Under the pieces are notes generated by a model that saw nothing but the letters and a program-made list of their open reading frames with translations, was not told where the DNA came from and searched no databases. A DNA stretch of 64,000 bases from Myxococcota bacterium (GTDB lineage Bacteria; Myxococcota_A; UBA9160; SZUA-336): the NCBI GenBank assembly GCA_965247115.1, contig CBDFGR010000003.1, positions 608,821 through 672,820 of the forward strand. The letters run 5' to 3'. The position numbers and the translations under genes are program-made. Below are positions 1-64,000 of this stretch, one piece after another (the stretch's first letter is position 1; each line of letters begins with the position of its first letter).

Positions 1-1
1 C

Positions 2-181
2 GAGTTCGCCGCGCATCTGGAGTGCTGCCCCGATTGTGTGAACTACCTGGAGAGCTATACGCGCACGATCCAGCTCAGCAAGACCTGGTTCCGGGACCCG
101 GATGAGCCCCTTCCCGAAGGGGTCCCCGAGGAGCTGATCGACGCCATCCGCGCGGCTCGCAGCCAGGACTCCACGGACTGA
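2..181 (+). CDS. anti-sigma factor, zinc-finger (ZAS-like), C-terminal part; 5' end outside window
   Basis: Frame open from the window edge to TGA 179-181. Translation EFAAHLECCPDCVNYLESY... has the H-x3-C-x2-C zinc motif of ZAS-type anti-sigma factors. Confidence 0.5.
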   Translation, partial: EFAAHLECCPDCVNYLESYTRTIQLSKTWFRDPDEPLPEGVPEELIDAIRAARSQDSTD

Positions 182-209
182 AGCATCGGTCTCACGTACG
201 GGGGGCATC

Positions 210-518
210 ATGTTCGGCCTCTCCACGGTTCTCGAAGAGGTCGCGCACGTCGCCGCGGCGATCATCGGGCTGCTCGGCTGCGCTGTGATCGCATACGGAG
301 TGGCGCGCGGCGCCGTGACTCTGACTCGATTGGAGCTGGCCGCCTGGCGGTCATGCGACTCGGCCCCACGAGCGGAGCTGCGGCGCGATCTTGGCTGCGA
401 CTCGGCCCCACGAGGTACTAGCGAGGTACCGGGGGAGCTCGACGGAGAGCTTGATTGCTCAGCACTCAAACTCCCACGCTCATGTTCCGAAGACAGGAGA
501 GGGAGGCGATCGCGATGA
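210..518 (+). CDS. hypothetical small protein with one N-terminal TM helix
   Basis: ORF track 102 aa. Hydrophobic AAAIIGLLGCAVIAYGV segment. The C-terminal half is low-complexity and contains an in-frame duplicated CDSAPR segment. Weak coding signal. Confidence 0.3.
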   Translation: MFGLSTVLEEVAHVAAAIIGLLGCAVIAYGVARGAVTLTRLELAAWRSCDSAPRAELRRDLGCDSAPRGTSEVPGELDGELDCSALKLPRSCSEDRRGRRSR

Positions 519-624
519 GTGACTCGGCGCATGAAACGACGGGCGGGACGGGGTCGCTGCGCAGGAACCTGCTGCTGCTCGCTTCCTATCTGGCACTGAT
601 GACGCTGATCGCCGTCGCGTACGT

Positions 625-1044
625 CTAGCGAGTAACCAGGTCCAGCTCGCGGAAGAAGAACGACACCTCCACGGCGGCCGTTTCCGCGGCGTCGGAGCCG
701 TGGCAGGCGTTCTGCTCGATGTTTGTCGCGAAGCGCTTGCGCAGGGTGCCCTCGGCGGCCTGGGCTGGATCGGTGGCGCCCATGAGCGCGCGGTAGGCCT
801 CGATCGCACCCTCGCCTTCCAGACAGCTGACGACGACGGGCCCGGATGTCATGAACTTGACCAGGCCGTCGAAGAAGGGCCTGTCGCGGTGAACCGCGTA
901 GAAGCTCTCGGCCTGCTCCTTGGAGAGCTGCAAAAGGCGCAGCGCGATCGGACGCAGTCCGGCCACCTCGATGGCCTCGAGAATCGCGCCGGTCCGCTTC
1001 GCCCTCACCGCGTCCGGCTTGATGATCGACAGGGTTCGTTCCAT
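625..1044 (-). CDS. ndk: nucleoside diphosphate kinase
   Basis: Internal ATG at 1044 gives [13 protein letters not shown]...NACHGSD, the canonical NDK N-terminus and active-site His motif. The upstream part of the 157-aa ORF has no NDK similarity. Confidence 0.93.
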
Positions 1045-1094
1045 TGGACGGCGGAGGGTAGCCGTCGGCCTACCCTGAGCAAGCGTCCGGCCAG

Positions 1095-1649
1095 TCACAG
1101 ATCTTCCGGCCGATCGAGATCCCGACCTCGAGCCGGGTCCAGCGGCACGTTGCGCACAGCTCCCGGATGGCGCGCCAGCACCGCCCGGCCACCCTCCCCG
1201 GGGCCGAGCGTTGCGAGCTCAGGAAAGAAGCGCCGCGAAAAAAGCACCGGGCTGCCTGGCTCGCCGTCGTAGGTGGCGCGCACGATTCCGCCGTCGCGCG
1301 CAAAGGCGTCGAGCAACAGGTCAAAGTCACTTCCCAGGAGATAGGGCTGATCCGCCAGCGCGAAGAGCAGACCCCTGGCAGCGGCGTCGATGCTCTCGAT
1401 CGCGGCACGCACCGAAGCCGCCCGCCCGTGCTCGGGGGTCTGGGCGAAGGTCATCGGGATGGCCAGACGGTCCGCCAGCGCGGCCCCCGCAGCGTCGCCT
1501 CCCCGCAGCACGAGACGGACACGCGCGACACGCGTGTCGGACAGCGCACGTAGTACGCGTTCCAGCATGGGCACGCCATCGATCTCGATCAGGTGCTTGG
1601 GGCCACCCATCCGGCTGCCGCGTCCCGCGGCCAGCACGACCGCGTCCAC
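1095..1649 (-). CDS. MobA/MocA-like molybdenum cofactor nucleotidyltransferase
   Basis: [20 protein letters not shown]... is the GT-A NTP-transferase motif. GTG at 1649 was chosen because the longer ORF would overlap the CoxG gene that ends at 1660. Confidence 0.7.
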
Positions 1650-1659
1650 GCGCGCCGCT

Positions 1660-2190
1660 TCAGATACGTCGCGAGAGGCCAAGGACGCGGAGGAGGGCTC
1701 GCCAGAGGAGCCGTAGGAAGGCCCAGGCCGGAGGGTGCGCTGCCTTCGTGCTGGCATCGGACTCCCAGTGTTCGAAGGCCTCGAAGAACTGGCCCGCCAG
1801 CTCGCGCGTGAGACCCGACGTCGTGCGCTCCCCGAGCCGACCGACCTGCCCACCCAGCAGTACGTCAGTCTCGTAGCGGAATTCGGTTCCCTCGTCCGTC
1901 TCGGCTAGCTGCAGCTCCACGTCGGCGTCGACGAAGCCCGCCCCGCCCTTGCCCTGCACGCGCAAGTGCAGGAAGTCCGGCGCGCGTCGCTCGAGGAAGT
2001 CCAGCGAACCGCTGAAGCGACCCTGGAGCGCGGACAGCTTCAGATCCAGGACCGCGTCGTAATGGCTCTTCCCCTTCTGCTCGAGCGACTCGAGACCCGG
2101 GACGCAGCTCTCCATCACGCGAGGGTCGTTGATCCGGGTCCAGGCGTCCGCGAGCGGCGTCGCCACGGTGACCCGACCATCGATCTTCAT
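1660..2190 (-). CDS. CoxG-family SRPBCC protein (carbon monoxide dehydrogenase subunit G-like)
   Basis: MKIDGRVTVATPLADAWTRINDP...LSALQGRFSGSLDF... matches the CoxG/SRPBCC pattern. The C-terminal hydrophobic tail is typical. Confidence 0.75.
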   Translation of the reverse strand: MKIDGRVTVATPLADAWTRINDPRVMESCVPGLESLEQKGKSHYDAVLDLKLSALQGRFSGSLDFLERRAPDFLHLRVQGKGGAGFVDADVELQLAETDEGTEFRYETDVLLGGQVGRLGERTTSGLTRELAGQFFEAFEHWESDASTKAAHPPAWAFLRLLWRALLRVLGLSRRI

Positions 2191-2203
2191 GCCGGGGCGC
2201 TCG

Positions 2204-2530
<327 letters not shown>

Positions 2531-2953
2531 TCAGTTCGCGAGCGTCACGCGTTCGGACCCACTGGCTGTGGTGCGCTGCGCGGCCCTGGGGATACGCCCG
2601 GTCAAGAGCAGCTCATCCTGGCGGGCGAGCTTGAAGCCGAGCTGGTCGCCTCCGCGAGTGGCCTCCAGCTCCAGGTCCGTCGCCATGAGCTCGCGTCCCA
2701 GGCGAACCAGGGCCTTCAGCTGGGAGGCGGCGGCGCGGTCGAGGCGCCGACCGGGCAGGCCCTTCAGGTCGGAGACCGTCATGTGAACGCCCGGCACCTC
2801 TCCAGAACCATGGCAGAGCGGGCAGACGTGGCCGAGAGCATCGCGCAGGCTGCGCTCGACGAAGGCAGTCTGGTTAGGAAGGGCACGCAGGGCCTGGGCC
2901 AGACTCTCCTCCAGCCGGAAAGTCACGCGCCGTTTTGGCTGATCTCCCGTCAT
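2531..2953 (-). CDS. hypothetical protein with a ribbon-helix-helix-like N-terminus and a CPLCHGSG motif
   Basis: ATG at 2953 (MTGDQPKRRVTFRLEESLAQAL...). The longer 205-aa ORF upstream is Arg/Pro-rich and unlikely to be coding. Confidence 0.5.
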   Translation of the reverse strand: MTGDQPKRRVTFRLEESLAQALRALPNQTAFVERSLRDALGHVCPLCHGSGEVPGVHMTVSDLKGLPGRRLDRAAASQLKALVRLGRELMATDLELEATRGGDQLGFKLARQDELLLTGRIPRAAQRTTASGSERVTLAN

Positions 2954-2956
2954 ATC

Positions 2957-2979
2957 GCGTACAGCAATATGCTGTACGC
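2957..2979. promoter_or_regulatory. perfect 10-bp inverted repeat (GCGTACAGCA-ATA-TGCTGTACGC), candidate operator
   Basis: Read directly. Starts 4 nt upstream of the start codon of the RHH-like gene, in the divergent region shared with recQ. Confidence 0.4.
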
Positions 2980-3229
2980 CTCGCGCGAGCGCAAGGCCGA
3001 TTGGACGGGCAACTGCTGCGGGAGAGCATATAATGGTCCCGAACCGCGACCCGGTTCCTATGGGGGATCTTCCTGGGAGCCGGGGGCAGCGACCCAGGCG
3101 TGACCGTACACCCGGAGGTGTGTCCTGACTGCGGACAGCGAAGACCAACCCACAGCGACCAGGCCGCGGCGCTCTCGCCGGCGGCGGCGCCGGCGAGGCT
3201 CGAGCTGCGGAGAGGGATCACCGGAGCAG

Positions 3230-4897
3230 GTGGAGAGCGCTGAGGAATCGAACGGCGAAGCCGCGCCCGTGAAGCAGGCCAGCGCCGAGGGCGAAGCGCC
3301 GGGGCAGCGAGATTCCCGCCCCAGCTTTCGCAGACGAAGACGCAGGCGGCGCAGCGGTCCGAGAGACGAGCGACAGCAGCAGCTGCTGGACCTGCTGCGG
3401 CGGGAGTTCGGGCTGCGTCACTTTCGGCCCGGCCAGGAGGAGACCATCCGCTCGGTGCTCGAGGGTCACGACACGCTCGCGGTCATGCCAACCGGCGGCG
3501 GCAAATCGCTGACCTACCAGCTGCCGAGCCTGCTGCTCCCAGGGCTCACCGTGGTCGTATCCCCGCTGATCGCCTTGATTCGCGACCAGTTCGAGAAGCT
3601 GCGGGCACACGGGATCGAGACGGTTCGCGTGGATAGCTCGCTCACGGGTACGCAGCGGGAGGAGGCGCTGAGCCTGCTCGAGGCGGGCCAGCAGAAGATC
3701 GTGCTGATCACGCCCGAGGGAGCCACGGGGCCCGCGTTCAAGAAGCGCTTGGGGGATGGCCCGATCTCCCTCTTCGTGGTGGACGAGGCACACTGCGTCT
3801 CGGAATGGGGCCACGACTTTCGGCCCTCGTATCTGGCTCTCGGGGCTCTCGCGGAATACCTCGGCAACCCGACGACCCTGGCGCTCACCGCGACCGCTCC
3901 CCCGCTCGTCCGCGAGGAAATCGTCAAGCGCCTGTCCCTCGAAGACCCAACGATCGTGGTGCGCCCCGTCGCACGCCCGAACCTGCGCTTCGAGGTGAAG
4001 CCCTGCGAGTCGGAGGACATGAAGCGGCGCGAGCTCATCCAGCTGATGCGACGCCTGCGCCGGCCTGGAATCGTCTACTGCTCGACGGTGAAGGACGTCG
4101 AGGAGCTCGGCGCTCTCTGCAGGCTCGCGCGCATTCCGGCAGAGATCTATCACGGCCGCCTGACGAAGGCCGAGCGGGACCACGCGCACAAGCGCTTCAT
4201 GTCTTCCGGCAAGCGAATCGTCATGATCGCGACGAGCGCCTTCGGCCTGGGCGTTGACAAGCCGGACATCCGCTACGTCATCCACTATCAGGTTCCGGGC
4301 TCCCTCGAGTCCTATGTCCAGGAGGCGGGGAGAGGGGGGCGGGACGGCCTGCCAGCTCGCTGCATCCTGCTGTGGTATGCGCAGGACATCTCCGTCCAGC
4401 GCCACTTCCTGTCTGAAGGCCCCGCGAGTCGCTCGCAGATCAAGAAAGTGATCGACGGCCTGTCTGCCTGGACCGCGGACGGGAGAGCAGTGGATGCCGC
4501 CGTGCTCGCCATGTCGACGGAGGTCGGCGTCACGCGCACACGCGCGATCCTGGAGGGCTTGCGCGACGCTCGACTCGTGGAGGAGGTGGAGGGCGAGTTC
4601 ACACTCGTCGGAACCCCCGACCTGGCCGAAGCCGTGAAGCTCCTCTCGAAGCACAACGAGGAGCGCAAGACTGCAGACCGCCGCAGGCTCGATGGGATGA
4701 TCAACTACGCCAATGACACCGAGGTGTGCCGGCTGATTCACATTCGGCGCTACTTCGAGGACGGGGAGCCAACGGCCTGTGGACACTGTGATGTCTGCGA
4801 GCCCAAGCTGCGACGCCGTAGACGGCGCAGCCGGCGTGGCGGGGGCAAGAGTGGCAACTCGCACGGCGGCGGCAGCCACAGCAGCGCACGAGAGTAG
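3230..4897 (+). CDS. recQ: ATP-dependent DNA helicase, RecQ family
   Basis: FRPGQEE...[59 protein letters not shown], and the Zn motif [12 protein letters not shown]...CGHCDVC. Arg-rich N- and C-terminal tails. Confidence 0.9.
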
Positions 4898-4907
4898 GGA
4901 CGCACGC

Positions 4908-5696
4908 GTGAGCTTCGAGCTCGAACTCGATGTCGCGCGCGAAGCTGCAGAGCGCGCGGCCGAGATCATCTCGCGCTTCTGCAACGACACGGCGCTGCGG
5001 CACTGGGAGAAGTCCGCCGACAACCCGGTCACGCAAGCGGACCTCGAAGCCAACGCTGCCATCGAACGCTGTCTGCGCGGGGCGTTCCCGGAGGACCAGA
5101 TTCTGTCCGAGGAGACGGTGGACGCGTGCAAGCGGGATGGCACCGAACGGCTCTGGATCGTAGATCCGCTGGACGGGACCAAGGAGCTCATCGCCGGCAT
5201 TCCCGAGTTCGCCGTGTCGATCGGCCTCACAGTCGCCGGGGAGCCGGTCGTCGGCTGTGTCCATCAGCCGACGACCGGCGAGTGCTACTGGGCGTCAAGG
5301 GGAGCGGGAGCTTTTCTCGATGGGACGCGGATCGGCGTGTCGTCCGTGGATCGCCTGTCCTCCGCAACGCTGCTCTCGAGCCGCACCGAGACGAAGCGCG
5401 GGCAGGTCGAGCCCTACGCCCATCTGTTCGCACGCGTCGTTCCGACCGGCTCCGCCGCGGTCAAGCTGGCGCATCTGGCCTCCGCGCGCGGCGAGCTCTG
5501 GCTCTCGACCGCGCCGAAGAACGAATGGGATGTCTGTGCCGGAGACCTGATCCTGCGCGAGGCGGGGGGCATGCTCATCAGCCTTGGCAGAGGTGAGCGC
5601 CGCTACAACCAGGAGAGGCTGCTGCTAGACCCGCCGCTCGTGGCTGGACCTCCGAAGCTCGTGCAGGAGTTCGAGAAACGGAGCGCGGAGCTGTGA
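4908..5696 (+). CDS. inositol monophosphatase family protein (SuhB/CysQ-like)
   Basis: GTG at 4908, just after the recQ stop. Motifs ILSEE, WIVDPLDGTKE and WDVCAGDLILREAGG. Confidence 0.8.
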   Translation: MSFELELDVAREAAERAAEIISRFCNDTALRHWEKSADNPVTQADLEANAAIERCLRGAFPEDQILSEETVDACKRDGTERLWIVDPLDGTKELIAGIPEFAVSIGLTVAGEPVVGCVHQPTTGECYWASRGAGAFLDGTRIGVSSVDRLSSATLLSSRTETKRGQVEPYAHLFARVVPTGSAAVKLAHLASARGELWLSTAPKNEWDVCAGDLILREAGGMLISLGRGERRYNQERLLLDPPLVAGPPKLVQEFEKRSAEL

Positions 5697-6385
5697 AGCA
5701 TCCGATCCTACAAATCCGCTCCGTCTCGGACGAGCTTTACGAGGTCTCCGACTTGCTGGTCGAGAACGTGTCCCGCCAGCGCTTCTGGCTCTTCGATCTC
5801 GAGGCCACCGGCCTGGACACGACACGCGAGCGCGTCACCCAGATCGCTGGCATCCCGATCGAAAACGGACGCATCCTTGACGACGAGGCGTTCACCATCT
5901 ACGTGGCCCTCGACCCCGACGTCGAGATCCCGAAGGTTGTTCAGGACCTGACCGGGATCACGCGCGAGACCCTTATTGGAGCGCCGGCGTTTCCCGACGC
6001 GTGGGAGCGCCACCTCCGCGCCAGCGGCGGCGAAGGGATCTGGGTAGGACAGAGCGTCTTCGAGTTCGACGTGCCCCTGCTCGAGGCGGAGTTTCGGCGC
6101 CACGGCATGCCCGTCGAGCTGCCCCCCGTGCTGGACTCCGTCATGATCGCCACCGCTCTGCTCGGCGACGCCGACGAGCGCTGGAGCACGAGCAAGCTCC
6201 TGTATCACTTCGGCGTGGACACGACGGGCCTGCGTCGGCACGATGCACTCGATGACGTCAAGATTCTCGGTCGCATCCTCTTGCCCATGTTCGAGCTGAT
6301 CAAGAACGAGCACGACGACAGGCTCGAGGTTCCCGCGGACCGGCCCCTCCAGGTCCGCTGCCATCCACCGGTCACGAACAGCTGA
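5693..6385 (+). CDS. DEDDh 3'-5' exonuclease (DnaQ/epsilon-like)
   Basis: FDLEATGLD (ExoI), SVFEFDVPLL (ExoII) and HDALDDVKILGRI (ExoIII). GTGA start/stop overlap with the upstream gene. Confidence 0.8.
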   Translation: MKHPILQIRSVSDELYEVSDLLVENVSRQRFWLFDLEATGLDTTRERVTQIAGIPIENGRILDDEAFTIYVALDPDVEIPKVVQDLTGITRETLIGAPAFPDAWERHLRASGGEGIWVGQSVFEFDVPLLEAEFRRHGMPVELPPVLDSVMIATALLGDADERWSTSKLLYHFGVDTTGLRRHDALDDVKILGRILLPMFELIKNEHDDRLEVPADRPLQVRCHPPVTNS

Positions 6386-7527
6386 TGGCGGACGGACCGC
6401 TCGCAGGTATCGTCGTCGTCGACCTGACCAGGGTGTTGGCGGGCCCGTACTGCACGATGCAGCTGGTGGATCTGGGTGCGCGTGTGATCAAGGTCGAGCG
6501 GCCGGACGGTGGCGACGATGCGCGCCATATCGGGCCGTTCGTCGGGGGAAAGTCCGCGTACTTCGGCTCGCTCAACCGGGGCAAGCAGAGCATCGCCCTC
6601 GATCTGAAGGCCGCCCCGGATCGCGCGATCTTCGAGAAGCTGCTCGCGCGCGCCGACGTGCTCGTCGAGAACTTCCGGCCCGGCACGATGGAGAAGCTCG
6701 GCTTCGGCTGGGAAGACCTGCAGCCTCGCTTCCCGCGCTTGATCTACGCTGCCGTCTCTGGCTTCGGGCACACGGGACCCTACTCGCACCGTCCGGCGTA
6801 CGACATCGTCGTTCAGGGTATGGGCGGAATCATGAGCCTGACCGGTCAGCCCGGTGGCGAGCCGGCGCGTGTAGGCACTTCGCTCGGAGACATCGTGGCT
6901 GGCCTGTTCACCACGGTCGGCATCAACGCGGCGCTCGCGAGCCGGGAGAGCTCCGGCCTGGGCACCAAGATCGACGTCTCGATGCTCGATTCCCAGGTCG
7001 CCATTCTCGAGAACGCGATCGCGCGCTACGCGGCGACAGGCTCCGTCCCCGGTCCGCTGGGAACGCGTCACCCCTCGATCACGCCCTTCGCAGCCTTCGC
7101 GGCCAAGGACGCACACGTGATCATCGCGGCTGGGAACGACGTCCTGTTCCGAACGCTCTGCACCTGCCTGGAGCGTCCTCTGCTTGCAGAGGATTCGCGC
7201 TTCGCGACGAACGATCTGCGCACACAGCACGAAGCCGCGCTGCGTATCGAGCTCGAGTCGACGCTCCGCCAGCGTACGGCGGCCGCGTGGCTCGAGCTCC
7301 TGCAGCAGGCCGGAGTACCGTCAGGCCCGATCAACGACGTCGAGCAGGTCCTGTCGGATCCTCAGGTCCGCGCACGCAACATGCTCGTGCGCGTCGAGGA
7401 TCCCGAGACCGGAACGCAGGAGATGGCGGGAAACCCGATCAAGTTTTCGAGCCATCCGGACCCGGAAACCCGCGGCGCAGTCCCCGCCCTCGATGGCGAC
7501 CGCGCCGCCATCCTCCGCGAGCTGTAA
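6385..7527 (+). CDS. CoA transferase, family III (CaiB/BaiF)
   Basis: LAGIVVVDLTRVLAGPYCTMQLVDLGARVIKVERP... is the typical family III N-terminus. ATGA-type overlap with the upstream stop. Confidence 0.85.
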   Translation: MADGPLAGIVVVDLTRVLAGPYCTMQLVDLGARVIKVERPDGGDDARHIGPFVGGKSAYFGSLNRGKQSIALDLKAAPDRAIFEKLLARADVLVENFRPGTMEKLGFGWEDLQPRFPRLIYAAVSGFGHTGPYSHRPAYDIVVQGMGGIMSLTGQPGGEPARVGTSLGDIVAGLFTTVGINAALASRESSGLGTKIDVSMLDSQVAILENAIARYAATGSVPGPLGTRHPSITPFAAFAAKDAHVIIAAGNDVLFRTLCTCLERPLLAEDSRFATNDLRTQHEAALRIELESTLRQRTAAAWLELLQQAGVPSGPINDVEQVLSDPQVRARNMLVRVEDPETGTQEMAGNPIKFSSHPDPETRGAVPALDGDRAAILREL

Positions 7528-7529
7528 CC

Positions 7530-7936
7530 GTGGGACCCGGCCGCGGGCGGCCGCGGCCACCCACCTCCGCTCAGGCCTTCGGCCTTCGCTGCGCGCGCCG
7601 CGTTCCGCGGCGCTTGCATGGAGGTCCTATGCGGTGGGGAGGTCCTGGAATCCGAACTTGGGGACGGTCCTTAATCCGAACTTCTTTGGCCGAAGTCGGA
7701 GCTTTTGGTCTCAGTGAGGCGGGACTCCCGGGCACTTTCGCTAATCTGGCGTCGCTGCGGTCGTCTCACGTGCAATAAGTTCGAATTACGGACCGTCCCC
7801 AAGTTCGGACTCCGCGATCGATGGGCCCCCGGGCTCATGGGATCTCGCAGCAAGCGCCGCGATTGCGGCGCGCGCAGCGAAGGCCGTAGGCCTGAGCGGA
7901 GGTGGGTGGCCGCGGCCGCCCGCGGCCGGGTCCCAC
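7530..7936. repeat. 407-bp nested imperfect palindrome built from two inverted copies of an ~87-bp GC-rich REP-like unit plus an inner 36-bp inverted repeat
   Basis: Outer arms are 7530-7617 and 7850-7936, which differ at only a few positions as reverse complements. Inner arms are 7648-7683 and 7777-7812 (33/36). Sits between convergent stop codons. Confidence 0.9.
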
Positions 7937-8283
7937 TATAGGGTGACGACCAGGGCGACGGTGATGATGGTGCCGATGAGGGCCAGGGTGTAGGAGGTGA
8001 TCGCTGGGGCGGCGACGCCTAGGCCGAGGTCGAGGCCAAGGTGGCGGAGGTGGTGCGCGCAGTGCCACAGGGTGAGGGAGATCACGAGCCCGAGGAAGAT
8101 TCGGCCGGCGCCGCTGGAGGCCAGGGCGTAGGCGCGCTCGTAGCGGAGTCCGCTCTCGAAGACGCCCAGCGGTGCCAGCAGGCAGACACCGATCAGCAGC
8201 CCGGGCAGGAAGAAGCCCGCGACGAAGCCTCCCCCGCCGAAGAGCATCCACCACAGAGGCTCGAGCTTGTGTATGAAGTTCAC
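7936..8283 (-). CDS. frdD: fumarate reductase membrane anchor subunit D
   Basis: GTG at 8283 overlaps the frdC stop (GTGA). LEPLWWMLFGGGGFVAGFFLPGLLI...YERAYALA parallels E. coli FrdD. The rest of the 352-aa ORF is an artefact. Confidence 0.75.
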   Translation of the reverse strand: MNFIHKLEPLWWMLFGGGGFVAGFFLPGLLIGVCLLAPLGVFESGLRYERAYALASSGAGRIFLGLVISLTLWHCAHHLRHLGLDLGLGVAAPAITSYTLALIGTIITVALVVTL

Positions 8284-8708
8284 CCGATGGCTCCTCCCAG
8301 GATGAGCAGCACCACGAGCCAGAGTGTGACGAAGCCACCGATCGGTGCGATGCCTAGCAGCGGCATCGGGATCCCCGACGGGGCCAGCGGGATGGGTCCG
8401 AGCTTTCCACCGGCGGGGATCTTGCGACCAACCCAGCCGAAGCGCAGCGCGAAGTAGAGCGTGAAGACCAGCACCAGGCTGCTCACGAAGAGCATCACCG
8501 GCGAGGCAAGGCCCGTGAGGTAGGCGTTCCACGACTCCTCGCCTCCAGCCAGCGCGTTCACTCCCACGAGCAGGATGATGCAGGCGAGCGCCATGAACAC
8601 GCTGGTCGCAGCGAACAGCACGTAGTTTCGGTAGTTGGAGAAACCGAACGGATAGCCGTCCGGAGCGCGTGCCTCGAGGGTGCGAGTCTTGGAACCCGGA
8701 GCGCTCAT
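8280..8708 (-). CDS. frdC: fumarate reductase membrane anchor subunit C
   Basis: ATG at 8708 overlaps the frdB stop (ATGA). Three predicted TM helices. Position in the operon supports the call. Confidence 0.65.
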   Translation of the reverse strand: MSAPGSKTRTLEARAPDGYPFGFSNYRNYVLFAATSVFMALACIILLVGVNALAGGEESWNAYLTGLASPVMLFVSSLVLVFTLYFALRFGWVGRKIPAGGKLGPIPLAPSGIPMPLLGIAPIGGFVTLWLVVLLILGGAIG

Positions 8709-9451
8709 CGAGCACCTCGCTTCGGCAGCAGCTTCGTCCACTGGAGCGCAGCCGTGAGCTTCGTCTGTTGGATCGCCATCGCGGGGTCGACGTGCTTGGG
8801 ACAGACCTCGGAGCACTCGTTCGCGTAAGAGCACGACCAGACCCCGTGCTCCCCGCCATGCATGCCCTCCCAGCGCTCCGCCTCGCCCTCGTCGCGGGAG
8901 TCGCGGTTGTAGCGGTAGCCGAGTGCGACGGCTGCGGGTCCAACAAAATCAGGCTCGTTGGCAAGCACAGGGCAGGCGGCGTAGCACAGCGCACAGTTGA
9001 TGCACATGCTGAACTGCTTGAATTCCTCGAGCTGCTCGGGAGTCTGCAGGTACTCGCCGTCCTCGAGCTCCTTCTCCACCTTGCGGATGATCCAAGGCTT
9101 TACGTTCTTTAGCTTCTCCATGAAGCTTTCGAGCTCTACGACCAGGTCGCGCACGACGGGGAAGTTCGAGAGCGGCTCGATGCGAACCGAGCCGCTGTAG
9201 TCCCGAACGAAGGCGGCGCACGTAAGCATGGGCCGGCCGTCTACGAGCATGCTGCAGCTTCCGCACACGCCCATGCGGCACGACCAGCGGTGCGAGAGCG
9301 ATGGATCAAGCTCGTCCTTGATGTAGTTGAGGGCGTCGAGAACCACCCAGTCCGGCTGACACGGAACGTCGTACTCCTGCCAGACGGGTCCGTCGTCCTT
9401 CTCGGGCTGGAATCTCCGGACCTGGACCTTGAGTGAGGTGACGTCCGACAT
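8705..9451 (-). CDS. frdB: fumarate reductase/succinate dehydrogenase iron-sulfur subunit
   Basis: CRMGVCGSCSMLVDGRPMLTC (2Fe-2S), CINCALCYAACP and CSYANECSEVCPK cluster motifs. Confidence 0.9.
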   Translation of the reverse strand: MSDVTSLKVQVRRFQPEKDDGPVWQEYDVPCQPDWVVLDALNYIKDELDPSLSHRWSCRMGVCGSCSMLVDGRPMLTCAAFVRDYSGSVRIEPLSNFPVVRDLVVELESFMEKLKNVKPWIIRKVEKELEDGEYLQTPEQLEEFKQFSMCINCALCYAACPVLANEPDFVGPAAVALGYRYNRDSRDEGEAERWEGMHGGEHGVWSCSYANECSEVCPKHVDPAMAIQQTKLTAALQWTKLLPKRGAR

Positions 9452-11163
9452 CAGTACTTGCGCTCCTCGGGCTCCCAGCGCGTCAGCGTAACGGGCTTGT
9501 AGCCAAGATCAGGCCCATCCGCAGAGAACTTGACGATGCTGTGTTTGAGCAGATCCGAGTCGTTTCGTGTCGGGAAATCCGTGCGCGTATGCGCTCCCCG
9601 GGACTCCTTACGCTGCTCCGCGCAGATTGCCACGGCCTCGGCCACGTCGATCATGTTGCCGAGCTCGAGCGCCTGCACGAGCTCCGTGTTGAACACCTTG
9701 CTTCCATCTTGCATCCCGAGGTCCGCATAGCGCCCCTTGAGCTGCACAACGGTATCGAACGTGGCGCGCATGGAGTCCTCCTCGCGGAAGACGCCACAAC
9801 CCGACTCCATCGTCAGGTTCAGCTCCCGCCGGAGCTGTGCCATGCTCTCGCCACCGGCCTTCGTGCGTAGCGCGTCCATGCGTGCCTCCTCCGCACGCGC
9901 CTGCTCCAGCAAGCTAGCCTCCCCCAGACTCGTCTCGCCGGCGGCGAACTCGACCGCGGCGGTCCCCGAGCGCGCACCGAACACCAGGCACTCGGTCAGC
10001 GAGTTGGAGCCGAGTCGGTTTGCCCCGTTGATCGAGACGGCGGCACACTCTCCGGCTGCGAACAGGCCCGCGAGCTCCGTTGCGCCGTTCACGTCGGTAT
10101 CCACTCCGCCCATCATGTAGTGCACGACCGGGCGGACGGGGATGGGCTCCCAGACCGGATCGATGCCGACGTAGCTCCGCGCCAGCTCGCGCACGAATGG
10201 CAGCTGCTTGTCGATCTTCGCTTCGCCGAGGTGGCGCAGGTCGAGATGAACGTATTCGCCGTAACGGCCCTTGAACCCGCGACCAGCCTCGAACTCCTTC
10301 ATGATCGCGCGCGACACCATGTCTCGCGGACCGAGCTCGGCCCTGTTCCCCACACCGTAATCGTAGTCGACCAGGAAGCGCTCGTCGGCGGCGTTCCGCA
10401 GGTAGCCTCCCTCTCCACGCGACGCCTCGGTCATGAGTATGCCCGTCCCCGGCAAGCCGGTCGGGTGGTACTGCACGAACTCCATGTCCTTCAGCCCGAC
10501 GCCGGCGCGATAGGCAAGCGCCATGCCGTCGCCCGTCTTCACGGCCGCGTTCGTCGTGAACGGGAAGATCTTGCCAGCACCACCGGTGCAGAGGATGACG
10601 GCGCGGCCGAGTACCGCGTGCATCTCTCCGCTGCGGATGTCGAACGCGGCGACGCCGCCGACGCGACCGCCGTCGACCAATAGTCGCGTCGCGAAGTACT
10701 CGTCGTAGCGCACGATCTGCTCGTACCGCATGGAGTGCTGAAACAGCGCATGCAACATATGAAAGCCGGTCTTGTCGGCCGCGAACCAGGTACGGTTCAC
10801 GCTCATGCCGCCGAAGGCGCGCACGGCAACCCGACCGTCGGGGGACCGGCTCCAGGGACAGCCCCAGTGTTCAAGCTGAACGAGCTCGCGCGGAGCGGCC
10901 TCGACGAACGTCTCGACCGTGTCCTGGTCCGCCAGGAAATCGCTGCCCTTGAGCGTGTCGTACGCGTGCAGTTCGAGGCTGTCGTCCGGTCCCACGGCGG
11001 CGGCCGCGCCTCCCTCTGCGGAGACCGTATGGCTGCGCATGGGATAGAGCTTGGAGACCATGGCAACGGAGAGAGCCGGGTTCGCCTCCACCGCCGCGAT
11101 CGCGGCGCGCAGCCCTGCACCGCCCCCACCGACCAGCACGATGTCGTGGCGGCTCACCTCCAC
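9451..11163 (-). CDS. frdA: fumarate reductase/succinate dehydrogenase flavoprotein subunit
   Basis: [26 protein letters not shown] (FAD-His) and [24 protein letters not shown] at 11163 is preceded by GGAAGGAG. The ATG at 11208 is an alternative start. Confidence 0.9.
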
Positions 11164-11256
11164 CGGGACTCCTTCCCCCTCTCGCCGTCCTGTCGGCGGC
11201 GGGTGCATGCTACCCGATTCCCGATGCCCGTGTGCAAGACATGCGACAATGGCGGC

Positions 11257-11865
11257 ATGGCCACCCTCGAGTTCTTCTTCGACTGTTCCAGTCCCTGGAC
11301 CTACCTCGCGTTCCACCGCGTTGAGGAGCTCTGCAAGGAGGAGGGTGCCGAGCTCGTCTGGCGCCCGATTCTCGTTGGTGGGGTTTTCAATGAGGTAAAT
11401 CCGAGCGTGTACGAGCAAAGGGCCAACCCCGTCCCCGTCAAGGCGAGCTACAACGCAAAGGACCTGACCGACTGGGCCCGCCACTACGGCCTCGCGATCG
11501 GCCAGCCTCCGGTCTTCCCGGTAAACAGCGTCAAGGCCATGCGAGGGGCCTTCGTGGCAGAGAAGTCGGGGCGCCTGTCTGCCTACGCGCGGGCCGTGTT
11601 CGAGGCGTATTGGGGCGAGCTCGAGGACGTCTCTCAGGACGAAGTGCTGCGACGAATCGTCCGCCGCGTGGGAATCGACGAGACGGAGTTCTTCGATGGG
11701 ATCGCGCAGCAGGAGCAGAAGGACCGGCTGCGAGAGAACACCGCCGAGTTGATGCGGCGCGGCGGTTTCGGGTCGCCCACCATGTTCGTCGACGGCAAGG
11801 ACATGTACTTCGGGAACGATCGACTCGAGCTGGTGCGGGCCGCGCTACGACGGAACTCCGACTGA
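11257..11865 (+). CDS. 2-hydroxychromene-2-carboxylate isomerase / DsbA-like thioredoxin-fold protein
   Basis: [19 protein letters not shown]...[12 protein letters not shown]...[10 protein letters not shown] is the typical HCCA-isomerase family pattern. Confidence 0.75.
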
Positions 11866-13014
11866 GGGAATACCAGGTCGGGGTGGGGAGTGGGATGAGC
11901 GGGATCTACTCGACTCCAGCTCTTGCCAGATCTCGTCCGGGTTCCGGGGTGGAGTCGGCCAGAATTCCTGGCTCGATTTCTCGGACTGGATGGAGTCGGA
12001 GATCAGGGCAAGATTTCGGGCAGGGGTGAGGTCGAGGAAGTACGTGATCTCGCGGCGCTGTTCCTCACTCAGCGTCGGTAGCAGCGAGGCTCTCAAGCGG
12101 CGTCGCAGTCGCTCCGGATCTCGGCCCACCTCGGTGCAGATCTGGCGAGAACCGGTCGCGGCCGTGCGCACCGTCCGAACTCGATCCGGGCAGCGAGCGG
12201 CCAGGGCGCGGGCCAGGTAGCCGCCCCAGCCGAAGCCGACGAGATCGACACGCTCCAGGCGCATGGCGTCGAGCAGGCGCTCGAGCTGGACTGCGAGGCG
12301 CGCGGAGCGAAGGCTGCGGACTCTGCGACGCGACGCACCGAAGCCCGGGAGGTCGATCGCAATGCCGCGGCGCCCGAAGCTCTCTGCCTTCGCGATCGTG
12401 TCCTCGAAGGCGAGCGAGGTGAGACCGATGTCGTGCAGGAAGAGCGCCGGAACGTCGTCCGCCGAACAGCCATGGTCTCGAAAGAAGACGCGGGTATCGC
12501 CCAGCTCGAGGTTGCCCCGCTCCCAGGGCCTCCCGTCGTCTGTCACCTCGCGCTCGCCCTCGAAGCGCAGGCGCAGCTTGCGCAGCGCCCGTCGATCGAA
12601 CGCACGCACGAGTGTCCGTGGTAAGCGCAGGGCAACGGCCGAGGCCAGATCGACGAGGGCCGGTGCCCCAGCGGGTGTGGCGAGGATGTTGCTGGGACTG
12701 CGCAGATCCAGGTGGAACACTCCGCGCTGCGCCAGCCCGTCGAGGATTCCCTCGAGGGCGGTGAAGAACGCGGGCGGGAGGGCGTGCCGATGCCGCCCGT
12801 CGAGGGGGAAGCCGTCGATGTACTCCATGGCAAGAGCCCAGCGGTCCAGACGCGTCGCGAACGCAGGCAGCCCGGGCAGACCAGCCACACGGGAGAGCAG
12901 CCGCAGCTCGTGGCGGAGCAACACCGGAGCTACACAGCTCCGTACCAGGGCCGAGCGAGGCGCGTAGTCCTTGACCACGACCGGCGGCCGCCCTTCGCGC
13001 GGAACGAGCAACAC
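11845..13014 (-). CDS. fusion protein: lipopolysaccharide-kinase/RIO-like kinase fold plus an alpha/beta-hydrolase fold lacking the nucleophile serine
   Basis: VVVKDY, HLDLRSPSNIL and LVDLA are kinase-like motifs. The C-terminal half is hydrolase-like, but the nucleophile elbow reads GFGWGG (12220-12237) instead of G-x-S-x-G. Confidence 0.55.
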   Translation of the reverse strand: MLLVPREGRPPVVVKDYAPRSALVRSCVAPVLLRHELRLLSRVAGLPGLPAFATRLDRWALAMEYIDGFPLDGRHRHALPPAFFTALEGILDGLAQRGVFHLDLRSPSNILATPAGAPALVDLASAVALRLPRTLVRAFDRRALRKLRLRFEGEREVTDDGRPWERGNLELGDTRVFFRDHGCSADDVPALFLHDIGLTSLAFEDTIAKAESFGRRGIAIDLPGFGASRRRVRSLRSARLAVQLERLLDAMRLERVDLVGFGWGGYLARALAARCPDRVRTVRTAATGSRQICTEVGRDPERLRRRLRASLLPTLSEEQRREITYFLDLTPARNLALISDSIQSEKSSQEFWPTPPRNPDEIWQELESSRSRSSHSPPRPGIPSVGVPS

Positions 13015-13079
13015 ATCGGGGTTGCCAAAGCCGCCACGGTTGAGGATGCGAACCCCAGGACGGGAGAGATCGCGGCGGT

Positions 13080-13649
13080 TCAGGGGAGCGCCCAGCGCGC
13101 GACGAGTGCGAGCATACCGAGGCCGACCCCCAGTGCGGTACCGATCTCGTGGTTGTCCGAGAAGCGAACGGCAGTCCAGCTCGTCTGCTCACTCTGGTCG
13201 GCGGCCAAAGGGACGTACGAGTGGATGCGCGGTAGGAGGCGCGGGACAGCCACCGCGTAGCGACGGAAGGCGTCCCCGTAGAGCGACTCCAGACGCGCGC
13301 CCTCGATGCGATCCTTGTATGGCACGTAGTAGCCGAAGTAGCCGAGCAGAAACGCGCCCAGCAGCAAGGAGGTAGCCGGAGTGGCAGCGATTGCGGCGAA
13401 GCCGGTGGCAATCAGCAGCGTGCCCAGGTAGAGCGGGTGACGTAGGTACGCGTAGGGCCCGGTCACGGTGAGCGCGTCGTTCTTCAGAAGGTGGCCGGTC
13501 GCCCAGAGCCGCAGCGCCTCGCCCAATGCAATCGGAACGGCTCCGAGCAGCAGGGACTGAGCTGTCGGCCGGGCCAGCCACAACATGGCAAGCGCCAGCA
13601 CGTACACCGCCAGCAGCCGCGGCTGGAGCCGTTTTCGTAGCGCGCGCAT
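13080..13649 (-). CDS. ICMT/PEMT-family membrane methyltransferase
   Basis: Multi-TM protein with GPYAYLRHPLYLG, matching the GxYxxxRHPxYxG motif of isoprenylcysteine/phospholipid methyltransferases. Confidence 0.7.
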   Translation of the reverse strand: MRALRKRLQPRLLAVYVLALAMLWLARPTAQSLLLGAVPIALGEALRLWATGHLLKNDALTVTGPYAYLRHPLYLGTLLIATGFAAIAATPATSLLLGAFLLGYFGYYVPYKDRIEGARLESLYGDAFRRYAVAVPRLLPRIHSYVPLAADQSEQTSWTAVRFSDNHEIGTALGVGLGMLALVARWALP

Positions 13650-13680
13650 CGGCGCCTAAGGTAGCACTGCTCCCCGCTTC

Positions 13681-14241
13681 TCAGAAGCTGAGCGCAGCGT
13701 GCTCCGAGGGCAGGGAGGACGCGAGAGTTCGGCGTGCGCGATACAGACCCGACTTCACCGCGTCTTCGCTGCGGTTCATCGTCGACGCGATCTTTCGGAT
13801 CTGCAGCCGCTCAGCGTGGCGCAGCTCGAGCATCCGTTGCTGATCGGGGGGCAGGTGCTCGATCGCTCTCTGTACGTAGCGCAACGCCTCGCGCGCTTCG
13901 GCCCGAGGTCCGGGCCCCGGGTCGAGTGGCGTGGCTTCAAGCGGCAGGTTCTCGAGCGGGACCAGCCGGGCACGGGCCCGGCGCCGCAGCCGATTATTGA
14001 GAATGTTGCGGGCGATGCCGTAAATCCAGACCACCAGGTCCGAGCGTCCCTGGAAGCGATGAACGCCACAATAGACCGCCTCGAACACCTCCTGGGCCAC
14101 ATCCTCTGCCTCGACAGGCTCGCCCAGCCTCCGCACCGCAAAGCGATGGATGCGGCCGTAGTAGCTCCGGTAGAGCTCCTCGAAGGCCCTCGCTTCGCCC
14201 TGGCGAATGCGCCTCACCAGCCTGCGGTCGCTCTCTTTCAC
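13681..14241 (-). CDS. ECF-type RNA polymerase sigma-70 family factor
   Basis: GTG at 14241. AFEELYRSYYGRIHRFAVRRL...EDVAQEVF (region 2) and LPPDQQRMLELRHAERLQIRKIAS (region 4). Confidence 0.85.
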   Translation of the reverse strand: MKESDRRLVRRIRQGEARAFEELYRSYYGRIHRFAVRRLGEPVEAEDVAQEVFEAVYCGVHRFQGRSDLVVWIYGIARNILNNRLRRRARARLVPLENLPLEATPLDPGPGPRAEAREALRYVQRAIEHLPPDQQRMLELRHAERLQIRKIASTMNRSEDAVKSGLYRARRTLASSLPSEHAALSF

Positions 14242-14426
14242 GCTGCACTCACCCCGCGTCAGGAACGAGCAAACCCCGTGCCAACAGTGGCGCAGCAGCG
14301 GCGCGCAGCGCGCCCGTCTATGTGCGCGATTCTCCGACGCCTTGGCAGTGCGGGGCGGAGCGCGGGTTCTGCGGTGAGAAGAGGAGTTCCCATTCTGGGG
14401 AACCCGAGCTCTCCCCACACTCCGCG

Positions 14427-14900
14427 CTAGAGCTTGTCCGGGGTGAGGAGCCAGACGCCGTCGAGGCGCTTCCAAGTGTCGACGCGCTTGACCTCGATAT
14501 CCCACAGCCAGAGCCTTCTCTGGTACGGGCCGGTCAGGATCACTTCCACCACAGCCTCGTCGGGACCGTCGAAGTGGAACTCGCTGACGATGACCTTCCG
14601 CGGACGCGTGTTCATTATGTTCTGCCGCCGCACCTGGTTAGCCAGCGACGAGTAGTAGTCCATGTAGGCGCTCTCGGAGCCAAAGAAGGTGCGCAGCGCC
14701 GGATTCTCGAAGGTCATGACTGCGTCGATGGGCGTATTCTCGAACACGGAATAGAAGCTCTCGATCCGCTCCGAGAATCGGGCGACATCCATCACGTCCA
14801 CCTCGGGAGAGGAGACCGGAGCGCTGCCGCCGCCGAAGCAGCCGAGCAGCAACACGATGAGCAGCGCTAGCCCAGCGTGTGCCTGACTCACTTGCCTCAC
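14427..14900 (-). CDS. hypothetical lipoprotein
   Basis: Signal peptide with an LLLGC lipobox. ATGA overlap with the ppdK stop. Confidence 0.6.
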   Translation of the reverse strand: MRQVSQAHAGLALLIVLLLGCFGGGSAPVSSPEVDVMDVARFSERIESFYSVFENTPIDAVMTFENPALRTFFGSESAYMDYYSSLANQVRRQNIMNTRPRKVIVSEFHFDGPDEAVVEVILTGPYQRRLWLWDIEVKRVDTWKRLDGVWLLTPDKL

Positions 14901-17626
14901 CTCGTAGGAGTGACGGCCTGGGCGGACGCCAGTCGCGCGATCGGAACGCGGAAAGGCGAGCAGCTCACGTAGTCGAAGCCCGCGCGCTCGCAGAACTCGA
15001 TCGTTCGCGGCTCCCCTCCATGCTCGCCGCAGATTCCAACCTTGAGGTCGGGCCGGGTCGCCCGTCCCTGTGCCAGGCCGTACTCGACGAGCGCGCCCAC
15101 GCCCTCGACGTCGAGCGTGACAAAGGGATCCTCCGGCAAGAGGGCGCGATCCACGTAGATCGGCAGGAAGCGACTGGAGTCGTCCCGGGACAGGCCCAGC
15201 GTCATCTGGGTGAGATCGTTGGTACCAAACGAGAAGAACTCCGCCGAGTGGGCGATGGATCCCGCGACCAGCGCCGCGCGCGGCACCTCGATCATGGTGC
15301 CCACGCTGTAGCGGATACGGCGCCCGCGCTCCTTCAGCACGACAGCCGCAGTGGCATCGATGAGCTCCCGCAGGGCGGCCAGCTCGGCAGCCCCGGAGAT
15401 GAGGGGCAGCATGATCTCGGGTCGGGTGCGGATGCGTTCTGCCGCGCAGTCACAGGCCGCCTCTACGATCGCGCGCGTCTGCATCTCGTAGATCTCCGGA
15501 TAGGTAATGGCGAGCCGCGAGCCTCGGTGACCGAGCATCGGATTGAACTCGTGCAACGCCGCCACCTTGCGCTCCAAGTCTGCGACCGAGCTTCCGAGAT
15601 CCGCCGCGAGCGTCGACATCTCGTCTTTCGTCTGCGGCAGGAACTCGTGGAGGGGCGGATCCAGCAGGCGAATCGTGACCGGGCGGCCTCCCATGGCCCG
15701 AAAAATCCCGAAGAAGTCGTCGCGTTGCATCGGCAGGATCTCGGCCAGCGCGTCGGCCCGCTCCTCGGCGGACTGGGAGAGGATCATGCGGCGCACCGCC
15801 AGGATCCTCTCCGACTGGAAGAACATGTGCTCCGTCCGGCACAGGCCGATCCCCTGAGCACCGAAGCGCACGGCCGCCTCTGCATCCGCCGGTGTGTCGG
15901 CGTTGGCTCGAACTTGCATGCGTCGGATACCGTCCGCCCAGCGGAGCAGGCGCTGGAACTCCACGCTCAGCTCGGCCTCCAGCGTCGGCACCTCCCCCTT
16001 GAAGATGTTGCCCGTCGATCCGTCCAGAGTGATCACGTCGGTCTCGGTCAGCTCGATGCCGCCCAGGATCGCGATCCGGCGCTCGATGTCGATCGAGAGC
16101 TCCGAGCAGCCGCTCACGCATGACTTACCCATGCCGCGTGCAACGACCGCCGCGTGCGAGGTCATCCCGCCCTGCGCCGTCAGGATGCCGCGCGCGGCGT
16201 GCATACCGTGGATGTCCTCGGGCGAAGTCTCTCGACGCACCAGGATGACATGCTCCCCGCTCTCCGCGGCATCCTTCGCGTCGTCGGAGCTGAAAACCAG
16301 GCGACCGCTTGCCGCACCGGGCGAGGCGGGCAAGCCGCGGCCGATGGGGGGAGGGGCTCCCCGTGAATCGAGGGTCGGGTGCAGGAGCTGCTCGAGCTGC
16401 TCGGGCTCCACGCGGCCCACCGCGGTGCGCTTATCGATCAGGCCCTCGCGGACCATGTCGACGGCGATCTTCACCGCTGCACGGGCGGTGCGTTTTCCGC
16501 TTCGAGTCTGCAGCAGCCATAGCGTGCCGCGCTGGATGGTGAACTCGAGGTCCTGCATGTCCGTGTAATGGCGTTCCAGGAGCTTCGCCACGCGCCCGAA
16601 CTCCCGGTAGGAACGCCCCATCGCCTCCTGAAGAGACGGTGGATCCCCCAGCTTGCTATCGCGCTTGGTAATGGGATGCGGCGTGCGGATACCCGCCACC
16701 ACGTCCTCTCCCTGCGCGCGTGGCAGGTACTCTCCGAACAGGCGACGCGCCCCCGTCGACGGGTCGCGAGTGAAGGCAACGCCGGTGGCAGAGTCCTCTC
16801 CAAGGTTGCCGAACACCATGGCTTGTACGTTGACCGCAGTTCCCCACTCATCGGGAATCCGATTGAGCTTGCGGTACGTGACCGCGCGCTGGGTGTGCCA
16901 GGACTCGAACACGGCGGAGATCGCGCCCCACAGCTGGTCCATCGGGTCGGCCGGGAAGTCGCGCCCGGTCTCGCGCCGTACGATCCGTTTGTACGCCGTG
17001 ATCAGCTGCTCCAGATCAGCGCTGTCGAGCTCGGTATCCAGCTCCGCTCCGCTGACCTTCTTCCTTGCTTCGAGCTCGTCCTCGAAGAGCCCGTGCTCGA
17101 CGCTGAGCACCACGTCGCCATACATCTGGATGAAGCGACGGTAGCTGTCGAGAGCAAAGCGACGATCCCCGCTCTCGCGAGCCAGGCCCTGCACCGTGAG
17201 ATCGTTCAGGCCGAGGTTCAAGACGGTGTCCATCATGCCGGGCATGGAGACACGAGCCCCGGAGCGAACGGAGACGAGCAGCGGGTGTTCGGCGTCGCCG
17301 AAGCTGCCGCCCATCGCCTTCTCCACGCGGGACAACCCCTCGAGGACCTCCTTCTTGAGAGCGGCCGAGAGGGTGTGACCGGAACGGAAGAATTCCACGG
17401 AGACCGAGGTCGCGATTGTGAAGCCAGCGGGCACCGGAACGCCCAGCCGTGTCATCTCGGCCAGATTGGCGCCTTTTCCGCCCAGCAGATCTCGCTGAGA
17501 CGCCCTCCCCTCCGCGCGACCTGCGCCGAAGAAGTAGACCCGTCTGTCGGCTTTCCGCCTGGCGGGCGCCGGGCGCTTGCGAGAGCCCTTCTTTCGGCCG
17601 GCACTCGCCTTCTTGCGTCTGGCCAA
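14897..17626 (-). CDS. ppdK: pyruvate, phosphate dikinase
   Basis: YFFGAGRAEG..., GGMTSHAAVVARGMG (phospho-His) and the PEP-utilizer C-terminus GICGEHGGEP. The TTG at 17626 is preceded by AAGGGAGG, and the longest ORF (to 17662) would overlap recO. The N-terminus is strongly basic. Confidence 0.9.
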   Translation of the reverse strand: MARRKKASAGRKKGSRKRPAPARRKADRRVYFFGAGRAEGRASQRDLLGGKGANLAEMTRLGVPVPAGFTIATSVSVEFFRSGHTLSAALKKEVLEGLSRVEKAMGGSFGDAEHPLLVSVRSGARVSMPGMMDTVLNLGLNDLTVQGLARESGDRRFALDSYRRFIQMYGDVVLSVEHGLFEDELEARKKVSGAELDTELDSADLEQLITAYKRIVRRETGRDFPADPMDQLWGAISAVFESWHTQRAVTYRKLNRIPDEWGTAVNVQAMVFGNLGEDSATGVAFTRDPSTGARRLFGEYLPRAQGEDVVAGIRTPHPITKRDSKLGDPPSLQEAMGRSYREFGRVAKLLERHYTDMQDLEFTIQRGTLWLLQTRSGKRTARAAVKIAVDMVREGLIDKRTAVGRVEPEQLEQLLHPTLDSRGAPPPIGRGLPASPGAASGRLVFSSDDAKDAAESGEHVILVRRETSPEDIHGMHAARGILTAQGGMTSHAAVVARGMGKSCVSGCSELSIDIERRIAILGGIELTETDVITLDGSTGNIFKGEVPTLEAELSVEFQRLLRWADGIRRMQVRANADTPADAEAAVRFGAQGIGLCRTEHMFFQSERILAVRRMILSQSAEERADALAEILPMQRDDFFGIFRAMGGRPVTIRLLDPPLHEFLPQTKDEMSTLAADLGSSVADLERKVAALHEFNPMLGHRGSRLAITYPEIYEMQTRAIVEAACDCAAERIRTRPEIMLPLISGAAELAALRELIDATAAVVLKERGRRIRYSVGTMIEVPRAALVAGSIAHSAEFFSFGTNDLTQMTLGLSRDDSSRFLPIYVDRALLPEDPFVTLDVEGVGALVEYGLAQGRATRPDLKVGICGEHGGEPRTIEFCERAGFDYVSCSPFRVPIARLASAQAVTPTR

Positions 17627-17628
17627 GC

Positions 17629-18513
17629 CTACGACCTCCCTTGCGGATGCGGGCCGACCCACTCCGGACTCTGGTGTGCTCCCCCGCCCCCCTCCGAAGC
17701 GAGACTGGTCTGGGCGCGCGCAGTATCTCCGGGCCTCGCGCCGCCGTCAACCACTCTCGCCTCCTCGAGGACCTGTGCCAGAAAGCGGCCCGTACGCAGC
17801 TCGAAGCCGATGTGGAACTGAAAGAAGCGCCGCATCAGAAGCTCGGCCCGGCGCACGTCGGCCTCGCTGAGGCCCAGCACGCCGCGCTCCTTGAGCGGAG
17901 TGCGGATCCCCCACTCCAGGGCGGTGAGCAGGTCCGTCGGAGCTCGGAGCACCTCGTCCGTACGACAGGTCGGGCACACCGCTCCACCCTGCCGGGGATC
18001 GAAGCCCACCTCGCCTCCGCCAGGGAGCTCGCTCCCGCACAGCGCGCAGCGCTCGAGCTGCGGACGATACCCCAGGCGAGCGAGGGTCTTCGCGAGCACC
18101 AGCACGGCCAGCAGCCGGTCCGCCTCAGACTCCGAAATCACGTCGAGCGCCCCGATCCCGAAGCGCAGCAGGTCGGACGCCGGCTCACGCTCCGCGGTCA
18201 AGCGGTCGAGCAGCTCGACCAGCTGGCAGGCGATCGCATAGCGCGGCAGCGAGTCGACGAGGCCTCCAAACGAGCCCACCAGCTTCGCGCTCTCCAGTCG
18301 CATGAGGGACGAGCGGGGCGGATCCACGATACGCACATCGAGCACACTGAACACCTCGAGCGTGCCAGGAAAGCGCCGCCTCGAGCGCCGTGCGCCCTTG
18401 GCAATCGCGGAGACACGTCCGAGCTCCTCCGTATACAGATGAACGAGGCGGTCGGACTCTCCGTGGTCGAAGGTCCGCAGGACCAGGGCGCGCGTTCGAT
18501 ACTCCAGGGGCAC
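17629..18513 (-). CDS. recO: DNA repair protein RecO
   Basis: RALVLRTFDHGESDRLVHLYTEELGRVSAIAKGARRS... and the Zn motif CALCGSE...CPTC. Confidence 0.85.
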   Translation of the reverse strand: MPLEYRTRALVLRTFDHGESDRLVHLYTEELGRVSAIAKGARRSRRRFPGTLEVFSVLDVRIVDPPRSSLMRLESAKLVGSFGGLVDSLPRYAIACQLVELLDRLTAEREPASDLLRFGIGALDVISESEADRLLAVLVLAKTLARLGYRPQLERCALCGSELPGGGEVGFDPRQGGAVCPTCRTDEVLRAPTDLLTALEWGIRTPLKERGVLGLSEADVRRAELLMRRFFQFHIGFELRTGRFLAQVLEEARVVDGGARPGDTARAQTSLASEGGGGAHQSPEWVGPHPQGRS

Positions 18514-18566
18514 CCGCAGATCGTCGCCCGTGGCTGCCCGACCTGCAATGCCCGCGTGCTAGAGCA

Positions 18567-19910
18567 TCACAGCAGCAGGGTGGCGATCAGACAGAAGCTC
18601 AGGATGCCCGCGACGTCGATCGAGGTCGTGACGAAGGGGCCGGAGGCCACGGCGGGATCGGCTCCAGCGCGACTCAGGAGTAGCGGGAGTAGCGTCCCGA
18701 GCGTCGCCGCGATGACCATGGAGGCGAAGATGCTGAGCCCGACGACGGCGGGGAAGCTCGAGGACCCATAGCCGAGCAGAACGGCGAAGCCCGCCAGGCC
18801 CACGCCAAAGGTGAGGGCGAGCAGGAGGCTGGTCCCGACCTCCTGTGCGGCAATGCGCCCGACGGAGCGGAGCTGGAAGTGGCCGGTTGCGATACCGCGC
18901 ACGACCACCATGGAGCACTGACTGCCGATGTTGCCTCCCATCGCCAGCACGATGGGCAGGAAGAACGCGATCTGGAGCGTCTGGCTGAGCAGGCCCTCGA
19001 AGCGCGCGAGCAGGTAAATGCCGAGGAAGCCGCCGATGAAGCTGGCACCGAGCCAGGGAAAGCGGATCCAGGCACCGCGCAGCACGCCGGGAAAGTGGAT
19101 CTCCTCGGCGGTGGTTCCCGCGAGCTTGAGAATGTCCTCGGTGGCCTCGTCGCGGATGACGTCGATGACGTCGTCCACCGTCACGACGCCGACCAGCTGG
19201 TTTGCAGCATCGACGACAGGGATCGCGAGCAGGTCGTAGCGCGCGACGACCTGGGCCACCTCCTCCTGATCCGTCTCGGTGGTGACGCGGATCGGCTCTG
19301 CGACCATCAGGTCGCGCAGCTGCTTGTCGGGTGGCTGCACGATCAGCTGACGCAGGGACAGCACCCCGACCAGGTGACCACGGTCGTCGACCACGTAGAC
19401 GTAGAAGCTGGCCTCGTGGTCGCCGTGCCGCTGCAGCCGCTCGATGGCCTCCTTGACCGAGATCGTCTCGGGCAGGGCGAAGTACTCCGGTGACATGATC
19501 GAGCCGGCGGAGTCGGCCGGGTGCCCCAGGAGCACCTCGATGTCCTCCGAGAGCTCGCCGAGACAGGCGAGAATCTCGTCGGCCGCCTCGCGGGGCAGCT
19601 CGCGAAGCAGCTCCGCCGCATCGTCGGGCGGCATGGGCTTCACCAGCTCCGCCGCGACAGCGGCGTCGAGGTCCGCCATCAGCTCGGCCCGCGCCGGCAC
19701 CTCGAGCAGGGCGAGCACGTCGGCGCGGATCTCGTTCCCGCGAATCAGATCGAAGACGGCGCGCCGGTCCGCGCTCATCAGCTGATCCAGCACGCGGGCG
19801 ATGTCCGCCGGGTGGCTCTTGGCCAGCAGGCGGCCAGCGTGTCCCCATGCGCCACGGCGCACGAGCCGGAGCAGGCTGGCCTGCAGCACGCTGCCTCGTC
19901 GATCGGTCAT
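18567..19910 (-). CDS. mgtE: magnesium transporter MgtE
   Basis: MgtE N-domain, CBS pair, and TM domain with GNIGSQ and AGADPAVASGPFVTTSIDV. Confidence 0.9.
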   Translation of the reverse strand: MTDRRGSVLQASLLRLVRRGAWGHAGRLLAKSHPADIARVLDQLMSADRRAVFDLIRGNEIRADVLALLEVPARAELMADLDAAVAAELVKPMPPDDAAELLRELPREAADEILACLGELSEDIEVLLGHPADSAGSIMSPEYFALPETISVKEAIERLQRHGDHEASFYVYVVDDRGHLVGVLSLRQLIVQPPDKQLRDLMVAEPIRVTTETDQEEVAQVVARYDLLAIPVVDAANQLVGVVTVDDVIDVIRDEATEDILKLAGTTAEEIHFPGVLRGAWIRFPWLGASFIGGFLGIYLLARFEGLLSQTLQIAFFLPIVLAMGGNIGSQCSMVVVRGIATGHFQLRSVGRIAAQEVGTSLLLALTFGVGLAGFAVLLGYGSSSFPAVVGLSIFASMVIAATLGTLLPLLLSRAGADPAVASGPFVTTSIDVAGILSFCLIATLLL

Positions 19911-20013
19911 AAGCTTCTGCCGAATCCAGGGCCCGCGATCGTCCGCGGGGCCGTGAACTTCGCTCAGCCAGGCGCTGCCGACAAGCCGACCCGGGAGACT
20001 AGCTCCGCCGGGA

Positions 20014-20799
20014 CTATTCGAGGAGCCGCAGGTACTCCTTCGACTTGCGCCCCCACTCGCCCTTGCCGCCGCGGTCTGCGGCGACGCGCAGGTGCTCGAT
20101 CGCGTGGGCCAGCTGGCCCAGCTTTACGTGGGCCCGAGCCATGCGGAAGCGGGCCTCGATCTCGATGGTCCGTGCGCCCTGCATGGGCCGATCCCTGGCG
20201 ATCTCCACGGTGCGGCGGAAGTAGCGGAGGGCCTCGACCAAATCGCCCAGCTCGTAGAGCACGATCCCCAGATCCAGATGGGCCTCGAGGTTGCCGGCCT
20301 CCAGGCTCACGGCCTGCACGAAGGCGTCCTTTGCGAGGTTCAGGTTCCCGGACTTGTAGTGAGCCCAGCCCATGTTGACCAGCGCGCGAGACGGGCCAAT
20401 GAAGGTCGGGTCGTCGAGCAGCTTCCGGTTCTCGACGATGGCCTCCGCCCAGTTCTCTCGCTGGAGGAGCACTGCCCCCAGGTTGAGCCGCGCCTCCTGG
20501 TGGCCCGGCTCCAGCCGCAACGCCTCACGAAGCTGCGCCTCCGCGTCGCCAAAGAGTCCCTTGATCCGGTAGGCCTCGGCCAGCCCGAAGTAGGTCTCTG
20601 GATCCGCCGGATGAAGCTGCAGCGAGCGTCGGTATTCGCGAATCGCGAGCTCGTACTGGCCCTTCGACAGCTTGATGTCGCCTAGACGTCGCAGCATGTC
20701 GGCTCTCGAGAGGTCCTCTGGGCTCCGGCTGGTGGCGCAGCCTGAGAGCGCGAGACACGCGACGCCGAACACGGCGATGAATCGGAGCCTGGGCTTCAT
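20014..20799 (-). CDS. TPR-repeat lipoprotein (PilW/PilF-like)
   Basis: LALSGC lipobox followed by about six TPR units. Size and architecture resemble type IV pilus biogenesis/stability lipoproteins. Confidence 0.55.
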   Translation of the reverse strand: MKPRLRFIAVFGVACLALSGCATSRSPEDLSRADMLRRLGDIKLSKGQYELAIREYRRSLQLHPADPETYFGLAEAYRIKGLFGDAEAQLREALRLEPGHQEARLNLGAVLLQRENWAEAIVENRKLLDDPTFIGPSRALVNMGWAHYKSGNLNLAKDAFVQAVSLEAGNLEAHLDLGIVLYELGDLVEALRYFRRTVEIARDRPMQGARTIEIEARFRMARAHVKLGQLAHAIEHLRVAADRGGKGEWGRKSKEYLRLLE

Positions 20800-20810
20800 G
20801 TGGAATCTCC

Positions 20811-22070
20811 TCAGAAAAATGAAAGCAGGCGACCCAGCGAGGAGATCTGGCGTCGATCGCCTCCCTCCCTGCGGATGAGGTCGACCTTCCCGAGCACTGC
20901 GCCAGGCCTCGCAGTCGCGAAGCCACCCTTGCCCCCGATCTCTGCCTCGATGGTCTCCTCGTCAGAGAATTCGAGCATCGGCTCTCCGTGGAGCTGTTCC
21001 AGGTCATCGATCTCTGCAGGCTCCACATCAACCACTTCGGAGTCCGCGCTCTCGGCGAACTCGAAGACGTTTGGCTCCGAGACCGGAGACACGAGGTCCG
21101 TTTCCTCGCTGGCTGGCACCGGGACGTTCAGATCGAGCGAAACCGGCGTATCGTCATTGAAGAGGTCGACCGGCTCGAGTACGACGGACTCGAGCGAGAG
21201 CACTTCCTCCGCCGCGGCCTCGACTGGTTGCCCGGTCTCGACCGGCGTTCCCAGCTCCATGGCCTCGATCACGAAGGGCTCGGACTCGACCGTACCCTCC
21301 TCGGACCCGGACGCCCAGGAGCTGGCGCTCATCGGCTCTAGCACCATGGGCTCCTCGGCCGCCGTGCCCGGTTGCTCCGGCTCGATCAGTGGAGCCGAGG
21401 GGGTCGGTGCCGTCGGTGCATCGGCCTCCGCAAAGAGAGCCTCCAACGTGATCTCTTCCGGAGGCTCCACGTCCACCGGCGACACGATCTCCTCCACCGG
21501 CTCCAGCAGGGGCGAGTCGGATTCGATCGGACTTCCGAAGCGCTCGGTGCTGTCTCCATCGGGGTACACGTCGACGGGCTCCAGGAGAATTGCCTCTTCG
21601 TCGTTCGACGCCTCGACTGCTGGGGCCGCGCCGACGGGTGCCGCTACAGCTGCATCGTTCTCCAGGGCGGCGAGTGGCTGCTCGGGCGCGGAGGACAGAC
21701 GGACCTTTCGGATCAGGTTCCAGTTGAGCAGCCGCTTCGCGCGCCCTGCGTCATCGAGCTCCTGAAAACGGAAATCATCCATGCTGAAGCCCATGGCACC
21801 CGCAAAGCGCAGGGCCTCCGCCTGAGCCAGCGCAAGCATGGACTCGTCAGTGAGCGGCTCGGAATACATGTACCGCTCGACGTGCGGGGGCTCGATGAAG
21901 CGGATCAGGACGGCTACGAAGCCGCGCGACCCGTTCCACACGCTCGAGACTCCGGCTACTGCGGATCCCGAGTGATCATCGATCTGGATGTCCTCGGGAC
22001 GACTGGAGAAGGAGAGTCCACGCAGCAAGTCGGCGCGTAGCGCCGTCGGACCATCCTCCTTCCTGAACAT
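20811..22070 (-). CDS. hypothetical protein: globular N-domain, long acidic repeat region, basic C-terminal tail
   Basis: 419-aa ORF ending 12 nt upstream of the TPR lipoprotein gene. Reiterated LEPV(D/E)-type acidic motifs. No domain recognised. Confidence 0.6.
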   Translation of the reverse strand: MFRKEDGPTALRADLLRGLSFSSRPEDIQIDDHSGSAVAGVSSVWNGSRGFVAVLIRFIEPPHVERYMYSEPLTDESMLALAQAEALRFAGAMGFSMDDFRFQELDDAGRAKRLLNWNLIRKVRLSSAPEQPLAALENDAAVAAPVGAAPAVEASNDEEAILLEPVDVYPDGDSTERFGSPIESDSPLLEPVEEIVSPVDVEPPEEITLEALFAEADAPTAPTPSAPLIEPEQPGTAAEEPMVLEPMSASSWASGSEEGTVESEPFVIEAMELGTPVETGQPVEAAAEEVLSLESVVLEPVDLFNDDTPVSLDLNVPVPASEETDLVSPVSEPNVFEFAESADSEVVDVEPAEIDDLEQLHGEPMLEFSDEETIEAEIGGKGGFATARPGAVLGKVDLIRREGGDRRQISSLGRLLSFF

Positions 22071-22164
22071 CCGGCCCCCCGGTGGCGACCCGCCGGGAGG
22101 CAGAGCCGCGCAAAGGGGAGTATCGGAGCGATCCGGGAGGACTTGAGCCAGCAGCTGCGTACTT

Positions 22165-22318
22165 GTGGGACCCGGCGCGCGGGCGGCCGCGCGCCACCCA
22201 CCTTCGCTCAGGCCTGCGGCCTTCGCTGCGCGCGCCGCGGCCGCGGCGCTTGCTGTGGGACCCGGCGCGCGGGCGGCCGCGCGCCACCCGCCTTCGCTCA
22301 GGCCTACGGCCTTCGCTG
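22165..22318 (+). repeat. two tandem copies (second truncated) of the ~87-bp REP-like unit
   Basis: GTGGGACCCGGCGCGCGGGCGGCCGCGCGCCACCC...GCGGCGCTTGC at 22165-22253, restarting at 22255. Same family as 7530-7617. Confidence 0.85.
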
Positions 22319-22340
22319 GCGGTTGTTGTGGGGGGTGGGG

Positions 22341-23243
22341 TTAGAAGTGCGTGAGGGAGCGGAACTCTGCGTAGCGGTCGTCGACTTCGGCGCGGGTTAG
22401 GGGGCGTAGGCGGTCTAGGCTGAAGCGCTCGACGCAGAAGGATGCGAGGGTGGAGCCGTAGATGATGGCGCGGCGTAGGGATTGCGGGTCGCTGGGATCT
22501 GAGCCGGCGAGGGCGCCCATGAAGCCTCCGGCGAAGCTGTCGCCTGCGCCGGTGGGGTCCTGGACCTCCCGCAGAGGGAAGGCGGGGGCGGCGAAGATGC
22601 CGTCTGTGTCGAACAGCAGTGCGCCGTGCTCGCCCCGTTTGATGACGACTGTGGTGGGGCCCAGCTCCCGGATTTTCTCTGCAGCCCGAACCAGGTTGGA
22701 CTCACCCGTCAGCTGCTGGGCCTCCTCGTCGTTGATGATCAAGCCATCGACGCGCGCGAGCGTCTGACGCAGCTCTGCGGAGGTTCCCTCGATCCAGAAG
22801 TTCATCGTATCCATCGCGACGAACCGCGGAGACCTGGTCTGCTCGAGCACGGTCAGCTGCAACGAGGGGTGGATGTTCGCCAGAAAGACGAGTTCCGAAT
22901 CCCGGTACGCCTCTGGCAGCTTCGGCTCGAAGTTCTCGAACACACCGAGCTCGGTGAAGAGCGTGTCGCGCCGGTTCATCGACGCGTGGTACCGCCCTCC
23001 CCAGCGAAACGTCGGCCCATCCGCCCGCTGGATGCCCTGGATGTCGATGCCCTTGGCGCTCAGAAAGTCGAGGTGCTCCTGCGGGAAGTCCGTTCCCGCA
23101 ACGCCGACGGCCCGAACCCGGGCAAAGAAGCTGGATGCGACGGCGAAATAGCAGGCTGCCCCGCCCAGTACCGCCTTCGCGTTTCCGGTCGGCGCCTCGA
23201 TGTCATCGAGCGCCACCGAACCGACGACCAGGACGTTCGACAC
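22341..23243 (-). CDS. PfkB-family carbohydrate kinase
   Basis: VLVVGSVALDDI... and DPTGAGDSFAGGF, the ribokinase-family signature. Confidence 0.8.
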   Translation of the reverse strand: MSNVLVVGSVALDDIEAPTGNAKAVLGGAACYFAVASSFFARVRAVGVAGTDFPQEHLDFLSAKGIDIQGIQRADGPTFRWGGRYHASMNRRDTLFTELGVFENFEPKLPEAYRDSELVFLANIHPSLQLTVLEQTRSPRFVAMDTMNFWIEGTSAELRQTLARVDGLIINDEEAQQLTGESNLVRAAEKIRELGPTTVVIKRGEHGALLFDTDGIFAAPAFPLREVQDPTGAGDSFAGGFMGALAGSDPSDPQSLRRAIIYGSTLASFCVERFSLDRLRPLTRAEVDDRYAEFRSLTHF

Positions 23244-24122
23244 TCAGCTCACGCCCGGCGCGGCCTGCCTCAGCGTCTCACCGATCTGTGCCGGAGATTC
23301 CGCGATCGGGATGCCGACCTTCTCGAGCACGCGCTTCTTCTCCTCCGCCGTTCCGCGCCCCCCGGAGATGATCGCTCCAGCGTGCCCCATGCGCTTGCCG
23401 GGCGGTGCGGTGGCGCCGGCGACGAAGCAGACGACAGGCTTGGTCATCTCGCTCTGCACGAACTCCGCGGCCTCCTCTTCGGCCGTACCGCCGATCTCTC
23501 CAATCATCACCACGGCCTTCGTCTGCTCATCAGCCTGAAACAGCGCGAGGGTGTCGACAAAGCTCATGCCGGGGATGGGATCCCCGCCGATGCCCACGCA
23601 GGTCGTCTGACCGATGTCGAGGCGCGTGAGCTGGTCGACGGCCTCGTACGTGAGCGTGCCCGAACGGGACACCACACCGACGCTGCCGGGCTTGAAGATC
23701 GAGTAGGGGGCAATCCCAATGCGGACCCTCTGCACCGGATCCAGGAGCCCGGGACAGTTCGGTCCGATCAGACGGGCCTCCGAGTCCCGCATCATGGCGC
23801 GCACGCGCAACATATCGCGAACCGGCACGTGCTCGGTGATTGCACAGATCAGCTTGATCCCCGCGTCGATGGCCTCGAGGATCGCGTCCGCAGCGCCCGC
23901 CGGGGGCACGAAGAGCGCCGAGGCGTTGGCCCCCGTCTCCCTCACCGCGTCGCGGCAGGCGTGGAAGACGGGCAGGCCGCAGAGCTCTTGACCGCCCCTG
24001 CCCGGGGTCACTCCAGCAACGACCTTTGTACCGTACTCGAGCGACAGCGTAGTGTGTTGCTGGCCCACCCGGCCCATGCCCTGGATCAGAACCCGCGTAT
24101 TCGCGTCGACCAGGATACTCAC
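23244..24122 (-). CDS. sucD: succinyl-CoA synthetase alpha subunit
   Basis: VLIQGMG..., SRSGTLTYE and GHAGAIISGGRGTA (phospho-His loop). Confidence 0.93.
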   Translation of the reverse strand: MSILVDANTRVLIQGMGRVGQQHTTLSLEYGTKVVAGVTPGRGGQELCGLPVFHACRDAVRETGANASALFVPPAGAADAILEAIDAGIKLICAITEHVPVRDMLRVRAMMRDSEARLIGPNCPGLLDPVQRVRIGIAPYSIFKPGSVGVVSRSGTLTYEAVDQLTRLDIGQTTCVGIGGDPIPGMSFVDTLALFQADEQTKAVVMIGEIGGTAEEEAAEFVQSEMTKPVVCFVAGATAPPGKRMGHAGAIISGGRGTAEEKKRVLEKVGIPIAESPAQIGETLRQAAPGVS

Positions 24123-25276
24123 TGGCTCACCGCCTCCATGATCTTCTCCGCGGCATCTCGCATACCGTCCGCTGGCGTGATGCCGAGTCCCGCGTTCGCG
24201 AGCATCTCACGAGCCTTCTCGGCGTTCGTCCCGTCGACTCGTACGACCAGCGGGACCACCACGTTGAGGTTCTTCGCAGCCTGAATGATGCCCTCGGCGA
24301 CCAGATCACAGAGCACGATCCCACCGAAGATGTTGACGAGGATTCCCTCCACGTTCCCGTCAGAGAGAATCAGGCGAAACGCCTCGCTGACTCGCTCGAC
24401 GTCGGCGCTGCCTCCAATGTCGAGAAAGTTCGCCGGCTCCCCACCCTGTTGCTTGATGATATCCATGGTCGCCATCGCCAGTCCGGCGCCGTTCACCATG
24501 CAGCCGATGTTCCCGGAGAGCGACACCCATGACAGATCGTGCTCGGCGGCCTGACGCTCTCGCTCGTCCTCCTCGTCTGGATCGCGCAGCGCCTCGATGT
24601 CGGGGTGACGGCGAAGAGCGTTGTCATCGAAGTTGAGCTTGCAGTCGAGCGGGATCACGTCTTCGCCCGAGAGGATCAGCGGGTTGATCTCGGCGAGCGA
24701 GCAGTCCGTGTCGACGAACAGGCGGTACAGCTTGGTCAGCAGGCCGATGAACTTGGCGACGTGACCCGGCGAGAGTCCGAGATCCAGGCCGAGGTTCCGC
24801 GCCTGGTAGTCGCAGATGCCCGCGAGGGGGTCGACTTGCACCGTCAGGATCTTCTCGGGGGACTCCCCCGCGACCTGCTCGATCTCCACGCCACCCTCGG
24901 TGGAGGCGAGGACGGCGACGTTCTGCGTCGCGCGATCGACGAGAATCGCGAGGTAGAGCTCGTCGTCGATCTCGCTGAGCGCCTCTACGTACACCTTCTG
25001 CACCTTCTTGCCATCGGGCCCCGTCTGCGGGGTGACGAGCTGCATCCCGAGCATGTCCTCTGCGATCTGGCGCGCATCCCCAGTCGATCGGGCCACGCGG
25101 ATACCGCCTCCTTTGCCCCGCCCGCCTGCGTGAATCTGAGCCTTGATGACGACCTCTCCCCCGACGTCCGTGGCCGCTTCCTCTGCCGCGTCCGGCGAGC
25201 TCGCGGCCCTACCCGGCGGCACCTCGATGCCGAACTCTCGCAATAGCGCCTTGGCCTGGTACTCGTGGACATTCAT
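24119..25276 (-). CDS. sucC: succinyl-CoA synthetase beta subunit
   Basis: ATG at 25276 gives MNVHEYQAKALLREFGI..., the canonical SucC start. ATGA overlap with sucD. Confidence 0.93.
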   Translation of the reverse strand: MNVHEYQAKALLREFGIEVPPGRAASSPDAAEEAATDVGGEVVIKAQIHAGGRGKGGGIRVARSTGDARQIAEDMLGMQLVTPQTGPDGKKVQKVYVEALSEIDDELYLAILVDRATQNVAVLASTEGGVEIEQVAGESPEKILTVQVDPLAGICDYQARNLGLDLGLSPGHVAKFIGLLTKLYRLFVDTDCSLAEINPLILSGEDVIPLDCKLNFDDNALRRHPDIEALRDPDEEDERERQAAEHDLSWVSLSGNIGCMVNGAGLAMATMDIIKQQGGEPANFLDIGGSADVERVSEAFRLILSDGNVEGILVNIFGGIVLCDLVAEGIIQAAKNLNVVVPLVVRVDGTNAEKAREMLANAGLGITPADGMRDAAEKIMEAVSQ

Positions 25277-25292
25277 CTGTTTGCGACGCCCT

Positions 25293-26222
25293 TCAGAGCT
25301 TGATACCGGCGACCAGCGCCTGCACGTGCGAAATGCTCTCGTCGAGCTGGGCGCGCTCGTCCGGCTCAAGCTCGAGCTCGTAAATCTGCTCGACGCCAGC
25401 GGCTCCGAGCTTGCAGGGGACCCCCACGTAGATGCCCGACGTCCCGTACTCGCCTTCCAGGTAGGCCGCGCATGGGAAGACGCGCTTCTGGTCGCGCAGC
25501 ACGGCCGCCGCCATCGCGACCGACGCGACGGCGGGCGAGACGAACGCCGAGCCCGTCTTCAGGAGTCCTACGATCTCGCCACCCGCTCCCTGTACGCGCT
25601 TCACGATCTCGTCGATCTTGTGGCGTGGCAGCAGGTCGAGCAGCGGAATGCCGCTCACGCTGCAGTAGCGGGGCAGCGGGACCATGGTGTCGCCGTGACC
25701 ACCGAGGACCATCGCAACCACATCCCGGACCGCAACGCCGAGCTCCTGACTGACGAAGTACTTGAAGCGGGCGCTGTCGAGTACTCCGGCCATGCCGAAG
25801 ACGCGCTCCTTGGGAAAACCCGTGAGCTCCTTCATCGCCCAGACCATGGCATCGAGCGGGTTGGAGACCACGATGACGATCGCAGCGGGCGAGTGGGTGC
25901 GGATTCCCTCCGCCACCTGCCGGATGATCGCGAGGTTCGTGTTCAGTAGATCGTCGCGGCTCATACCCGGCTTGCGCGCCAGTCCGGCAGTGACAATGTA
26001 GAGATCTGAGCCTGCGGTATCGGCGTAGTCGTTCGTTCCGGTAACGCTCGACGCGCTGCCCCAGGCCTCCAGCGCGTGGCCGATATCGAGTGCCTTGCCC
26101 TGGGGCACACCCTCGATCACGTCGAACAGGACGACGTCGCCCAGCCTCGACTCCGCGATCAGCTGGGCCTGGACCCCGCCGATGTTCCCGGCCCCGACGA
26201 GCGAGACCTTGGGTCTGCCCAC
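25293..26222 (-). CDS. mdh: malate dehydrogenase (LDH-like family)
   Basis: KVSLVGAGNIGG..., ITAGLARKPGMSRDDL and GGHGDTMVPL. Confidence 0.9.
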   Translation of the reverse strand: MGRPKVSLVGAGNIGGVQAQLIAESRLGDVVLFDVIEGVPQGKALDIGHALEAWGSASSVTGTNDYADTAGSDLYIVTAGLARKPGMSRDDLLNTNLAIIRQVAEGIRTHSPAAIVIVVSNPLDAMVWAMKELTGFPKERVFGMAGVLDSARFKYFVSQELGVAVRDVVAMVLGGHGDTMVPLPRYCSVSGIPLLDLLPRHKIDEIVKRVQGAGGEIVGLLKTGSAFVSPAVASVAMAAAVLRDQKRVFPCAAYLEGEYGTSGIYVGVPCKLGAAGVEQIYELELEPDERAQLDESISHVQALVAGIKL

Positions 26223-26223
26223 C

Positions 26224-27474
26224 TCAAGACTCCATGTTCTCGAGAATGGCGTCGCCGAACTCGGAGCACTTGAGCATAGTCGCGCCTTCCATCAGCCGGT
26301 GGAAGTCGTACGTGACGCGCTTCTGGGCGATCGCCCTCGAGATTCCCCTCTCGATCAGGTCCGCCGCTTCGCCCCATCCCATGTGATTGAGCATCATGAC
26401 GCCGGAAAGGATCACCGAGCTCGGGTTCACCTTGTCCTGGCCCGCGTACTTGGGGGCCGTCCCGTGTGTGGCCTCGAAGATGCCGTGTCCGGTCTCGTAG
26501 TTGATGTTGGCCCCCGGAGCGATGCCGATGCCCCCGACCTGGGCGGCCAGCGCGTCAGACAGGTAGTCGCCGTTCAGGTTCAGCGTGGCGATGACGTCGA
26601 ACTCGCGCGGACGAGTCAGTACTTGCTGGAGCGTGATGTCCGCGATCGCGTCCTTGACCAGGATCTGACCGTCCGGCGGTTTTCCGTCGCAGTCGTCCCA
26701 GCCGATGGCCTTGCCACTGAACTCGCGCCGCGTGAGCTCGTAGCCCCAATCCCGGAAGGCACCCTCGGTGAACTTCATGATGTTCCCCTTGTGCACCAGG
26801 GTGACGCTCTTGCGGTCGTGCTCGATCGCGTAGTTGATCGCCGCGCGGACCAGGCGCTCGGTACCCTCGCGGGAAACGGGCTTGACGCCGATGCCGCTCG
26901 TGTCCGGAAACCGGATCTTGTCTACGCCGAGCTCCTCGCGCAGAAACTCAATGACCTTCTTCGCCCCGGGACTCTCGGCCTCCCACTCGATGCCGGCGTA
27001 GATGTCCTCCGAGTTCTCGCGGAAGATCGCGATATCCACGTCCTGGGGCCGCTTGACCGGGCTGGGAACTCCCTCGTACCAGCGGACGGGTCGCAGGCAG
27101 ACGTACAGATCGAGGATCTGGCGCAGGGCGACATTGAGGCTGCGGATGCCGCCTCCAACGGGTGTTGTCAGCGGGCCTTTGATGCCGACGAGCAGCTCGC
27201 GAAACTTGTCCACAGTGTCGTCGGGAAGCCACTCGCCCGTCGCGTCGAAGGCCTTCTGTCCAGCGAGCACTTCGTGCCATGCGATCGTACGGCTACCGCC
27301 GAACGCCTTCTCGACGGCGCCGTTGAACACACGCACCGACGCAGCCCATATGTCCGGTCCGGTTCCGTCGCCCTCGATGAACGCGATGATCGGGTCGTCC
27401 GGGACCTCGAGAGATCCGTCGGGACGACGTCGGATCGCGGTTCCGGGCAGGCGCACTAGGTCTGCGGCAGCCAT
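26224..27474 (-). CDS. icd: NADP-dependent isocitrate dehydrogenase
   Basis: ATG at 27474 is preceded by [30 protein letters not shown] and [10 protein letters not shown]. Confidence 0.92.
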
Positions 27475-27541
27475 CCCCTCGTCCTCCTCAGTCGGCGCGC
27501 AGTATAGTGGCGCACCCTGGGAGCGGCAAGCTGAGCGCGAC

Positions 27542-28174
27542 TCAAGCGCTCGTTCGCTCCACGCGCCGTGCCGCCTGTTCAAACTCGCTACGCAGCTCGT
27601 CGTACGTCCTCGTCACGGGATACTGAGGAAACTCCGCGACGACGTTGTCTGGCGGACGAAACAGAATACCGGCATCGGCGACTGCGAGCATACTCGTGTC
27701 GTTGTACGAATCCCCGGCGGCGATCGTTCGGAAGTTGAGCTCGCGCAGGTGAATCACCGATTCCCGCTTCTGATCGGACATGCGCAGGCGGTAGTCCGTG
27801 ATGCGTCCGGACGCATCTATCTCGAGGTCGTGACAGAACAAGGTGGGGAACCCCAGCTTGCGCATCAGCGGCTCTGCAAACTGGTAGAACGTGTCGGAGA
27901 GGACCACGACCTGAAAGTGCTCGCGCAGCCAGGCCAGAAACCCCTCCGCTCCCTCGAGCGGATCGAGCTCGGCGATCACACGCTGAATGTCGCCAATTCC
28001 AAGCTGATGCCGCTCGAGGATCTCCAGACGTCCGCGCATGAGCACGTCGTAGTCCGGCTCGTCCCGCGTGGTGCGTCGCAGCGCAGGGATGCCCGTCCGC
28101 TCGGCAACGTTGATCCAGACCTCGGGAACGAGCACCCCCTCCAGATCCAGACACGCGATGATCACATCGCGCAA
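27542..28174 (-). CDS. thrH: phosphoserine phosphatase / homoserine phosphotransferase ThrH
   Basis: Near-collinear with Pseudomonas ThrH as I recall it: [26 protein letters not shown], VVxLSDTFY and AAGDSYNDT. Confidence 0.8.
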
Positions 28175-28227
28175 TCTAACAGATCGTGTTGCAGGGACTG
28201 CGGCGACCGCTTGCAGGGACCCACGCC

Positions 28228-28339
28228 GTTGGAGGTCGGGAACGTCCCCCGGCGGACTCCGCTCCCTGCGTGCTCAGGGGAGTTGCTCGCCTCTGGCACC
28301 GCTACCACAGTCCGCCGGGGGACGTTCCCGACCTCCAAC
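28228..28339. repeat. perfect 31-bp inverted repeat with a 50-nt spacer
   Basis: GTTGGAGGTCGGGAACGTCCCCCGGCGGACT (28228-28258) and its exact reverse complement (28309-28339). Confidence 0.9.
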
Positions 28340-28360
28340 TACTTGCCTGGCCGGCAACCT

Positions 28361-28444
28361 GCAAGCGCCGCGAATGCGCGCGCAGCGAAGGGCTTGGCCC
28401 TGAGCGGAGGTGGGTGGCCGCGGCCGCCCGCGGCCGGGTCCCAC
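28361..28444 (-). repeat. single inverted copy of the ~87-bp REP-like unit
   Basis: GCAAGCGCCGCG...GAGCGGAGGTGGGTGGCCGCGGCCGCCCGCGGCCGGGTCCCAC, almost identical to 7850-7936. Confidence 0.85.
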
Positions 28445-28460
28445 AAGGTAGGATCGGAGG

Positions 28461-28904
28461 ATGGAAGAGCGGGCACTCGTGAAACGAGAAGGGACGGCTA
28501 TCGATCGAACGGCGCGGCGGTGGGCGCTCGCGCGGGATGTGATCGCGCTGCAGCTCAAGCTGGTGCTCGAGGGGATCCGGGACGTGGTGCTGGGTCCGCT
28601 GGGGCTGATCGCAGGGCTCGCGGGCGTCCTTACCGATCCGGAACGGCCCGCTCGCCTGTTTCGCGGGGTGCTGCGCGGCGGCGTGCGCTTCGATCGGTGG
28701 CTCAACCTCTTCGGAGCTCTGGAGCGCTGCGACGCACACGACCCCGAAGAGCCCGCGCTCCCAGTTGAGACGAGCGCGGATGACTGGCTCAACAAGATCG
28801 AGCAAGCGGTCGTCGACCAGTACGAGAGAGGTAGTCTCACGCGTTCCGCAAAGGATCGCATCGATCGCCTCATCGGCGCCGCTCAGAAGAGGACCAGTCC
28901 CTAG
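28461..28904 (+). CDS. hypothetical protein with a hydrophobic central segment
   Basis: 147-aa ORF with good GC3 bias. No domain recognised. Confidence 0.45.
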   Translation: MEERALVKREGTAIDRTARRWALARDVIALQLKLVLEGIRDVVLGPLGLIAGLAGVLTDPERPARLFRGVLRGGVRFDRWLNLFGALERCDAHDPEEPALPVETSADDWLNKIEQAVVDQYERGSLTRSAKDRIDRLIGAAQKRTSP

Positions 28905-30478
28905 ATCTGGCGGCCGTCCTTCGACCAGTAGCGGTCTCGCACTCGTCGGCGGTAGATCTTCCCCGCGTCCGTCCTGGGTAGGGCGGCATCGAAGTCGATG
29001 CTGCGGGGGCACTTGAAGTGAGCCAGGTGAGCGCGGCAGTGGTCGAGGAGATCACTTGCCAGGGCTTCGCTCGGATCTTGGCCTTCTGCCGGCTGCACCA
29101 CGGCCTTGACCTCCTCGCCCCATTCCTCGTTCGGGACGCCGACTGTTGCGACGTCGGCGACGGCCGGATGCAGCATCAGGGCTTCGTCGACCTCGGCCGG
29201 ATAGATATTGACGCCGCCCGAGATGATCAGCTCTGACGTGCGTCCGGTGAGGAAGACGTAGCCGTCCTCGTCCGTGTACCCCACATCTCCGAGCGTGAAG
29301 TAGTCCCCCGAGTAGGAGGACTCGGTCTTCTCGCGGTCCTTGAAGTACTCGAAGCGTCCCACTTCCGGGGCGCGGAAGTAGATCGTGCCGATCTCTCCGC
29401 TCGGAAGTTCTCGCCCATGGTCGTCGCGGACGTCGACCTGCTCTCCGCCAACAGGCTTACCAACGCTGCCGGGCTTCGTGAGCCATTCTTCCGAGCCGAT
29501 GAAGGTCCCTCCGCCCTCGGTGGCGGCGTAGTACTCCCAAAGGATCGGGCCCAGCCATTCGATCATCGCCTTCTTCACGTGCACGGGCGTCGGTGCTGCG
29601 CCGTGGATGATGCTGCGAAACGAGGAGAGGTCGTGGCGGGTCCGGATCTCTTCGGGCAGGGCCAGCAGGCGGTGGAACATGGTCGCCACCATGTGCGTGT
29701 GCGTCACGCGGTGCTCCTCGATCAGACGCAGCATCTCCGCAGGCTCCCACGAGTCCATGAGCACGCTGCCGATTCCGATCCCCAGGGGCATCGCGAGATT
29801 GAACGCGAGTGGAGCGGTGTGATAGAGCGGCCCGGTACAGATGACGCGATCCGTCTCGGGAGAGAAGGCGCAGGCCTTGATCACCTCGAGTCCCAGTCCC
29901 CCGATGGCAGCGGCCTCGCGCCGGTACACACCCTTGGGTCGGCCCGTCGTGCCCGACGTGTAGAGCATGGTGGTGCCAAGCGACGGATCGTCGATGTCCT
30001 CCATCGCTTCAGCGTCGAGAGCAGCGCGGTAGTCCTCGAAGCCGTCGATCGAACCGCCGAGCCCGAGCTTCACCCTGGCCGGCGCCGCAGCGGCTGCGCC
30101 CAGAGCGACGTCCGCAAAGCGAGCATCGGCGATGAACGCCTTCGCCTCGCAGTTGTCGACGATGTACGAGACCTCGTCCGCTTGCAGATGCCAGCTGATG
30201 CAGGTCAACCGAAAGCCCGCGCGCAGGACCCCGGCGAAGACCTCGGCGAACTCTGGCCGGTTCGAACACAGGAGAGCGACCGCGTCTCCGTTCCCGAGCC
30301 CGCGGGAGCGCAGCGCCCGGACCAGCTGATTGGCCTGCGCGTTGAGCTCCGCATAGCTGCGGTTCCCGTGGGGCGAGAAGATCGCGGTCCGCTCGGGGGC
30401 ATCCCGCGCGGTCAGCGCCACGCCCATGCCCACGGCCCCGGCTTCGAATGGATTCCGCCAGGTCTGCCCGCTCGCCAT
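28901..30478 (-). CDS. AMP-dependent acyl-CoA synthetase/ligase
   Basis: MLYTSGTTGRPKGV (AMP-binding motif), YFTLGDVGYTDEDGYVFLTGR, and GKIYRR at the C-terminus. Confidence 0.88.
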   Translation of the reverse strand: MASGQTWRNPFEAGAVGMGVALTARDAPERTAIFSPHGNRSYAELNAQANQLVRALRSRGLGNGDAVALLCSNRPEFAEVFAGVLRAGFRLTCISWHLQADEVSYIVDNCEAKAFIADARFADVALGAAAAAPARVKLGLGGSIDGFEDYRAALDAEAMEDIDDPSLGTTMLYTSGTTGRPKGVYRREAAAIGGLGLEVIKACAFSPETDRVICTGPLYHTAPLAFNLAMPLGIGIGSVLMDSWEPAEMLRLIEEHRVTHTHMVATMFHRLLALPEEIRTRHDLSSFRSIIHGAAPTPVHVKKAMIEWLGPILWEYYAATEGGGTFIGSEEWLTKPGSVGKPVGGEQVDVRDDHGRELPSGEIGTIYFRAPEVGRFEYFKDREKTESSYSGDYFTLGDVGYTDEDGYVFLTGRTSELIISGGVNIYPAEVDEALMLHPAVADVATVGVPNEEWGEEVKAVVQPAEGQDPSEALASDLLDHCRAHLAHFKCPRSIDFDAALPRTDAGKIYRRRVRDRYWSKDGRQI

Positions 30479-30584
30479 CTGGATCCCGTCCCCGCTCGCT
30501 CGAGTTTGCGGGATTCTAGCGCTAGCGAGGAGCCGCGGGGCCAGGTCGCGGCGCCCGGCCGGGGTCCCTTGACCGCCTGGCCTC

Positions 30585-30603
30585 GATATTGATATTCATT
30601 ATC
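30585..30603. promoter_or_regulatory. candidate Fur box
   Basis: GATATTGATATTCATTATC matches the 19-bp consensus GATAATGATAATCATTATC at 17/19. It is an isolated AT-rich patch in GC-rich DNA, 130 nt upstream of the porin gene. Confidence 0.6.
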
Positions 30604-30732
30604 AGTATCGTATCAGAGGAAGTCATGGCGTGACGTCGCGGACGCTCCTCTCGTTTCCGGGGCCAGAGGTCCAGCGAGATCCAGAGCCCAAGAGCGCGCG
30701 ACCGACCGCCGCGCCTCACGGAGGGAACTCGC

Positions 30733-32064
30733 ATGGGCCGGAACCGAGGACTGAATTGGACACTGTGGGCGCTGTTGTCGTGCTCGCTATGCGTCGCCAC
30801 CGTGCGCGCAGACGAGCTCTCGCAGCGCGAGCTGGCACAGCAGGACCAGATTGCAGAGCTGGCACAGCAGCTCTCGATCGTGGTCGACGAGGTGGCCCGA
30901 CTTCGTACCCAGCTGGCGGTGCCCGAGGAGGATACGGAGCTGGAGAGCGTCCACGGGCTGGGTCCGGCCGCGTCGAAGGTCTACGGCATCGGGCGCGGGC
31001 TCTCGCTGGGCGGCTACGCCGAGGGTGTGTACACGAACCAGATTGGCGACGCGGACGGGAACGGCGAGGCCACCGCGGACATGCTGCGCATGGTCCTCTA
31101 CACGGGCTACAAGTTCACGGACAGCCTCGTCTTCAATACAGAGCTCGAGTTCGAGCACGCGGGCACCGGAGGTGGGGGCGACGTGTCGGTCGAGTTCGCG
31201 GCGCTCGACTACCTGGTTCACCCAGCGCTGAACTTCCGCGGCGGGCTCGTGCTCGTGCCCATGGGCTTCGTGAACGAAGTGCACGAGCCGCCGTTCTTCT
31301 TCGGCACCCAGCGACCGAGTCCCGAGCAAGCGATCATCCCCAGCACCTGGCGCGAGAACGGTGTAGGGGTTTACGGGCAGCTGGGCGAGGGCCGGCTGAA
31401 GTACCGGGCTTATGCCGTGAACGGGTTCGATGCCTCCGGCTTCACGAGCTCCGGGCTGCGCGGAGGCCGCCAGAAGGGCAGCCGGGCAAAGGCGAACGAT
31501 CTCGCCGTGGTCGGACGCATCGACTTCGAGCCTCTGTCGGGCTGGCTGGTCGGGGCGTCCTACTATCAGGGCGACTCGGGCCAGGATCAGGACTACATGC
31601 AGACCAGCGGCACCAGCGTGGCGCTGCCCGACGTGCGAACCCGCATCTGGGAGGTCCACAGCGAGCTCCGGCGCGGCCCACTCTTCGCCCGCGCGCTCTG
31701 GGCGCAGGCAGACATGAGCGACGCGGGAGAGCTCAGCACGGCCCTCCAGCTGCCCTCGAACAGGCCTGTGGCCAGCAGCATGGTCGGCGGGTACGCAGAG
31801 GTCGCGTACGACTTGATGCAGCTCATTTCTCCAGGCTCGGAGAGGGAGCTCCTGCCATTCTTCCGGTTCGAGTACACCGACACACAGCAGGATGTTCCGC
31901 GTGGCTTCACACGGGACCGTCGGCAGCCGCGGCGCCTCTTCATTCCGGGCTTACAGTTCAAGCCGATCCCGCAGGTCGTGCTCAAGCTCGACTACCGCAT
32001 CATCGACAACTGGGACGGGAGTGCTGCAGATGAGCTCAGCGTGGGCTTCGGGCTGGTCTTCTAG
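30733..32064 (+). CDS. outer-membrane beta-barrel porin-like protein with an N-terminal coiled coil
   Basis: Signal peptide (...CVATVRA/DE), heptad-like QRELAQQDQIAELAQQLS, alternating beta-strand pattern, and a C-terminal ...SVGFGLVF aromatic terminus. Confidence 0.7.
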   Translation: MGRNRGLNWTLWALLSCSLCVATVRADELSQRELAQQDQIAELAQQLSIVVDEVARLRTQLAVPEEDTELESVHGLGPAASKVYGIGRGLSLGGYAEGVYTNQIGDADGNGEATADMLRMVLYTGYKFTDSLVFNTELEFEHAGTGGGGDVSVEFAALDYLVHPALNFRGGLVLVPMGFVNEVHEPPFFFGTQRPSPEQAIIPSTWRENGVGVYGQLGEGRLKYRAYAVNGFDASGFTSSGLRGGRQKGSRAKANDLAVVGRIDFEPLSGWLVGASYYQGDSGQDQDYMQTSGTSVALPDVRTRIWEVHSELRRGPLFARALWAQADMSDAGELSTALQLPSNRPVASSMVGGYAEVAYDLMQLISPGSERELLPFFRFEYTDTQQDVPRGFTRDRRQPRRLFIPGLQFKPIPQVVLKLDYRIIDNWDGSAADELSVGFGLVF

Positions 32065-32614
32065 GCTGGGCGCGCTGCTTGTACTGGCGCTGCTGGGGCC
32101 TGCTGCCAGCGCGGGCGCCACGGTCTTCCACAGCCAGCGCGCCGCGCTAGAGCTCGCGTTTCCGGCTGCGGACCGCATCGAACGGCGCAACCTCATCCTG
32201 ACCGACTCACAGGCAGAGGCGATTCAGAGCCGTGCGCGCGCGCCTCTCGACTCGCGCATCGTGACGCTTCACGTTGGCTGGCGCACGAACGAGCTGCTTG
32301 GCTACGCGGTGATCGAGGTCCACACCGTGCGAACACTCCCCGAGGCCCTGATGACCGTGCTCGCGCCCGACGGACGTGTGCGCTCGGTGCGCGTGCTCGC
32401 CTTCTACGAGCCCGTCGATTACCTGCCCCCGGGCCGCTGGCTCGCGCAATTCGACGAGAAGCGTCTGGGCCCGGCTCTGCAGCTCAAGCGCGACATCCAC
32501 GCGATCGCGGGGGCCACGCTCTCCGCCCGAGCCGCCACGCGCAGCGTGCGCCGGGCACTCGCGTTCTACGAGGTCCTGATCGCAGAGCCGGCTCCCCGAG
32601 TCACGGGGGACTAG
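32030..32614 (+). CDS. periplasmic FMN-binding (FMN_bind) domain protein
   Basis: Signal peptide ...LLGPAASA/GA. DIHAIAGATLSARA matches the D-x-x-(S/A)-G-A-T flavinylation motif (Thr codon 32516-32518). Start at ATG 32030 is uncertain. Confidence 0.65.
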   Translation: MSSAWASGWSSRLGALLVLALLGPAASAGATVFHSQRAALELAFPAADRIERRNLILTDSQAEAIQSRARAPLDSRIVTLHVGWRTNELLGYAVIEVHTVRTLPEALMTVLAPDGRVRSVRVLAFYEPVDYLPPGRWLAQFDEKRLGPALQLKRDIHAIAGATLSARAATRSVRRALAFYEVLIAEPAPRVTGD

Positions 32615-32615
32615 C

Positions 32616-33137
32616 TTGCGCTTCGTGGTGACCGGTGAGTGGAGCCGCAACCGGCTTCTGCACGTCATCGTTGTGCTCTACGCCGTCTACGTGGCCGGCC
32701 TCTGGCTCACGAACGCCCTGCTCTACTTCGCCAAGATGGGGCTCACGTACGGCTCGGTCGTCCAGTACTACCTCGGCGCGGAGGAGCTCTTCCGACCCGC
32801 CCGCAGCTACCAGGGCATGCTCGAGGTTTCGCACTTCCACCTCTTCGCAATGGGCATGCTCCTGCTCGTCCTGACCCACCTGATGCTCTTCGTTCCGATC
32901 GGGACGCGTGCCAAAGTCACCTTGATCGTCGTTCCCTTCCTCTCCGCCGCGCTCGACGAGGGCGCGGGCTGGGCCGTGCGCTTCGTGAGCCCGCTGTTCG
33001 CCTACCTGAAGATCGGGGGCTTTCTGCTGCTCCAGACCAGCCTCGCTGCGCTGATCGGGATCTCGCTGTGGTCGGTCTTCTGGGGGTCGACCGAGGAGTA
33101 CATCAGCGGAGAGTTCCCCGACCTCGACGACGAGTGA
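32616..33137 (+). CDS. uncharacterised 4-TM membrane protein with conserved-looking histidines
   Basis: Four hydrophobic helices. EVSHFHLFAMGMLLLVLTHL motif. Start codon is TTG. Confidence 0.55.
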   Translation: MRFVVTGEWSRNRLLHVIVVLYAVYVAGLWLTNALLYFAKMGLTYGSVVQYYLGAEELFRPARSYQGMLEVSHFHLFAMGMLLLVLTHLMLFVPIGTRAKVTLIVVPFLSAALDEGAGWAVRFVSPLFAYLKIGGFLLLQTSLAALIGISLWSVFWGSTEEYISGEFPDLDDE

Positions 33138-34180
33138 GACCGCTCGGCGCCGCGGGAGTGCTGGCGCTGCTGGCGTGCGCGCCCACGGAGTCGCTCGCAC
33201 CCGAGCCCCTGAGTGACGGGCGCTACATGATGGGGACCGTTCTCGAGATCAAGCTGCTGGGAGGAGACCGCGCGCTCCTCGATGCCCTGTTCTCGCGCGT
33301 GGAGGAGCTCGAGTCCCTGGTCTCGAGCTATCGCCCCGACAGCGACGTGTCGCGGCTCTCTGCGGCGGCGGGTGGGGGGCCCCAGCCGGTGCACGCCGAG
33401 GTGGCGCGTCTGCTCGAAGCCTGCGTCGGATACACGGAGCTCACACACGGAAGCTTCGACGTAACGGTAGGGCCGCTTGTGGAGCTCTGGACCGACGCGG
33501 GGCGGAAGGGGCTGCGTCCCGTTTCAGACCTGCTTGCGCGTACCCGCACCCGTGTGGGCGCCGACAAGCTCCGGATCGATCGGGGCGCCATGACAGCAGA
33601 GCTCCTGGAGCCAGGCATGAAGGTCGATGTCGGCGGCATCGCGAAGGGAACCGCAACCGACGCGCTTGCCTCCCTGCTAGAGGGCACGGATGTGGTAGCC
33701 GCGCTCATCGACTTTGGCGGCAGCAGCCTTCATGCACTCGGCGCTCCTTCGGGAGAGCCCGGCTGGCGCGTGCTGCTGCGGGACGGCTCAGGCGGCTTCG
33801 CCGGAATCGTCACGCTACGCGACCAGGCGCTCTCGGTTTCGTCGAGCCTCGCCCAGTTCGTCGAGATCGAAGGCGTCCGCTACGGCCACGTGCTCGACCC
33901 CCGGAGCGGCGAGCCCTTGCGCGAGCGGCGGCTCGCCACCGCGGTCGCTTCCTCGGGCGAGCTGGCGGAGGCGTTGACCAAGGCGCTCCTCGTGCTCGCT
34001 GAGGCCGAGGCGCTGGCACTGGTCGAGAGCATCGAGGACGCGGAGGCCCTCCTGATCGACGAAGCAGGGCGCCGCAGCAGCACGAGCGGCTTCGAGCAGG
34101 CCGTGCGCTTCGAGCCCACCACCAGCTCCAGCAACGCGGTCCCCCTTCCAGGGTGGCGCTCCCAGACGAGCAGACCCTAG
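33134..34180 (+). CDS. apbE: FAD:protein FMN transferase ApbE (lipoprotein)
   Basis: GTG at 33134 overlaps the upstream TGA. LALLAC lipobox. MMGTVLEI, SDVSRLS, GSFDVTVGPL, VDVGGIAKG and HVLDPRSGEP. Confidence 0.85.
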   Translation: MRPLGAAGVLALLACAPTESLAPEPLSDGRYMMGTVLEIKLLGGDRALLDALFSRVEELESLVSSYRPDSDVSRLSAAAGGGPQPVHAEVARLLEACVGYTELTHGSFDVTVGPLVELWTDAGRKGLRPVSDLLARTRTRVGADKLRIDRGAMTAELLEPGMKVDVGGIAKGTATDALASLLEGTDVVAALIDFGGSSLHALGAPSGEPGWRVLLRDGSGGFAGIVTLRDQALSVSSSLAQFVEIEGVRYGHVLDPRSGEPLRERRLATAVASSGELAEALTKALLVLAEAEALALVESIEDAEALLIDEAGRRSSTSGFEQAVRFEPTTSSSNAVPLPGWRSQTSRP

Positions 34181-34191
34181 ACTCGCCCCTG

Positions 34192-34610
34192 CTGGAGGTG
34201 GATGGAGGACTGCTGCCGAGCCGTTCGCGGCGCGGGAGAGGAAAGTCCGGGCTCCGTAGGGCAGGAAGGTGGCTAACGACCACCCGAGGTGACTCGAGGG
34301 AAAGTGCCACAGAAAACACACGGCCCACCCCCGCCCGAGAGGGCGGGGCGGCAAAGGTGAAAACGTGGGGTAAGGGCCCACGCGCGACAGCCGGGTGACC
34401 GGCGGCGAGGTAAACCCCTTCCGGAGCAAGCTCAAATAGGGGCGCAAACGGCCGGCCCGTCCGATGCGTTCGGCCTCCACGCGAGGCGGGGCGCGCGCGC
34501 CCGGGTCAGAGTGCTCGAGCCCGTCGGTAACGGCGGGCCTAGACGAATGGTCCTCCAGGGGAACACGGCAACGTGTCCCCGGACAAAACCCGGCTTACAG
34601 TCCACTCCCG
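34192..34610 (+). ncRNA. rnpB: RNase P RNA (bacterial type A)
   Basis: GAGAGGAAAGTCCGGGCTCCGTAGGGCAGG (core at 34240-34255), GAAAGTGCCACAGAAAA and ACAAAACCCGGCTTACAG. The 5'/3' ends can pair (P1). Ends are approximate to about 10 nt. Confidence 0.88.
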
Positions 34611-34626
34611 TCCTGGTTTGCAGGGC

Positions 34627-34675
34627 GGGACCCGGCGGAAGGAAGCTGAGAAATCGGCCACTTCCGCCGGGCTCC
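34627..34675 (+). other. strong hairpin (14 of 15 bp, 19-nt loop) downstream of rnpB
   Basis: GGGACCCGGCGGAAG ... CTTCCGCCGGGCTCC. No U-tract follows. A second 8-bp hairpin lies at 34684-34705. Confidence 0.6.
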
Positions 34676-34939
34676 GGCACCCGTTGCTGGTCACTGTACC
34701 AGCAAATCGAGGGATTTGGACCCCGGAGGTGACGCTACTGGACTTCTGCACTGGACGAAGCGCCGGGTCGGGGGAGGCGGCTCTGGCTATTCCGCTCCCG
34801 CTCAATGGCCGGCCCTACAGCACCGACGCCGGTGAAGCCGCGGCTGCGATGACAGGAAGGCGGGGCCGTCGTCGTTCGGGTCGTGGGTGCGGAGTCTGTA
34901 CAAACGGGCCGGGCGTGACGAGCCTGACAAACGCGCCGA

Positions 34940-36502
34940 TCAGTAACCCGGGCCGAGCATCGTGAGGTGCAGTGCCGCCCATCGGCGTCCGTCCACCCCG
35001 AGGAGCTCGTTCAGGTCGTCGTCCCGGTAGGCGGCCAGGTTGCGCGCGGCCAGGCCGAGCGCCTCGGCGGCGAGGTAGATCCGCTGGCCGACGCCGCCCG
35101 CCTCGAGCAGGAGATCGCGGTAGCTGCGGTCGCCCGCGCGGGCACGCGCGCGTTCGAGCCCGCCGACCATCACGAAGGCGACCGCGGCGCTTCCGGCCTT
35201 TTCCTGTCCCAGGCAGGCGTCGACCAGCCGCTCGCGCAGATCGCCGCTCCGCAGCGGCGAGAGTCGACCTGCTTGCGCAGCGTAGCGATAGAGACCGGCA
35301 TCGAGTCCCGAGACGCAGTGCGCGACTAGGTAGAGCGCGACGTCTGGGCTGCGCTCGAGGCCGGGATTTCTCTGCGTCGCCTCAAGCACGAAGTCGAGCT
35401 GGGAGCGCGCGACGGGTCCGGACTCGAAGCGGCGCGCCGAGCGACGCACGCGAATGCTCTCCTCGACGGAGGTCGCGGGCGCGCTCGCCGCGCGGGCCAG
35501 CGCCTTCCGCGCGCCCCCCTTGTCGGCCGCGGCCCCTCCACCCTTGGAGCTCGGGGGGGCCTTGGAGCTCGCGGGCACGAGCTTCGTCGCCTCGTGGTAG
35601 CGCTCGGGCACGGTTGCCCTTCCCGGGTGGTCCGCCTGCCCCTTCTCGCCGAGCGCGACTGCGAGCTCGTCTTGCGCGGGCCCTTCGCTGGCTGGTGCGC
35701 CGAGTGCGTGCAGCGCGCACACCGCCTCGCCCGTCCCGGCGACTCCCAGAAGCGCGCCCAGCCGGTCGTCAAGGAAGCGGAGCCAGGAGCGCTCCGCGAG
35801 GCCCGCCGAGTGTGCGGCCAGGCGCAGGTTCTCGCCGATGTGTCCCGAGTCGATCAGCGCGTAGCGATAGCCCCGGTTGGCGTAGCGCCACGTGTAGCGG
35901 GCGAAGACGTTGGTGAGGACCACGCATGCCGCGGCACCCTGGAGCGAGGCCGGCCGCTCGAGGCAGCCCGCCGCCTCGGCGAGGCGCGCGCCCTTCTCGA
36001 GTCGGAGCAGCGCATGCTCGCGAACCGAGTAGTAGTAGACGCCGGGGGCCAGACCCTCGACCCTCTCCGCGACGACGTACACCTCACCTGCGTAGAGCGC
36101 GCCCGCCGAGGGAGCGGCCCGGAGCGCGCGCCCTCCCCGCGGCGCCCGCCCGGTCACGCCGTTGGTCAGGTGAAGAACGCGCGCCAGCCGCGCAAGCAGA
36201 ACGGGCTCGGCGCGGAATCCCGGCGCCGGCGCGAACCCGCGCACGGCCTCGGCGAGCGACAGTCCTTGCTCGTCGCCGGGGGCTGGCAGCGCCTGGCGCT
36301 GCGCGCGGGGGTAGGACTTGTAGGGCCGGGGGAGCCCGCGAAGCCGCGGGCGCCTTACGCCCAGGGCGCCCAGGCGCGTGTTGCGGGTGGCGCGGTGGAC
36401 CTCGAGCGCGAGGTTCTCGCCCTCGGTCGCCCCGCTCGCGAACCACGCGAAGCCGCCCGCTACGAGGCGAAAGAAGCCTCGGCGGCGGATCTGCACGCCC
36501 AC
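34940..36502 (-). CDS. SagB/ThcOx-type dehydrogenase, two nitroreductase-like domains, twin-arginine signal
   Basis: IRRRGFFRLVAGG is a Tat motif. APSAGALYAGEVYVV...YRYALIDSGHIGENL is the SagB-type domain. The second domain has RRSARRF...LLLEAGGVGQRIYL. Confidence 0.7.
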   Translation of the reverse strand: MGVQIRRRGFFRLVAGGFAWFASGATEGENLALEVHRATRNTRLGALGVRRPRLRGLPRPYKSYPRAQRQALPAPGDEQGLSLAEAVRGFAPAPGFRAEPVLLARLARVLHLTNGVTGRAPRGGRALRAAPSAGALYAGEVYVVAERVEGLAPGVYYYSVREHALLRLEKGARLAEAAGCLERPASLQGAAACVVLTNVFARYTWRYANRGYRYALIDSGHIGENLRLAAHSAGLAERSWLRFLDDRLGALLGVAGTGEAVCALHALGAPASEGPAQDELAVALGEKGQADHPGRATVPERYHEATKLVPASSKAPPSSKGGGAAADKGGARKALARAASAPATSVEESIRVRRSARRFESGPVARSQLDFVLEATQRNPGLERSPDVALYLVAHCVSGLDAGLYRYAAQAGRLSPLRSGDLRERLVDACLGQEKAGSAAVAFVMVGGLERARARAGDRSYRDLLLEAGGVGQRIYLAAEALGLAARNLAAYRDDDLNELLGVDGRRWAALHLTMLGPGY

Positions 36503-36559
36503 AAGTCTAGACCATGTGGAGCGACCGGCTCTGTTCGTAATCTTCGTGCTCTAGGCACA

Positions 36560-36838
36560 GGGGGTGAAGACGTATGGAGGCGGCGACCGGGGCTGGCGGG
36601 TACGTGGACTTCGAGCGCTACCAGGCCCCTAACGGCCTACAAGGTGCCCGCCAGCTCATACGGGTGCCGTGTGCTGCGCGCGAGGCGGCAGCTTGGTGAT
36701 CACCAGGACATCGGTCTAGTCCAAATGGACTTCCTGACCACTGACGAGCTCCAGCGGGCCGTGCGACTGAACGCGAGCGCCCTCGGGGACCGCGAGCGCC
36801 AACGACGGACGCGGGTTCGATTCCCGCCGCCTCCACCA
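36560..36838 (+). ncRNA. ssrA: tmRNA (ssrA); the 3' tRNA-like domain is certain, the 5' end and tag region are uncertain
   Basis: GGACGCGGGTTCGATTCCCGCCGCCTCCACCA at the 3' end. GGGGGTG at 36560 pairs with it and gives G3:U70. The body is only 279 nt and I could not find a canonical tag ORF. Confidence 0.7.
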
Positions 36839-36976
36839 TCGAACAGGCTCGAATCACCTTCCGGTCTGCCATCCTGGAGACAGCTGTCGCCCCGCGCTCG
36901 GAGGGCCCCGGGCGACCGACGCCCGAGGTGTGGTAGAAGTTCGAAGCTCGGCCGCGAGCCGATTCAGAGGGATGCA

Positions 36977-37396
36977 ATGGAGTTCTCACGCGTTGCGAGG
37001 ACCGTCGGATTCGGGCTCCTCGCGTATGTGGCGTTGGTCGTCGTATTCGAGACGTGGCTCGGGGTCCTGCAGCCCGACATCGGGGACACCATCGTCATCA
37101 CGACGACAAATGCCGATGGCGTCTCGACCGACCGCGTGCTCGGGCGCGACTTTGCCGGCGGAAAGCACTATGCATCGGCGAACCACTGGCCACGCGCCTG
37201 GTACAACAACGCACTGGAGAACCCGCGCGTACAGGTGACCATGGACGGAACGACTGCCGACTACATCGCTGTTCCCGTCGACGACGAAGAGCACGAACGG
37301 GTGGCGGCGGAGATCGGAAACGGGATCGTGTTCAAGATCATGGTCGGGTTCGCACCGCAGCGATTCCTGCGCCTTGATCCCGTCGAGAGCCGATAA
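36977..37396 (+). CDS. DUF385 / deazaflavin-dependent nitroreductase-like protein with an N-terminal TM helix
   Basis: IVITTTNADGVSTDRV...WPRAWYNNALENPRVQVTMDG...VPVDDEEHERV parallels the Ddn-family pattern. Only the last 139 codons of the 600-aa ORF are credible. Confidence 0.5.
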   Translation: MEFSRVARTVGFGLLAYVALVVVFETWLGVLQPDIGDTIVITTTNADGVSTDRVLGRDFAGGKHYASANHWPRAWYNNALENPRVQVTMDGTTADYIAVPVDDEEHERVAAEIGNGIVFKIMVGFAPQRFLRLDPVESR

Positions 37397-37616
37397 TCAC
37401 GCTCGGGCTCGCGTGCATCACCTTGTTTCCGGTCGCGAGGGCTTCATCGTCTACATGGGTAACGACATCTTCGGGATCAAGTGGGACAACTGGAAGATCA
37501 ACTTCGAGGAGATGGAGTCGGTCTTCAGCGAGAAAATCGACTGGGGGATGCCTCGGGTCTACAACCTGCTCAGCGACCCCCTCACTCCAGTCGCACTCCA
37601 CGCTGTGGGATCGTAA
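37374..37616 (+). pseudogene. C-terminal fragment of a sulfatase-like gene
   Basis: ...GIKWDNWKINFEE...PRVYNLLSDP resembles the (K)W(K)L..//..LYNL..DP C-terminal sulfatase motif. There is no N-terminal catalytic part. Confidence 0.35.
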
Positions 37617-37640
37617 GTTCTTGGAAAAACTGATCTTCCG

Positions 37641-37679
37641 GGACGGCGGAAGCGCTTTCGATTCCCGCCGCCTCCACCA
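37641..37679 (+). repeat. att-like copy 2 of the ssrA 3' end
   Basis: TTCGATTCCCGCCGCCTCCACCA (37657-37679) is identical to 36816-36838. Weaker similarity extends upstream. Confidence 0.85.
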
Positions 37680-37761
37680 CAACGTGGTTGATATTAGGAG
37701 TATTGTCGCCGGGTTCAGAGAAGGGTGTCTCACGCCCGTCTCACAACGTGATGGTCCGGGG

Positions 37762-37877
37762 GCGCACGGCGAACTCCTCGACAGTAGGCCCAGGCGCGCC
37801 TCCCGTTCCTCCCAGCGGCGCCGCGCGAGCTGCCGCATGCTCTGCGTCTCGTCACCTCGTCCATGATCTCGCGGCCG
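37762..37877 (-). pseudogene. duplicated, frameshifted copy of the 3' end of the CNNM transporter gene
   Basis: About 115 bp are near-identical to 37921-38036 apart from a few substitutions and a 1-nt deletion. It encodes ...DETQSMRQLARRRWEER.ARLGLLS. Confidence 0.8.
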
Positions 37878-37887
37878 CGCTGTCGGA

Positions 37888-38973
37888 TTAGTCACGCTCC
37901 GGTTTGTTCGAGCCGGACGTCGGCACCGCGAACTCCTCGGAGAGTAGGCCCAGGCGCGCCGCCCGCTCCTCCCAGCGCCGCCGCGCGAGCTGCCGCATGC
38001 TCTGCGTCTCGTCCACCTCGTCCATGATCTCGAGGCCGAGCAGCGTCTCGATCACGTCCTCCATCGTGACAATGCCCTCGGTCCCGCCGTGCTCGACGAC
38101 GAGCGCCATGTGTTCGCGGTGGGAGACGAGCGTGTCGAACAGCCGCGGGAGGGGGAAGCGCGCTGGTACCGCGAGGATCTCTCTGCGCAGGGCGGTCAGG
38201 GGCTGGTCGTGGCGATCCTCCGCGACCGCCTGAAGGACCTGGTCCTTGAGGACGTAGCCGGTTACCTGGTCGGGGTTCTTGTCGTAAATGGGAATGCGCG
38301 AGAAGGGGATGCCTCGCTTGGTGACTCGTGCAACGGTCGCAGACTCCGGGAACGCCAGGAGCACCGTGCGGGGCGTCATCACGTCCTTAGCGGTCAGTGC
38401 GCGAAAGCGCATCAGATTCTTGACGATCCGGGTTTCGTCGGCCTCGATCACTCCTTCCAGCTCCCCGATGTCCGCCATCGCGATGAGCTCCTCCCGGCTG
38501 ACCGCTGGCTCGTCCTCCTTCCAGCGCGAGACCAAGCCGGTGATGAGCTGGCACAGCCACACCAGAGGGCTGAGGACCCAGATCATCGGCCCCAGCGTCT
38601 GCGCCACGACGGGCGCGAGCACGCGCCAATGGAGCGCCCCGATCGTCTTTGGGATGACCTCGCTCACCACCAAGATGGCGAGCGTCAGGAGCGCAGAAAA
38701 CACGCCCACAGCCGCGCTTCCAAAGACGACCGCGGCCTGCGCGCCTGCACCCGCCGCCCCGACGGTGTGGGCCACCGTGTTGAGACTGAGAATGGCGGCG
38801 AGCGGCCGATCGATGTCGTCCTTTAGCACGCGCAGCCGCCGCGCGGGACCAGGCGCGTTCTTCTCCAGCGCTCCGATGTAGGCGGGGGTGACACTCAACA
38901 GCACCGCCTCCATGATGGAGCACAGAAACGACACGCCGACGGCCAGCACGACGTAGAGGCCGAGCAGGGCCAT
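37888..38973 (-). CDS. CNNM/HlyC-CorC family transporter (DUF21 + CBS pair)
   Basis: 4-TM DUF21 N-domain (SLNTVAHTVGAAG), CBS pair (VMTPRT..., GIVTMEDVIE). Confidence 0.8.
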   Translation of the reverse strand: MALLGLYVVLAVGVSFLCSIMEAVLLSVTPAYIGALEKNAPGPARRLRVLKDDIDRPLAAILSLNTVAHTVGAAGAGAQAAVVFGSAAVGVFSALLTLAILVVSEVIPKTIGALHWRVLAPVVAQTLGPMIWVLSPLVWLCQLITGLVSRWKEDEPAVSREELIAMADIGELEGVIEADETRIVKNLMRFRALTAKDVMTPRTVLLAFPESATVARVTKRGIPFSRIPIYDKNPDQVTGYVLKDQVLQAVAEDRHDQPLTALRREILAVPARFPLPRLFDTLVSHREHMALVVEHGGTEGIVTMEDVIETLLGLEIMDEVDETQSMRQLARRRWEERAARLGLLSEEFAVPTSGSNKPERD

Positions 38974-39144
38974 CTCGGCTACATCACGACTGCCATAGAA
39001 CTGGGATTCTACGGTAGGCGGAGAGACTCAGCCGCAACCGCGTGTCCGCCTCCCTATAAACCGGCTCGTACGCTGGGGCCGAGTTGCCCGTGAATACCGC
39101 CGGAATTCGGAGGCTTAGCGGCTCTAGCCGGCGGCCCGCGCTCG

Positions 39145-39370
39145 GTTTGAGGGACAGGGCGCGGTACGCCGCGGACTTCGAGATCGCGAGCCTCACCGCG
39201 ATCTCCCGAAGCGACCTCCCGGCGCCCGGAGCCTCCGCCGCCGGGCCCGCCCCCGCCCGTCTAGGGCGCCGGGCCGGCCGAGCCGGATCCCCCGACGCCG
39301 GGCCGCCCGGAGCGCCGCCGCCGTACGCTCCCGGGCGAGCTCGCGCTCGTACCCCTCTCCCTCCCAGAGG
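39145..39370 (-). pseudogene. serine recombinase (resolvase) C-terminal fragment, frameshifted
   Basis: YERELARERTAAALRAARRRGIRLGRP in one frame and (GRS)LREIAVRLAISKSAAYRAL (HTH) in another. The catalytic N-domain is absent. Confidence 0.6.
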
Positions 39371-39424
39371 ACGTGCGCGCCTGGGTAGAGCGACGACACA
39401 CGAATGAAAAGGGGGCCCGCTCTC

Positions 39425-39690
39425 GGCAACCCCGATGCCTACAACTCCGAGCGACGCTGGTCGGAGGCGTCGCTGCGTCGGACCTGGATGAGGGCGTGCG
39501 AGAGGGTCGGTCTGTAGGTCAGCCTACGCCGGCACCAAGCACGCGATGGTTACCGACGCGATCCAGCGCGTCGTCCAGGAGCGTCACCTTCAAGCCTTCC
39601 TCGGGCACGCCGACGTCCGATCAACACGGCGCTACGCGAAGCTCGGAGACCAGGCGCTCCTGGAGGTGTTGGGCCTAGAAGGCGCGAGAA
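39425..39690 (+). pseudogene. tyrosine integrase C-terminal fragment, stop plus frameshift
   Basis: ...SLRRTWMRACERVGL-TAG, then in another frame YAGTKHAMVTDAI...LQAFLGHADVRSTRRYAKL, the catalytic Tyr motif. The first ~3/4 of the gene is missing. Confidence 0.65.
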
Positions 39691-39977
39691 TGAGTAGCCG
39701 CTCAAGGTTGCATGGCCTGCTCGGCCAGCAAGTCTATGCTCGTGACAGTCTCCCGGGCCAAGTCGATGAAGGTTCGTGCTTGGGGTCTACGAACGCGCGG
39801 ACGTTGTCCTCGATGCACGATTTGGTGCCGAACGTCAGTCCAATGGTCGAGGTTGGCGGCAGGTGTGGCAATCCGTTTGCAACCAAATCATTCCAGAGAT
39901 GTGCGGGGCCGCCGCGGATCCGCTGGACGGTTGATGAGACGGCCGTCGACCCGTGATGGCTGACACGGTCAAGCAAA

Positions 39978-40001
39978 CCTGTCTCACACCTGTCTCACAC
40001 C
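39978..40001 (+). repeat. tandem 11-bp direct repeat CCTGTCTCACA x2
   Basis: Read directly. Lies about 50 nt upstream of att-like copy 3. Confidence 0.8.
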
Positions 40002-40052
40002 TTGGGGACGCTAACCCTTTGATCGGAGTGGTGGTTTAGGAACTCGATGGCA

Positions 40053-40077
40053 GGTTCGATTCCCGCCACCTCCACCA
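40053..40077 (+). repeat. att-like copy 3 of the ssrA 3' end (probably the ancestral 3' end)
   Basis: GGTTCGATTCCCGCCACCTCCACCA. Its acceptor strand CACCTCC pairs with GGGGGTG (36560) without the U:G wobble that the proximal copy needs. Confidence 0.8.
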
Positions 40078-40202
40078 CTAACTTCCCAGTGGTGAAGCGC
40101 TTTTCCGACTCGCGTTTGGCTCGTATGCACGTTGTATGCACGACCGACGTGGGCGCGTCACGCCCTGAACTCGAAGTTCAGCGACGACAGGGGGAGGTCG
40201 GG

Positions 40203-40458
40203 ATGACCAAGTACATCGTCAGCTACTTGGGCAATGGCAACCATGAGGTTCACGCGCAAGATGTCGCGGCGGCTGCAAAGAAGGCGCCCCCCCGAGTTCA
40301 ATCCGAGACGCCCGGGACCTCGCGTCGTCGATGTCGAAGTCGATTCGGCGGCGGACCCGACCTGCCCGTGCACGATCCAGGTGACCTGGCGCTACGTCAG
40401 CGAGCAGGCCGACACCCAGAGTGGATCCTTGCTCGACAACTGGGCACCGAGCATCTAG
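40203..40458 (+). pseudogene. small hypothetical gene split by a frameshift in a C7 homopolymer
   Basis: Good RBS (GGGGGAGG) and ATG at 40203. High-GC3 coding continues in another frame after the C-run at 40287-40293, to TAG at 40456-40458. Confidence 0.35.
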
Positions 40459-40520
40459 AAGGCCACGGTCAGCTCCATGGTGCAGGTGACCCTCGCCGAT
40501 TTCCCCCTTGGTAAGGGACG

Positions 40521-41564
40521 TCACGGCACGATGACGCCGCGTCCCACGATCCGGCGCTCCTTGAAGTCCTGGATCGCGACGTTGATATTGTCCAGCGAGT
40601 ACTCCTGTGCGTGGAGCTTGACCCGACCCTCGGCGTTGAGCTCCATCAGCTCGACGAGCTCCGGGTAGTTTCCAACGAGACTCCCCGCGATGCTGATCTC
40701 GTTGAGAATCATGTGCACCGTGGGCACCTCGATCTTGCCGCCGTAGCCCACCACAAAGTGGACGCCTCCCTGGCGCAACATCTGCCAGCACAGTTGCTCG
40801 GCGCCGAGCTCGCCTACGAAATCGATGACCACGTGAGCGCCTCCGCCGGTCATGTCCACGACCTGCTCGACGACATTCGGGCCGCCGTCCAGCACGTGAT
40901 GGGCACCGAGCTCGTTCGCGAGCTTGCGGGCTGGCTCGCTCGTGTCGATCGCGATCGTTCGTGTGCCACACAAAGCGTGGAGGCATTGCAGGGAGATATG
41001 TCCCAGTCCCCCGACGCCGAGGAGCACGCAATACGTTCCCGGGTTCAGGAGCTTCGCCGCCCGCTTGGCGACCCGGTAGGCCGTGATCCCGGCGTCGGCC
41101 ATCGGTGCCACATCCACGGGGACAACGTTCTCGTTGAGCTTGATGAGGGCGCGCTCGTTCGTGACAAAACGCTCGGCAAAGCCGCCGTCGAGGCCGAGTC
41201 CGGGAAACAGACTCTGCTGGCAATACATGTCTTCACCGCGGCGGCAGTCCCGGCAGACGCCACAGGACCGCAGTGGGTGGCAGATGATGGCGTCCCCGGG
41301 CTTGACGGTGGTCACCGCGCTGCCGACCTCCTGGACCCAGCCCGCGTTCTCGTGTCCCATGACGTAGGGAAGGAGAGAGCCGTCCGGGTCCATCGCATCT
41401 CGCCACACACCCTCGATGATGTGGAGGTCCGTCCGGCAGAGCCCGGCCGCGCCTACCCGAACGATGACCTCGTCCGGGGCCGCGATGGCCGGCTCCGGCA
41501 GGTCCTCGAGCTTGAGATCGACGTTCATCTGCTCGTCGTATTCGTACAACACCGCGGCTTTCAT
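40521..41564 (-). CDS. zinc-dependent alcohol dehydrogenase family oxidoreductase
   Basis: GLCRTDLH, GHENAGWV, the structural Zn motif CGVCRDCRRGEDMYC, and LLGVGGLGH (Rossmann). Confidence 0.88.
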   Translation of the reverse strand: MKAAVLYEYDEQMNVDLKLEDLPEPAIAAPDEVIVRVGAAGLCRTDLHIIEGVWRDAMDPDGSLLPYVMGHENAGWVQEVGSAVTTVKPGDAIICHPLRSCGVCRDCRRGEDMYCQQSLFPGLGLDGGFAERFVTNERALIKLNENVVPVDVAPMADAGITAYRVAKRAAKLLNPGTYCVLLGVGGLGHISLQCLHALCGTRTIAIDTSEPARKLANELGAHHVLDGGPNVVEQVVDMTGGGAHVVIDFVGELGAEQLCWQMLRQGGVHFVVGYGGKIEVPTVHMILNEISIAGSLVGNYPELVELMELNAEGRVKLHAQEYSLDNINVAIQDFKERRIVGRGVIVP

Positions 41565-42005
41565 GGTCTCACTCTCCTGACGATCAGCTCGTCAATCGCG
41601 GTCAGTTGAGGCGGCGCGAGCCGAGCATAGGCGATTCAAGCGGGCATTTGGTTCCGATAATCCCGCATTCTGTTCAATGGAGCCCGTGGGGCCCTTCCAG
41701 GCGGACTTGAAGCCCCCCGGGAGGCCCCCCAAGGGCGGAGGCGCCTCGACGAGCTCCGTAGGTCGACTTCGCTGGCGCACCGCGCTGGGCAATCAACTGC
41801 TCGAGCTGGACCTCGTGCCTCTTCCCCTCTACGTCGATCCGGGTCTCCGCGACCGATACGTGAACGGTCTGCGCACCGCAGGGCTGGAAGGGTGAACTCC
41901 GGTCCATGATCTGTCCCGCCTGCTGAAGGAAGCTGGCACGTGAGCTTCATCGGCGTACGCCGAAGTCATCTTCCAACGCGTGGGTGTGAACGTGCGTTCG
42001 CCTGG

Positions 42006-43178
42006 CTACGAGCTCGGAGCCCTCCTGCACTTGCGAATCAGCCTGCGCTCCACCTGGCTCGGGTCCTCGATAGTCTCGTAGAACTCGTCGAGGTAGCCCA
42101 CCATCTGGACCGCGCGCCGGGAGTCGAGGCGCTCCTCGGCGCGATAGAGCGCGTAGATGTCCTGCTTGCGCGCCCGAAAGGCCTGCAGCGTGCTCTCGAG
42201 CTGCGCCTTGGGTCCGCAGTACCCCCGGTACAACCGCTGCCGCACGCTGCGGAGGTGCAGATCCGGGTCGGGAGTCGCGTACGGGGCGTCGACGGCTCCC
42301 GCCAGGTCGAAGTCGAAGGGAACCGAAACGATCGCGCCGTTGTCCCCACGCATCGGGGTGGTATTGTGGCAGCAGTCGTCGTCCATCCCGCGAATCGCGG
42401 ACCAGTCGGTGTTGCCCACCATGTACTGGAAGACCTCCAGGCGGTTCAGGTCGGCTTTGACCAGGTCGTCGAAGTCCACCTCGGGCTCTTCGATGGCGAC
42501 GAAGCCGTTGCGCTCCGCCATGGTCTGCTTGTCTTCGATGAAGAACGCGTAGCGGGTGATGGGATCTCGCTTCTGCGCGGAGTCGACGTAGGCGATCTCG
42601 ACCAGCCGCACGCGATAGCTGCGATCGGTCAGCAGGTTGTACGCGCGGTACAGCAGGTGCTCTCGCAGCACCAGCTGCTCGTATGACTTCCGGCAGTGGG
42701 TCACGAGCTTGAGCTTGTCCTGCTTCGCAAACACGGTTCCCTTGGCCTGCTTGGTCACGAAGTTCAGGCGCAGCGGCGGGAAGCTGCAGGTGCCGCGCTC
42801 GCGTCGGTACCTTCCTCTCGTCCTCACCTCGATCTCGAGGCCCACCTGCTCGCCTGGCGCATCGGTGTACGTCAGCACTGCTGGCAGGTAGGTACCCTCG
42901 CCCTTCCGCTCAGCGAGCACGGAGCCCTGATCGAATTCCAGCGTAAGCCCGAAGACGTCGTGGCTGGCAAACAGCCGATCGTCAACCGCGGGACCGGGCA
43001 CGGGCAGTCGGGGCGCGGGGGTGGCGCACGCGCCGAGCAGGAACGCGAGCAGCGCGGTGGAAAGCGTTCCGCAGAGATCAAGCAGCAGACATCTTCTCGA
43101 ACAGCTCGTAGGTCTCCTCCTAAGAGCTCCCCCGGCTCTCTGCTCTGTCCTCGGTAGCAATTGCTTTGAAAGAGTCAC
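42006..43178 (-). CDS. hypothetical lipoprotein
   Basis: LLAFLLGAC lipobox. Conserved-looking VFQYMVGNTDWS and CCHN motifs. Start codon is uncertain because the n-region is long. Confidence 0.55.
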   Translation of the reverse strand: MTLSKQLLPRTEQRAGGALRRRPTSCSRRCLLLDLCGTLSTALLAFLLGACATPAPRLPVPGPAVDDRLFASHDVFGLTLEFDQGSVLAERKGEGTYLPAVLTYTDAPGEQVGLEIEVRTRGRYRRERGTCSFPPLRLNFVTKQAKGTVFAKQDKLKLVTHCRKSYEQLVLREHLLYRAYNLLTDRSYRVRLVEIAYVDSAQKRDPITRYAFFIEDKQTMAERNGFVAIEEPEVDFDDLVKADLNRLEVFQYMVGNTDWSAIRGMDDDCCHNTTPMRGDNGAIVSVPFDFDLAGAVDAPYATPDPDLHLRSVRQRLYRGYCGPKAQLESTLQAFRARKQDIYALYRAEERLDSRRAVQMVGYLDEFYETIEDPSQVERRLIRKCRRAPSS

Positions 43179-43416
43179 CGTCTGCGAGTTGGGTGAGGTC
43201 CATGGGCTCGACCCTGGGGAGGGAAGTCACGGGTCTGGGGCCTCGAGAGGTTCTTCTTACCAACTGGGTGCCGCGTTCGGATGTGAAATGCGTCACACCT
43301 CAGCACTATGCCGGCGAGTCAGCTGCGCGGTCGTCCGCCCGAGCCGTGCCTGCGCAGCCTCCACTTGCGGCCGTAGCGCTGGGTCGTATTCCTTCCAGAG
43401 CCAGACGGACTGGTAG

Positions 43417-43858
43417 CTACCCTCGAACTGCTACTCCCGCTGTGCTACCGGATGATTGATAAGCAGTAGAACCTCGTTCCAGCGGGGATCTGAGGGCAAC
43501 TCTCCCCAGGCGTACCAATGGCCGACGAACCACACGCCCAACGGCCCCGAAACAGCCACTCAAAGCTTCGGTCGGCATCCTTGAGTCCGGCGAAGACTTG
43601 TGCGATGAAGGTGGGCGAGACATAACGCTCCGTCCGTTCGCGAATTAGGTCATCCGCGATCCTCTCGGCTTCATCGCGTTCCCCGGATTGAGCCAGTACG
43701 TGGCCGAGAAGCGATCGCACGACGTCGCCAGCGCCCAGATCAATTGAGCGTCTCAGCTCGACAATTGACTCTTGGACCTGGCCCGCTGCAAAGAGTGCGG
43801 CCCACTCGCCGATGCGTTGGAGCGAACTCGAGGCCGCTAGAAGCCACAATACAGCCAC
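43417..43858 (-). pseudogene. 5'-truncated, 3'-frameshifted TPR-repeat gene fragment
   Basis: TPR-like ...GHVLAQSGERDEAERIADDL...YVSPTFIAQVFAGLKDADRSFEWL. The expected ...L.SDPRW..LL tail is in another frame. Confidence 0.45.
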
Positions 43859-43959
43859 GCTGAGAATCCAGGGTTAAATCGGGCTGTCTAGGGCTGCTTA
43901 GTGGAGCCGCGAATCGCTAGCAGAAACACGCCCGAAGACGACTCTGGACATACACAGAA

Positions 43960-44019
43960 GAGCACCGGCGTTGCTTCGGGAGCAAGAAGTCGCCGGTTCA
44001 AATCCGGCCGCCCCGACCA
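43960..44019 (+). pseudogene. 3' fragment of tRNA-Pro(CGG): anticodon arm, T arm, acceptor 3' strand and CCA
   Basis: GTTGC-TTCGGGA-GCAAG, AAGTC, GCCGG-TTCAAAT-CCGGC, CGCCCCG-A-CCA. No matching 5' acceptor strand (CGGGGCG) or D arm upstream. Confidence 0.7.
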
Positions 44020-44102
44020 GACTTACGGCGTTCGGTCTCTGGTCAGGTGTGCGGGTAGTGTGCGAACCCCTTCGGAAGAGGTCCAGACGCGCAACCGGAT
44101 AC

Positions 44103-44318
44103 CTACGCCGCCTCCGACTTAGGGTGTCCTCTCCGATAGGCGCTCATCTTCTCGACTACAGCACGGAGCTCATCATCGCGCCGCAGCCGCGACCGAAGTT
44201 CCTTCTCAAGCGCGATCGTGACAAATTCCCTGAAGCTCTCTCCGTTGAGCTTACCTACGTCGGTGACGCTCTCGTACAGCTCTGCATCGAGCTTCAAACC
44301 GATCTGCTTTTCGGCCAT
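44103..44318 (-). CDS. ribbon-helix-helix (CopG-like) small protein
   Basis: 71 aa. KQIGLKLDAELYESV...FREFVTIALEKEL resembles RHH antitoxins/regulators. Confidence 0.45.
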   Translation of the reverse strand: MAEKQIGLKLDAELYESVTDVGKLNGESFREFVTIALEKELRSRLRRDDELRAVVEKMSAYRRGHPKSEAA

Positions 44319-44340
44319 GTGGAGGGAAGCTAAAGCTGTC

Positions 44341-44440
44341 GAGATAGAAATGGAACTTTATATATTTATATACGATTCTGTCTATGCATATATATATATA
44401 TATCCTTTGAAATCAGATAGTTACGTACTTGACTGGAGCG
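44341..44440. other. AT-rich tract with (AT)8 microsatellite (44388-44403)
   Basis: By hand count there are 29 G+C in 100 nt, in otherwise GC-rich DNA. Lies about 20 nt upstream of the RHH gene start. Confidence 0.85.
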
Positions 44441-44541
44441 ATCTCAACGGCCAGAATCGCGGACAATCCGTTAATCGGAGGTGGTCGGGCGTTTGTCCGG
44501 CGGGGGTCGCGCCAAGGGTATCCTTGGGCGGCCCTTTCCAC

Positions 44542-45312
44542 TTAGGTCAGGAAGACGCGGCAGTAGCGCGCGTCCCACCTCTGCTGAATCGCGGCGACAA
44601 TCTGCTGAGAGAAGGGGCTCACCGCGTTCTGCTGAATTCTGCCTTGTTGAACGAGGATCTCTTGGCGAGTCGGATGGGCGACAAGATCCGCGATCTGGAG
44701 CCCTTCGACGTCGGCGTCCTTCTTCTTGATCTTGATCTCGCGGCTGGTCATGAACGCTTGCAAAGTAGGTGCGCGCAGAAAGCGCGTCCCGTGGGTCCAG
44801 ATCGAACGAAACGCAGTCTTGAGCGGACGATCCTCCTTGGCGCCGCGAGACTCTGCTAGCGTGTCTCCCCGGTGCTTTCCCCCTTGAAGCGCACCTCGAT
44901 ATCGTTCGACCAGCACGTGGACGCAGTAGTGTTACGGGTGCCGGAGGGATCTGTAGTGCTGCTTGTAGTGAGACTGCTTGTCTATGACGACGGTAACCAC
45001 CCAGAAATGCCAGCGACTAAGGCAACTCAGCAGGTCTTGATCGAATTGGGCTCGCCGTACCGGGTCCCGCAGAACCGCGAACTTCCCAGATCTGCGCACG
45101 ATGTCGTTGCGGTGCAAGATCAGAGATTCGTCCGCGTCGTAATCGAAGTGATCACGCTTGAGCTTCTCCATCTCAGGCCTGATCTGGTTGACCATTTCAT
45201 CGCGGGTGATCCAGACCCCCGTCAGGCTCAAGTAGCGTTGCTGCGGAGTGCCGAGTTGCGGGAGCATGACGTGATCCCCGCACTCATCGACATACATCCT
45301 CCAGAGAGCCAT
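44542..45312 (-). pseudogene. DUF3800-family gene interrupted by a single in-frame TAA
   Basis: MYVDECGD... N-terminus and ...LQIADLVAHP C-terminal part are in the same frame, separated only by a TAA (complement of 44932-44934). Confidence 0.6.
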
Positions 45313-45471
45313 CGCGTGAGGTTAGCTACCGAATCCCGATCCCCAAAGACGCTGGCGGCCGGGCCGGGTATCATCTGACCATGGTTCGGGAAGAACAAGA
45401 GATCACCCAGCGGATGCGGTGCGTGAGAAACAGGGCCGACTGACTTGTAGGCTCAGCTCCGAGTAGATGGA

Positions 45472-46602
45472 CTACCGAAATAGCCCCTCCAGCTTTCGCG
45501 TAGCTTCTTCCTGCATCCCTGGCACAACATGGCTGTACACGTCGAGCGTCATTGCGGCTGAGGCGTGGCCCAGCCGCTCCGAGACAACCTTGACGTTGGC
45601 CCCAAGGGTTAGGAGCTGGGTTGCGGCGGTGTGGCGCAGGTCGTAAAGCCCGCGGGCCCCCTCGATCCCGGCCTCCCAGCAGATCGGCTTGTAGTGCCGC
45701 TCGCGGAGGTTGGCGAGGTCAAGCGGTCGGCCAATCTCGTTCGCGAAGACCAGATCCAAGTCCCGCGCGTACACGCTCCCGAACTTGAGCGCGAGCTCTG
45801 CCTGGCGCGCCCGGTGCCGCCCGAGTGCGCTAAGCACCGGCTCAGGAAGCGGAACGGACCGGAGGCTCCCCGGCGTCTTCACTGGCCCAAGCACGGGCCT
45901 CGAGGCTTCCGTGGTGAGGGCCTGGTGGAAGGTTACGGAGCCGTCCTCGAGGTCCCGCCACCGGACGCCGAGGGCCTCGCCAGGTCGGCAGCCGGTCGCG
46001 AGCATGAAGTCGAAGAGCGTCTCGTGGCGGGAGCCCTGCGCGGCTGCGCGAAACTGGCGGATCTCATCGGCTGAGAGAGCTCGCATTTCCCGGCGCCTCT
46101 GCTTCGGGAGGTTGACTCCCTTCGCGGGGTTCATGGCGAGGAGCCGCCAGCTCACGGCCTGCTCAAGCGCGCTCGAGAGCACGCGATGGACTACTTGGTG
46201 AGTGCGTGGCGAGAGCTCTCGGCCCGCTCGCTCGCCCAGCCGATCGATGAGATCCTGCAGGTCGGCAGGCTCGAGCGAGTCCAGCCGGCGCGACCCGAGG
46301 ACCGGGCGAACGTGCTTCCGCAGGATGAGTTCGTAAGTCTCGCGGGTCCGCGGGCTCACGCTGTGCTTGGAGCGGAGCCATCGATCGAGGTAGTTGGCGA
46401 GGGTTATCCTGTTGGGCTCAACGTAGGTGCCGAGGTCACGGTTCCGAAGGACCGAGTTTAGGTACGTCTGCGCGTCGCGCTTCGTTCCGTGGACGATCTT
46501 CGACGAGTACCGCCGCTTTCCGTTTGCATCGACGCTGACGAACCAGCGCACGAGCCACTTGCGATCGCCGCGTGCTGTGATGTGTCCTGATCTTCGAGCC
46601 AT
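45472..46602 (-). CDS. tyrosine-type site-specific integrase (intact)
   Basis: Arm/SAM-like N-domain. Catalytic residues TGCRPGEAL (R), LRHTAAT (H-x-x-R) and LGHASAAMTLDVYSHV (Y). Confidence 0.9.
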   Translation of the reverse strand: MARRSGHITARGDRKWLVRWFVSVDANGKRRYSSKIVHGTKRDAQTYLNSVLRNRDLGTYVEPNRITLANYLDRWLRSKHSVSPRTRETYELILRKHVRPVLGSRRLDSLEPADLQDLIDRLGERAGRELSPRTHQVVHRVLSSALEQAVSWRLLAMNPAKGVNLPKQRRREMRALSADEIRQFRAAAQGSRHETLFDFMLATGCRPGEALGVRWRDLEDGSVTFHQALTTEASRPVLGPVKTPGSLRSVPLPEPVLSALGRHRARQAELALKFGSVYARDLDLVFANEIGRPLDLANLRERHYKPICWEAGIEGARGLYDLRHTAATQLLTLGANVKVVSERLGHASAAMTLDVYSHVVPGMQEEATRKLEGLFR

Positions 46603-46643
46603 TCTCTAGTCTCCGGTTAGATTCCTCCAGGAGAGCGCATCGT

Positions 46644-47393
46644 CTATTCGTCGACCGAAGTCCTGATCCACGACATCACGACTCCGGTAATGAGTTTGCG
46701 CGCTTCTGAAAGAGACATAGGACTCTCTGGTGGTGATTCCTTGTCGCTGCCATGCCGAGCCGCATCGCCGAGCACAGCCTTGCTGTTTGCCGTTCTCTTG
46801 AAGAGTCCGACCTGCGCGTTCGAAATCCAGCCGCTGTTTACGAGCGGGCTACGACCGCCTATCGCCTCTTCCACGATCTCATAGACTCTGTACAGTGCCA
46901 CGAAACCTAGATCGCCCGTATTCAGTTGCCGTAGTGCATCCAGCATGGGCTCATTCTCACAAACTATGGCCAGGCACTTCTCGATATGATCCGCGGGTCT
47001 GCCGATTGACTCTATGCTGCCGTCCGGCCGACGGATGACAATGGTTGGGGGTACTCCACTCATCCGGATCGACGCTGATTCCGGGCTGACGAATACGTCC
47101 CCGTCGTGCTCGATGCGCTCAATGGAGATACCCGAGCCTCCGAACTGCAGGCGGGCGAGGCTTGAAACAGCCCCAATGAGCTCTTCGGCCAGTGTACGGA
47201 CATCGCGGCCATCGGGGATACCGCCGAAACATGCCGAGTGTAGAATGAACTGACCAGCATCGTTCTTTTCGATGACCGGCTCGTTCGTGAAGGACTCCGC
47301 AAGCATGTGGAGTTGCTCGGGATCACCCTTCAGAACAGCCCGCCATCCAGACTTCTTGTCCCCAACCTCCCACTCTTTCGTCTCTTGCCTCAT
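46644..47393 (-). CDS. hypothetical protein; the C-terminus resembles the DUF4145-type tail of the 60850 gene
   Basis: 249-aa ORF in a visibly lower-GC patch. ...AVLGDAARHG...ARKLITGVVMSWIRT is comparable to ...WLGNDETHY...LKDLIGLVMSWIDT. Confidence 0.6.
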   Translation of the reverse strand: MRQETKEWEVGDKKSGWRAVLKGDPEQLHMLAESFTNEPVIEKNDAGQFILHSACFGGIPDGRDVRTLAEELIGAVSSLARLQFGGSGISIERIEHDGDVFVSPESASIRMSGVPPTIVIRRPDGSIESIGRPADHIEKCLAIVCENEPMLDALRQLNTGDLGFVALYRVYEIVEEAIGGRSPLVNSGWISNAQVGLFKRTANSKAVLGDAARHGSDKESPPESPMSLSEARKLITGVVMSWIRTSVDE

Positions 47394-47498
47394 TGCTTCT
47401 CGCTTAGCCTTTGAGCCACGTCACGCTCGGTACGAGCTTCAATCAGCCTGCTTGTGGAACCATCCATCTCAATTGGCCTCGTTTCCTCCCCTCCTGAT

Positions 47499-48455
47499 CT
47501 AACCACGGAGCCACCGCCGAACTGTCGACGTAGAACTCCCGAGTTCCTTCGCTATCGCACCGGGCGTCATACCTTCACCATGGAGCTCAACCGCTCGCTC
47601 ACGTCGGCGACGGTAGGCAGCCGTTTTGCATCGCGCGGAGCAGAGCGTCCGATCTTTTCTGGCCCGCCCGCGCTCGATCACGAACCAGTTCCCGCACTCG
47701 TCGCAGCGGCGATAGGATCTACGTCCGACGAGATAGTCAGCGACTTGAATCCATAATGCACCCAGCAAGTACTTCGGAACCACGTGGTCACGAAGTGCAT
47801 CCTCGTCAGGGTCGTAAAGCAGCCTGAACTCGGTGTGACTCGTGAGCTTCTTGTTGACCAAGTACTGCGCGATGAAACGTGCCGCGCGCCTATAGTTACC
47901 GGTCTCGATGTAGGGGGTTAGGCTGCTAGGGTGATGTCCGATGTTCACGGACTCTGTCATCGTTCCATCCGAGCTCCGATAGTTGAAAGAGACTAAACGG
48001 TCTTCATCACTCGCTCGGATGCGAATTGTCTTGGCCAGGAACGATTCGTCGCTGGTTGAGATCGCCTCGACGAGCTCAAGCGCGACGCGCATCTCTCTAA
48101 CCTCGGTATTCCACGTCGTGAAGGATTCCCCGGACACGACCCGTCCTTCACCGAGTGCGCCACCTTCTGGGTGAACGTACCAGTAGCGTCCAAGCCTTCC
48201 GTACTGATGGGCGAATCTAGATATCGAGGCTCGCGCTAGCTCGAGGTCTGCGAACTCACGGCAGAGGGCCGGAGACTCCTCTAGCGGGTCGTACCGTCGG
48301 ACCCGCCCCCCTGTCGGACCTCGGTTGTCGATCAGCCACCGATCCTTGCGCACCTCTTTGGGGCGACTGCCAGACTCATCTCGTCCCTCGCCCTCGATCC
48401 ATCTGTATCCTTCCTTGGAGACCTCCGCGAAACAGTGGATCAGCTCGCCTTGCAC
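47499..48455 (-). CDS. hypothetical protein with a C-terminal zinc ribbon plus HTH
   Basis: CDECGNWF...CSARCKTAAYRRRRE followed by MTPGAIAKELGSSTSTVRRWL. GTG start. Confidence 0.6.
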   Translation of the reverse strand: MQGELIHCFAEVSKEGYRWIEGEGRDESGSRPKEVRKDRWLIDNRGPTGGRVRRYDPLEESPALCREFADLELARASISRFAHQYGRLGRYWYVHPEGGALGEGRVVSGESFTTWNTEVREMRVALELVEAISTSDESFLAKTIRIRASDEDRLVSFNYRSSDGTMTESVNIGHHPSSLTPYIETGNYRRAARFIAQYLVNKKLTSHTEFRLLYDPDEDALRDHVVPKYLLGALWIQVADYLVGRRSYRRCDECGNWFVIERGRARKDRTLCSARCKTAAYRRRRERAVELHGEGMTPGAIAKELGSSTSTVRRWLRG

Positions 48456-48551
48456 CAGGCTCTCCCGTTACCGATCTGTGTCTGTTTCCGATCCTATAGA
48501 TTTTCGGTCACAGATGCAAGCTAGTAGCAATCTACGCCAGAGGAGGTCTCT

Positions 48552-48779
48552 ATGAGCAGAAATCACACAAATACGCTCCGAGACGCTGAATGGGCAGCTG
48601 AGCAACTCGGCATCAGTTCATACAGGGTGTACGCACTCGCGCGAGCTGGGATCGTGCCTGCCGTCCGTCTCGGGCGCCTCGTTCGCTTCAGCCCGTCTGC
48701 GATCTCTGAGTTCATCCAGGGCGGAGGGAAGGGACTTGAGGGCGCAGAGCCTCCTCGGACGGTTCGAGTTGAGGGTTAG
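48552..48779 (+). CDS. excisionase/AlpA-type helix-turn-helix protein
   Basis: AAEQLGISSYRVYALARAGIVPAVRLGRLVRFSPSAISEFI is the typical excisionase-family HTH. RBS AGGAGG. Confidence 0.75.
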   Translation: MSRNHTNTLRDAEWAAEQLGISSYRVYALARAGIVPAVRLGRLVRFSPSAISEFIQGGGKGLEGAEPPRTVRVEG

Positions 48780-48875
48780 CCCTTCACGCCGCTCCCTACG
48801 CAGTCTCTGCGGCTGGCCCGAAGGCTGTGAGAAGCATCTGGGAAGGTCCAAGCAGCTGAACGCGGAGCCCCGGTC

Positions 48876-49190
48876 ATGATTGGCTACCTCGTCCTCCCGC
48901 TGATTCGGATGGGTCCTGCACTGTCGACCTGGCTCCTCCACCTCGCGCTCCGCCTAGAGAGATTCCGAATCGTGCGCCTGATTGTGGCCGCGGAGCTCAG
49001 AGCCGAGATCGTTGGCCCACTCCCGCAGCAGCTCATTCGTGTCGAGCAAGCACTCGCCGCAAGGAGGGCCGACGAACTCTGGGATCATCTGGATCAGCTG
49101 GACGCGATCGCATCGCGGGCAGATAGGCGACGCCCGGATGCGAGGGCCTCACGAATGCCGAGGCAGGTGCTCGGTGAGGCTGACCCGTAA
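48876..49190 (+). CDS. hypothetical protein
   Basis: 104-aa ORF with moderate GC3 bias. Followed by the hairpin at 49202-49227. Confidence 0.3.
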   Translation: MIGYLVLPLIRMGPALSTWLLHLALRLERFRIVRLIVAAELRAEIVGPLPQQLIRVEQALAARRADELWDHLDQLDAIASRADRRRPDARASRMPRQVLGEADP

Positions 49191-49201
49191 CCTCAAGTAC
49201 C

Positions 49202-49227
49202 AAGGGCCGGCGTGCAGGCCGGCCCTT
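49202..49227. terminator. 10-bp GC-rich hairpin between convergent small genes
   Basis: AAGGGCCGGC-GTGCAG-GCCGGCCCTT. Overlaps the stop codon of the minus-strand gene. Confidence 0.5.
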
Positions 49228-49447
49228 AGCGGAAGGAAACAGAGAATTGCGAGTCGGAGCATACAACCGTGAGAACAGGCCCCGCAAGGCTCGGCTCCCG
49301 AGGCCAGACCGAATCAAGCGGCCGGCGGGATACGCCCAGCAGCTGGCCGATGAATTGGTCTTCCTTGAAATCGCCTTCGAGAAAAGGCGGAATCCGAGGG
49401 GCCTCGAGCCTGAGGTCGTGGTCGGCGAACTCCGCCGACTCCGTCAT
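49226..49447 (-). CDS. hypothetical small protein
   Basis: Internal ATG of the 167-aa ORF. 73 codons with high GC3. Divergent from prim-pol. Confidence 0.4.
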   Translation of the reverse strand: MTESAEFADHDLRLEAPRIPPFLEGDFKEDQFIGQLLGVSRRPLDSVWPREPSLAGPVLTVVCSDSQFSVSFR

Positions 49448-49508
49448 CAGCTCGGGAGGACGTTGGAGGTGGGCTAAGGCAGCAGCGATTCCTACGGGGA
49501 GGTGACCT

Positions 49509-50381
49509 TTGCTGGAGTCCAGAATGTTCACGGCGGCTCTGAGGTATGTGCAGCACGGCATTCCGATATTCCCACTGCACACGCCGACTTCCGGCGCCTG
49601 TGACTGTTCGCGCGGAGCTAGGTGCAGCTCCCCTGGGAAGCATCCGCGAACGGCGAATGGCGTTCTTGCCGCGACCACCGATCCGGCACAGATACGATCG
49701 TGGTGGGTCGCACACCCTGAGGCCAACATCGGGATCGCAACAGGTGCGCGATCTGGCCTTCTCGTGTGCGACGTTGATGGCCCGCTGGGTGCGAGGTCGC
49801 TCGAGCGAAGGCATCTCCCTCCAACAGCTGTCGTCGAGACCGGTCGGGAGGGTGGACTTCACTACTTCTTCGAATACCCGGGCGGCCACATTCGAAACCG
49901 GGCCGGGCTCCTTGAACGCGTCGACCTGCGGGGCAATGGCGGATATGTGGTGGCACCACCGTCACTTCACGCCTCAGGTCGACGCTACCGCTGGGTCCCC
50001 CAACTCACGCCAAAGACGGTCGGTTTCGCACGTCCCCCAGCGTGGCTCTTGGATCTGCTCAGGAAGCCGGGTGTTCGGCAGCCGACACGCTCTTCCGAGG
50101 AATGGCGAGCGCTTGCTGCGAACGGCGTCCGGGAGGGTGAGCGCCACTCTTCGCTCTGCTCGCTAGCTGGGAAGGTCTTTCGAAGCAATCTCGACCAGGT
50201 TCTGGGATGCGAACTGCTCCATGCCTGGAACCACGCGTGCTGCCGACCTCCGCTGCCACACGGAGAAGCGGAGAAGGTGATCTCCGATATCCGGGGGCGT
50301 GAGGATGCCACGAGGCAGTCGCAGCAGGCGCCCGGGAGTCGCTTCCCCGATCTCGCGGTTACTCGGCGGCTTACCGAATGA
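49509..50381 (+). CDS. bifunctional DNA primase/polymerase (Prim-Pol) with a PriCT-like C-terminus
   Basis: GIPIFPLH...PGKHP, LLVCDVDG, VDLRGNGGYVVAPPS...YRW. TTG start with GGAGG 6 nt upstream. Confidence 0.8.
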   Translation: MLESRMFTAALRYVQHGIPIFPLHTPTSGACDCSRGARCSSPGKHPRTANGVLAATTDPAQIRSWWVAHPEANIGIATGARSGLLVCDVDGPLGARSLERRHLPPTAVVETGREGGLHYFFEYPGGHIRNRAGLLERVDLRGNGGYVVAPPSLHASGRRYRWVPQLTPKTVGFARPPAWLLDLLRKPGVRQPTRSSEEWRALAANGVREGERHSSLCSLAGKVFRSNLDQVLGCELLHAWNHACCRPPLPHGEAEKVISDIRGREDATRQSQQAPGSRFPDLAVTRRLTE

Positions 50382-51691
50382 TGCTGCCCAAGCCCGGCCC
50401 CGAGATCTTCCACGGGCTCGCTGGAGAGCTAGTCGACTTGTTCAAGCCTTACACCGAGGCCGGGTCAGTGGCCATTGCTGTGCAGCACCTGGTCATGTTT
50501 GGAAACGCCGCCGGGTCAGGACCCGTATCCCACGTTGGCGAGACCCCACACCACACCAACGAGAATGTGCTGATCGTTGGAACCTCGTCGCGAGCGCGGA
50601 AGGGGGACTCCGGGAACATAGCCAGCAAGCCTCTGTGCGATGCGGACCCGACTTGGACGGAGAACATCGCGAGCGGGCTCAGCTCTGGAGAGGGCCTAAT
50701 TCATGCCGTCCGCGATCCGGTCTGGAAGGACTCCGAGGGCGAGAGGGTCCTCGTAGATTCGGGCGTCAGCGACAAGCGGCTGTGCGTGCTCGAGACCGAG
50801 TTCAGCACGGCTCTGAAACAGTTCTCCAGACAGGGGAATGTGCTCTCGAGCGTTCTCCGGGACGCATGGGACTGCAAACCTGTGCTCCGCACACTCACCA
50901 AGAACAGCCCGCTCCGCGCTACCGGAGCGCATATCAGCATCGTCGCGCATACGACTCCCGAGGATCTCCACGCCCATCTCACTGACGTCGATACAGCGAA
51001 CGGGCTCGGCAACCGCTTTATCGTGATTCTGACCCACCGCGAGCGGAAGCTTCCCAATCCGGGTCGCGCCCCGAGCAGCCAGGTCGCAGCCCTGGCGTCT
51101 CAGGTGCGACGATCACTCGACTTCGCCAGAGAGGTATCGGAGATCCGCCGGAGCCGGGACGCGGAGCGTCTATGGGGTGAGGTGTACGAGCAGCTGACAG
51201 AGGACAAGCCCGGGCTCATTGGAAAGCTCCTTGCGCGATCGGAGAGCCACGTGCTCAGGCTTTCCGCGCTATACGCGCTTTACGCGCGCTCCCCGCATAT
51301 AGATACAGATCACCTTCTCTCTGCTCTAGCACTGTGGGACTACTCAGAAGCAAGCGTTCATAGCATCTTCGGCCAACGAACTGGAAGACCTGGGGCAGAC
51401 AGGATCTTGACGGGGATGATGGTGGGAGAGGAGCTAAACCTCACTCAGGTTCGCTCTCAGATCTTCTCAAACCACATCAGCCAAGCTGGCTTAGACCTAG
51501 ACCTCAGGCTTCTTGAGGAACTAGGACTGATACGAACTCAGATTCGAAAGACTGGGGGACGCCCCGAGTTACTCGTCACCCGTATCGACACAAGTGAGGA
51601 AGAGGATAAGGGTCCCCCCTGCGCGGAAAGCGCTTCAAGCGCGGAAAGCGAGGAATCTGCTGGGGCGTCGGCGCCTGAGGGGTCAGTGTGA
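50378..51691 (+). CDS. DUF3987-family protein (YfjI-like, helicase/replication-associated)
   Basis: ATGA overlap with prim-pol. LSSGEGLIHAVRD, LCVLETEFST and LRDAWDCKPV...ISIVAHTTPEDL fit the DUF3987 pattern as I recall it. Confidence 0.6.
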   Translation: MMLPKPGPEIFHGLAGELVDLFKPYTEAGSVAIAVQHLVMFGNAAGSGPVSHVGETPHHTNENVLIVGTSSRARKGDSGNIASKPLCDADPTWTENIASGLSSGEGLIHAVRDPVWKDSEGERVLVDSGVSDKRLCVLETEFSTALKQFSRQGNVLSSVLRDAWDCKPVLRTLTKNSPLRATGAHISIVAHTTPEDLHAHLTDVDTANGLGNRFIVILTHRERKLPNPGRAPSSQVAALASQVRRSLDFAREVSEIRRSRDAERLWGEVYEQLTEDKPGLIGKLLARSESHVLRLSALYALYARSPHIDTDHLLSALALWDYSEASVHSIFGQRTGRPGADRILTGMMVGEELNLTQVRSQIFSNHISQAGLDLDLRLLEELGLIRTQIRKTGGRPELLVTRIDTSEEEDKGPPCAESASSAESEESAGASAPEGSV

Positions 51692-52068
51692 GCTACCTCG
51701 AGCTGGCTAAGCGCGTGCTCGCGCGAACGGGGGGTAACAGCGCGTACCTCGCCGACCACGCCGACGCTGCGCTCAGTCGCGGATCCCAGGGGGACGCAGG
51801 CGATCCTCTTGGGTTCTTTCTCGCGGACACGACGATCCCAGCTGCGGTCTTCCACTCCCACGCCTTGGATCGGGACTTCATCATGGTCCGGAACGAGGTT
51901 GCCCTCGAGGCTCTGACAGAGGCCGACCACGGCATTCCCGTGCTGTTCTTCGCTGAGGCCGAGATGCTGGGCCGGCTCGAGCTCGAAGGGTTGCGAGCGC
52001 TGCTGAACCTGCGCGCCGCGTTCGGGCCGAGCGTGGCGCTCGTGAGGGTTGACGATGCCCAGAGATGA
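51688..52068 (+). CDS. hypothetical protein
   Basis: 126-aa ORF overlapping the upstream stop by 4 nt. Confidence 0.5.
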   Translation: MSYLELAKRVLARTGGNSAYLADHADAALSRGSQGDAGDPLGFFLADTTIPAAVFHSHALDRDFIMVRNEVALEALTEADHGIPVLFFAEAEMLGRLELEGLRALLNLRAAFGPSVALVRVDDAQR

Positions 52069-52089
52069 TCTCCGACAAGGAGTGGTTTT

Positions 52090-52165
52090 GTGAGCCCTCC
52101 TCGTGCTGCGCCCAGGGCCTGCACCTTCCCGGGTTGCCCGAACCACGCCGCTCGCCGAGGGACTC
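52090..52165 (+). pseudogene. truncated 5' end of an HNH endonuclease paralogue
   Basis: MSPPRAAPRACTFPGCPNHAARRG is nearly the same as the start of the 53430 gene (MSPPRAAPRACTMSGCPNHAARRG). Similarity then ends. Confidence 0.6.
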
Positions 52166-52252
52166 TGCGCCTCGGGTGCAACAAGCGGAGATTCCGCTGG
52201 GAAGTTTTGTCGCGTCCTGGACGGAGGAAACCAGACACAGGAGGACGTCCAG

Positions 52253-52597
52253 ATGCCAGTTCGACTACGAGTAACCATCGTCCGCGACACGGTGCGCCCG
52301 GGTCTCCGACGCTTCCGCGAGGACATCCCACGCAAGCTCAAGATCACGACTCATCGTGCTGGAAGAGCACTCCAGTCCGAAATGCGATCGCGTGCACCGC
52401 GACTCACCGGAGAGCTCGCGCGGCGTATAGAGAGTGACTTCGGCGACACCTTCGCTGCGGTCGGCTCCACGCTACCGCGTGCCCGCTTCCTGGAGTTCGG
52501 GACGAAACGAATGCGCGCCCGGCCTTTCGTGCTGCCCTCGCTAGATCGATTGGCCCCACGCTTCGAGCGGAGCATCTTCCTGGATCTGCGGCGATGA
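52253..52597 (+). CDS. HK97 gp10-family head-tail joining protein
   Basis: RBS AGGAGG then ATG at 52253. ...TGELARRIESD...VGSTLPRARFLEFGT.RM.ARPF is typical of the gp10 family. Confidence 0.55.
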   Translation: MPVRLRVTIVRDTVRPGLRRFREDIPRKLKITTHRAGRALQSEMRSRAPRLTGELARRIESDFGDTFAAVGSTLPRARFLEFGTKRMRARPFVLPSLDRLAPRFERSIFLDLRR

Positions 52598-53433
52598 GTG
52601 AGGAGGAGGTGTATGTGACGAACGACATCGAGATCACCCTGGTGACGATCGCGGATGAGATCAACCGAGAGCACGAGGCAGCCCGAACGGCTGCTGTTAC
52701 TGCAGTCGAACACGCCCGACGAGCAGGTGAGCGTCTTCTCGAGGCCAAGTCCCAGCTCGGACACGGAAAATGGCTGCCGTGGATTCGGGAGCACCTCTCC
52801 TTCTCCGATCGGACCGCGCAGGGATACATGCGCATCGCACGGCGCCTCCCAGAGCTCAACACCGGAGAAGCGCAACGCGTTGCGGATTTGCCGCTCCGGG
52901 AGGCCATGGCGGAGTTGGCGACTCCGAGTACAGCTTCGCTCGATTGGGTCGGCGCTACCGAGTGGAAGGACGTTTGCGAGCTCCAGCACTACTGCGAACG
53001 CCTGATCGACGCTCGCAACGCTATCGACAAGGAAATGGACGAGCTGGAAGCCCGACACCAAGCATGCACGGACATATCCGAGTTGATCCGGATCTACAAA
53101 GCTAACCCGGAGATGCTGGAGTTGGCCACAAAGGCAGCTCGGGTCGACAAAGCGTGGCTTCAGCTAAAGCCGGTGTTTGATTGCCTGCCCTTCCTGATAA
53201 GGAAGTGCGAGGTCAAGATCCTCGAGCTCATCGCTCAGAAGCTTTTCGAACATCCGCCGGCCGACTGGGGCGGCGAGCCTCCCAGGTCGCGCCGCGAGTG
53301 CCTTCGGAGAGTCCGGGATCTGCCCGACTCCATCTTGAACCAGGATGGTGAGATCGACTGGATGCCGCTCGATCTCGCAAGGCGAGAGATCGGAGGCATC
53401 GTCTGGTCCCACATGCAGGGGGCGCCGCTATGA
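52594..53433 (+). CDS. DUF3102-family phage protein
   Basis: ...AGERLLEAKSQLGHGKWLPWIREHLSFSDRTAQGYMRIA is the DUF3102 signature as I recall it. Confidence 0.5.
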   Translation: MSEEEVYVTNDIEITLVTIADEINREHEAARTAAVTAVEHARRAGERLLEAKSQLGHGKWLPWIREHLSFSDRTAQGYMRIARRLPELNTGEAQRVADLPLREAMAELATPSTASLDWVGATEWKDVCELQHYCERLIDARNAIDKEMDELEARHQACTDISELIRIYKANPEMLELATKAARVDKAWLQLKPVFDCLPFLIRKCEVKILELIAQKLFEHPPADWGGEPPRSRRECLRRVRDLPDSILNQDGEIDWMPLDLARREIGGIVWSHMQGAPL

Positions 53434-53789
53434 GCCCGCCTCGTGCTGCCCCTCGCGCCTGCACAATGAGCGGCTGTCCGAACCACGCCGCTCGGCGGGG
53501 GCTCTGCAGAGAGCACGAGCTAGCAGCTAGGCGAGCCCGCGATCGAGAGCGGGGGACATCAGCTCAGCGCGGCTACGACGCGAAGTGGCGCAGACTCCGG
53601 GCGGGCGTCCTCGTAGAGGAGCCGGACTGCAGGTACTGCAAGGAGGCTGGCCGTTCCACGCCAGCAACGGAGGTTGTCCACGCCATCTCTAGACGCAAGG
53701 GTGGGACCGACGAGAGAAGCAACCTGATCCCAGCCTGCAGGCCGTGCGGTTCGCGCAAGACGGCGACGGAGGGCGAACGATGGGGCTAG
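53430..53789 (+). CDS. HNH endonuclease
   Basis: Cys-rich N-terminus. ...VHAISRRKGGTDERSNLIPACRPCGSRKT. A degenerate HNH motif. Confidence 0.7.
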   Translation: MSPPRAAPRACTMSGCPNHAARRGLCREHELAARRARDRERGTSAQRGYDAKWRRLRAGVLVEEPDCRYCKEAGRSTPATEVVHAISRRKGGTDERSNLIPACRPCGSRKTATEGERWG

Positions 53790-53796
53790 CCGATAG

Positions 53797-54177
53797 GTGG
53801 GACTCGTGAGCCCCTGGGCCGCGCCTTCAGCGTGCAGAGTGCCAGGCTGCCCAGATGTGGCGGACCGCAAGGCCAGGGGACTTTGCGCCTCGCATCGGCG
53901 GGAAGAGGACCGGAAGCGGCGCGCGACCGACGCCTTCTATCACACCGCGCGCTGGCTGAAGATCCGCGCCGCGCAGCTCGCGCGGGAGCCGCTGTGCGGG
54001 GCGTGTACGGCTGCGGGGCGCACGACAGCAGCCACCGACGTCGATCACGTCGTGGCGCGAAAGCGAGGCGGCAGTGACCATCCATCGAACTTGAGAAGTT
54101 GCTGCAGGCCCCACCACAGTCGAAAGACTGCGCTGGAAGACGGGCGATGGTCATCAGGCCACATCAAAGGGGGATAG
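53797..54177 (+). CDS. HNH endonuclease (second paralogue)
   Basis: CGACTAAG...DVDHVVARKRGGSDHPSNLRSCCRPHHSRKT, a canonical H-N-H motif. Confidence 0.8.
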   Translation: MGLVSPWAAPSACRVPGCPDVADRKARGLCASHRREEDRKRRATDAFYHTARWLKIRAAQLAREPLCGACTAAGRTTAATDVDHVVARKRGGSDHPSNLRSCCRPHHSRKTALEDGRWSSGHIKGG

Positions 54178-54270
54178 CCCCCTCCATCTCTACAACCGGT
54201 CGGGTCTAGGGAGCAGTGCCTGGTCAAACGTAAATGGTCGAGGGTCCTGAAGTGAAAAGCAGATCAGAAA

Positions 54271-54753
54271 ATGGCGCGTAGCGGACCGCCCCCGAAGCCG
54301 ACCTACTTGCGTCTACTCGAGGGAAATCCGGGCAGAAAGAAGATCTCGAAGCGCGAGCCGAAGCCGCGCAGGCACCGAAAGGCTCCCGAGCCTCCGACCT
54401 GGCTCGACGTGCACGGGAAGCGCGTGTGGCGCTTGATCGCGAAGAAGCTCGTGCGCTTCGGGCTGCTCACCGAGCTCGACCACGTGCCGCTCGCGGCGGT
54501 CTGCGATTCCTACGCTACCTGGCGCCGCTGCCGACAGGTGGTGCTGGAGGAGGGCTACTCGGTCGACACCAAGGAGACGACGAAGCCCCGGCCCGAGGCC
54601 TTGCTCATGGAGCGAGCGCGTCGGGACTTCGTGCGCTTCGCAGCTGAATTCGGGATGACGCCGGCGGCGCGTACGCGGATCGAGGTCGATGTCTTCGGCT
54701 TGATCGGCGAGAAGTCCGGCAAGGATGACTCGGAGGACTTCTTCGGATCGTGA
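54271..54753 (+). CDS. phage terminase small subunit, P27 family
   Basis: GPPPKPTYLRLLEGNPGRKK...W......L..LT.LD.......C..Y is the P27-family pattern. Confidence 0.8.
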   Translation: MARSGPPPKPTYLRLLEGNPGRKKISKREPKPRRHRKAPEPPTWLDVHGKRVWRLIAKKLVRFGLLTELDHVPLAAVCDSYATWRRCRQVVLEEGYSVDTKETTKPRPEALLMERARRDFVRFAAEFGMTPAARTRIEVDVFGLIGEKSGKDDSEDFFGS

Positions 54754-56324
54754 GGCTCCTCACCGACCACCACCCCGAGGGGTACTACTTCGACGAGGCC
54801 GCAGCGCGGCGTGTGCTGTGGTTCTTCCAGCAGTACCTGGTCCACGTGAAGGGCCGCTGGGCACGGCAGCCGTTCGAGCCCCTGGACTGGCAGGCCGAGA
54901 TCCTCGCGATGATCTTCGGGTGGAAGCGTCCGGACGGGACGCGCCAGTACCGCAAGGCCTACATCGAAATCCCGCGAAAAAATGGCAAGAGTTCTTGGGG
55001 CGCGGGGATCGCCCTGTATCTCCTCTGCGCGGATGACGAGGACGGAGCAGAGGTCTACTCGGCTGCTGGCGACAAGAAGCAGGCGTCGATCGTGTTCGAG
55101 ATGGCGAAGGAGATGGCGCAGCGGTCGCCCGAGCTCTCGAAGCGCATCGCTCGCTTCCGAAACTCGCTCGTGTACCACGCCCGAGCTTCGCGCTACGAGG
55201 TCCTCTCGAGTGATGCCGATCTCCAGCACGGGCTCAACCCCCATGCGGTGATCTTCGACGAGCTCCATGTACAGCCCAACCGAGAGCTCTGGGACGTGAT
55301 GACCACAGCTCAAGGGGCGCGCGTGCAGCCGTTCACGATCGCCTTCACTACGGCAGGCTTCGATCGCAAGTCCATCTGTTTCGAGCAGCACGAGTACGGG
55401 CGCCAGGTCGCGGAGGGCGTGATCGAGGACCCGAGCTACTTTGCGTTTCTCTCGGCGGCAGACGAGGACGACGACTGGACCGATCCTGCCGTGTGGACGC
55501 TGGCGAATCCGAGCCTCGGGGAGACGATCAGCCTCGAGTACCTCGAGGAGGAATGCCGGGAGGCGCAGCGGTCGCCGGCGCGGCAGAACACGTTTCGGAG
55601 GCTTCATTTGAACCAATGGACTCGCTCAGAGACGCGCTACATCGACCTTGAGGCTTGGGATGAGACCGCCGGGAAGGTTGATCTCGGCCTGCTCGAGGGA
55701 GCGACGGCATACGGAGGCCTCGACCTGGCTACGACCACGGACATCGCGGCATTCGTGCTCGTGTGGCCAGCCAAGGACGAGCCCTTCCGCTGCTGGCCCT
55801 GGCTTTGGGTCCCCGAGGAGAAGGTCTGGGACCGCACCAACCGCGACGGCGTGCCGTACCAGGCCTGGGTCCGCGATGGCTGGATTACGGCCACCGAGGG
55901 GAATGTCATCGACTACAGGGTGATCGTGCGGACGATCACCGAACTTGGCGAGCGCTACCGGATTCCGGAGATCGCCTTTGACCGCTGGGGCTCGCAGGCG
56001 ATCCAGAACGAGCTGGGGGATGCTGGGTTCAAGATGATCCAGGCCGGGCAGGGCTTCCCTTCGATGAGCCCGCCTACGAAGGAACTCGAGAAGCTGGTGC
56101 TCTCGAAACGGCTGCACCACGGAGGTCACCCTGTGCTCCGGTGGATGGCAGATAACCTGGTCGTGCGCACCGACCCGGCGGGGAACGTCAAGCCGGACAA
56201 GTCGAAGAGCACCGAGAAGATCGACGGGATGGTCGCGTTGATCATGGCCCTCGATCGGGCGATTCGGAAAGAAGGAGCTCCGAAGCTCTCTGTGTACGCA
56301 ACGAGAGGTCTTCAGTCCCTATAG
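54750..56324 (+). CDS. phage terminase large subunit
   Basis: EIPRKNGKSSWGAG (Walker A-like), VIFDELH (Walker B), and nuclease-domain motifs. ATGA overlap with terS. Confidence 0.88.
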   Translation: MRLLTDHHPEGYYFDEAAARRVLWFFQQYLVHVKGRWARQPFEPLDWQAEILAMIFGWKRPDGTRQYRKAYIEIPRKNGKSSWGAGIALYLLCADDEDGAEVYSAAGDKKQASIVFEMAKEMAQRSPELSKRIARFRNSLVYHARASRYEVLSSDADLQHGLNPHAVIFDELHVQPNRELWDVMTTAQGARVQPFTIAFTTAGFDRKSICFEQHEYGRQVAEGVIEDPSYFAFLSAADEDDDWTDPAVWTLANPSLGETISLEYLEEECREAQRSPARQNTFRRLHLNQWTRSETRYIDLEAWDETAGKVDLGLLEGATAYGGLDLATTTDIAAFVLVWPAKDEPFRCWPWLWVPEEKVWDRTNRDGVPYQAWVRDGWITATEGNVIDYRVIVRTITELGERYRIPEIAFDRWGSQAIQNELGDAGFKMIQAGQGFPSMSPPTKELEKLVLSKRLHHGGHPVLRWMADNLVVRTDPAGNVKPDKSKSTEKIDGMVALIMALDRAIRKEGAPKLSVYATRGLQSL

Positions 56325-56344
56325 GCACCTTGAGGAGGTAAGCC

Positions 56345-57826
56345 ATGGCACGCGATTTCACAGTTCGTGCTCGGATTCAAGCTAAAGACGAGGCGACTCC
56401 AACAGTTCGAAAGGCCGAGCGGTCTTTCGCGGGCCTTCTCTCCACGATCAGTACGAAAACCGTTGCTGCAGTCGCTGCCGGGGTCGCTGCCTTCCGCCTG
56501 TTCACGAGCGCCATCAGCGCAGCCGTCCGTGCTGCGCAGGAGCAGCAGGATGCCGTGAGCGCGCTGAACGCCGCTCTCGATACCCTCGGTCCTAGTGCGG
56601 GGGCTGCGAGTAAGCAACTCCAGGAGCACGCGTCCGCCCTCCAGAGCGTTACCACTACGGGTGACGAGGCGATTCTGCGAATGACGGCCCTGGCGCTGGG
56701 GTTCACGAAGTCCGCGGATGCGGCCGCCAAGCTCGTGAGCGCAGCGCTCGATTTCTCTGCCGGTGCCGGGATCAGCTTCGAAGAAGCGACTCGCCGTCTC
56801 GGGCGCTCTCTCAGTGGCTCGGTGGATGACGTCGCGAAGTTTGTGACCGAGATCAAGGACCTCGACGCCGCGACGCTGGCGGCTGGCGGGGCCATAGAGC
56901 TGATCGGCGAACGCTTCGGCGGCGTCGCAGCGGCCCAAGCCCAGACGTTCTCGGGGAGAATCCAGTCGCTGAAGAACTCCTTCGGCGACTTCCTCGGGAC
57001 CATCGGCGACGGGATCATCAAGAACAAGGAGTTCAATGACGCGCTGGAGTCGATGACGCGTCTGATCTCGGACCCGAACCTCATCAACAGCGTCGTTACG
57101 CTGACCACGCAGTTCGCAACGCTCACGGGGGCGATCGCAAGCGCAATCGTCAAGGTCGGCGAGTGGAGTCGCGCAGCCTTCGAGTTCCAGACCGCGAACG
57201 ATACCTACATCGCGGGTCTCGATGGTACGAGGGAGTCCTTCGACAAGCTCCAGAACGCCACCAGCAACGCCGCGACTGCAACGGATGGTCTCACGGAGGC
57301 ACAGAGGCGAAACCGCGAGGAGAACGAGCGAGGTAGCAAGCAGCGTCAGACCGATCTCGAGGAGGCTCGAAAGCTGGCGGAGCAGCTCGGCGTTACGTTG
57401 GAGCGCGATCTGGTCGAAGCGGAGAAGAAGGAGGCCGAGGCACTAGGGCGGTTGCACCAGCTATACATCAAGGGCGTGATTACCGCTCAGGACCTCGCCA
57501 CCGCGAAAGCGACACAAGCCGAGGCTGCCAGGGAGCTTGCGCCGGCCATCGAGTTCGAGGCGGCGGCGATGGCGAGTGCGAACTCGTCGGCCAGCTCGCT
57601 CCTCAGCACGCAGCGACAGCTCACGACAGAGACCCGTCGGGCTGGCGAGGCGGCTGTGGTGACCTCGAGGCAATTCGACGCGCTCGCAGCTAGCTCTGGC
57701 CGAGCCGCTGCTGTGGAGGCCGCGGTCGCTGGAGGCGGTTTCATCTCCAACGCTGGCTCGAACGGTCGCGGCGGGCGTGTTCGCCTTCCCGGCGGCGGCT
57801 CGCGGCTGATTCAGCCGGGGCTGTAG
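56345..57826 (+). CDS. tape-measure-like protein (short)
   Basis: Ala/Gly-rich, helical, with a TMP-core-like N-terminal half (...TTGDEAILRMTALALGF...AGISFEEATRRLGRSLSG). Directly follows terL. Confidence 0.45.
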   Translation: MARDFTVRARIQAKDEATPTVRKAERSFAGLLSTISTKTVAAVAAGVAAFRLFTSAISAAVRAAQEQQDAVSALNAALDTLGPSAGAASKQLQEHASALQSVTTTGDEAILRMTALALGFTKSADAAAKLVSAALDFSAGAGISFEEATRRLGRSLSGSVDDVAKFVTEIKDLDAATLAAGGAIELIGERFGGVAAAQAQTFSGRIQSLKNSFGDFLGTIGDGIIKNKEFNDALESMTRLISDPNLINSVVTLTTQFATLTGAIASAIVKVGEWSRAAFEFQTANDTYIAGLDGTRESFDKLQNATSNAATATDGLTEAQRRNREENERGSKQRQTDLEEARKLAEQLGVTLERDLVEAEKKEAEALGRLHQLYIKGVITAQDLATAKATQAEAARELAPAIEFEAAAMASANSSASSLLSTQRQLTTETRRAGEAAVVTSRQFDALAASSGRAAAVEAAVAGGGFISNAGSNGRGGRVRLPGGGSRLIQPGL

Positions 57827-57862
57827 AGCCCCGACATGCTAGGCGCATGCGGCAGCACGGAC

Positions 57863-58807
57863 TTAGGGCTCAAGCTCGCATCCCGAGTCGGGACCGATCC
57901 AAACCTGGTCGATCGTTTGTACTCCGCTGGGTCGTGGCTCGAAGAGGATCTCTCCGGAGCAGAGGGGGATGACATCATCCTCGACAATCGCGCTCCACGA
58001 GGCGCGGCGCTCCGGAACGCTCACAAAGGCCGCGCCCCCGAGCTCCTCGGAGCGTGGTGCCAACTGCCGAACGACTCGGCGGTCGCTTTCCAGGTCAAGG
58101 AGCTCGACGCGGACAGGAATGTCGAGCCCGTTGCGGAAGCAGATTCCGGATGAGCCCATGATGGCCTCCACTTCGCACGCGCTGGGGAGCAGAGCATGAC
58201 ACATGCGTCCCAGCTCGTTCGCACGAGCCAGCAGCAGATCGTTGCACACTGCCAGCTCGCCAGGGGTCACTGTCTGGACAGTCAGTGGCGCCTTGGCGTA
58301 GAGCGCGCAGACCGACGGTCTCTCACCGTTCGCATCAGCATGCGTCGCACCAAAGAAGTGTCGCGGGGCGATCTCGAGGAGAAGAGGAGCCTCTCCGAAC
58401 CCCCCGATCTCGGTGATGAAGCATCTGGGGGCCAGAGAGTTTGGGCCGGGGAGGCGGATCTGTCGAAGGGGGAGGCCGATCTGTCGGAGGTCCTCGGCGT
58501 TGAAGCAGGGACAGCCCTCTCTCACACACGGCATGGGGGGATCGCCCGGCCGCCTCAGAGCGTTGTACCTCTCCAGGATCTCAGCGTCGCTAGGGGGACA
58601 CGGCTCCTCGAGGTCCATCGCGTTGCAGGGGGAGTAGCAGTACGCGGCGCACAGCTCGTAGAGGTTCGGGCTTACGTCAAGCAACTCGCGGCAGTTCCTC
58701 GAGGCGGCGAGCTCCTCGCCGTTGACGCCCCGCGCGTAGGTTGCCGCAGCGGCCGCCAGCGCCGCAGCCAGAACCATGCCGATCGTGATTCCTATTCGTC
58801 TCACCAT
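57863..58807 (-). CDS. secreted cysteine-rich hypothetical protein
   Basis: ATG at 58807 gives a signal peptide, MVRRIGITIGMVLAAALAAAAATYA. About 16 Cys residues. No domain recognised. Confidence 0.5.
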   Translation of the reverse strand: MVRRIGITIGMVLAAALAAAAATYARGVNGEELAASRNCRELLDVSPNLYELCAAYCYSPCNAMDLEEPCPPSDAEILERYNALRRPGDPPMPCVREGCPCFNAEDLRQIGLPLRQIRLPGPNSLAPRCFITEIGGFGEAPLLLEIAPRHFFGATHADANGERPSVCALYAKAPLTVQTVTPGELAVCNDLLLARANELGRMCHALLPSACEVEAIMGSSGICFRNGLDIPVRVELLDLESDRRVVRQLAPRSEELGGAAFVSVPERRASWSAIVEDDVIPLCSGEILFEPRPSGVQTIDQVWIGPDSGCELEP

Positions 58808-59022
58808 TGCAAGGCTCCAGCCGGCTTTGATCCCCGACGCTTGGTGTCTGCCTCGAATCTTCACCGCGGGAGGGAGTGGAGGCAAGAAGAAACGCTCCCT
58901 GGCCGTCGGGATCAGAGACGAGGCCGAAAGCGTAGGTGGGTCGTATACTTGGCGATTGATAGAGCGTAAGCGTCGAAGGCTCTTTGGTTTAGTCTTGCAG
59001 CTTACAGAGTGCGAATGATAAA

Positions 59023-59232
59023 GTGAAAGACGAAACCACACGAGGACGAGGCGGGCCGCGCCCGGGATCGGGCCGCAAACCGCTTTCGGCTACGATGAAG
59101 CGAAGCCACCGGATCATGATCAGCGTGACAGAGCGGGAGTACAGAGCTCTGAAGCGCCGTGCCGGCTCGAACCGTGTTAGCACGTTCGTCTACGAACTCA
59201 TCCGCCGCTCCCTTTCTCGTCGCCGCAAGTGA
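59023..59232 (+). CDS. ribbon-helix-helix small protein
   Basis: ...SHRIMISVTEREYRALKRRAGSNRVSTFVYELIRRSL is an RHH pattern with a basic N-tail. Confidence 0.5.
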   Translation: MKDETTRGRGGPRPGSGRKPLSATMKRSHRIMISVTEREYRALKRRAGSNRVSTFVYELIRRSLSRRRK

Positions 59233-59257
59233 CCGACTCGCTCCTGAGAGGAGCAAC

Positions 59258-60106
59258 ATGATGAAAGAGAGAAGGGAGCCCTTCAGGGATCGCACACTCC
59301 ACATTTTGGATCCGCGGCTCTTCCCAACGAGAGAGTCGGTCATCGACTTCCTGCGAAGCGACCACTTCGTAGCTCTCACACACGCGATCGAACGGGCGGT
59401 AACCTGCGACTTCCGGGTCCCCGAGAAACTGGCTGATAAGATGCGCTTGGCGGCCTCGTACGCGATCGATGATGTCGCGTTGCTCGTTTCGGATGCCGTT
59501 GGATCCAAGCGGCTCGTGTTCGATCGGGATCAGAATTCCTGGGAAGAACACCCACCCCAGAATCGTACCGAGTACCTGTGCAATCTGGCTGCGGCTGTCG
59601 CGGCGGAGAATCTCCTGACGTTAGGCCCCGAGTTCATGGAGTTCTGTCAGAAGCACATCGACAGCATCCAGAGGCGAGAGTTACCGGCCGAGGAAGACGA
59701 GGAGGTCCCGGAGAGCGAGGAGCCTTCGGGAGCTACGGAGTCGCCGCCGCCCGAGAGCGCACAGCAGGAGCCGCGTTTCGAGGTTGCTCGAATTCTGCGT
59801 GAACGCGTGAATGAGCGAATCTTCCTCACCACCGTACTCAGTCACCCGGACAGTGTCTATCCAGACCGCGCTGTCGACGCTGTTGTCTGCGACACGGTCA
59901 AGCTCGTCCAAGCGCTGGCGGAGTACCTCGAGACGGGAACCATGCCTGAGTTCAAATCCCACCTCGCCGACGCTGAGTTCGCCGGTCGCTGCCTGCTGCG
60001 GGTCGAACGGAAAAACGATCCCCTTGGGTCGGTAGAGCTTCTCGCGAAGGAGCTCTCGGGCGAGTGGGATAGCTCCAAGCCTTCGGCCGAGGGACCGAGC
60101 GCATGA
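59258..60106 (+). CDS. hypothetical protein B of the RHH-led operon (acidic central linker)
   Basis: RBS GAGAGGAG then ATGATG at 59258. 282 aa. No domain recognised. Confidence 0.6.
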   Translation: MMKERREPFRDRTLHILDPRLFPTRESVIDFLRSDHFVALTHAIERAVTCDFRVPEKLADKMRLAASYAIDDVALLVSDAVGSKRLVFDRDQNSWEEHPPQNRTEYLCNLAAAVAAENLLTLGPEFMEFCQKHIDSIQRRELPAEEDEEVPESEEPSGATESPPPESAQQEPRFEVARILRERVNERIFLTTVLSHPDSVYPDRAVDAVVCDTVKLVQALAEYLETGTMPEFKSHLADAEFAGRCLLRVERKNDPLGSVELLAKELSGEWDSSKPSAEGPSA

Positions 60107-60651
60107 GCCGAGGTCGGATCCTGCTCGCGCTCACTGGCCTGGTCCTCGCGCTCGCTGGAGGGTTCGCGTGGGGGCTGAGCTTCGACGTTCGGGCAAGACC
60201 AGACTGGCAAGGAGTCGCCGCCGTGGCGACCTTCCTCGCTGTTCTCGTCGCGCTTTGGCCGATCTTCGAACGTCGAGCCGAACGCCATAGCGCGGCAGGA
60301 AGGCTACGCACGAAGCTGATCGTCACCGCTAAGCACGTGGGAGAGCAGCTAAGGCGCTGGGTTTCGGAAGTTGAGGCGGACCCGGGGCATGTCCACGCCT
60401 TGGAACTTGGCGACGTGACGCATCAACTGATCGGAGAGGTGCGAGACCTCGAGCGGCAGTTCGAACTCCTGACCAACGAGGAGTGGGAGCCCGTGATGTA
60501 CATGTGGAACTGCTTTCGGGACGTGCACGGAAAGAACTTGTTCAACGAAGACCTCAAGAAGGCGAAGACGACCGTCGCCTCGACGGAGGAGGTGGTCAAG
60601 TTGCTGCAAGATCGAGCCCTGCTGCACGAGGCAAAAGATGAGCCCGTCTGA
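60103..60651 (+). CDS. hypothetical membrane protein C (two N-terminal TM helices plus a helical domain)
   Basis: ATGA overlap with B. ILLALTGLVLALAGGFAWGL and VAAVATFLAVLVALWPIF. Confidence 0.6.
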   Translation: MSRGRILLALTGLVLALAGGFAWGLSFDVRARPDWQGVAAVATFLAVLVALWPIFERRAERHSAAGRLRTKLIVTAKHVGEQLRRWVSEVEADPGHVHALELGDVTHQLIGEVRDLERQFELLTNEEWEPVMYMWNCFRDVHGKNLFNEDLKKAKTTVASTEEVVKLLQDRALLHEAKDEPV

Positions 60652-60853
60652 GTCTTGGCGGAGTTCTCTCGAAGCGATGTCTTTCGACGATATCGACTCG
60701 CTGCTCATCGATGAGGAACGCTCTCTGTGGTTCGCCTCGATCGCGGGGCGGCTGCCGGATGACCAGACGCCAGTGGGCCAGGTCCTGAGCGACGGCGACC
60801 TGCGAGAGCTCCTGGCGGGAGTGCTCGCGGAGACAAGGAGGGCGAGCGGATGA
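60638..60853 (+). CDS. small acidic hypothetical protein D
   Basis: 71 aa. 14-nt overlap with C and a 4-nt overlap with E. Confidence 0.45.
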   Translation: MSPSESWRSSLEAMSFDDIDSLLIDEERSLWFASIAGRLPDDQTPVGQVLSDGDLRELLAGVLAETRRASG

Positions 60854-61557
60854 GCGACGACCGGCGACAGGAGGTTAGCGTTGGCAACAGTCGAGTTCTC
60901 TATGATCGCAATCCGGACATCTGCCCCCTGTGCCACATCTCGGTGGAACCCATTCTGCAGCTTGGCTCCCTGAGGCGGGTTGGACGGGAGGCAGAACTTG
61001 AAGTTGTCTTCAAGTGCCCACATGCACAGTGCCAGAGCCTCTTCATTGCGAGCTATCGGCTAGCCCAAGACCGGATAAGCGGACGTTTTCTCGACTACCA
61101 GGTCTTGATAGCGACTGGGCCTGTATACGCGAGGAGCCCGGAGGAACTGCAGATTCCCCTGACAGTCCGAGAAGTCTCCAAGAGCTTTGCGACAATCTAT
61201 GCTCAGGCGGTCGCCGCTGAAGGGTTCCGCCTCGAGCAGGTCGCGGGTGCCGGGTATCGGAAGTCGCTTGAGTTCCTCGTGAAAGACTACTGCATTTCTT
61301 GTGAGCCAGATGCGAAGGAAGCAATCATCAAGAAGTGGCTGGGCGCGTGCATCAACGATCACATCGCGGATGAGAGTATCAAGCAGTGCGCGAGGCGAGC
61401 CACCTGGCTTGGCAATGATGAGACGCACTACGAGCGGAAGTGGGCCGACAAGGATATTGAGGACCTCAAGGACTTGATCGGCCTCGTCATGAGCTGGATC
61501 GACACAAAGCTTAGGACTGCAAAGTACCTTGAAGAGATGCCAGGGGGAGAGGGGTGA
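60850..61557 (+). CDS. zinc-ribbon plus DUF4145-domain protein E
   Basis: CPLCH...CPHAQC. The C-terminal part ...YRKSLEFLVKDY...WLGACINDHI...ATWLGNDETHYERKW fits the DUF4145 pattern. Confidence 0.65.
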   Translation: MSDDRRQEVSVGNSRVLYDRNPDICPLCHISVEPILQLGSLRRVGREAELEVVFKCPHAQCQSLFIASYRLAQDRISGRFLDYQVLIATGPVYARSPEELQIPLTVREVSKSFATIYAQAVAAEGFRLEQVAGAGYRKSLEFLVKDYCISCEPDAKEAIIKKWLGACINDHIADESIKQCARRATWLGNDETHYERKWADKDIEDLKDLIGLVMSWIDTKLRTAKYLEEMPGGEG

Positions 61558-61643
61558 TGGCCAGACGATCCGGACAGATCACCGCACGCGGCGATCGGAA
61601 GTGGCTCGAGGAGGAACGCTCCAACGGAGGAACAGCCCAATGA
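61557..61643 (+). pseudogene. 5' remnant of an integrase gene related to 45472-46602
   Basis: MARRSGQITARGDRKWL... versus MARRSGHITARGDRKWL.... Roughly 50 nt of DNA similarity, then a divergent short tail to TGA. Confidence 0.65.
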
Positions 61644-61891
61644 CAGAAGAAGTTCATGTTCGGTTTCAGACAGAGGGAGCAGCGGAGCCCGAGTCGATCC
61701 TGGCGGTGCTCCGAGCGCACGACATTGAAGGGGATGCACCGCCTCGGTTCAGCGAGCGGGGATGTCTCGTTCTTATCCCGAAGGGCGCTTGGGATATGGT
61801 CAATAAGACGGCGCTCAGCAACGACCTGCAAGCGGCAGGGTTTCCGGGTGACTTCTCAGTCGAAGCTACCTCAGAGCATGGCTACCGATGA
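61640..61891 (+). CDS. hypothetical small protein
   Basis: Internal ATG at 61640. 83 aa. ATGA overlaps on both sides. Confidence 0.4.
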   Translation: MTEEVHVRFQTEGAAEPESILAVLRAHDIEGDAPPRFSERGCLVLIPKGAWDMVNKTALSNDLQAAGFPGDFSVEATSEHGYR

Positions 61892-62034
61892 AGCGCAAGC
61901 CCAAGCACCGGAACCTGTCCGCCCGCGCCGGCGGCGTAATCTACTACGAACGCGTCTGGAAGGGACGCCGCTTCTGCTTCTCGACGAAGACGACCGATTG
62001 GGGTAGGCCGCGTCGGTGTGCGAGCCGAGCATGA
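61888..62034 (+). pseudogene. N-terminal (arm-binding) fragment of a second integrase type
   Basis: MKRKPKHRNLSARAGGVIYYERVWKGRRFCFSTKTTDWG... is a typical integrase N-terminus. It terminates after 48 codons. Confidence 0.5.
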
Positions 62035-62141
62035 GCGAAGAGATGACCGAGGCGGTCGCACTCCTCGAGGACCTGGAGAACTTCGCGTCGTCAGGTCTCT
62101 AGGGCCTTAAACGAGTTGGCGCCCACCGAGAGAACGAGCGC

Positions 62142-62828
62142 GTGAGCGACGAGGTAGAAGAGAGCAGCAAACCGCGGCACTGGGTTCGGAACACGGTGGT
62201 TGTTTCGATCGTCTGGGTCGTAGGTGCGATCGGCTATGCGGTCTGGCCGTGTCTCGGCTCCGCTACCTGCGAGAGGCTCCGGCTTGGCGAGCTCGGGGAC
62301 TTCGTCGCTGGTGTCGCTGCCCCTGTAGCGTTCCTGTGGTTCGTCATCGCTGTGTTTATGCAGCGAGACGAGCTCGAGATGCAACGCAGGCAACTCAGCG
62401 CTCTCCTCGTAGAGCAGCGTCGGTCCACTGCGCACCAAGCTTGGCAGAAAGAGACCGAGGCGCTCCGCGATCAGCCCAACCTTCTCCTCAACATCAATGG
62501 TCCGAGTCCTGAGGGGGACTGGTTCTGCCACGTGATGAACGTTGGCGCGACCGTATCCCACCTTCGGGTCACGGACTGCAGCCCTGACCTGCTCGTGGCG
62601 AAGCCGACTCCGGAGGTTCCGCGACATCCCTGGTCCGATCTACGAATCCCGACCGCGGGCGGAGGTGGCGCTCATCTCTTCTCACTTCGGTGGTCGCGCC
62701 GACCCGAGCTGCTCGAATTCACGATCGTCTACAGCGACGCAAGCCGGAATCCGGGGCAACAGACCTATCGCTACCTGAAAGCCACACACGCGTGGAGCAG
62801 GCTTGACGAGAAGGAATCGCAGGCATGA
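62142..62828 (+). CDS. hypothetical membrane protein (two N-terminal TM helices plus a soluble domain)
   Basis: VVVSIVWVVGAIGYAVW and FVAGVAAPVAFLWFVIAVFM. Preferred over the antisense 178-aa ORF because of the TM pattern. Confidence 0.5.
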   Translation: MSDEVEESSKPRHWVRNTVVVSIVWVVGAIGYAVWPCLGSATCERLRLGELGDFVAGVAAPVAFLWFVIAVFMQRDELEMQRRQLSALLVEQRRSTAHQAWQKETEALRDQPNLLLNINGPSPEGDWFCHVMNVGATVSHLRVTDCSPDLLVAKPTPEVPRHPWSDLRIPTAGGGGAHLFSLRWSRRPELLEFTIVYSDASRNPGQQTYRYLKATHAWSRLDEKESQA

Positions 62829-62853
62829 CCCGACGATACGTTCGAGGTCTGCA

Positions 62854-62907
62854 ATGAAGCGCAAGCCCAAGGGCGCGAAGTACCACTCTCTGCTCACCGC
62901 AAGATGA
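62854..62907 (+). pseudogene. second copy of the MKRKPK integrase leader (17 codons)
   Basis: ATGAAGCGCAAGCCCAAG is identical to 61888-61905. Confidence 0.4.
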
Positions 62908-62922
62908 CGTAAGGAGTAAATC

Positions 62923-64000
62923 ATGGTCCATCGTGGCGATCTTCGCGCATTACCCGGCGCCGCCGCCCGTGCTATGTGGCTACACGCGGCCCGGCGGGTG
63001 GGGCGAATCGAGCGCTGGCAGCGCGACGGTCGGACGGAGGTCTGTCTCTCGTTCCGACTCCGGGGCCGCCGCGTCCGCATCTATTCTGACGTCGACCGCT
63101 GGGGCCAGCGCAAGCGGCTCAGCGAAGACACGGCGCACGTGCTCCTCGATGACATCCGCGCCGAGATCCGGCACCGTCGCAGTGTCGACGAGGGTCTCGC
63201 GCTCTTCCTCAAGACGCACGCACCAGAGAACTTGTTCAGCACTCGCTGGGAGGCGTTCCTCGCCAAGAAACGGCGCGACGCGCGGCAAGGCCAGATCACG
63301 ACCCGCCATCTCGGCGAGCTCGAGGGATCGAACGCCGCGGCTACCTCGGGACCCTGCTCGAGCGCTCGATCTACGATCTCGACTACAGTGCGCTCGAGGA
63401 CTGGCTTGGCTGGCTCCACGATACGAGGCCCGAGCTCTCAGCGAAGACACGCAAATACGCGCTCAGCGCCGTCATGTCATTCCTGTGCTGGCTCCATCGG
63501 CGGCGCGATATCTCGGAGCTGCCCGAGGCGCCGACCATCGTCGTCGGCGAGCACGCGCCCGTGCTGCTTTCGGCTGACGACCGCGAGAGAATCCTCGCCG
63601 CGATCCCCGAGCCGGCTCGCGGTATCTTCCTGGCGCTCGTGCACATGGGACTCAGACCGAGCGAAGCCCGCGTCATGAACTGGTCGGCCTACCGGGACGG
63701 CTACCTCACAGTGGCCCATGCGGCCAAAGATCAGCGGCCCGAGGGGAGGATCGGCGACACGAAGACGCGGAGCGTGCGACGTCTACCCGTGCATCCCGAG
63801 GTGGCCGAGTGGATCGAGAAGCACGTGCGGCGCGAGGATCTGCTCTCCGACCCGCCGCTCTTCCGAAACCCCGAGGGCGCGACTGCATCAAGGCGTTGGA
63901 GCCCGTCCGCGATGGGACGCTCGTGGACGCGCGCCCAGATCACGGCTCTCGGACGGATGGTGGCCCCGCTCTACGAAGGCACCCGGCACAGTTTCGCGAC
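62923..64000 (+). pseudogene. tyrosine integrase, apparently frameshifted near 63324-63327; 3' end outside window
   Basis: RBS AAGGAG then ATG at 62923. Integrase-like N-part up to ...HLGELEG. It continues in another frame (IERRGYLGTLLE...GLRPSEARVM...GDTKTRSVRRLPVHPE...EGTRHSFA) that stays open to the window edge. Confidence 0.6.

Follow-up and report, generated by a model that had tools for sequence, protein, structure and literature searches.

Introduction

RAZR, the ring-activated zinc-finger RNase, is the PD-T7-4 defence system of E. coli (Vassallo et al. 2022, PMC9519451; Zhang et al. 2026, PMC13017515), with the sequence accession RRL46918.1 (PMC9519451) and the PDB entries 9Y9C and 9Y6U. 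It is encoded by a single gene, combines a zinc finger with a DUF4145/HEPN domain and acts through abortive infection, with the zinc-finger domain setting its specificity (PMC13017515). RAZR becomes active only on binding a phage ring protein and for that reason needs no antitoxin; it assembles around ring proteins and cleaves single-stranded RNA nonspecifically (PMC13017515). Its catalytic pair, R146 and H154, is 8 residues apart and departs from the Rx4-6H motif, yet the protein is an active RNase (PMC13017515). The PD-T7-4 gene "often overlaps an integrase gene" (PMC9519451). HEPN-fold domains are also found in HEPN/MNT systems and in the HEPN Abi proteins AbiD/F, AbiJ, AbiU2 and AbiV, and zinc-ribbon fusion appears as a DUF4145 subtype in the survey of HEPN proteins (Anantharaman et al. 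2013, PMC3710099).

In this study, a 64,000-nucleotide stretch of DNA from a Myxococcota bacterium (hereafter the window) was analysed, in which an initial annotation had read five adjacent genes, here called A to E (positions 59023-61557), as a candidate defence or abortive-infection module. Our comparisons suggest, with a probability of about 0.6, that the cluster is the front of a decayed element's RHH-to-tyrosine-integrase operon with intercalated unrelated cargo, and that E is an independent RAZR-like single-gene module.

Gene content and coding signals of the cluster

Re-reading of the sequence confirmed five co-directional ORFs with the coordinates originally given (Table 1) and with the overlaps as claimed, namely ATGA at 60103-60106, 14 nt at 60638-60651 and ATGA at 60850-60853. 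In a GC3 frame plot, GC3 peaks in the annotated frame throughout B, D and E and over the last two thirds of C; GC2 is low in B, C and E (0.40-0.42), and GA-rich Shine-Dalgarno sites lie 4-8 nt upstream of B, C, D and E (GAGAGGAG, GAGGGA, ACGAGG and AAGGAGG, respectively). All five ORFs look coding. For B, the public gene call takes the second ATG, giving 281 aa. A scan for promoter and terminator consensus sequences and a search for inverted repeats around the cluster yielded nothing above chance.

Hydropathy, pI and cysteine positions bore out the earlier product descriptions, that is, an RHH-type protein, a protein with an acidic linker, a protein with two TM helices, an acidic 71-aa protein and a zinc-ribbon protein. 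Searches of the five proteins against PADLOC, Pfam and NCBIfam returned nothing significant, and PHROGs gave a significant match for E only (phrog_1305). No PADLOC model matched any of the five, in agreement with the initial remark that the set could not be matched to any named defence system. The described setting, accessory cargo adjoining integrase genes in a mobile region, is supported, and TerL and the integrase remnants downstream were confirmed. As to the packaging and tape-measure flank, TerL stands, but the "tape measure" at 56345-57826 has only a weak match (TMP_2, 25.8 bits, cut-off 30.2).

Table 1 Features of the gene cluster and its surroundings in the window
Feature	Coordinates	Strand	Description
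TerL	54750-56324		Confirmed; mobile-region context
Intact tyrosine integrase	45472-46602	-	Opposite flank of the mobile region; type from which the fossil behind E derives
A	59023-59232	+	GTG start, 69 aa; basic RHH-type DNA-binding protein (predicted); first gene of the proposed RHH-to-integrase operon
B	59258-60106	+	282 aa; acidic, all-helical, two modules
C	60103-60651	+	182 aa; two N-terminal TM helices and helical cytoplasmic tail (predicted); orphan
D	60638-60853	+	71 aa; acidic, helical; small family at the integrase-proximal end of related elements
E	60850-61557	+	235 aa; zinc ribbon and DUF4145/HEPN fold; RAZR-like, stand-alone defence-type gene
First integrase fossil	61557-61643	+	5' end, type of the intact integrase; ATG overlaps the E stop codon (TGATG)
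83-aa ORF	61640-61891	+	ATGA overlaps at both ends, with the first and second integrase fossils
Second integrase fossil	61888-62034	+	5' end of the second integrase type, 48 codons; type coupled to RHH and D genes in relatives
G	62142-62828	+	228 aa; two N-terminal TM helices; further cargo between D and the integrase
Disrupted integrase	62854-64000	+	Second type; runs off the window

E is a RAZR-like protein by predicted architecture

E is a full-length member of phrog_1305 (E-value 4.5e-36, residues 20-224 against positions 14-212 of the 226-position profile), shares 31-51% identity with proteins of this type and belongs to a family in which 743 relatives were found. Its AlphaFold model (pLDDT 92.3) consists of six strands followed by helices, the six beta strands being predicted at high confidence within residues 7-90, and the best PDB matches of the model in Foldseek are HEPN proteins (1wol, probability 0.99; 4nqf, 0.91; also 8yuf). 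Among 61 relatives, all four cysteines of the ribbon (C25-x2-C28 ... C56-x4-C61) are invariant, as are R137, E141, K145, D146, W186-D190 and H193. Mean identity to E across the family is 30% in the N-domain (residues 7-90) versus 55% in the HEPN domain (104-229). As modelled, E thus joins a hypervariable N-terminal domain that bears the zinc ribbon to a C-terminal domain of HEPN fold. The architecture initially proposed for the last gene, a zinc ribbon plus DUF4145, is therefore upheld by the cysteines and the HEPN fold, but the Pfam DUF4145 match that had been expected is below threshold (residues 132-208, E-value 0.012, 16.1 bits versus a cut-off of 23.1). Plasmid relatives of E carry the NCBI name "DUF4145 domain-containing protein".

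E and RAZR are both single proteins of ~220-235 aa with an N-terminal Cys4 zinc ribbon and a C-terminal DUF4145-type divergent HEPN domain, in whose helix a histidine is conserved. In both, the N-domain is the most variable part, and both genes reside on mobile elements with their end overlapping an integrase gene. Differences are also evident. The integrase adjoining E is only a 17-codon fossil, and the histidine is H193 of 235 residues in E but H154 of 219 in RAZR. Moreover, the arginine of E lies 10, not 8, residues before the histidine and is not invariant: R183 (H-10) occurs in 52 of 61 relatives and position H-8 is A, T or V, while H193 is invariant. When E and 44 family members were searched against PADLOC (E-value <= 1), no match was found, PD-T7-4 being included only if present in that release. 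The E-family profile retrieved no RAZR chain and no meaningful match from PDB sequences (E-value <= 10), no RAZR entries were among the top 50 PDB matches of E in Foldseek, and blastn from a Vibrio plasmid relative of E towards E. coli RAZR gave no match. Because membership of PD-T7-4 was tested at the sequence level and not found, E is treated here as a RAZR-like variant, which resembles RAZR in predicted architecture and in its integrase-overlapping habit.

E also shares with the HEPN/MNT and HEPN Abi proteins (PMC3710099) a HEPN-fold helical domain with a conserved N...H helix, a conflict-system context and the fusion to a variable N-terminal sensor-like domain. Unlike them, it has no Abi_2- or AbiJ-type N-domain and no MNT partner; domain searches of A-D and of the downstream ORFs detected no nucleotidyltransferase domain, as would be present in a HEPN-MNT toxin-antitoxin system.

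It is conceivable, though unlikely, that E is no RNase effector but either a regulator that binds nucleic acid or a HEPN protein without catalytic activity. PHROGs labels the family "DNA binding protein", a label that is annotation only; the arginine of the canonical Rx4-6H motif is replaced in E (G188-N-D-E-T-H193); and some relatives have a nuclease-type neighbour that could be the real effector, namely NERD in phage AP45 and CoiA in a Pseudomonas plasmid. However, most members of the family have no nuclease neighbour, the strict invariance of N189, D190, H193, R137, E141, K145 and D146 is what an active site, and not a scaffold, typically shows, and RAZR, with its R146/H154 pair, likewise deviates from Rx4-6H and is still an active RNase (PMC13017515).

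Relatives of E, which are stand-alone genes at 13 loci, are found beside transposases, in prophage lysogeny modules, between housekeeping genes and, on plasmids, next to ToxN/AbiQ. The phrog_1305 proteins of temperate phages and plasmids, including those of Streptococcus prophages and gp32 of Aeribacillus phage AP45, have the same invariant residues as E and occupy accessory positions in the lysogeny module or next to integrases or transposases, but among the members seen only E has B, C and D in front of it. A Foldseek search of E against a viral library returned one family-like match, which is without a name. With a 249-aa protein beside the intact integrase, E shares only a motif-level match over 50 residues (E-value 0.015-0.05).

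A and the proposed RHH-integrase operon

A has a pI of 12 and an N-terminal GRKP arm. Its RHH match is sub-threshold (NikA-like, E-value 0.018, 15.6 bits versus a cut-off of 27), and its homologue at locus L014 has similarly weak matches to RHH_7 (0.042) and RHH_5 (0.11). An R-x-hydrophobic strand and T-x2-E-x3-L-x3-A helices are common to the four homologues aligned, and A is 30-35% identical to the RHH genes of loci L003, L011 and L014 (tblastn against L014, E-value 2e-6). A mobilisation function for A as a NikA-like protein was considered and rejected, no relaxase domain being present.

At two related loci, nothing lies between the RHH gene and the integrase, which overlap by ATGA (L021, RHH gene 5780-6004 and integrase from 6001; L024, 5828-6004 and from 6001). 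At L014, the order is RHH gene, TM zinc-ribbon protein, TPR lipoprotein, D-like gene, D and integrase, the last two with an ATGA overlap; at L011, the RHH gene is followed by a 77-aa acidic protein, the C-module of B, D and a TM protein. These loci show an A-type RHH gene as the conserved first gene, which directly overlaps the integrase start in the cargo-free relatives, with other genes occupying the RHH-integrase interval in L014 and in this window; this operon model is drawn from few, mostly short metagenomic contigs, comprising two cargo-free loci and one with both cargo and integrase.

Integrase remnants lie downstream of E in the window, and a 3' fragment of a tRNA or tmRNA gene is present at 43989-44019. 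The fossil that begins at the E stop codon is identical in 16 of 17 residues to the N-terminus of the intact integrase (match span 61557-61607), with ~55 nt of DNA homology followed by divergence and a stop; the intact integrase itself matches Phage_integrase (E-value 8e-21) and phrog_1 (5e-77). The 83-aa ORF that follows had no family match in domain and family profile searches. The second fossil is of the integrase type marked by MKRKPK...YYERVWKGRR. It matches the N-terminus of the integrase in L014 with 78% identity across 40 residues, and its 18-nt start, ATGAAGCGCAAGCCCAAG, recurs at 62854, where the disrupted integrase has a start identical to that of the L014 integrase. Three-frame translation of this disrupted gene revealed an early stop codon and, near 63300, a shift to another frame, and the second-type integrase in the window is, judged from these lesions, a pseudogene downstream of the cluster. 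That each cargo block is followed by a short integrase 5' fossil may point to recombinational exchange within integrase starts.

A rather doubtful alternative is that A-D serve element maintenance, for example the control of integration and excision, with D as an integrase cofactor or directionality factor, A as the operon repressor and only E as cargo. A and D are indeed the two genes that recur with the second integrase type; in L014, it is D that overlaps the start of the integrase, which is the classical position of an excisionase, and in L021 and L024 it is the A-type gene. However, the strong acidity of D sets it apart from excisionases that bind DNA, and neither L021 nor L024 has a D gene; L021 has a separate AlpA/excisionase-like gene at 4548-4892. 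In addition, neither B nor C shows any conservation with the integrase.

Possible lineage-restricted cargo and co-occurrence of the genes

B (pI 4.8) comprises an N-module (~1-144) and a C-module (~175-282) joined by the acidic linker. Among 5.8 billion proteins, only partial relatives of B were found, one corresponding to its N half (P0122, 63%) and one to its C half (P0123, 56%, a paralogue on the same 2.64-Mb contig); the C-module forms a separate 122-aa gene in L011 (49%). By these comparisons, B is a mosaic of two modules found apart elsewhere. No Pfam, PADLOC, PHROG or NCBIfam match was obtained for B, and its AlphaFold model, built from a 3-sequence alignment, has a pLDDT of 49 and is unusable for fold searches.

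For C, the sole match among the 5.8 billion proteins was C itself. Its hydropathy profile has two hydrophobic 19-residue peaks, with starts at residues 4-9 and 33-39, and its profile matches are all sub-threshold (DUF7269, E-value 0.0037; SLATT_1, 0.045), the SLATT_1 score of 13.7 bits falling short of the cut-off of 41. C could also be read as the holin of a lysis cassette, a reading rejected as no endolysin domain is present.

D (pI 4.1) has ~12 small relatives among 1.84 billion representatives. In L014, the D homologue overlaps the integrase start and is preceded by a second D-like copy; in L010, the D homologue is followed by a homologue of G, to which G is 57% identical. The N-terminus of G matches phrog_9267 (E-value 3.5e-8), and no significant similarity was found between C and G. 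Scans of genome contigs (B and D alignments), metagenomes (D) and viral contigs (D and G) found nothing. B, C, D and G are possibly lineage-restricted cargo with exclusion, defence or counter-defence roles.

The initial annotation had treated B-C-D-E as a block, and the distribution of its members does not bear this out. A, B, C, D and G are all absent from the 13 loci at which E relatives occur, and E is likewise absent from the five loci that have D relatives. At most two members of the quartet occur at any one locus, and E is never joined by another of them. The quartet therefore has no synteny elsewhere, and B, D, G and E each show, in the sequences compared, their own separate distribution.

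These data bear directly on the proposal of one four-gene abortive-infection system, in which A would regulate, B and/or E sense, C act as the membrane effector and D serve as adaptor or inhibitor. In its favour are the shared direction of the genes, their overlaps of 4 and 14 nt, their good ribosome-binding sites, the occurrence of a membrane protein and a HEPN-type protein in a cargo position, and the very weak likeness of C to SLATT_1. Such a system is very unlikely, however, as the block is conserved nowhere: E is a stand-alone family, D occurs without E and E without D, C is an orphan, the relatives of the mosaic B are half-length only, and no PADLOC model matches any of the proteins. Furthermore, because relatives that lack cargo already show the ATGA overlap between RHH gene and integrase, such coupling is a property of the operon and not the mark of a system, and cargo insertion into an RHH-integrase operon would better explain it. 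Of the proposed abortive-infection module, the part that survives is E, whose architecture is that of a known abortive-infection RNase (RAZR/PD-T7-4; PMC13017515, PMC9519451), while the four-gene unit and the pairing of a sensor with a membrane effector are not supported. Because C is unique, a functional link among B, C and D, or of these with E, may exist in this one lineage despite the comparative data.

Another reading would pair D and E as a toxin-antitoxin-like unit, with D as the acidic antitoxin upstream of, and translationally coupled to, the HEPN RNase toxin E. The size (71 aa), low pI and ATGA overlap of D are compatible with it, and it is common for a HEPN toxin to have an upstream partner that neutralises it (PMC3710099). 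Nevertheless, this pairing is highly improbable, since a D relative is present at 0 of the 13 loci with E relatives, D relatives precede an integrase or membrane proteins and not HEPN genes, and RAZR functions without an antitoxin (PMC13017515).

Proposed function and significance

On the preferred reading, that of an RHH-integrase operon with intercalated cargo and an independent E, A would bind DNA and control the operon, and B, C, D and G would share one transcript with it, forming no obligate complex with E. If E works as RAZR does, its hypervariable zinc-ribbon domain would recognise a phage protein made during infection, and this recognition would switch on the conserved HEPN domain with its invariant N189, D190 and H193, which may then cut RNA, stopping translation and aborting the infection.

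Two further readings, taken jointly, are unlikely. According to one, the RHH-integrase interval is a dedicated cargo-capture site, at which incoming genes would each bring along a short integrase 5' "handle" as they are exchanged; if so, B, C, D and G would represent new genes for phage defence, exclusion or counter-defence, which might cooperate with E in this lineage. According to the other, phrog_1305 forms a second RAZR-type clade, which would be sequence-distinct from RAZR, respond to triggers of its own and have a HEPN site that is non-canonical (GNDETH).

The comparison places a large unstudied family, with its 743 relatives in phages, plasmids and chromosomes, beside the newly solved RAZR mechanism, and it corrects a grouping that was plausible but mistaken, since genes of a mobile element can be tightly coupled in translation without forming one system. 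It also suggests that the RHH-to-integrase interval of one integrase family is a site where accessory genes accumulate together with integrase 5' fossils; if this is general, the interval could be mined for new defence and counter-defence genes. The arrangement is reminiscent of the P2/P4-type integrase-proximal defence hotspots of prophages and satellites (Vassallo et al. 2022, PMC9519451) in that variable accessory genes, including a defence-type gene, lie beside an integrase and that the integrative element of the window also carries a primase-helicase, but the cargo here is situated inside the RHH-to-integrase operon.

The A-E locus is an integrase-proximal cargo region

ORF calling returned the five ORFs A to E at the positions of the initial annotation, and the overlaps between them can be read off the sequence (ATGA at both 60103 and 60850, and 14 nt at 60638-60651). 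All five look coding: the top-GC3 frame in a GC3 frame plot tracks A, B, D, E and most of C, GC2 is low in B, C and E, and a GA-rich ribosome-binding site lies 4-8 nt 5' of each of B, C, D and E. The product descriptions were also borne out: A is strongly basic (pI 12), B is acidic and so is its linker, C is marked by two N-terminal hydrophobic segments, D is acidic (pI 4.1) and E carries the CxxC...CxxxxC motif. The domain assignments are weaker than had been implied, with E-values of 0.012 for Pfam DUF4145 on E, under the curated cut-off, and 0.018 for the NikA-like RHH match of A. PADLOC models matched none of the five proteins.

B-C-D-E, together with the RHH gene A, had been put forward as a new four-gene defence or abortive-infection system, a proposal for which lack of synteny of the four genes in other genomes had been named as the refutation. 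The quartet is not conserved. Protein searches retrieved 743 relatives of E at E <= 0.001 (best identity 51%), two relatives of B only, P0122 and P0123, which correspond to its N and C halves, and none of C; when all 1.84 billion representatives were scanned with HMMER, about a dozen small relatives of D remained after exclusion of long propeller-repeat proteins matching a short stretch. Co-occurrence was searched with A-E and the downstream gene G as queries: A, B, C, D and G were present in 0 of 13 loci of E relatives (metagenomic contigs, two phages and three plasmids), and E in 0 of 5 loci of D relatives. What stands of the earlier reading is that the A-E locus is a cargo region adjoining the integrase, with one recognisable defence-type gene; the new four-gene system does not stand. 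Three leads from the locus are useful: the family of RAZR-like proteins, the role of the RHH-to-integrase interval as a site for cargo, and the fossil 5' ends of integrase genes.

Features of the window, gene orders of related loci and settings of E-family genes
Feature	Location	Strand	Remarks
Prim-Pol primase and DUF3987 helicase-like gene	region from ~44 kb onward		
Tyrosine integrase, intact	45472-46602	-	
DUF3102 gene	52594-53433		
Large terminase	54750-56324		
Tape-measure-like protein	to 57826		493 aa, alanine-rich; directly after large terminase; sub-threshold match
Secreted cysteine-rich protein ORF	57863-59041	-	392 aa; predicted signal peptide, then cysteine-rich region
A	59023-59232	+	RHH-type
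B	59258-60106	+	
C	60103-60651	+	
D	60638-60853	+	
E	60850-61557	+	
Integrase fossil 1	61557-61643	+	28-codon ORF; ATG overlaps E stop (TGATG)
83-aa ORF	61640-61891	+	ATGA overlap at each end
Integrase fossil 2	61888-62034	+	second integrase type, 48 codons
19-residue trace	62025-62081		N-terminus of L003 199-aa protein
G	62142-62828	+	2-TM protein
Disrupted integrase	62854-64000		same 18-nt start as fossil 2; early stop; frame change near 63300
Related locus	L011		A-like RHH, 77-aa acidic protein, B C-module (own 122-aa gene), D, TM protein
Related locus	L003		RHH, then protein with B N-module and different C-terminus
Related locus	L010		D (83% identical), then homologue of G
Related locus	L014		RHH, TM zinc-ribbon protein, TPR lipoprotein, D-like gene, D, tyrosine integrase
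E-family gene	Streptococcus prophages		between repressor and integrase
E-family gene	Aeribacillus phage AP45, L001 3970-5651		NERD nuclease-domain gene overlaps, upstream
E-family gene			adjoining IS110, IS481 and IS66 transposases; also ToxN/AbiQ toxin
E-family gene	Pseudomonas luteola plasmid, L016 3962-6517		CoiA-family gene 49 nt downstream
E-family gene	Bacillus toyonensis plasmid, L017 3926-5947		419-aa hypothetical gene 49 nt downstream
E-family gene	one metagenomic contig		between coaE and dnaX

A proposed RHH-to-integrase operon as the frame

A small set of related elements surfaced via relatives of D and B. In L014, the ATG of the tyrosine integrase overlaps the stop of D, and a metagenome search with this integrase yielded four further loci. 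Two of them, L021 and L024, have no gene between an A-type RHH gene and the integrase, the two being joined directly through an ATGA overlap at the integrase start. The four RHH proteins gathered before that search are alignable with A. Since the RHH gene is coupled directly to the integrase in L021 and L024 and cargo lies between them elsewhere, gene order indicates that the conserved frame is an RHH-to-integrase operon, the related loci behind this picture being few and short. B, C, D, E and G are insertions inside this operon, each with a differing distribution. The stop/start overlaps belong to the operon even without cargo, and tight coupling is therefore no argument for one system. L014 also carries tandem D-family genes (2654-2923 and 2993-3256) just upstream of its integrase.

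The integrase remnants that the initial annotation saw downstream of E agree with the operon picture. Fossil 1 agrees with the intact integrase at 46602 in 16 of its first 17 residues, counted from the N-terminus of each, and DNA homology between the two runs for ~55 nt and then ends. Fossil 2 is 78% identical to the L014 integrase across the latter's 40 N-terminal residues, and the 18-nt integrase start is duplicated, with one copy on each side of G. The stretch between E and the disrupted integrase is a patchwork of 5' fossils of two integrase types and the trace of the L003 protein; by the order of the fossils, each cargo block thus has an integrase 5'-end piece behind it. This patchwork suggests repeated recombination at integrase starts, through which cargo blocks would have been swapped.

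B, C and D

Two modules that are found separately elsewhere are fused in B. Its paralogue P0123, encoded outside the window on the same 2.64-Mb contig, has a C-module of 56% identity and an unrelated N-module; the AlphaFold model of B was unusable. C, which has two TM helices, is an orphan; its resemblance to SLATT is far under threshold, and no relatedness between C and G was detected. Of these three proteins D shows the strongest conservation, and its gene tends to be the final one before an integrase or a membrane protein. We interpret all three as lineage-restricted cargo, with a role of D alongside the integrase as a live alternative, against which speak the acidic character of D, at odds with a classical DNA-binding excisionase, and the separate AlpA-like gene carried by L021.

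E is a RAZR-like variant

E is a full-length match to phrog_1305 (E-value 4.5e-36). In an alignment of 61 relatives, four cysteines, R137, E141, K145, D146, W186-L-G-N-D190 and H193 are invariant, and the AlphaFold model built from this alignment is confident (pLDDT 92.3); in it, residues 7-90 form an N-domain of six strands and residues 97-229 a helical C-domain. The best solved-structure matches of the model in Foldseek are HEPN proteins (1wol, probability 0.99; 4nqf, 0.91), and further matches include a HEPN toxin and a Csx1 fusion. The N-domain is far more variable than the C-domain, with mean identities to E of 30% versus 55%.

DUF4145 is a HEPN family for which a zinc-ribbon fusion has been listed (PMC3710099). 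PD-T7-4, a 660-nt "Zn finger-HEPN" single gene from an E. coli pangenome screen (PMC9519451), has since been renamed RAZR (PMC13017515). Its zinc-finger domain, the most variable part and the specificity determinant, binds large ring proteins of phages, one a portal and the other recombinase-like, around which RAZR assembles as a 24-mer; the HEPN domain (R146, H154) then cuts RNA nonspecifically, and infection is aborted (PMC13017515). E has the architecture, size, variability pattern and integrase-overlapping habit in common with RAZR, whereas the arginine position differs in the E family and the arginine there is not invariant. PADLOC gave no PD-T7-4 match, nor any other, for E and 44 relatives, the E-family profile retrieved no RAZR chain from PDB sequences, and RAZR is absent from the top 50 Foldseek matches of the E model. 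These searches thus do not support E as a sequence-level member of PD-T7-4, and on these comparisons and the published description we therefore call it a RAZR-like variant. By analogy, we infer that E is a putative trigger-activated RNase.

E-family genes are stand-alone and occupy accessory positions. The close pairings in L001, L016 and L017 may represent two-gene variants of the family.

The surrounding mobile region

From ~44 kb onward, G+C is lower than in the rest of the window. At 43989-44019 lies an orphan tRNA/tmRNA-like 3' end (T-arm and acceptor strand, GTCGCCGGTTCAAATCCGGCCGCCCCGACCA), single-copy in the window, within which no complete tRNA was found; it is probably an attachment-site remnant that bounds the mobile region on the left. 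Neither a portal nor a capsid gene turned up among the ORFs scanned, and none follows the large terminase; rather than a full prophage, the element could represent a remnant or be satellite-like. The secreted cysteine-rich protein ORF, with 0 matches in Pfam, PHROGs and NCBIfam, is convergent on the terminase/tape-measure-like unit and parts it from A, and A-E therefore form their own co-directional unit. A plus-strand ORF (58196-58969) overlapping it has lower GC3.

A 249-aa protein without family match (46644-47393, minus strand) adjoins the intact integrase. Its terminus, "...AVLGDAARH...ITGVVMSWIRTSV", resembles "WLGNDETH...IGLVMSWIDTKL" of E, a motif-level likeness only (BLASTP E-value 0.015; hhalign 0.05), so that a HEPN-like gene, differing from E in its N-domain, may lie ahead of the intact integrase as well.

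A 71-nt direct repeat (52091-52161 and 53431-53501, 79% identity, both copies beginning at TGA) has one copy where the DUF3102 gene stops, whereas the other precedes the start of that gene by ~430 nt. A bacterial class A RNase P RNA (231.8 bits) lies at 34194-34613, in chromosomal sequence of higher G+C within the window.
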